Of a stretch of 35,692 bases of DNA, positions 1 to 35,692 are shown piece after piece. The notes beneath the pieces were generated by a model. That model searched no databases. It was not told the DNA's origin and saw nothing but the letters and a program-made list of their open reading frames with translations. Numbering within the stretch: the stretch's first letter is position 1; each line of letters starts with the position of its first letter. The position numbers were made by a program, and so were the translations under genes. The DNA is from Nemertoderma westbladi (Eukaryota > Animalia > Xenacoelomorpha): NCBI GenBank assembly GCA_032718475.1, contig JAUCBJ010000811.1, forward strand, positions 1 through 35,692, in the 5' to 3' direction.

Positions 1-42
1 AGGTGCGTTGTCCACCCCCCAGGACGAACTAGGAGAACATAG

Positions 43-3000
43 CATAAGGTCAGTGAAAATGGTACTACTACTACTCAAGCAGACCTTTATAATTGGGACG
101 AGGATGAGAGCATCCAACATCTTAAGATACCTCGATTCCAGACTGATTATCCTGGAGTGCAAATACTCATCGGCCAAAACGCGCATGAGGCGCTCGAGAC
201 ATTGGAGAAACGGCCTGCTCAACCGCAGCCACTACAAACCTATGCGGTAAGAACTAGAGTAGGTTGGTACTTTACTGGCCCTTCCCGTAGAACTCTCATG
301 GAAAGATTACCGAAAGATCAGGTATATCAAGTGCGAGAATGGGAAGTTGAGAACAGTGAGTTCGACGATCCAGCTGAGGGAACTCCATACTCCTCAGACA
401 ACGATGATATACATCAACTCTTCGATGAGGAGAATGCCATCGATCTCCTTAAGGAAAGCGAGACTTGGCAAAATCAAGTGAACTTATGTCAACTCCTTCT
501 CCCATCCGAGCGAGACGACTATAACGACGAGCTTAATGACGTCATTGAACGTTATAATGCCAAGACTCGGGATGAACACGCCGTGAGATTCTTTACTCAA
601 GAGGTCGTAGAGCCCAACTCCTACGATAAGGCCCTATCGGTGGAGGAAGAAAGAGCCAAGCAGATCCAAGCGACAACTACTCGTTTTCTTAAAGATCAAG
701 GTAGGTATGAGATCGGACTTCCTTTCCGAAAGCGAGAACCAAAGTTCATTAACAACAGACCTTTGGCGGAGAAAAGAATTGCTCAACTACATCGACGCCT
801 TACGGCAAATTCTTCAGCTAAAGAAATGTATCAAACACAGTTGAAGAAGTTTATTAGCAAGGGATATGCGGAGCTAGTACCGGAAGAAACACCCATAACT
901 GAGAGAACGTATTATTTAACTCACCATTACGTTCCCAAACCCGGTAAACCCCATGAAGTACGAGTGGTGTTTGACGGTTCCGCCCTTTATATGGGCCAAT
1001 CTCTTAATTCTGAATTGTTACCCGGACCCAACTTACTTCAATCCTTGTTGGGAATACTATTAAGATTAAGACAATACTCCATTGCTTTCGCCTCAGATAT
1101 AGAAGGCATGTTCTTACAAGTCAAAGCGCTGGATAGGGATCGAGATAGCCTACGATTTTTGTGGTGGCCTGAAGGAGACCTCAACAAGAAACCGGTGGAG
1201 TACTGGATGACCATCCAAGCTTTCGGGATAATCTCGAGCCCTTCAAACGCCTGTTCCGTGGTGCGCACTACTGCGGATGACAACCGAGACGCCTTCTCTA
1301 AAGAGGTGATCGACAATATCAAACGAGACATCTACATGGACGATAATCTGAAGTCCCTTCCATCAGTCGAAGAAGCCATTGAGGTCGCTAAAGGAACGGT
1401 AGAATGTTTAAAGAAAGGTGGATTTCGATTAACTAAATTCACTAGCAACTCCCGTGAGTTTCTGGAGTCGATCCCGGTAGAAGATCGAGGAACAAAAGAC
1501 CTAGATCTAATAAAGGATGATCTCCCAGAAACTAAGACCCTTGGTTTGAAATGGGACACAGAAAGAGATATCCTGTTTTTCCAATTAAAACAGCGAGATA
1601 ATCCAGTTCGGACTAAACGGATATGTTTAAGTATCCTGAGCACTTATTTCGATCCATTGGGATTTATTAGCCCAGTTATATTAATTGCTCGGAGTTTAGT
1701 ACAACAAATGTGGCTTGAAAACCACTCATGGGACGATCCACTTAAGGGAGAATTATTAAAGAAGTGGATGAAATGGGAAGATTCTCTACCAGCAATCGAA
1801 AACTTTATAATTTCCCGTTCATATTTTGGTCATGTTCTCCCTACGTATTCATATCAACTCCATGTGTTTGGAGACGGCAGCGATATGGGAATCGGTATAG
1901 TAGCCTACCTAAGGGTGGAAACTCCGGACGGAATTAAAGTCGCCTTGGTTACCTCTAAGGCATTAATAAACAACAAGTTGAAAGTTCCTCGAGCGGAGTT
2001 AAAAGCGGCTCTATACGCTACAGCCATCGGCCGGAATGTAACAGAACAGATCGACTATCCCCTGGAGAAAACTGTCTATTGGACCGATGCTTTACTCATG
2101 TTGGAGTATATAACCAATGAAGTCTGTCAGTTCAGCGTCTTCGTTACCAACAGAGTAGCTATTATACTCAGTCGCACGACGATGGATCAATGGAGACATT
2201 GCCCCGGAACGATTAATCCAGCGGACATCGCTTCCAGGGGAGCAACTCCACAAGAACTGGTAGATACTCCAGACTGGTTAGGTGGACCCGACTTCCTCTA
2301 CAAAAAAGAAGAAGAATGGCCTCCTCATCTTACTACAGCAGAAATTAGACAGGCCAAGGGAGCGGAGAAAGTCAAGCCTAAAACTCAGGCGAGTAAATCG
2401 AAGTTATTCAAACCCACAGTAGATCTGTCTGTACTACATACTTCCGGAGACGACGCTTTGGATCAGAAACCCACAGCCACAAATAAACCCATTGTGGAAA
2501 TCCGTGATAAGGATTGGAAATCTGGTATACCAGACGTCTCGCAAGGACTCTCACCTCTTCTGCAGAGAGCGATGCATCACTACAGTTCCTGGAATCGGCT
2601 TTGTAAGGCCATTACATATTTAAAGAGATGTTTTCACCATCACTACTCTGGGATGAAAACAAAGGGTGATACCGCTCCAATAACATCAGTGCAGGTCCAT
2701 GTTATTAAAGATCTTCCCAAATATAAGGTACCCGACAAGTTTCTGAAGGAGAAGATCAGTTATCAGGAGCATGAAGAAACCAACAAACAGATGCTGAGAC
2801 TCTTACAATGCTATGAAGATTCCGATAAGTATTTCCTGTTGTTGAGAAATCCACAGATGCGCTTAAGGGATCGTTTCTCTAGCACAATGATAGATGGGTT
2901 GATACGTGTTGGAGGAAGGTTAACGAATGCCCCATTATCCTTTGATACTAAGTTCCCCATACTCATTAGAAATCTTGAAATACAAGTCAAGATGATTGTA

Positions 3001-4218
3001 GATGTTCACAGCAAACTTTATCATGCTGGTAGAGAACGAGTTCTTAGCGAAATTCGAACTCGCTATTATTTTTATAAACCCCGTAGAGCTCTGAACCAAG
3101 TTCTTAGGAACTGTATACCCTGTAAGAGAGCATTCAGTAGGCCTTTAACACAGAGAGAGGCAGAATTACCTAGGGAACGAGTAAGCTTTTATGAACCACC
3201 CTTTACTAATACCGGTGTGGATTTATTTGGCCCTATTGAAGTATATCGTGCTAGGACTATAGTCAAGAGATGGTGTGTAATCTTTGTTTGTATGACTTGT
3301 AGAGCCATCCATCTCGATATGGTGAACGATTTATCTACCAACAGCTTTCTATTAAGCTTACGACGACAGATCGCTCGCTTTGGCACTAGTAACACGATGA
3401 GATCTGATAAGGGAACAAACTTCATTGGTGCCAACAATGAAATTAAAGCTTACGTCAAAGATTGGAACCAAAGACAGGTGGACGACCAACTGCGAGTAAC
3501 AGCGTCTAGTTGGACTTTCAACGCCGCCGACGCCCCTTGGTGGGGAGGAAGTTGGGAGAGATTAATAAGAAGTGTGAAGACGGCATTTCATTTTATAGTG
3601 CCTTGCCGCGCTTATCTCACCGACGAACTTTTGCGGACGTTAATGGAAGAAATCGCCGCCTATCTCAACGAGAGACCGCTTATGCCAGTCTCATCGAGTC
3701 CCGATTCCCTGGAAGCGCTAACACCCGCGCACTTCCTACTGAAGAAACCTGTAGCCATGCTCCCACAATCGGAAATCACAGACGGAGACGAATACTGCCG
3801 ACAAACTTGGCAACTCATGCAGTTGTTATCCCGTCGTTTCGCTGACCATTTCGAAAAACATTATCTGCCCACGCTACAACTTCGAACTAAGTGGTTTGCG
3901 CAGCAAGAAAACGTCAGCGCTGGAGACATGGTGCTTATTGTGGATGTGGATCTTCCACGTAAGCGGTGGCAGACAGGTCGTATAATCGAAACGCACATCT
4001 CGGATGCCGGTTTGGTGCGATTGGTAGAACTCGTCGTCATGCGACGTAACTTCAAGAAACCGGGAATTGTCTTCGAGACGCAGCAGCTCAATCGCCCGGT
4101 GGGACGTTTATGTTTACTGGAAAGAGACAGAGAACTCTCCGGAAACTATGGGAGACAAGATACTCTTCCCACGACCACCTCCCTAATCCAACAAACATCT
4201 AGGGACTCCCCAACTTAA
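43..4218 (+). CDS. pol: BEL/Pao Pol polyprotein (C-terminal protease region, reverse transcriptase, RNase H/A17 domain, integrase); 5'-partial
   Basis: Frame open from 43 (TAG at 40-42). Motifs: ILIG..., TRVGWYFTGP, RVVFDGS, SLNSELLPGPNL, DIEGMFLQV, YMDD, LGLKWD, FDPLG, LHVFGDGS, PRAEL, WTD, NPADIASRG, integrase HHCC (H...HAG...CIPC), GVDLFGP, SDKGTNF, GGSWERL. The PR-RT-RH-IN order and these motifs are typical of BEL/Pao. Confidence 0.96.
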   Translation, partial: HKVSENGTTTTQADLYNWDEDESIQHLKIPRFQTDYPGVQILIGQNAHEALETLEKRPAQPQPLQTYAVRTRVGWYFTGPSRRTLMERLPKDQVYQVREWEVENSEFDDPAEGTPYSSDNDDIHQLFDEENAIDLLKESETWQNQVNLCQLLLPSERDDYNDELNDVIERYNAKTRDEHAVRFFTQEVVEPNSYDKALSVEEERAKQIQATTTRFLKDQGRYEIGLPFRKREPKFINNRPLAEKRIAQLHRRLTANSSAKEMYQTQLKKFISKGYAELVPEETPITERTYYLTHHYVPKPGKPHEVRVVFDGSALYMGQSLNSELLPGPNLLQSLLGILLRLRQYSIAFASDIEGMFLQVKALDRDRDSLRFLWWPEGDLNKKPVEYWMTIQAFGIISSPSNACSVVRTTADDNRDAFSKEVIDNIKRDIYMDDNLKSLPSVEEAIEVAKGTVECLKKGGFRLTKFTSNSREFLESIPVEDRGTKDLDLIKDDLPETKTLGLKWDTERDILFFQLKQRDNPVRTKRICLSILSTYFDPLGFISPVILIARSLVQQMWLENHSWDDPLKGELLKKWMKWEDSLPAIENFIISRSYFGHVLPTYSYQLHVFGDGSDMGIGIVAYLRVETPDGIKVALVTSKALINNKLKVPRAELKAALYATAIGRNVTEQIDYPLEKTVYWTDALLMLEYITNEVCQFSVFVTNRVAIILSRTTMDQWRHCPGTINPADIASRGATPQELVDTPDWLGGPDFLYKKEEEWPPHLTTAEIRQAKGAEKVKPKTQASKSKLFKPTVDLSVLHTSGDDALDQKPTATNKPIVEIRDKDWKSGIPDVSQGLSPLLQRAMHHYSSWNRLCKAITYLKRCFHHHYSGMKTKGDTAPITSVQVHVIKDLPKYKVPDKFLKEKISYQEHEETNKQMLRLLQCYEDSDKYFLLLRNPQMRLRDRFSSTMIDGLIRVGGRLTNAPLSFDTKFPILIRNLEIQVKMIVDVHSKLYHAGRERVLSEIRTRYYFYKPRRALNQVLRNCIPCKRAFSRPLTQREAELPRERVSFYEPPFTNTGVDLFGPIEVYRARTIVKRWCVIFVCMTCRAIHLDMVNDLSTNSFLLSLRRQIARFGTSNTMRSDKGTNFIGANNEIKAYVKDWNQRQVDDQLRVTASSWTFNAADAPWWGGSWERLIRSVKTAFHFIVPCRAYLTDELLRTLMEEIAAYLNERPLMPVSSSPDSLEALTPAHFLLKKPVAMLPQSEITDGDEYCRQTWQLMQLLSRRFADHFEKHYLPTLQLRTKWFAQQENVSAGDMVLIVDVDLPRKRWQTGRIIETHISDAGLVRLVELVVMRRNFKKPGIVFETQQLNRPVGRLCLLERDRELSGNYGRQDTLPTTTSLIQQTSRDSPT

Positions 4219-4744
4219 CAACGGCTGGAGTGGGTGTGTGACCATATTACTTTATATTTGTATTTGTTTTATTTTTATATTTATGTATGTATTATTATGT
4301 AATTTTATTTTAATCGTTTTATTTAATTTTATTTGGTAGTATGGTATTTTAGAGATTATTTAGTAGATTAGTGCAATATATATTCGCGTTTATTATTTAA
4401 TTACGTATATTATATATTTAGTGCGACGGCGAGAAATAATTCTTTTTCTCTTTCCTTACTGCCCGTATTACATTATCAATACGTGACTACAGTAAGATGA
4501 AATCTTCGTACTTATTAAAGTACAATAAAGCCACTACTATATTCAAGTATTATTGGTAGGCAGAGTATTAGGAATGCAAAGTTCAGATCCTCGTGTCTCG
4601 GCTAAACCAAGCTCTGGGTAGACCTTGGAAACGACTTGCCTCTTCACACTGACATTGCTTCGTGCGATATTGCTCTCATACCGTATATTAAATAATACAT
4701 ATAGTAGCGTGATGTCCCTTTAACAGTAGCGTATAACGCAAAAT

Positions 4745-5075
4745 AAATCTGTTAAACCCTTTGACCATCTGTAATTCTAGTCGATTAAGATATCGCGGCA
4801 CCCACCGATATACTTGAAAGACAAATTTCTAGAATCAATGGTTAACGTCCCCAGACAAGTTCTGGAATAAACTGGTGCCCATCCTAAATATTAATTATTA
4901 ATATTTACAAAATCTGTCAAATATCAGATCCTTTAAAATTATAGTCGATTAAGATATCGTAGCAATTGACGATACTCTTAAAAGGACAAAATTCCTAGAA
5001 TCAAGGATCCCAGTCCCCAGACACGTTCTGGAATAAAATTGTGTCTATTTAACATTAAATAATAAAATTTATGGG
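4745..5075 (+). repeat. Diverged ~165-bp tandem duplication in the pol-ORF2 spacer
   Basis: Units start at AAATCTGT 4745 and 4910; shared blocks TAGTCGATTAAGATATCG, GACAAA, CTAGAATCAA, GTCCCCAGACA.GTTCTGGAATAAA. Confidence 0.8.
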
Positions 5076-5859
5076 AATAAATTTAAATTCATATATTTCA
5101 ATGAATTTAATAAATTGTCATTTTGTACAATTTATAACATTCCCAAAATTCCATTAATTAATAGATCATGGGAGCGGAGATTCATTTTATTAAGTGTATT
5201 TGTGTGCGAGAATCTCCAATGTATAGTCAATAGCCGATAAAATTCATAGAATCATGTATAAAGGGGATATTGACCATTAAAGAATTACTATTAAATAGCA
5301 TCCCAGATCTGTATGCATGAGAATTACCCTAATTCTACCGCTAGCTTTCCATAATGTCACCATGGCAACAACCACGCTAGAATTAGAAGTGAGTTAAAAG
5401 AACAATAGAAGGCATGCCCCATTGAATAGCATAGGGAATAAATAGCGCACTGCTAGTATCCAAGGATACATAATAAATACAGTGACATTCTGGAAGGTAC
5501 TGACTAACGGACAAATGGCCCGAATGTGTGCAGTTTGTTGCAGTTGTGTTGAATTTGTGTGTTTGTAGGTGAATGTTACTACTAAGGTGTGTTTACAGTA
5601 GCGAGTCGCAATTGTGAAAGTAACCCTAACTCTCCAAGAAGAACCTGCAGTACATCTAAGCCTTTGGGACGGACAGTGAAGTGACTTGTGCCGGTTATCG
5701 TTGTCGTTGTGTAGCTACATCGTTGGCGAAAGCACAGCGACGACGGTACATCGGCGCTGAGGATCTTACACTGTCCGGGGGCAAAAGAGGGGTAGGCAGC
5801 GACACCCGCTAGCCTAATATATATAGACTCATTATAATATTGATAAACTCATAGCAGAT

Positions 5860-8800
5860 ATGACTGAGTTGATAGAAGATGATCTTGGCATCCGGGAGCG
5901 ATATACTCTACCTTTACAAGCGTTTGTCGATAGCTTGATACGCGGCGATGCTGGTCCAACTACTACGGAAAATGATGGTCGTTATATCGAACCGCCAATG
6001 TCCCCGGAGCAACTTACGCGTGAATTGGACTATAGAAAGTTCACCGCTCGTTATACGCATCGTAATGGTACGTATATGGACTTCCTAACTACTGGCCATC
6101 CTATCGATTTACACGACACGGACGATGTGGATACCGAAAGGGAAATGGTTTTATTTAAATATCATACCCAACGGAATCGGAACGATAAGCCAAGAATAGA
6201 ACACGAGAACTCTATTCGAAACAGACTCGAAAGAGAAGACATTGAAGAGCCGGATAAACGCAACGACTTCAACGATTATCTGGAATTCTTGAGAGAAACA
6301 TACCTCAATATTGCCAGTCAACAAAATCTCGAAACTCGATATCCTCAAGGTATACATCATGATCCTATGATAGAACTCAAACGACTCTATTTCACTATGA
6401 TGTATCTTACCGCCGATCGACCGCTACCTGTTGTCCCAGATAGCTTCGAACAGATGGAGGAATATTGTAAAACTGGAGAACGATCACCCGCGTTTCCTCT
6501 GCAGGACATGCGTCTTTGGTATTACTGTGACGAATGCCCTAGACCCAATCAGCAAACGGAAAGACATAAACATCCGCGGAGACGTTGCGCTAAACACAGT
6601 TTTACACGATATACTTACGGGAGTTTCGAGCGAAACCTGTTCGACGTGTCCCCTGCGGTCGCTCGACTCAAGCGATCCTTGAACAAACCGATGATCAGAG
6701 TTCCGGAATACTCGGTCAGACCTCCGCATTCCTCAGTTAGACCTCAAACTCTTGACCCTAATAGTATCACGGATCCTCCCGAACTGTACTCACTGTTCAA
6801 AGATCTAGTGTTACCCGAACAGTTGATCGGTGGCACTCCGGTAGTAGGCTCACGAGACATTCGCCAACCCTACCTAGCTGGATTGGGACGTGGACATCTA
6901 ATATCGCCGTTTAACCCATACAACCGTCCCGGCTTCACCTCTATCCAACCCGTTACGGAAGTCGAAGAGAGCGTCGTACGAAACGCATTAGACGCTATTC
7001 GGCAGAAAATCGGAAAGGGAACGTACGATTGTTTGGAGAAGCGTAAATTGCAGCAACAAGTCCAAGCGGTGAAGGAATTAGCTTTACCCCAGTTCGATAG
7101 AGAAATACAAAATCTCGAGGAGGACATCGAACGGGGACGAACCTACTCTTTACAAGAGTTTCTAGATGAGCGTCTACAACAACAAGCGGAGGAGAATCAG
7201 CTCGAGGAGAGACATATAGAACTGGATGAGAGAGAAGAAGCGGCTTTAGCTCAACCCGAAGCGCAAATCCTTATGACGGATCTCTACTCTAAAACAATTC
7301 TTCATCCCTCGATGGTTCCCCATTTCAGAGACAAACTTTTTGCGACGGCACAACCCCAACCGGTTGATATCAACCTAAGATCTCGAGATCTTATCGCCGA
7401 CGCTCCTCTGTTGCAGCGTCCGCCCATCGAATCCGCTCGTGTCGATGGTATACTCGTTGAACCTCCGGACAATAGAGCAGATCTTGTCCGTCGCATGGTA
7501 CACGATGTAAACATACGCGCTAGACCTTTACCGGACTCGTTTTATGGGATCAAAGATCACCCTTATTACGTCAATCTAAAACAATATTACATGGTAAAAC
7601 CGGAAGATCCTACACATAGTCTGAAGTTTCTACCGTTAATAAATCCTCTCGATCTTGTCGAACTCGAACAACTGCAGAAACATCTGGATCAGTTAGTTAA
7701 AGTAAACTCGTTTCGAAAACCATATAATGTTTCCAGAATAGAGAAAGAAACAATACCTCCGTATAATCTTGATGGATTCATCAAAACTCGTTTAGTGCAC
7801 TGGAATCTTGATGTGTTATTCGAGGAGGAAAGAATACAACGATATGGAGATGTGGAAACATATACCACACAATATTTAAAGTATAAAGACCTGCCTAATG
7901 CTAGCGAATGTGCTACCTTGTGGCATCCTGTGGGAATGACACTAGAAAACGCCACAAAAGAGTGGAACGAAACTCTTAACGTTATCGAGATGTATGGAGT
8001 TGTCACTTACGATAACGAAGGTAGCGTTCCGGTTGGAGAACTTGGAACTACGCGGATGATACACATATGAGGACTCGCTGGTTCTACCCACGTATTTACT
8101 CGAGCGTGTTCCGACGTTATTGATTATTCTTTTGAAACTCTTACTGAGACACAAAAGATACTCCGACATGGACAATTTGAACTCGCGCAGCGTTACGTCA
8201 CCGACACCGAGCGCAAGCCGGCCATGGGTATCGATGGATCGATGTTACCCCAACCCGTGCTCGAGATGCTGTTTAACGAAGGAATCCTTAAAATCGGCTC
8301 AGCTGTTTATGGAGACCTACAGAACGACTTTCGGAATATGGAGAACATTCCATACCCCTTCGTTGATACTCAGCTGATTGCTCCTTGGGCAGAAGGCCGA
8401 GGTTTCTTCCGCACTACGTATGCCAATACACCCAGCGGAATTACCAAAGTACAACGAACCTCCATCGGACATCTTGCCTTTCAAGAATACGGATGGAATT
8501 TCAAGGTTGGAAATCCTATAAATTACCAACAAGTATACGGAGATCATTATTCTCGTTTATACTTTGATGGACCGTTGACCGCACCTGGCGCCGTGTATAG
8601 CTTTATGAGTGTTCCACTTCGTCCCTCCTTAGCTATATACACGATCTTTGAAAACGCAGCACTTGCCGGTTGGCTAGCCGATGTGTGCAGTCGTACCATA
8701 CGCGCCCATCCCTTAATACTTGGAACCAAACTCGCCAAGTTAGATGAACACAATAAATTCATCCGCTTTGAATGTTTCAGGCGCTTTCTGACTCCGTTCC

Positions 8801-10113
8801 GTAACGTTGATAGTCAGTTCAAGGACCGCGCTCTGACCAAACTCAGCCTGAGAGACTCAGCGGCGGAGAAGCTAAACAGCGCGGGATTTGCCCTTTTTCA
8901 GGACGTTTGTATACAGAACTTGCACTCATCTGTTATACAAAGACCCCGAATACCCACGGGTTATTCTGTCGTCGAAGTTCAGACAGTGGGTCAGCTTGCG
9001 GAGACAGCCGCACCTACCTCAGCTATGCAATTGGAAGACGAACCAATATGCTTAGAAGCTGAAGCGATTCAGCCTACAGCGCCCCGGAGCAGCGATAACG
9101 ACTACGTCTTAGAGTGGTATCAAGGTCCACAATGTCTCACCGCATACGATTATCGACACGCTAACTATGTTTCTCGAAAACGTTGTCGATTATGCGCATC
9201 GAGAGACCATTTCACTCCTATGGACTCAGACGTACCCTGTTCCTATTTCCACGAACAACCAATGATGGAGATATATTGTGCGTATTGCAGACTTAATAAC
9301 TCTCATATTTTTGCAGTCTGCCCCCAATTTATGACTCAATGCCACCACTGTCAACTTAAAGGACATGCCAGTTATAATTGCCCCTTTAATCACGATTTAG
9401 AGAGCGTAGATGAAATGATTACCCTGCGCTACATCCGAGCTTGGGAAGCTAACGCGGATTTACACTGTGAGTCCCATCATCGATACTACCCTGGACGCTC
9501 TTACGAGGGAGTTTACGCGTTCCATCCTTATTTATTAGCGTCTGTGGAACAAAAAACACGCATACCGAGTTACGAGCTAATGAAGCGTGTTGGTGAGTGT
9601 ATTTCCACTAAATTTGTTAAAAGATACCTTAGGAACGTCAATCCTAACGATATTACTTCATACCATTTGATCAATTATATCCGTCAAGACCCTGAGTATG
9701 GCGATTTATTTATCAACTCGCACCCTGAGTTACAGGAAGTATCTCGACGGCCCTACGAATATCGAGCCCGAGAACGCGAGCTGGAAAGAACTATTAAACC
9801 AAGGAAGTTTCTCACCACTCACGGTCCGCCTACCGCCATTGCCCAGACAACCCGTCAAGGACCCGTAGGAGCTGCTGTCCTGAGGCGCACCCTAAAGGCT
9901 GTTAGACCTCGCTCCACGGAAGTTGATATCGATCAACCAGGTACCTCGACCGGCGGATACACCGATCGCAATCCGAAGCCTTCTGATGCAATTGTGTTGC
10001 ACCCTTCACCCAGGAGTTACAGCCCTCCTAGTAAAGTGGCTCGCCCCAAAGAGAAAAGGACTCTTGCTAGCCTCAAAAAACTGCGTAAACGCCGTCCGCG
10101 TAAGAAAGACTAA
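5860..10113 (+). CDS. ORF2 of element A (~1417 codons, one in-frame TGA at 8068-8070): Cys/His motif, coiled coil, DEDDy-type 3'-5' exonuclease-like domain, CCHC zinc knuckles, basic C-terminus
   Basis: ORFs 5860-8070 and 8224-10113 are in the same frame and 8071-8223 is stop-free (GLAGSTHVFTRAC...KPA). Exonuclease-like motifs: VVTYDNEG (ExoI), LPQPVLEMLFNEGILKIGSAVYGDL (ExoII), FVDTQLIA, SIGHLA, PLRPSLAIYTIFENA (ExoIII-like). Knuckles at 9184-9381; KKLRKRRPRKK at the end. Confidence 0.75.
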
Positions 10114-10182
10114 CTGTTTAGAGTATTTTTATATTTTAGAAACTGTGATTTGTTATATTTTATAGACTTAAATCCCATTTTC

Positions 10183-10191
10183 TGGGAGCGG
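10183..10191 (+). promoter_or_regulatory. Putative polypurine tract of element A
   Basis: TGGGAGCGG immediately precedes the LTR start TGT; the same GGAGCGG precedes the 3' LTR start of element C (20883-20890, minus strand). Confidence 0.65.
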
Positions 10192-11193
10192 TGTAAAAGC
10201 TTTTGCGTAATTAACCGGTTATTTTCCCTTAAAGTACTCTGTAGTTGGTTTGCCAGGCATAAAAGGCCGTGTCCTTACTGTACTGGTGTTTTAGAGGACA
10301 TAAAAGCCATTTCTTCTGTATTTGTACTTTAGAGGACATAATCCGCAATTTCGGGACGCAATAAGCTCGATACTCTTGAAAACAGTGTCGCTACCATGAC
10401 GACGGCTAACAGCTGATATTGCCACGTCGACATTTCTTTGTTTCTTTGTTCTCTAGTTATTCGGTCGACCAATCAGAGCGTTTTTTGTCTCTGTGTTGGA
10501 GTTGGATACAGAAACTCAGTAGTTCAGTGTTATGTTTTTGCCCAGAGCCTAAGAACACCGGCTTTTGGCACCTCCGTATATCAGCATTCTTTAGCTTTAC
10601 ATTAGTAGGCTTAATTATAGAACGTATATCTGTTATCAAACGAGTTATATATCCTAACCTAACCATACCAATGCAAATCGAGTTAACATACCATATCTAT
10701 CTATAAATTACTAATATTACTGCTTTTACTGTCGGTTATTCATTATATTGGTTGATGAAATATTATATCGGAATACTGATCAATAGTCAGACACCCCACC
10801 TTCTTGATATACTAAAGGTTAGAGAGACCGGTTACAGATAAACGATTGCGACCTATGTTAAGTGGTTTGAAGTGAATCTAATGCTATTTCATATGCCCGA
10901 CATAAATTGTATGTTGCTCTCTTTATACGTGACCAAATTTAGTGAAGGTCGGCAGATTAGTGTGCAGTATTGTGCAGCATTGTGTATGATTGTAACTGAT
11001 AACAAAGCATCTCCTAAAGAATGTGCCATATACGTGAATCTATAGCCTTTTCGTTGTGTCTAGTTTAAGTCATAACTCTGTTTACATATTTAGAGCTCCA
11101 CGTCCTAAAGGAACTGTTAATATTTCCCGAAAGTGAATAATATTAGTCAGAGATTATATATTACTATCAGTCGAATAATACGGTAGGCTTACA
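10192..11193 (+). repeat. 3' LTR of element A (~1.0 kb)
   Basis: Starts TGTAAAAGCTTTTGCG after the PPT, ends GCTTACA; homologous over its length to the inverted LTR at 11275-12229; CCAAT motif near 10469. Confidence 0.75.
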
Positions 11194-11274
11194 CCATCAA
11201 TCATTAAGCTCCGAATTCAGTCTCCCGGGTATATCCACCGGGTGAATGATTGCGCATAGACTGGCTTCGGCTAA

Positions 11275-12229
11275 TGTAGTGTATCAAATACTCGTCATAA
11301 GCTAAAGAATATATATCATCCAAAAGACATCCTAATTTGGCAGGTTAAACTGTCAAAGGTCTTAAAAGCGCAAACACTTATACTAAACACAACTAAATGG
11401 CTACTGAGTTTCGTAAATAGCGCATTCTTTAGGAGATGCTTTATTATCTGTCACACTACTTCACACGACTTCACACTACTTCACACTGATCTGCCGACCG
11501 TCACTGAATTTGATCATATATAAGGAGGATCGCAACTGACACATGTAGGGATTATGAAATAGCATTTAATTCACACAAAAACCACTATAATGTAAGTCGC
11601 AATTGCTACAGGTAACCTTCAGTTACCTTCAGTAATCAAGAAGATTGGGGGTTTTATGATTATTTATCGGTATTCTCCAAATATAACAACATATCCATCA
11701 ATATATAACAATTAATAACAGACAGTAAAATAATGCAGTGAACAATCAGTATATGTTACTTATGCAAGTCAGTTCAGCAGTTTGAGTTGATATGTGGATT
11801 GAGTTGTCGAGATAATAGATTTACGTTCTTGTAATCAAAGCTATCTAATGTTTGGCCAAAGTCTGAAACTTCTACAGAAGCACAGAAGAATTCTAAGCCG
11901 GTGTTCTGAGGCTCAAAAAAGGTAAACAAAGACTGTAATGCATTGCGCAGTTTTATATAGGCCCTTGTCCAGCATAAAATGAAAATCGCTCTGATTGGCT
12001 GAGCAGAACAAGGAGGTTCCACGTTTACAGAAAATCAGCTGACAGATTTCGTCATCTGAGCTCCAGTCTTTTAGAGTATTAGGCGCATTGCGGCAAAAAA
12101 TGACTTGTTATGTCCGCTAAAGCACCTACACGGTACATTGCGGAGAAAAATGACTTGTTATGTCCGCTTAGCACCTACACGGTATATTGCGGAGAAAAAT
12201 GACTTATTATGTCCGCAAAAGCTTTTACA
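11275..12229 (-). mobile_element. LTR of a related, diverged BEL/Pao family (element B), probably its 5' LTR
   Basis: Reverse complement starts with the identical 16-mer TGTAAAAGCTTTTGCG; shares CAGCTGAT, CCAATCAGAGCG, GAGCCT.AGAACACCGGCTT and AAAGCATCTCCTAAAGAATG with LTR A; CCAAT + TATATAAAA on the minus strand. Left boundary is approximate. Confidence 0.75.
12086..12216. repeat. ~50-bp tandem repeat (about 2.5 copies) inside LTR B
   Basis: CATTGCGGAGAAAAATGACTTGTTATGTCCGCT(A)AGCACCTACACGGTA repeated. Confidence 0.85.
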
Positions 12230-13583
12230 TCCACCAAGCGAACAAAGCAGCATTGGATTTAGCTACTACGTCCGGGAAGAAAGTTATACCTGTCAAAGAT
12301 ATCGCAGCTTCTGAAATGCGACGATTTTTGGGAATTACATTTTTGATGGGTGTAATAAGAAAATGTACTTTACATGATTACTGGTCCACTGGGGAGAGTA
12401 TCGCTACTCCGCATTTCGGGAAACTAATGTCACGAAATTGATATTGAAATCCTTCGTTATCTAAGATTTTCGGACTTAGATAAATTGGACCCGGATATCA
12501 GAATGACACGTCTGCAGGATTTCATTGACGAATTGCATCTAATTGTAAAAGTTTATACTGCTGGGGAGGAACTTTCGCTTGATGAATCATTACTGTTGCA
12601 TAAGGGGCTGTTACTATTCAAACAGTACATAAAGACAAAAGCAGCGCGATTTGGAATAAAACTATTTATTCTCACTGATCACCTTGGATATATGTTATCT
12701 ACTATTATATACTTTGGAGCACAATCTAAAATAAATAGCGGTGAGGATGGTGCTTCTCACCTTAGCAAATCTGAGCAGGTTGTTGTTTCGTTGTTGAAGG
12801 AAGCTATGGCTACCTAGATAAAGGATACACGGTATCAATTGATAACTGGTACAATTCTGTTCAGCTTGCCATGTACCTCTACGGACGGAATACTGGAATT
12901 AGAGGAACTATACGCTGTGACCGTGGTATTCCGCTGGATCTAAAGAATAATGAGTTGACTCCAATAAACTCGGTATTTTCCCGTAATAATGATGGTAATG
13001 GTCCGGTACTTGCCATAAAATTCTGTGACAAAAGAGTCGTTTACTTTATTACAACCTCCGATAAAGCCGACCTTGTAGATAAGACCCGCTACCTACCCGC
13101 AAGACAAACTCAAGACTTTAAGAAACCGCAACCTATTGATAAATACAACTATAACATGGGTGGAATAGATTCTTCGGATTCAATGATTTCTTCGTGTACA
13201 TATGTCCGCAAATGTCAGAAATGGTTTGTCAAACTAGGAATCCATTATATTCAGCACCTTGTATTGAATAGTTATATCCGCTACCGGGCTGAAAAAAACC
13301 GAAACATCTAACATTCAGTATGTACCTCTTGGATGCTATCGATTACCTAACACAAGTACCAACACGAGCCGTCCCACACAAGCGTCAATCTTTGCCAGCT
13401 GTGCCAACCACTCACAAGTTGGTCAAACTGGAACCATCTGGAAAGGTACTGTCCCCGCATAAGCGTTGCCGTGTGTGTTGGAAAAATCGTACTTACAAAA
13501 GATCGCGCTATATTTGCCCAGCTTGTCCTGATAAGCCTGGACTTTGTCCAACCTGCTTTGGAGAATATTCTCACTCAAATTGA
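12230..13583 (+). pseudogene. piggyBac transposase, 5'-truncated, with frameshifts and stops
   Basis: Fragments: EMRRFLGITFLMG, DYWST, LMSRN; LSLDES (first D); KAARFGIKLF; DNWYNS at 12841 (second D); GTIR; YNYNMGGIDSSD (third D); C-terminal Cys-rich domain CRVC...CPACPDKPGLC..CF. Split over four ORF pieces. Confidence 0.92.
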
Positions 13584-13689
13584 TTATAGATTGGTAAATT
13601 GGTAATAATTATTTTGTTTTTATTAGCGTGTTGCTGTTATTATTTTGTTGAATCATTATAATTGGCCTGTTGCTGTTACCTATTATTTT

Positions 13690-14265
13690 GTTGAATCAAA
13701 GAATCGATCAATCAATCAATAACTTGTGATAAAAAATATTTTTTATCTCGAAATTATATTTCTACAAAAAGTTTTTGGGAGAGAAAATGTAAAGAAATAT
13801 GTTTTCCTATTGAAACAAAAATCGATCAATAAATTGATCACCCAAAATCAATAACTGATCAATAAATCAATAACTCGAAATCAAAAATATTTTTTTATCT
13901 CGAAATTCGATTTCTACATAATGTTTTGGGTCAAAAAATGTAAAGAAATATATTTTCTTATTGAATCAAAGAATCGATCAATAAATTGATAAATAAAAAT
14001 CAATAATTGATCAATCAATCAATAAATTTTGCTCAAAAATGTTTTTTTACTTGAAATTCAAATTCTACATAAAAATTTAAGTCAGAATATGTAAAAATTA
14101 TTTTTAATTATGAACTATTGTACAAATCAATTAATTGATAAATAAATTGATCAAAACCAATAACTAATCAATAAATCGATAAATTTGAAAAAAATTAAAA
14201 ATCATCCAGAAATTCGGAATCTACAGATCATTTTGTTTAAGAAAAGTAAAATGGACATTTCTGAA
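13690..14265 (+). repeat. AT-rich subterminal tandem repeat (~120-150-bp units, about 4 copies)
   Basis: Recurring TTGAATCAAAGAATCGATCAAT...TCTCGAAATT...TTCTACA...ATGTAAAGAAATAT. Confidence 0.8.
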
Positions 14266-15039
14266 TAAAACTTTCAATTTTTCCAATTTTATGGAGCATT
14301 GGCCCACACTTATTTTAAAGCACTGGGCTGGAAAGGGTAATGGGTTAACATTAAGAAGATTATGATTATGAAATTCAGGAGAGATGGCTGACTGAGAAAG
14401 GCGGACGTATTTTACTGCGGTGGAAAGAAACTAACTGTTTGTAATGATTATCAGTATTAGGGGGTTGTTGCCCTAAAATCAAGCTGGACCTTTACTCGAC
14501 ATTTAAAGAAAAAAGATGGTAAAGGCAGCTGTAGCTAGCGCTATGGGCAAGAATATACAATCACTATCTCTAGGAGGGGTAGTTATAAAACCCGAAAATG
14601 ACGAAATGATCATAACGAAAATATTGAACATATCAAACAATCTACAAAATCTCGCTTTCCAGTACGATAGGTATTATTAGAAGGCACACTTTACATTTTT
14701 AAATTAATAAAATCCGATAATTTCGCCCCATTTTCGACCTTAAAAGTAATTTAATACCAAATACTGTCTGCTGGTTGGTTGTTAGGTGTTAGCTGTTGAC
14801 CAATGGTGGCTTGGATGAAATCAGTGTACTGGAGTATTGGTCTGGTGCATTACAGATGTGATGCTACAGATACTGTACAGCTGTACTGATGTACAGCGTA
14901 CAGGCCTACAACAGTACAACAGCCCTATCAACCTACAGGAGCTGTTGCGCTGACAGACAGAGAGATAACATCCCATGGGGTAGGGGGTACAGGTTAAGGA
15001 TTTTTTCTGGACTATCAGATACCGGTAGAAGATGATTAG

Positions 15040-15415
15040 GCCTATTAAAAGAAGGAATGATGGCAACGGCGTCTATCAAACCCGGAATGATGGCGATGGA
15101 GAATATTAAACCCAGAAGCCAGAACGATGGTGACAGAGCCTATTAAATCCGGAACGATGGCAACAGAGTCTATTAAACCCAGAACAATGGCGACAGAGTC
15201 TATTAAACCTGGAACGATGGCGATGGAGTCTATTAAACCCAGAACGATTAGATGGAGTCTATTGAACCCGGAACGATGGCGACGGAGTCTATTAAACCCG
15301 GAACGATGGCGACGGAGTCTATTAAACCCATAATGATGGCAATGGAGTCTATTAAACCCGGAACCATGGCCTCTTTTAAACCTGGGACGTTGGCGACGGA
15401 GTCCATTAAACCAAA
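15040..15415 (+). repeat. 30-bp minisatellite in the left TIR
   Basis: GGAACGATGGCGACGGAGTCTATTAAACCC, about 12 diverged copies. Confidence 0.92.
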
Positions 15416-16296
15416 GGCCTACCGAATTAGGTAAAGGATGGATTCCCTGAGGGAGAACGAGTTTACAGCGGTTTTGATACAGTTTGGGGTAGGGCGGGTT
15501 GAGTTGACCTCAGGTCACCCAACCCACCTATCTAGAGACGAAACAACCTAACTAGATACGAACTCCGCGCCCTGAACTGAAGTAAAAGAGTAAGAGTTTA
15601 ATTTTAGTACAACTGTAACTAATTCTGGTTTATTTTATTTAAACTTTATTTTGTACAGTTGTTGTGATGGTTTAATTTCGATGTAAAATGTAGCATGTAG
15701 TAAACTACTGTAATATAAATACATATATATTGCATAATTACTGTATAATATTGTAATTTGTCATATTAATTTGGTGCGGGATTAGCAAGTAACTGTGTTC
15801 AATTAGCTCTTGTTGGAGGCCTTCTGACTCCTGTCACTGTCGGTTTTGTGGCGCGCCTGCCACAGATATTCTACACTCTACATTCTCACTTCTACATTAT
15901 ACCGGACATTCTACCATCTGCGTCTCGCTTTTCACTTGCAGTCCTTACAGTCCCAATCCCAATAAACATTAACTTGGTCGTTTTGGCGGCCAAAATGACC
16001 AAAATCACCAAAAAAATGTAGTGTATTCCTATGGGCTACTTGGTCGTTTTGGCGAAGCGATTTAACTCGAATCAGCTCAATCCAGACAGTCTGTCTCCTT
16101 GGCCATCCATTTGGTGGATCTGACTAAATGTCGGCTCGCTTTCATTTTTATTATTGACAGATTGTTAACTTACCCGGCGCTGAGCCTTGCAGTACTGGAG
16201 TCCGCCCACTGAGGCATTGATAGAGTATACACTATACAGTCTTTTAAAAGGAGTTGAATGGGGCTTCGTTAAAGGAGGAGTATGTATAATAATATG

Positions 16297-16467
16297 AACG
16301 TCCCGAAATTAATTTATGGACGTCCCGAAATTAACTTATGGACGTCCCGAAATTAATTTATGGACGTCCCAAAATTAATCTACCAACCAATCAGAATCGT
16401 AATGAAATAACTAATTAATGGACGTCCATAAATTAATTTCGGGATGTTAATTTCGGAAATTAATTTC
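16297..16467. repeat. 22-bp tandem/inverted repeat cluster (also 27812-28050)
   Basis: GGACGTCCCGAAATTAA(T/C)TTAT direct copies followed by an inverted copy; copy number differs between the two host elements. Confidence 0.85.
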
Positions 16468-16538
16468 AATAATATTTTTTTTTATAATAAAAATTTTTTT
16501 TAGTATTTTTTTACAATGTATAATTCGCGGACACTGCG

Positions 16539-16939
16539 GGGTGACTACAAAACAAAGACCCAATTATAAAGACCTGCATAATCTTGTTACATGTGTTAAC
16601 TTTCGTTAATTGTTTTGAATCCCCCGTCACACCTCTGTAACTTGCTCCTTTACTAACCTGCTCCTTTAAATAGCAATGGTACATAACGCTCATTGTGACC
16701 TGTACAAAACAAAGAGGTAAAGTCGCGTTACGTCCCAAAGAGCGTTAGGTTCCAAAGAGCTTTAGGTCCCATTGCCAGAGAGTGTTAGGTCACATTGCCA
16801 TTTAAAGGAGCAGGTTAGTAAAGAAGCAGGTTACAGAGGCGTGTTGGGGAACAAAAACAATAAACGAAAGTTAACACGTGTTTTGTATTTGTACAGGTCT
16901 TTATTATTTGGGTCGTTGGTCTTTGTTTTGTAGTCACCC
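16539..16939. mobile_element. Mutator-like MITE nested in the Tc1-type element
   Basis: ~140-bp imperfect TIRs GGGTGACTACAAAACAAAGACC...; perfect 9-bp TSD GACACTGCG (16530-16538, 16940-16948). Confidence 0.85.
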
Positions 16940-17924
16940 GACACTGCGGTGTTGCGTGGGGGCCACCAATCCACCCACCCACACTCAACTCCCAACTTCC
17001 TGGACACTAGGATACTGAGTGAAAGCGTCTGAAACTACTACAGGAACACATGACAGACTATGGGCTAGCGACTAGGGACTGGCGCCCTTGAACATGTAAA
17101 CTGTAGTACCTACTGTACCACCTACCTTAAAGTGACCTGTGGGAATACTGTAGCCCATTATTAGTGAGGTCGGCATTTCTCTTTATCCTGCCGCTCTCTT
17201 TGTATTACAATAGCATACAGCTAACCAATGGCAATGGTCTACCCCCAGTGCGGTTTTCTATCTGCCAACATCCTGGGCTTTACTTACACTCAGCATCTAT
17301 TCACTGGCTGTGATTGACAAGCCAACTTGCCTCAGAAGTTCCTTTCATGAATGCCGCAATTTATATTTGGCCATTTTGGTTGTTTTGGCCGCCAAAATGA
17401 CCAAGTTAATGTTTATTGGGATTGGGACTGTACAAGATTCGTCACTTAATTTCTCTTAATTAATTCTTACAGTAATCATTTTGCGATCTTTCTTCGACTT
17501 ATTGGTTTTATTTATTTTATACTACCCGTTGGGTAAATAAAGATAACAATTTCATAGGAGAGTCAGTCGAATATGTGTAGCGGTGAATACATGTTTCACA
17601 TTAACAATGATAACGGCGACAATAATAATCAACATTGACGTTAAAAGCAATGACTCGAATTAATACCACACTGATATGATTCATATGTAGTGTTAAAATC
17701 ATTTACCAATGTCAAAATCAGTTACCAGCAGCTCTTGACATAAATTGACATGACATTTTTTATAAAGTGATTGACAGATTGATGTTAAATAATTTCAAAA
17801 TTATCAATATAACAATATATTATTATGATTTTAGTATTGGTGACAAACCAGTCTGACTTCGAAACTCTCTTGTTCAATGTATAATCGTATGGGGTTATTT
17901 GATTGGCATCACAATCCCTCGGGG

Positions 17925-18137
17925 TTACGGGGTTTAATAGACTCAGCATTCGATTGCTCTCGTAATTCCGGGTTTAATAGACTCCGTCGCCATCGTTCCG
18001 GGTATAATCGACTCAGTCGCCATTGTTCCGAGTTTAATAGACTCCGTCGCCATCATTCCGGGTTTAATAGACACCGTTGCCATCGTTCCGGCTTCCGGGT
18101 TTAATAGACTCCGTCGCCATCGTTCCTTCTTTTAATA
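17925..18137 (-). repeat. Same 30-bp minisatellite in the right TIR (inverted)
   Basis: GGGTTTAATAGACTCCGTCGCCATCGTTCC, about 6-7 copies. Confidence 0.9.
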
Positions 18138-18379
18138 ATCACCTTCTACCGGTATCTGATAGTCCAGAATAAATCCTTAACCTGTACCCCCTACGCCCTA
18201 CCCCATGGGACGTTATCTCTCTCTCTGTCAGCGCAACAGCTCCTGTAGGCTGATAGTAGGGCTGTTGTACTGTGGTGGGCCTGTACATCAGTACATATGT
18301 AGCACCACATCTGCAATGCAAAAGACCAATACTGCAGTACACTGATTTCATCCAAGCCGCCATTGGTCAAGAGCTAACA

Positions 18380-20150
18380 TGTTAAAGAAATCTCAAAGGG
18401 GATTCTTCCTTTTGATATGTTCGTATTTTCAAATGAAACAAAGGGTTTAATCAAACTATAACATACCAAGCTAATTGCCCTAAACACAAGCCGAAACAGA
18501 AACAACCAAAACAATAAATCTGATTAGGCTTCCCAAGCTACTTAATACGAGTAACGAGTGTTGGTGACTTAACACTCCAATTGTTCACCCTTCACAGAGA
18601 AATAAAGCAGTTCATCAGGCGGACAAATGTTGAATGTGAGAATATTTAAGAATGCAAAAGGGGGGAAATTATTTACCTAAACCCTGGTGCCCTTAGCGCT
18701 GACTGTAATCAGCTATATTACTGCTCGCTACGCTTGCGACTACTGTAGACTTGCAAACCCGCTATTTTTTAGATAACCACCTAGCTGCCTAGTGTAAATT
18801 TGTCCAAAGATATTTCTGTATTTCCTAAGTATAAATAACTAAAACTATTCTCCGCTATGCAGCGTACGAAGTCCTTATTTTATTCTAAATACTACCATAC
18901 ATAAACTACATTTACTCAAATGTGCGGGGTTTCGAACTAATTTATTAGGTATTCCAGAATTTGTAAGGCTAATTAGTTACGTTACTGGGCTACACTAAAG
19001 ACAGCCTAAATACCGTATTATTTGAGCTAACAGCAATTAACAAGCGTAAATAGAAAACAGAAACAATCAAGATATATAGCGCCTATCTAAAACATTACAC
19101 ATAAATAGCCTACCTACAATTAGGCCCTATAATCGCAGTAATAGCGTTAGCATTAGCATTAGCGTAGCATTAGCATAAACGTTGCATTAGCATAAACGGC
19201 TAAGGTCACCCCAGATCAATGTGATCTTTCTACCTAAACCTAGCTAGCCTAATAGCAAATCTGAGAGACAAGATCTAGGTTGCCTTGCCCCTTACAGCCT
19301 TAATGGCGACCGGCCCTCGGTCCTAAACGTAATTCAGCCAACCGCAGCCACCAGCCCCGCCGGTAGTGCCGTGCATTGGATCCTCCAACTTTTCTCGCCG
19401 CTTCCAAACAGTGAGCCCGCAGCGCCTACCCCTAGCCCAACATGTTAAAGAGGGCAGTTATCGTAACGGCGCAATCATAGTAAAACCCAATCAGACAGTC
19501 GAAGGAAAAAAACAGACAAAAGTTGATTTTGGTTCACTACATTGCGGCAATTATATTTGCAATCAGAAATATAAAATCAACAGTCAGAATAAGCAGTAAT
19601 CATATTCAAAAGTCACAAATGTATGAAGAATGCAGCAAAATTTACAACCAACGGAAGTGCAAAAAACGAAGAATAAAGATGGCTACTGCTAAAATAATCA
19701 GGCGACATCCAGGGTTGTCTCAGCTGGATTTTCGACCAACCAGTGGGCAGAACTCAATTTAGGATCATTAAAGCACGTAATCGCCTCAACTTAATTTGGC
19801 GATTAATAAAAGCACAATTTAGGCGTTATTTTAGCACAAACATCGATTTATAGGGATATGTAAATAAAATTAGCACAAATGTATTAGATTCGATAGATAT
19901 TGGAAAACGGCAAAATTCATATTTTGTTTTAAAGAATTTTGCCACCGCAAATGAATATATCAGGGTTTTATTATAAAATGACGTAAATAGGGCTACATAC
20001 TGTATAAAATCGACTGAATATAAAATGAACTCATGTATTTTTTATTTACCCTATCTAATTATTACGGTTGCACATCAATACGCACTTATCTAACTTATTT
20101 TATACTGTATAAGGTGGGTTGTTCTGTACACAACGCCATATATCGCAACA
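18380..20150 (-). repeat. 3' LTR of element C
   Basis: TGTTAAAGAAATCTC...ATATCGCAACA; near-identical to 30149-31931; contains a TTAGCA hexamer run at ~19140-19195. Confidence 0.9.
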
Positions 20151-20871
20151 TAACACCTAACAACCAACCAGCAGACAGTATTTGGTATTAAATTACGTTT
20201 AAGGTCGAAAATGGGGCGAAATTATCGGATTTTATTAATTAAAAAATGTAAAGTATGCCTTCTAATAATACCTATCGTACTGGAAAGCGAGATTTTGCAG
20301 ATTCTTTGATAAATTCGATATTTTCGTTGATCATTACGTTGTTTTCGTTATTTTGGGGTTTTATAACCATCCTTCTAGGAGGGAGGAAAACGTGGTTGAC
20401 ATTTGACATTTGTGGTTGACATTCCTTTTCGATTATTAAAACTTCCACTTAATCATGGGAAAACAATTGTATGTAAAATTCAAGTAACACGATTTATGTT
20501 TACTTATTATTATTATTTCCACCAATTCCATGAATTTACTACTATAGTCCTGCACCACAATGTAGAACATTCGTGTATGAATATATGCGAAATAGTAATT
20601 CATAAAAATTATACCTATATAAATACTAAATATATATTTTTTTAAAAGTATCGCATGGCTGCGCACCGACTTATGAGATATTTATTATGTCCCATGTAGA
20701 TAATGAATAGTTAATAAATTTAATAAAATAGCCTCGCGCAGAATATTAATATTGGAATTTTCGAAACCCATATTATGCTGTATCAGCTCTCTCAGGCCTA
20801 CATACGCCAGGATGGTAGACAAGGTTCCTGTAATAATATACATACTCACTTAAAACTTAAAAATGATGCAT
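20151..20871 (+). repeat. Duplicated copy of the outer flank 31932-32662
   Basis: TAACACCTAACAACC...AAAATGATGCAT occurs at both places. Confidence 0.92.
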
Positions 20872-23224
20872 ATATCGCAACACCGCTCCAAGAGAAACAT
20901 GTAATGTTTCTCTCCAATTGTAGAAGAAATATGGCGGTGTGGAATAACAAATAAAATTTACTTTCAAATAAATCAATAAACTTGGTTCTATTATAATTCT
21001 AATACATACAAAATATTGCTACCTTTACTGCATAAATATTATGCTTACATACAAAATACAAATTAAATTAAAAAATATACTTCCTTCGAATTATTTACAA
21101 ATTAACAATTTACTTATTGAAATGGAACATGGCTAGGACTATGTCCCCCATTTCCCATCTCAAATTATAGAGAACAATAATAACAAAAGAACTAAAATAT
21201 AAAACGTATTTGAGGCTAAATGTTTAACTAAATATTATTGCGTTATAAGGCTGACAATCAAATTAAATATAAAATACGTAATAATTTCTTTCATTTTCGG
21301 ACTTTACTTAATTTCTTATAAAAACGCAAATCATCTTGGTTTGATGATTGCTCAGGTAAGTGAAAGGAGTAAGCCAAACCCGCGGGTTTGTCTCCCCAAT
21401 CACTTCCTTTGCCTCTTTCAATAAACTTTAGAGCAAATAAAGTCATATACACAAAATCAAATATAGTATAAAGTATTTACTATTTCCAACGGACTATAAA
21501 GTAAAAGTATTTCCTTTCAATATTTTTCGGCCTTCTTTTTTATATAAAAAAAATTCTGTCTAAACTAAATCAAATGAAAAATAAGTATAACATATATTAA
21601 AATCCACTTGTGAGGGTGGGCAATAAATCTAGACGTATATATCAGAGCGACGATGATATATAAAGGATTGGACATATTCGGGCTTAATAATACGTGCGTC
21701 GAAACTTCCCGAAATAATTTGGAGTAAAATATCGTATAAATCGCGGATCATTGGGTATGGTTAGTAGATGGATGGATGGCGCGAGTCTATTGGATGTCGG
21801 AACAGCTTGCGTTGTCTTTTCGCGTCGTATCTTTATCTCATCGGCACTCACATCGACATCTCCACTAAGGCAGGAGTAGTATGAATTCCAATCTCACTAT
21901 ATAAGGATCCGGAATCGTAGTCGTCAGTGTAACAGATGTTGGGGGTTTCTTTCCGCTAAAATCAACGGTTATCTCGGGTTACTCATCGGATCGCTTTCGT
22001 CCTTCTGGGCTCCTCCAAACACCAACGGATGGCGCTTCAAAATTCTCGCGACTATGTCTGTTATCAAGCAAGTTACCGTGTTTGATTCCAACAATAGATA
22101 ATACTGCAACGAAGCACGAGGTGGTGCGCAAATGTTCCAATATACCAACGCTTATCACTTGAAATGGGATTTGAACTCAGCTCCCAGTGGCGTGTTATAT
22201 TCACCGTACGCCTCCTCATACTTCTTCTGCGTCTTCAACTTAAAACCCAATTATACAATAAATGAGCTATAAAGCCCATACCAGTCTTGGCTCGACATCC
22301 CGAGCTACCTGGCCTGCCTTCCAGCAGTTCAGGTTCGGCTCTCTAGATCCCGCCTCAATCCTAAGTTAACGTCTATATCTATTCCCATGCATAGCGCAAA
22401 AACTTTGGAGATAAACTGGCCGTGACCGACTCACTTTTTTGATGCCCAAATTACTCCCCAAATACTTGTACTAGAATACAGTAGTTAGAACAGACATTAT
22501 TTGGGGCGCTCGACTATACCAAACCCACGGGTTTGATTATCAAACACCTCTCTCCACTACAAACTACTGAGTGGGGTCTGTGTACGTCGCTGGTGCTACT
22601 AACCTTTAGCACCTTTGGTTGTTGTACTGTTGGCACCAATCTGTGGAATCTACTGAACTCAATTTACACTCCTAAATATAATAGCCATAACCATGGTGTT
22701 TAGATACTATGTCTTCCATCTTGTCACGACTTTCAAAATTACTATACTCTTATAAACATGTTCACATGTTTATTCTACGTTTGAATTTGTCTTGGGTTCA
22801 ACTGTAATTATAATTTTTTTTAACTTTCAAACTTTCAAATGCAAAAAAAATTTTGATACCCACCAACATATTTTCAAACGCAATTCTCCACAAACCCGCT
22901 CCTATGCATTTCCAAGTATTTGCATATGAGGAATGCATATGAAGTGAATCTGCGTTTCTGACATTAATTTTGTTTTGAGGCAAAAGACAAGTTATAGTCT
23001 CCTGTCTCAATGCGTGTTTGTGACAATTGCGATCCCACTGACGGAATCTTCGAATCCAAATCCGCACATTTGTAAACTGAAGGCTCCACTGGTGTGGTCG
23101 TTTCTTGTCGGTTACTTACTAACTAACTGGGACCCTTGAGCTCCTTGCGCAATCTGTAGGGGTGGCTTTATGTCATAGCTAACCCTTCCAGATCTTGTGG
23201 TCATGTATGTCTCTTGATCCAAGA

Positions 23225-23403
23225 AGTCTATAGGCCGTTCCACTGGGTCTCTAGGCTGCTCCACTGAGTCTCTAGGCCGCTTCAATGAGTCCTTAGGCCG
23301 CTACAATGAGTCTCTAGGCCTATCCACTGAGTCTCTAGGCCGCTCCAATGAGTCTCTAGGCCTATCCACTGAGTCTCTAGGCCGCTCCAATGAGTCTCTA
23401 GGC
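23225..23403. repeat. 21-bp tandem repeat at the end of gag
   Basis: CCACTGAGTCTCTAGGCCGCT-like units, about 8 copies (LETHWSG/LETQWIG). Confidence 0.9.
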
Positions 23404-26400
23404 AGCACCACAACACCACTTGAGACGTATCTAAGTTCTGACCCTCTGTTATGTAGGTATATGTAATGACGTCACTTAGGAACGTTCTGTGTCTGTTAAA
23501 CCCACTTTTAGCACCGAAATGGCGCTCTTCGATATCATCCTCAGGGGTATAATCACTATCTGTTTCAGTGTAATAACTGTGTTCTAACTGGTCGTTATCA
23601 TAACATAACTCCTCCTCCAAGTCACTAGCGTTTTCATCATGGTCTTTACAATCTCTTCTTGAGACATCTATGTCTGGAGGGCCTATGGACTCGCGTGAGT
23701 ATAGAGATGTAGCTATTATCTTACCTCTCACTTTATCCGAGTTTTCCTGTAGATAACGATTTGTAGGAGTATGGAAATCGGCGTGTAGCAGTTTATGATG
23801 TAATCTACCACGCTGTACACATCCGTTTCCACTGTTCGGGCACTGGTGTCTTACATGACCTGGAGCAAGACATGCCCAACAGGTATCTAACATCCGCACT
23901 TGAATCCGTCTCTGTTCTGAGCTCAGTTCTTTGAAGCGCCTACAATTTTCCAACTTGTGGTCGTCTGACCTTACTTCCTTTAAGAAGCAGAACTGGCATT
24001 CCACAAATCCAACTGGCAAATCCTGTTGCTTTATACTAGGTCTGTCTGACCTCTCACCTGACCAGACTCGCGAGTCTGATCTCAAGGCGAGGGAATGGTT
24101 ACTCTGGTTATATTTGTCTGCTGTGTTAAATGTCACAGACTGTATGTCTTCATTGACACTTACCATAGACCTTCCCAACGCAGGTTTTGTATCTCTCATA
24201 TTCTCCTCTGAGAAGTTTGACTTCATCTCTGCGATAGCGTCGGTTGCTATCATATCGTGAATATGTCTGAGTGTTAACACTTTATCTTGACCCTCCAAAT
24301 TTTTCTCTAATTTCCGCCATTTTTGCCGATAACGAAAGTTCAGGCGTCTTATTATACTCTTTAAAACCTCAGCGTGATCACCATAGTGTGATAGATTCAC
24401 TATTTTTAAAATATCTAGGGCATTTGTAATGGCGTTGGCCAAGTTTAACAGTTCCAACGGTGTTGTAATTTTTCCACCCTTGCCCAAATCCTCTACTATT
24501 GATTGTGCCATTTTGGTTTTATTCCTATAGACATCGCTAAGGGTCTTCATTGTTAGTTCAAATGCATTTTCACTCCCAACGAAATTGTCGGCAATGGTCC
24601 TTGGCTCTCGATGGAGCATTTGCAATAAGTAATTGAATCTTTCATTGGGTGTAAAGGTACTGTTAGTTAACTGCTCATTGACATAAGTCTTAAATGTCCT
24701 CCAGTGTTTATGGTTGCCCATAAACCTCTGAGGTTGTTGCGCTGGCAATCCCTGCCTAGCAGCAAACTTACCAATATCCCAAAGGGTGGTGTCATTCCGG
24801 ATTAATAAGTTGGTCAACTCTGCAGGGTTGTCGAGTCTGGGCCTTTCCCGGGGATTCATACTTACCTGCTCTGCGTCGGTCCTTCTTTCCTTCCGGTTTT
24901 GGGACTTCTGACGTCTCAATTCTTGCTCTTCATTGCTCGAGTCTGTGTCAGTTCTCAGTGCTCGCGTCGGTTTAAGCGCCGAGGCCCTGACCTAAGCTTC
25001 TTGTATAAATCTTTCCGCCAAATGTTCAAAATCGGGATTGTGGATCGTAAGAACGGGCGTTCTTACCTGAGGTCTTGGTGGTATTGTTGCCTCCGATATG
25101 CGTACTCGTGCGCCAGGTTGGACTCTATCTAGTTCTTGCCTGATTGGATTAGAATTACTTCTTACCTGGGCTGCTTCCCTTAACTGTAAGTTACTAAGCA
25201 TGTCTGTTATAGGTTGGATGTGCGCCGATATAGCTTGCGCTAAACTGGCACCTAAAACCTCCCTCATAATAAATTCCTGGCTAGGGTTCTGCTGAATCTT
25301 CGGCTCTATCTGAGTAATCCGCTGTCTCTCATATGATCCCTCTTCCGGTTTAACCTGGAAGTTCTCCGTCGAACTGGGTCGGCGATCCATCCGCGTATTC
25401 CAAACCCGCGGGTTCGGTTCGCCCAATACTCGGCCTCTCGGAGTTTCTTCTCTAAACTCCTGGGATTCCCGATAATAACTGTGCCGTGGCGCGCCGTCCT
25501 GATGGCGTGGATCCTGCGCGATGGGTGAAGCACTAATACCAACTGGCGTGCGATATGTAGAAAATGGTTTAGCGATCCGCGTACTCATAATAGCTGGACC
25601 GGGTATAGGAATTCTGGTCGCCGTCGACTCACGTATAACCGGAGTTCTTGCCTCTTGTTCGGCCTTCTGCTGTGCGAACAGGTCTCGCAACTCGGTACCT
25701 ACACTCGCCCCACATTCTTCAATCATTCGCATCCCCCTTTCGGCAATTTCATTTGCCTTCCTTGTTCGTTCTTCGCTTTCTAAGGTTAGTCTCGCACTTT
25801 CCAATTGCGCCAGTTTGCATTGTTCTTCTTCCCTTGCGAGTCTCACTGAGCTCTCTTCCTCCAGCCGCGCCTTTTCTTCGTATAATGCGCGTCTCCTTTT
25901 TTTGATCTCGAGTTCGTGTTCCTTGCGCTCACGTTCGAGTTGAAGTTCACGTTCCTTCCGTACGCGTTCGGCTCGCTCACGCTTACTTATATCCTCCAAC
26001 TCTCGCAGCTCTGCGTCTAACTTCCGTTTGCGCTCCCTTTCTCGTTCGGCTTCCTTCCATGCCTCCGCTGCACATAAGACCTTTGCCTGTTGTTCGTCTA
26101 GTTGCCTTCTTCTATCCTCCACCGAGTTGTGAGAAACTAGGGATCTGGCACATATAACCTTTCCTCGCGCGTGACTAACCTGAGAATCCCCGCTGTTTCT
26201 GGATGCATCTTCGGGTGGAGTTAACGTCCTCTGTTGGATGTTCTCCGTCGTTGGTAGCACCTGACCCGGTACTACTACTCCACTCTGCATCAACCAGTTG
26301 GGGACTTCCCTCTGGTACCTACGTTCTTCTTTGTTTGAGTCTCTTCCTGCTCCACTAAGTTCCTTTCCTCCGTGTCACTTACCTGAGTCGCCTGCGCTTG

Positions 26401-27126
26401 CGACGCCCATAGCAACCAGTTTTCTGTCCTAACTCATCAGAATCGCTCCGATAGTGTGCGGTGCTCCAACAAGGCCGCCAGAGCCCTATCGTAAACCTTC
26501 GTCGCTATGTCACTCAACTGAGACTCCACTGCTCCTTTCACTAGGACTGCAAGCTCCTCCGTCTGCCTAAATAACACTGAGTTATATCCCCTTCTAAGTT
26601 CTACTAACCCTTCCCTTCCGATGTTACCAGAGTCGGCTAGCATCTTCCTTACCTTGTCCGTTGTCCGAGTTATATGTCCGGCATGCACGCGGAGTTTCTT
26701 CTTTAATGCGTTGTCTTGCTCTCTCTCGCTTACCTGACTTACACTTGGTGGACTTGAGGGATTATTACAGGAACTTTGGGTGCTCCTCACTGCCACTGGG
26801 ACCATGGCACTGACCATACCCACAGGTCTGGAAACCGGGCTTTGAGATCTCGCCCCAGCTAAACTGCCCTTCTTATCACTCACCTTGCGTTGGGCTGGTG
26901 TGCCATCCTTCCTTACAGTAGTAGTAGGGGACCCTAATAATATTACCTCACCTTGGTCTTCTTCACTGGTTACTATCTCGTCCTCCTGTTCACTTACGTC
27001 AGCGTCACTCGCTGCGTCGTCATAGTCGGCATTGTCGTCAACAGTTATATTGAAACTATTGTCAGCCGGCGGTGCAGCCGCCGTCTCATAGCTGTCCTCT
27101 AGTGCCTCCTTCTCTGAGACACTCAT
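23282..27126 (-). pseudogene. gag: BEL/Pao Gag, disrupted (frameshift near 26300-26440; in-frame TAG at 24992-24994)
   Basis: Long E/R coiled coil; DUF1759-like FMGNHKHWRTF...LLQMLHREPR; BEL triple knuckle CQFC...H.LENC..F, CWACLAPGHVRHQC, C...HHKLLH. ORFs 24992-26293 and 23282-24919 share a frame. Confidence 0.88.
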
Positions 27127-28121
27127 TGTTTAAAGTATATATATAATTATTTGCCTTTCAGCTAAAATCTCGCAAAATTTCGAGATATATATTAATTTAA
27201 TCGAAATTTCGATTAAATTATTTGTCAAAATAATTTACTTGGTCTCAAAATATCAAATATTAAATTTGTTAATAATTCACAATAAAAAATATTATGAATT
27301 TAATTGTATATAATTATGGTAAATACCAGTATAATATTTAAACAAAATATAGCTCTATAGCTATTATACAGCATTTAAATACCGGTATGACACAAAAATA
27401 ATTTGAATCTAATTCAGAAATTCAAAAAAATAAATTTGTCACCCAAAATATTTCTAATTTTATATATACAGTCCCAATCCCAATAAACATTAACTTGGTC
27501 GTTTTGGCGGCCAAAATGACCAAAATCACCAAAAAAAATGTAGTGTATTCCTATGGGCTACTTGGTCGTTTTGGCGAAGCGATTTAACTCGAATCAGCTC
27601 AATCCAGACAGTCTGTCTCCTTGGCCATCCATTTGGTGGATCTGACTAAATGTCGGCTCGCTTTCATTTTTATTATTGACAGATTGTTAACTTACCCGGC
27701 GCTGAGCCTTGCAGTACTGGAGTCCGCCCACTGAGGCATTGATAGAGTGCACAGTCTTATAAAAGGAGTTGAATGGGGCTTCGTTAAAGGAGGAGTATGT
27801 ATAATAATCTGAACGTCCCGAAATTAATTTATGGACGTCCCAAAATTAACTTATATGGACGTCCCGAAATTAACTTATGGACGTCCCGAAATTAACTTAT
27901 GAACATCCTGAAATTAATTTATGGACGTCCCCAAATTAATTTATGGACGTCCCGTAATTAATCTATCAACCAATCAGAATCGTAATGAAATAACTAATTA
28001 ATGGACGCCCATAAATTAATTTCGGGATGTTAATTTCGGAAATTAATTTCAATAATATTTTTTTTTATAATAAACATTTTTTTAAATATTTTTTTACAAT
28101 GTATAATTCGCGGACACTGCG

Positions 28122-28524
28122 GGGTGACTACAAAACAAAGACCCAATTATAAAGACCTGCATAATCTTGTTACATGTGTTAACTTTCGTTAATTGTTTTG
28201 AATCCCCCGTCACGCCTCTGTAACTTGCTCCTTTACTAACCTGCTCCTTTAAATAGCAATGGTACATAACGCTCATTGTGACCTGTACAAAACAAAGAGG
28301 TAAAGTCGCGTTACGTCCCAAAGAGCGTTAGGTTCCAAAGAGCTTTAGGTCCCATTGCCAGAGAGCGTGAGATCACATTGCCATTTAAAGGAGCAGGTTA
28401 GTAAAGAAGCAGGTTACAGAGGCGTGTTGGGGAACCAAAACAATAAACGAAAGTTAACACATGCGTTTTGTATTTGTACAGGTCTTTATTATTTGGGTCG
28501 TTGGTCTTTGTTTTGTAGTCACCC
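28122..28524. mobile_element. Mutator-like MITE, same insertion as 16539-16939
   Basis: Same TIRs and GACACTGCG TSD (28113-28121, 28525-28533). Confidence 0.85.
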
Positions 28525-29349
28525 GACACTGCGGTGTTGCGTGGGGGCCACCAATCCACCCACCCACACTCAACTCCCAACTTCCTGGACACTAGGATAC
28601 TGAGTGAAAGCGTCTGAAACTACTACAGGAACTCCATGACAGACTATGGGCTAGCGACTAGGGACTGGCGCCCTTGAACATGTAAACTGTAGTACCTACT
28701 GTACCACCTACCTTAAAGTGACCTGTGGGACCAGCCCATTATTAGTGAGGTCGGCATTTCTCTTTATCCTGCCGCTCTCTTTGTATTACAATAGCATTCA
28801 GCTTACCAATGGCAATGGTCTACCCCCAGTGCGGGAAAGACAAGCTGGTTACCATTGAAATGAATAGGGGAAGGATAATATGGTTTGTTCGTGTTCCCAT
28901 CCTAATGTCTGTCGTCTTGGCTCAGCTAAGCTTAAACAGAGCCACAGCCTACAATAGAGCTTTACCTAAATACACTTCCAGCGAGCCAAGCAGTAGTGGC
29001 GGGTTAGCTCCAAAATGCCCATATAGGATTTCTTCGAAAAAGGACCAATTGGTTGAGTTACGAGTTACAGTGAAAAAGATTAGATTTTGCTTTGAACAGG
29101 AGAAACAGATGGAATATATAGGTCATCTAATTAATTGTTTAAAGATTAGCAAACAATACAGTGTAATTGAATACATAAATAAAACGTGGATACAAAATGT
29201 AAACTCGGGATGCAAAATATTAATTTCTGAGCTAAGAAAGGGAAATTGGATACTGTACAACTTTTCTGGATACAAGCGGTCCGTTTACCTTACAAAATGA
29301 AAAATAAACGTGCTAAATATAAAACAGTAGTGTCCTACTCAAACGGAAC

Positions 29350-29376
29350 GGGGGGGGGGGGGGGGGGGGGGGGGGG
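29350..29376 (+). repeat. Poly-G run (27 G)
   Basis: Direct reading. Confidence 0.9.
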
Positions 29377-30148
29377 TTGGTGAGGGAATGTCCGGAAATC
29401 GAAGCCTTTTTCTATCTGCCAACATCCTGGGCTTTACTTACACTCAGCCTCTATTCACTGGCTGTGATTGACAAGCCAACTTGCCTCAGAAGTTCCTTTC
29501 ATGAATGCCGCAATTTATATTTGGCCATTTTGGTCGTTTTGGCCGCCAAAATGACCAAGTTAATGTTTATTGGGATTGGGACTGTAGCTCAAAATCAACG
29601 TAATTTTATTTTTAAATATTATATATATCCACTAGCGCGTGGCTATACCTGCAGGTTGCGACACTCTCTCTCTCTCCAACTGAGCGATCCAAAACACCAT
29701 GGCCGGCTAAACCTAACTAACCTAACTAATAAACTGAGTTCAGTTTCGCAGTCAAACAACCGGTAATTTTTTACTGCTTCCATAAACACACTGATACCAA
29801 CAGAACAACTAACCCTGTTCGCTGTGAGATTCCACGTCCGTGTCCTAGGCTACAGACTCATTGCTGATTGCAAACCGAACCCGTAGACCCACACAAACCC
29901 CAGCATCAAAAGTTCCATCTCGCCATGTATCTCCAGATGTTATAAAATAATTAAGCGGTTATCCAACATACCAGTACTAAAACCCTAAATTTTATTATAT
30001 AAATAATTTTGGCCGAAACTGAATTCTCACAAACCTAGCTACTAATTTTGAATTTACTAATTTTACAATTTACCCTAAGAACCTAAGAGCCTAACGAATT
30101 ACTGTATTCTCTATGAATAGTGAACAAAAAAAAATAAAAGCCATTTAC

Positions 30149-31931
30149 TGTTAAAGAAATCTCAAAGGGGATTCTTCCTTTTGATATGTTCGTATTTTCA
30201 AATGAAACAAAGGGTTTAATCAAACTATAACATACCAAGCTAATTGCCCTAAACACAAGCCGAAACAGAAACAACCAAAACAATAAATCTGATTTGGCTT
30301 CCCAAGCTACTTATTACGGTAACGAGTGTTGGTGACTTAACACTCCAATTGTTCACCCTTCACAGAGAAATAAAGCAGTTCGTCAGGTGGACAAATGTTG
30401 AATGTGAGAATATTTAAGAATGCAAAAGGGGGGAAATTATTTACCTAAACCCTGGTGCCCTTAGCACTGACTGTAATCAGCTATATTACTGCTCGCTACA
30501 CTTGTGACTACTGTAGACTTGCAAACCCGCTATTTTTTAGATAACCACCTAGCTGCCTAGTATAAATTTGTCCAAAGATATTTCTGTATTTCCTAAGTGT
30601 AAATAACTAGAACTATTCTCCGCTATGCAGCGTACGAAGTCCTTATTTTATTCGAAATACTATCATACATAAACTACATTTACTCAAATGTACGGGGTTG
30701 CGAACTAATTATTAGGTATTCCGGAATTTGTAATGCTAATTAGTTACGTTACTGGGCTACTCTAAAGACAGCCTAAATACCGTATTATTTGAGCTAACAG
30801 CAATTAACAAGCATAAATAGAAAACAGAAACAATCAAGATATATAGCGCCTATCTAAAACATTACACATAAATAGTGTAGCTACAATTAGGCCCTATAAT
30901 CGCAGTAATAGCGTTAGCATTAGCATTAGCATAGCATTAGCATAAACGTAGCATTAGCGTAAACGGCTAAGGTCACCCCAGATCAATGTGATCTTTCTAC
31001 CTAAACCTAGCTAGCCTAATAGCAAATCTGAGAGACAAGATCTAGGTCGCCTTGCCCCTTACAGCCTTAATGGCGACCGGCCCCTTGGTCCTAAACGTAA
31101 TTCAGCCAACCGCAGCCACCAGCCCCACCGGTAGTGCCGTGCATTGGATCCTCCAACTTCTCCCGTCGCTTCCAAACAGTGAGCCCGCGGCGCCTACCCC
31201 TAGCCCAACATGTTAAAGAGGGCAGTTACCGTAACGGCGCAATCATAGTAAAACCCAATCAGACAGTCGAAGGAACAGTCGAAGGAAACAAACAGACAAA
31301 AGTTGATTTTGGTTCACTACATTGCGGCAATTATATTTGCAATCAGAAATATAAAATCAACAGTCAGACTAAGCAGTAATCATATTCAAAAGTCACAAAT
31401 GTATGAAGAAAGCAGCAAAATTTACAACCAACGGAAGTGCAAAAAACGAAGAATAAAGATGGCTACTGCTAAAATAATCAGGCGACATCCAGGGTTGTCT
31501 CAGCTGGATTTTCGACCAACCAGTGGGCAGAACTCAATTTAGGATCATTAAAGCACGTAATCGCCTCAACTTAATTTGGCGATTATTAAATGCACAATTT
31601 AGGCCTTATTTTAGCACAAACATCGATTTATAGGGATATGTAAATAAAATTAGCACAAATGTATTAGATTCGATAGATATTGGAAAACGGCAAAATTCAT
31701 ATTTTGTTTTAAAGAATTTTGCCACCGCAAATGAATATATCAGGGTTTTATTATAAAATGACGTAAATAGGGCTACATACTGTATAAAATCGACTGAATA
31801 TAAAATGAACTTGTGTATTTTTTATTTACCCTATCTAATTATTATGGTTGCACATCAATACGCACTTATCTAACTTATTTTATACTGTATAAGGTGGGTT
31901 GTTCTGTACACAAAGGCCATATATCGCAACA
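30149..31931 (-). repeat. 5' LTR of element C
   Basis: Near-identical to 18380-20150; upstream of gag on the minus strand. Confidence 0.9.
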
Positions 31932-33789
31932 TAACACCTAACAACCAACCAGCAGACAGTATTTGGTATTAAATTACTTTTAAGGTCAAAAATGGGGCGA
32001 AATTATCGGATTTTATTAATTAAAAAATGTAAAGTGTGCCTTCTAATAATACCTATCGTACTGGAAAGCGAGATTTTTCAGATTGTTTGATAAATTCGAT
32101 ATTTTCGTTGATCATTGTTGTTTTCGTTATTTTCGGGTTTTATAACCATCCTTCTAGGAGGGAGGAAAACGTGGTTGACATTTGACATTTGTGGTTGACA
32201 TTCCTTTTCGCTTATTAAAACTTCCACTTAATCATGGGAAAACAATTGTATGTAAAATTCAAGTAACACGATTTATGTTTACTTATTATTATTATTTCCA
32301 CCAATTCCATGAATTTACTACTATAGTCCTGCACCACAATGTAGAACATTCGTGTATGAATATATGCGAAATAGTAATTCATAAAAATTATACCTATATA
32401 AATACTAAATATATATTTTTTTAAATACTGTATATAAGTATCGCATCGACTGCGCACCGACTTATGAGATATTTATTATGTCCCATGTAGATAATGAATA
32501 GTTAATAAATTTAATAAAATAGCCTCGCGCAGAATATTAATATTGGAATTTTCGAAACCCATATTATGCTGTATCAGCTCTCTCAGGCCTACATACGCCA
32601 GGATGGTAGACAAGGTTCCTGTAATAATATACATACTCACTTAAAACTTAAAAATGATGCATCATCTCAGTAGTATATTTCAGTAGTACCGGTAACATAT
32701 CATTCCCATAACCCAGCACTACCTTACAGGCTTGACGACTGACACTTACTGCCTCCGTGGATTCACTATATATTTTAGTGGCGAGAGGAACAGTTGTTAT
32801 CAGCCATGGACATTCATGAAACGCCTTCGTTAACGTCATAATGCTGAACTATTGGGGAAGTAATTGGCCGATCGAGAGCTGTGTGGGGCAGTTGCATTTT
32901 CAAGAAAGGCAGCCTGCAGGCTGTAAATCTTACTGATGATATGGCCACTTTGTATCTGTATACAATATGTACCTGGCAGCTAGCCATGTACAATTAGAGT
33001 GCAACATAGAGTACAGTATGTTCTACATATATATGCGTGTCTATTGTCTACAGTATAAACACTACAGTACTGTAGTAGATAATATTTCAATATTAGTTAT
33101 TTTGTTAGTGATCATGTAAATAATATAGCCCGTAGCACTAAAAATATAAGAATTCATGAAATGAAAGGAAAGTATATGGAGCTTGTCTAATTAACCAAAT
33201 TACCTTTAACTGTAATATTTCGCCCATGTATGCAAATAAGAAACATTATTATGCCCGTAGTGCCAATACTGATCAATTTTCTGAATATACTGTATGTTTT
33301 ATTATTGAATAATTAGAAAGCAATTTTGAATAATGGGCCAACAAAATAATCAGTATAATTGAGTATATGAAATACACCCGTATATATAAGTTGCTTAGTA
33401 TTCAGTATAAACAGATAGCATAGAATTTGACAAAAAGATAAAAACATACCATCCAACTGGGGGCAGTTCCAGGCAACTAATTCCCACCAAACCAAGGCAT
33501 GATGAGCTACCCACGCCATATCGGCTGCTCTGTTACACATAAAATCAATAATTAACAAAAATAATTAATTTACGGTATACGATTGAATAAAGGCTTAAAG
33601 TAAAATATACCGATATCTGCTATCTACATAATAATTAGGAATGATAAAATCCCGGTCCTAATTAAATGAGCTATAATAATTTTTATAGTAACAACTATAA
33701 TAGTTATTATATTTTTCAGTATTAATATATTTTTTGGTATTTTCGGTAAGGAATTATCTGTCTGTAAGGAATGTTTGTTAATAACGTAT

Positions 33790-34410
33790 TCTGACAATAA
33801 TGAAGCACATCACAACGTTAATATTTTCGATAGGGGGGTTTTCCTATACGGTGATTTCATTTCTGATTTTAGTTTTCATGTTTGGCGGAATCTAGTCTTT
33901 CTGTCTGTCTGTCGGTCTTTCTGTCTGCCTCTCTGTCCAATGTATACAACAGACAGACAAGATTCATCCAAACATGAAAACTGACATCAAAATTGAAATC
34001 ACATACCAGAAATACCCCATTGCTAAAATATTAGTCACGTAGAAGGCTTTCTTATATTTTGACCGACAACAGAGAGAGACAGACAGACAAATAGACTGAC
34101 AGCCAGACTAGATTCTGTCAAACATGAAAACGGTAGTCGGTAATGAAATGATCGACCAGGAAAACCCCCAAGTAGAAAATTTAAGCAAATTGGTGTGCTT
34201 TCTTATATTTGACAGACAACAGACAGACTGACAGACAAACAGACATACTAGACTCTGACAAACATGAAAAATTACATCGGAAATAAATCACCGACCTGGA
34301 AAACCTCAAAGGTGAAACTATTAGAAAATTTGTGTATACTTTATTATATTCTACATCCTAGAAGTGCAAAAGACGGACAAACAGACAATCGGACAGACCG
34401 ACATGACATT
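33790..34410. repeat. Diverged ~140-bp repeat units with ACAG microsatellite (one inverted, about three direct), probable DNA-transposon remnant
   Basis: ACTAGATTCTGTCAAACATGAAAA...GAAAACCCC units at ~33945, 34105, 34245; inverted TTTTCATGTTTGGCGGAATCTAGT at ~33872. Confidence 0.6.
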
Positions 34411-34512
34411 TTAACACTTGAAGTTACGTTTCTGAAAATCTGGTAGCTGGAAAGGTTGTAAAATTTTGATTTAGAAATATTATATTTTATTGTTATTTTG
34501 CTGATCTAAATA

Positions 34513-35629
34513 GGATCTTTTTACAGAACACAAGCGAAAAACACCCCAACACAGTAGAACACACTAGAATACACCCCGAACATAGGCGAACACGGCAGAA
34601 ATTAAAATCAGCACCAATAAATAGCACACTGGGAAAAAGACCGGCTGAATTCATATAAATGTAAGAAAGCAATTACATTTTTTAATTAAATAGCTGTATT
34701 CTACATCCTCTAAAATAAATTACTCTTCGATATCTTGTAACCTGGAGAATTGTATTCCTACTGCTGTACTGTCACACCAGAGTGGTCAGGTACCGGTATG
34801 GGTGGTATCTGGTAATAAGGGCATGGTAATGCAGTAATGTTATTGCCATCGGTAGTGGTATATTGCATGAATATAATGAGAATGAAGTTCGTGAACATTA
34901 TAGAGAATGTTGTTCTACTAAGCACCCACTACTGTACTATAAAATTCTGCATTTCCGATACGGGCAACCGCGATGAACTTAGCAGAGTGCAGAGTGGAGA
35001 GCGCTACTAAAATTCCGAGAATACAGACTAAGACTTACTGTAGTAGGCTTAGTGTACCGGTAGTAGAGTTGTTTACTACTCCATCCCATCATTGGAATCT
35101 TTGGCATTAAAACTGTTGGATACTCTGGATATAAGGCAGATTGTATCGACGAATACCAATCAAGAAAACCATGAATAAAGAAGTCATCCACATGCTCAAG
35201 CATACCATCCTTTGAGCTTAGGCTCAGCCGGTCAGAGACTTACTGAGGACTTTCAAAGTTAACTGTCAAAATGTTGGTCTTTCTGAGTTTAGTTCCATTA
35301 AGTTAACGATTAGCGATCGCCGATCGGCCGATACTGCCATATCGCCTAGGAAATACAGATGTCTTTATATTGTAGCAAGTGTAGAAAAGATCTATCGGTT
35401 CCTTGGACAAGTCTCTCTCTAATGTTAAGGATCTTCTTCTTTTGGTGCAATAATCTTAATAATACCGCACTGCCGGTGCCGTATAGTGTATATACCTGTA
35501 TTATAGCAGTATAGTGTATTTTTGGTGCTTATTTTAATTACTGCTGTGTTTGCCTATGTTCGGGGTGTTTTCTAGTGTGTTATACTGTATTCTTGTGTGT
35601 TCGCTTGTGTTCTGTAAAAAGAACTATCC
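34513..35629. mobile_element. Mutator-like non-autonomous element (1.1 kb)
   Basis: ~120-bp imperfect TIRs (CTTTTTACAGAACACAAGCGAA...CACCCCGAACATAGGC); perfect 9-bp TSD ATCTAAATA (34504-34512, 35630-35638). Confidence 0.82.
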
Positions 35630-35692
35630 ATCTAAATATGATTTCTACCTTTCACTAAACTTTATTTGCGTTTTTCTCAAAACACCACTTTT

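Follow-up and report, generated by a model that had tools for sequence, protein, structure and literature searches.

We report that a BEL/Pao retrotransposon of Nemertoderma westbladi carries, downstream of pol, a long accessory gene (ORF2) that combines a triple zinc-knuckle module with a predicted RNase D-type exonuclease domain. "The window" below is the whole stretch analysed (35,692 nucleotides), and all features described lie on its forward (+) strand. We are confident that ORF2 belongs to the BEL/Pao element together with pol, the spacer, the purine tract and the LTR-like repeat; judging by the alignments, it is highly probable that its residues ~691-957 form a DEDDy domain of the RNase D type. 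Our reading of the function is tentative and falls somewhat short of an even chance: the accessory gene would encode an RNA-binding 3'-5' exonuclease that trims or destroys host small or antisense silencing RNAs. In the examined copy, ORF2 is interrupted and is not an open frame.

The pol gene occupies 43..4218 as a 1391-codon open frame (RT, RNase H region, integrase, DUF5641), in which Pfam recognises Peptidase_A17 (E 2.8e-35), DUF5641 (2.3e-18) and Integrase_H2C2 (3.5e-7); a Pao-type RT/RNase H region with integrase and DUF5641, the integrase being last, places the element in BEL/Pao. The window does not reach the element's 5' part, with the 5' LTR, primer site and gag, which is situated to its left. 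A non-coding spacer of 1.6 kb (4219..5859), which likely holds a promoter or a splice acceptor for ORF2, begins with a purine-rich tract and then TGT (4223-4240) and shows no similarity to 10192-12229 in self-BLAST. ORF2 (5860..10113) is followed by a polypurine-tract-like sequence (10178..10191) ending in GGGAGCGG, and the window's second BEL-type element has a near-identical tract ahead of its long direct repeat. The predicted 3' LTR (10192..12229; 2038 bp, TG...CA) begins with TGT at 10192, ends with ACA at 12229, and has a perfect 16-bp terminal inverted repeat, an internal 350-bp inverted repeat and a 49-bp tandem repeat. Its left end coincides exactly with a contig joint at 10192 (run X4); on the right, a record of run X1 covers 12229-12371 and then departs, and the depth collapses rightwards. 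The insertion target, outside the element, is a decayed piggyBac-type transposase (12230..13311; Pfam DDE_Tnp_1_7, E 1.3e-21 on 12775-13308). We do not take 10192-12229 for a TIR transposon in its own right, considering that its immediate flanks show no duplication and that the purine tract precedes it. The earlier note had placed ORF2 between pol and an LTR; the order stands, with the corrections that 1.6 kb of non-coding DNA separates ORF2 from pol and that the LTR-like repeat runs over 10192-12229.

The linkage of pol and ORF2 is a chain of short contigs, and no single record spans the two genes. Positions 1-13000 are covered by 81,120 contigs in run X1 and 23,294 in run X3, with all 30 bins filled and a drop after ~12,200; across 4100-6000 the fraction of contigs continuing into unlike sequence is 0 in both runs. 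Diverged contigs from four runs tile the spacer and bridge both its ends (4156-4299 in X3, 4140-4352 in X5, 5583-5994 in X4), and this tiling shows a unit that is multicopy and mobile with ORF2 included. Deletion forms that remove the nuclease domain are common (from 6228 to 9033 and from 7221 to 9970).

A rival reading is that ORF2 is not cargo of this pol: the BEL element would end in an LTR from 4235, and ORF2 with 10192-12229 would be a separate element or a captured host gene. A purine tract and TGT directly after the pol stop are the usual 3' end of a BEL element, not one contig runs the whole way from pol into ORF2, and the 5' LTR is outside the window. However, no boundary, joint or low-agreement loose end was found at 4235 or near 5770 among the 24 loose ends listed out of 563, both junctions are crossed by diverged contigs from several runs, and the contig layout across 4100-6000 made us reject an LTR starting at 4235. 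The order of pol, spacer and ORF is identical in an unrelated BEL/Pao element (L003); ORF2 is free of introns; and codon usage in its first half follows pol (r 0.64), not the gag of the second element (0.04-0.07). We regard such a separate ORF2 as very improbable, and the earlier note's reading of ORF2 as part of the BEL/Pao element is supported.

The frame itself is as large as had been claimed: frame +1 runs for 1417 codons from an ATG at 5860 to 10113 with exactly one internal stop, TGA at 8068-8070 (codon 737), while the other five frames over the same interval have 57-97 stops each. The stop falls within the nuclease domain, after ExoI and before ExoII, a circumstance that the earlier note omitted from both its title and its reasoning. 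Among the differences listed between copies, 14 of 21 in ORF2 are synonymous against 22-31% expected (p 2e-5 to 8e-4), and in pol 10 of the 11 listed are synonymous; none of the 12 indels listed falls within either gene. It is thus shown statistically that ORF2 was under protein-coding constraint.

Significance of the synonymous excess is confined to the part before the stop (10 of 13 listed differences synonymous; after it 4 of 8, p 0.09-0.21), which could be taken to mean that the stop is leaky and family-wide, and that the gene is programmed to give an abundant protein of 736 residues and a rare full-length nuclease. The position 8068-8070 is also absent from the 40 difference rows listed out of 2401, but absence from such an excerpt shows nothing; moreover, the stop interrupts the fold beyond ExoI and not at a domain border, and the unbroken homolog P0003, from a 9.4-kb contig, has no stop there. 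We consider a two-product gene very improbable.

ORF2 is not env-like, in agreement with the original observation. The highest 19-residue Kyte-Doolittle mean is 1.19 (0.46 for the N-terminal 40 residues), hydropathy indicates no signal peptide and no transmembrane helix, and Pfam detects no fusogen family. The N-terminal half (5860..7929) has no recognised domain (0 Pfam families) and does not match the N-terminal parts of the corresponding ORFs of L003 and L004; residues ~390-470 are acidic, rich in glutamine and glutamate, and possibly coiled-coil-like. The C-terminal end is a basic tail, which may be NLS-like.

The nuclease domain (7930..8730) is of the RNase D/WRN/EXD (DEDDy) type by weak but converging tests, some of them blind. 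Pfam is silent (0 families at E<=10 on 7840-8790), whereas only two of the 18,950 NCBIfam families match, both of them RNase D models (E 0.019 and 0.049, below the curated cut-offs). When a profile of three family sequences was run blind over 301 bacterial genomes, 19 were matched, and 11 of the 15 loci fetched were RNase D-type genes; the best match (L118) and three others were not. An independently made alignment gave an hhalign E of 3.1e-5 over 99 columns, and the profile-profile score was 45.9 against 14.3+/-3.0 for shuffles (maximum 23.6, n=60). Most of the sequence signal comes from the ExoII-DTQ segment; taken by itself, the ExoI block compared between the window and P0003 is not significant (294 of 1000 shuffles score as high), and ExoI was placed by the joint alignment.

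The predicted catalytic positions are D718 (8011), E720 (8017), D819 (8314), Y927 (8638) and E931 (8650). The first three are where they had been quoted and align with RNase D residues as well as with P0003. Of the motif order proposed earlier, ExoI and ExoII are upheld by the RNase D alignment, but ExoIII would read Y-x3-E (Y927-x3-E931, on one predicted helix, as in P0003), the canonical form being Y-x3-D; its acid would thus be Glu instead of Asp, although an alternative alignment puts D941 at this position.

For P0003, all ten best Atlas matches are DNA_pol_A_exo1 clusters of one family or clan (top score 0.86), which we treat as a lead only; an exonuclease family among three weak PHROGs matches (E 0.086) is a hint only; and a PDB sequence search with ORF2 and with the three-sequence profile returned nothing relevant. 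In the structural check proposed in the earlier note, a single-sequence AlphaFold model has pLDDT 31. A second model (pLDDT 63) resembles Nibbler, RNase D, WRN, Rrp6 and EXD1 (best E in Foldseek 5e-3; in VIA, Z values reaching 10.6, with rmsd 3.8 and 155 aligned), but both comparisons are circular and are not counted as evidence, because 28 bacterial RNase D-type rows had been supplied in building it.

The zinc knuckles noted earlier are present. Three knuckles of the CX2C..H..C type with a conserved helical segment (E..A......R....G) occupy 9157..9639; when the 354 frames of the window were searched with a profile built without it, this module scored E 3.7e-10 and the next best match 0.84, and 13 columns are invariant across seven module copies. 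Pfam gives the knuckles of ORF2 only E=0.056, and those of P0003 match retroviral nucleocapsid structures (E 1e-4). By this module, ORF2 is placed in a small unnamed family, new here, which the triple knuckle defines. In L003, with pol 27.6% identical over 1240 columns (E 3e-105), an ORF on the same strand begins 1.7 kb beyond pol and carries this module too. The zinc module is the sole part common to all six family members seen; it, and not the nuclease, is the constant part, because P0004 has a degenerate active site, having lost the ExoI Glu and the ExoII Asp, and no nuclease domain is detectable in L003 and L004. Catalysis is therefore dispensable in the family.

Word-indexed protein searches gave none of 6051 candidates for ORF2 residues 600-1250 and only itself of 7996 for P0003; a search with the zinc-module alignment against proteins of 1135-3240 residues gave 0 of 2598; scans gave 0 of 28 metagenome stretches (with the window's own 3' half) and 0 of 38 viral contigs; and tblastn of P0003 against plasmids and phages gave only matches of E at least 6.

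In a different reading, the fold mainly binds RNA, as in Egalitarian or EXD1, catalysis is incidental, and ORF2 helps to export the RNA of the element from the nucleus or to bring it to the germ line. The constancy of the module, its duplication in P0004 next to the degenerate active site, the env position of ORF2 and the predicted non-canonical ExoIII residue are all in its favour; on the other hand, the window and P0003 keep all five predicted catalytic positions (D62, E64, D130, Y229 and E233 in P0003) at only ~28% identity. We find such an adaptor unlikely, while the predicted domain is catalytic with a probability that we would put modestly above even.

Our main, tentative reading is an exonuclease directed against silencing RNAs. 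Like env genes, ORF2 would have a subgenomic RNA of its own, with the start or the splice acceptor in the 1.6-kb spacer; the triple knuckle would bind single-stranded RNA and present the 3' end to a two-metal site made up of D718/E720/D819/E931 together with Y927, and the basic tail may take the protein to the nucleus. The least certain step is that the substrates would be silencing RNAs or their precursors, which we would rate as possible, at rather less than even; the observations favour such RNAs as substrate no more than the element's own RNA. The host relatives of the fold, Nibbler/Mut-7 and EXD1, act in small-RNA pathways (PMC5408684).

The same activity could instead aid replication, the exonuclease trimming the 3' end of genomic RNA, the primer tRNA or cDNA ends inside the particle, and the knuckles serving as a second nucleocapsid-like chaperone. 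The resemblance of the P0003 knuckles to retroviral NC agrees with this, as do the unusually long and structured LTR and the ability of RNase D/WRN-type enzymes to process structured RNA and ssDNA ends; such a role is proposed for the DEDDy ORFs of rotifer retroelements in PMC5408684 and PMC6431247. Nevertheless, gag and pol, with env at the most, suffice for the replication of most BEL/Pao elements (PMC8742986), and L003 retains the zinc module with no detectable nuclease domain. We consider a replication aid rather unlikely and keep silencing RNAs as the preferred, if tentative, target.

ORF2 bears on the question of whether transposons of animals code for suppressors of piRNA/siRNA silencing, and it is a concrete and assayable candidate for one: an unbroken natural homolog (P0003) exists, and the predicted fold is common to host enzymes that trim small RNAs. 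A broader conjecture, which we think improbable yet worth stating, is that a deep-branching BEL/Pao group possesses an undescribed family of large accessory proteins whose core is a triple zinc-knuckle module that binds RNA, to which some lineages fused an active RNase D-type nuclease degrading piRNAs, siRNAs or their precursors. If true, this would be an enzymatic counter-silencing weapon of an animal LTR retrotransposon and would help explain the large expansion of the family. Searches of the main texts of openly accessible papers found no report of a nuclease ORF in BEL/Pao; ORFs of this kind could be present, without annotation, in element lists of the Repbase type.

With respect to the host RNase D/WRN/EXD family, ORF2 shares the predicted fold and the order of ExoI hhD-E, ExoII D, DTQ and the ExoIII helix with Nibbler/Mut-7, EXD1, EXD2, Egalitarian and Rrp6; it differs in being intronless and element-borne, in identity of only ~12-22%, in insertions of 24 and 25-30 residues, and in the predicted ExoIII Glu. 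The combination of exonuclease and zinc knuckle also occurs in host proteins: the top Atlas cluster for P0003 consists of proteins with DNA_pol_A_exo1 and zf-CCHC, commonest in Euglenozoa. Trypanosomes have an RNase D that carries a knuckle and degrades guide RNAs.

Among BEL/Pao elements, env-like third genes are described for roo, Tas and mosquito elements with Chuviridae-like glycoproteins in PMC8742986 and PMC13524379. The element reported here resembles env-bearing Belpaoviridae in the set and order of pol domains and in having a further gene on the same strand, placed after pol and before the purine tract, but the product of this gene is soluble, with neither a signal peptide nor a membrane helix. 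The LTR of 2.0 kb and the element length above 12 kb exceed the ICTV ranges of 0.2-1.2 kb and 4.2-10 kb (PMC8742986). In the env slot, BEL/Pao elements with pol only 28% identical carry soluble zinc-knuckle proteins of a modular family that is unannotated.

The closest published parallels are the DEDDy extra ORFs of bdelloid rotifers, described in PMC5408684 and PMC6431247 for the gypsy-like Juno and Vesta (ORF3) and for Athena/Terminon retroelements. As described there, they too are non-envelope ORFs that follow pol and contain a DEDDy domain resembling RNase D, with a slightly altered catalytic motif DEED compared with the predicted D-E-D-E(y) here; ORF2 is set apart from them by its 1417-codon multidomain frame, triple zinc-knuckle module, 1.6-kb spacer and 2-kb LTR. 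Considering that the rotifer elements are gypsy-like or Penelope-like and the present one is BEL/Pao, the predicted domain would extend nuclease capture to a third retroelement superfamily.

The assignment of ORF2 to the BEL/Pao element (element 1) is real. The pol frame of the element (43-4218, plus strand; the 5' end of the window lies inside it) contains Peptidase_A17 (E 2.8e-35), DUF5641 and Integrase_H2C2 according to Pfam. ORF2 follows on the same strand (5860-10113 in the frame scan, 1417 codons from the ATG at 5860) with a single internal TGA (8068-8070); the remaining five frames over this interval have 57-97 stops, and neither a signal peptide nor a membrane helix was found in its sequence. 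Directly 3' of the pol stop there is a second purine-rich tract with TGT (4223-4240), kept in other copies, and for this reason an element end there was put to the test with public contigs aligned on 4100-6000 (22,326 from run X1 and 5,347 from X3). The share continuing into unlike sequence was 0 in X1 and X3, 0.14 in X4 and 0.11 in X5; most of the 24 loose ends listed of 563 were variant forms of the window sequence itself, and no boundary at 4235 occurred among them. Since diverged contigs also bridge the pol-spacer (4156-4299, 4140-4352) and spacer-ORF2 (5583-5994) junctions, we reject, on the records listed, an element end at 4235; the linkage of pol to ORF2 by contigs is a chain of short records, none spanning the whole stretch. 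The tract is possibly a relic of an ancestral 3' end predating the gain of ORF2 or, alternatively, a second plus-strand priming site.

The spacer itself contains a 135-bp direct repeat (4773-4907 and 4937-5071, 77% alike), one unit of which is absent in some copies (joints 4884-4888 to 5050-5060). Contigs of several runs include deletion forms (2372-4089, 6228-9033, 7221-9970); the nuclease domain is removed by the second (X4, X5) and the third (X1, X3), and X4 depth is concentrated on 5640-6500 and 9100-10400.

Differences from other copies were taken as listed, 40 of 2401 rows plus 40 of 320 rows on 4100-6000. In ORF2, 14 of the 21 listed are synonymous versus 22-31% expected (p 2e-5 to 8e-4), as are 10 of 11 in pol; the proportion is 10/13 5' of the ORF2 stop and 4/8 (not significant) 3' of it. 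No indel within a coding frame was found among 12 listed of 158. The synonymous excess and the position of the listed indels outside the coding frames therefore mean that ORF2 was a working gene in the lineage.

Downstream of ORF2 the sequence reads GGGAGCGG, followed by a 2038-bp stretch (10192-12229), which starts with TGT and finishes with ACA. Its terminal inverted repeat of 16 bp is perfect, the sole such long-range perfect repeat among three found in 1-13000. The stretch is the predicted 3' LTR of element 1, whose 5' LTR lies outside the window. Both of its ends are backed by public contigs, one from X4 switching strand at exactly 10192 and an X1 record matching 12229-12371 without difference and then diverging. 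No duplication of the immediate flanks was found, a point against reading the stretch as an independent DNA transposon. Summed contig depth falls from about 1e5-1e6 to below 100 beyond 12,587, depth not being equal to copy number. The insertion target on the right is a decayed piggyBac-type transposase (12230-13500). Inside the predicted LTR lies an inverted repeat of 350 bp (the two arms 73% alike, within 10724-11730), and a 49-bp unit repeated 2.8 times (12086-12222) adjoins the right end of the LTR.

The earlier note proposed a DEDDy exonuclease in ORF2; its motifs and coordinates are correct, although it underplayed the position of the TGA between ExoI and ExoII, owing to which the window copy would make the nuclease only by stop-codon readthrough. 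Pfam gave no family for the window's domain, and its matches in curated libraries were sub-threshold, the sole two families hit being NCBIfam RNase D ones (E 0.019 and 0.049). ORF2 residues 561-1300 had only two matches among 1.84 billion representatives, the proteins P0003 (E 1e-6) and P0004 (E 4e-4). P0003 (648 aa, unbroken) resembles ORF2 in the nuclease-like domain (28% over 197 columns) and also has the zinc module; its Pfam match to DNA_pol_A_exo1 has E 0.2, and in the Atlas it adjoins DNA_pol_A_exo1 clusters, the first also with zf-CCHC (score 0.86, a lead). The strongest test of the putative assignment is blind: a three-sequence family profile, run against six frames of 301 bacterial genomes, gave 19 matches at E<=0.1. 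Of 15 matched loci that were retrieved, 11 hold an RNase D-type gene on the same strand as the match; the other four, the top match included, do not. In the reverse search with a profile of 29 bacterial domains, ORF2 ranked first of 354 window frames (E 0.003, against 0.76 for the runner-up). Profile-profile comparison gave E 3.1e-5 over 99 columns against an independent family alignment, and E 1.4e-6 with joint-alignment rows (score 45.9 versus 14.3+/-3.0 for shuffles).

The positions predicted from joint alignments are D718/E720 (ExoI), D819 (ExoII) and Y927/E931 (ExoIII), all matched in P0003; ExoIII has Glu in place of Asp, with D941 as the alternative in another alignment, and the ExoI block is not significant pairwise (294/1000 shuffles). 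The alignment-guided model (pLDDT 62.6, core 70-90), whose fold matches are circular, places Y927 and E931 on one helix and shows the sequence to be compatible with the fold. The five positions persist at 28% identity, which speaks for real catalysis; we consider it rather probable.

The zinc module (9157-9639) was recovered by profiles built without the window (E 3.7e-10), by a profile of L002-L004 alone (E 3.9e-5) and by one of L003 and L004 alone (0.0015); the window's BEL gag knuckles reached only E 0.84 against a profile built without the window. The module led to L003, a metagenome-collection contig whose own module matches a profile built without it (E 6.5e-16). Its pol is BEL/Pao (Peptidase_A17 E 2e-44; 27.6% identical to the window's). 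Downstream of it, after a spacer of 1.7 kb, comes an ORF of 929 codons on the same strand that has the window's zinc module, an arrangement that independently supports ORF2 as part of a BEL/Pao element. Linkage to BEL pol is thus observed in two of six family members; among the other four, L001, L002 and L004 offer too little sequence or no visible pol. The ORFs L003:5423-8209 and L004:615-3326 can be aligned along some 750 residues (E 5e-58); their common N- and C-terminal regions match no known family, and a nuclease domain was not found in either contig. P0004 (L001:124-2022) has a degenerate nuclease-like N-terminus with two of the acids lost and a tandemly duplicated zinc module (585 nt). 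A constant zinc module and loss of the nuclease in relatives both fit well with an Egalitarian-like binding or transport role, a close rival reading to which we would give a little over one chance in five.

ORF2 occupies the env position as a gene carried by the element, under constraint and with a soluble multidomain product. We propose that it would be expressed from a subgenomic RNA arising in the spacer; that its three nucleocapsid-like knuckles (those of P0003 match HIV NC structures, E 1e-4) would bind single-stranded RNA; that the predicted two-metal site would trim 3' ends; and that the basic C-terminal tail, also present in P0003, would target the nucleus. Silencing RNAs or their precursors would be the favoured substrates, because host members of the RNase D-type fold act on piRNA/siRNA and, to our knowledge, BEL/Pao replication otherwise needs no such gene; the substrate is a tentative choice, short of an even chance. 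A counter-silencing nuclease as a whole is doubtful, at perhaps one chance in four. For the substrate, a close rival, also with about one chance in four, is that the nuclease would trim the RNA or cDNA of the element itself.

The window also contains what looks like a non-autonomous BEL element with very long LTRs (15946-32662, minus strand). Its two direct repeats, 15946-20883 and 27467-32662, are each about 5 kb long and in pieces 92-99% alike; its gag (23282-27129; DUF1759 E 1.6e-10) is interrupted by stops, and it has no pol. The element also has a 21-bp tandem array (23196-23427) and 2.4 kb of non-coding sequence, then a purine tract nearly identical to that of element 1 before the long direct repeat.

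For Belpaoviridae, PMC8742986 names gag, pol and env-like genes and gives LTR lengths of 0.2-1.2 kb and genome sizes of 4.2-10 kb. The main-text portions available of PMC3118150 and PMC13524379 mention env-like extras only, with "exonuclease" occurring 0 times in the main text of either. The earlier note knew of no such architecture in BEL/Pao; likewise, we found no report of a nuclease or zinc-module ORF there in the literature searched (subscription papers, Repbase and supplements being outside its scope). As far as our searches reach, there is no precedent for nuclease capture in BEL/Pao, for an architecture of 1400 residues, or for the zinc-module family, which recurs in a second, distant BEL element. 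Nuclease capture by retroelements in general already has one: PMC5408684 describes rotifer elements, the Juno/Vesta LTR elements and the Athena elements, that carry DEDDy ORF3s, and PMC6431247 and PMC6338049 restate the finding.
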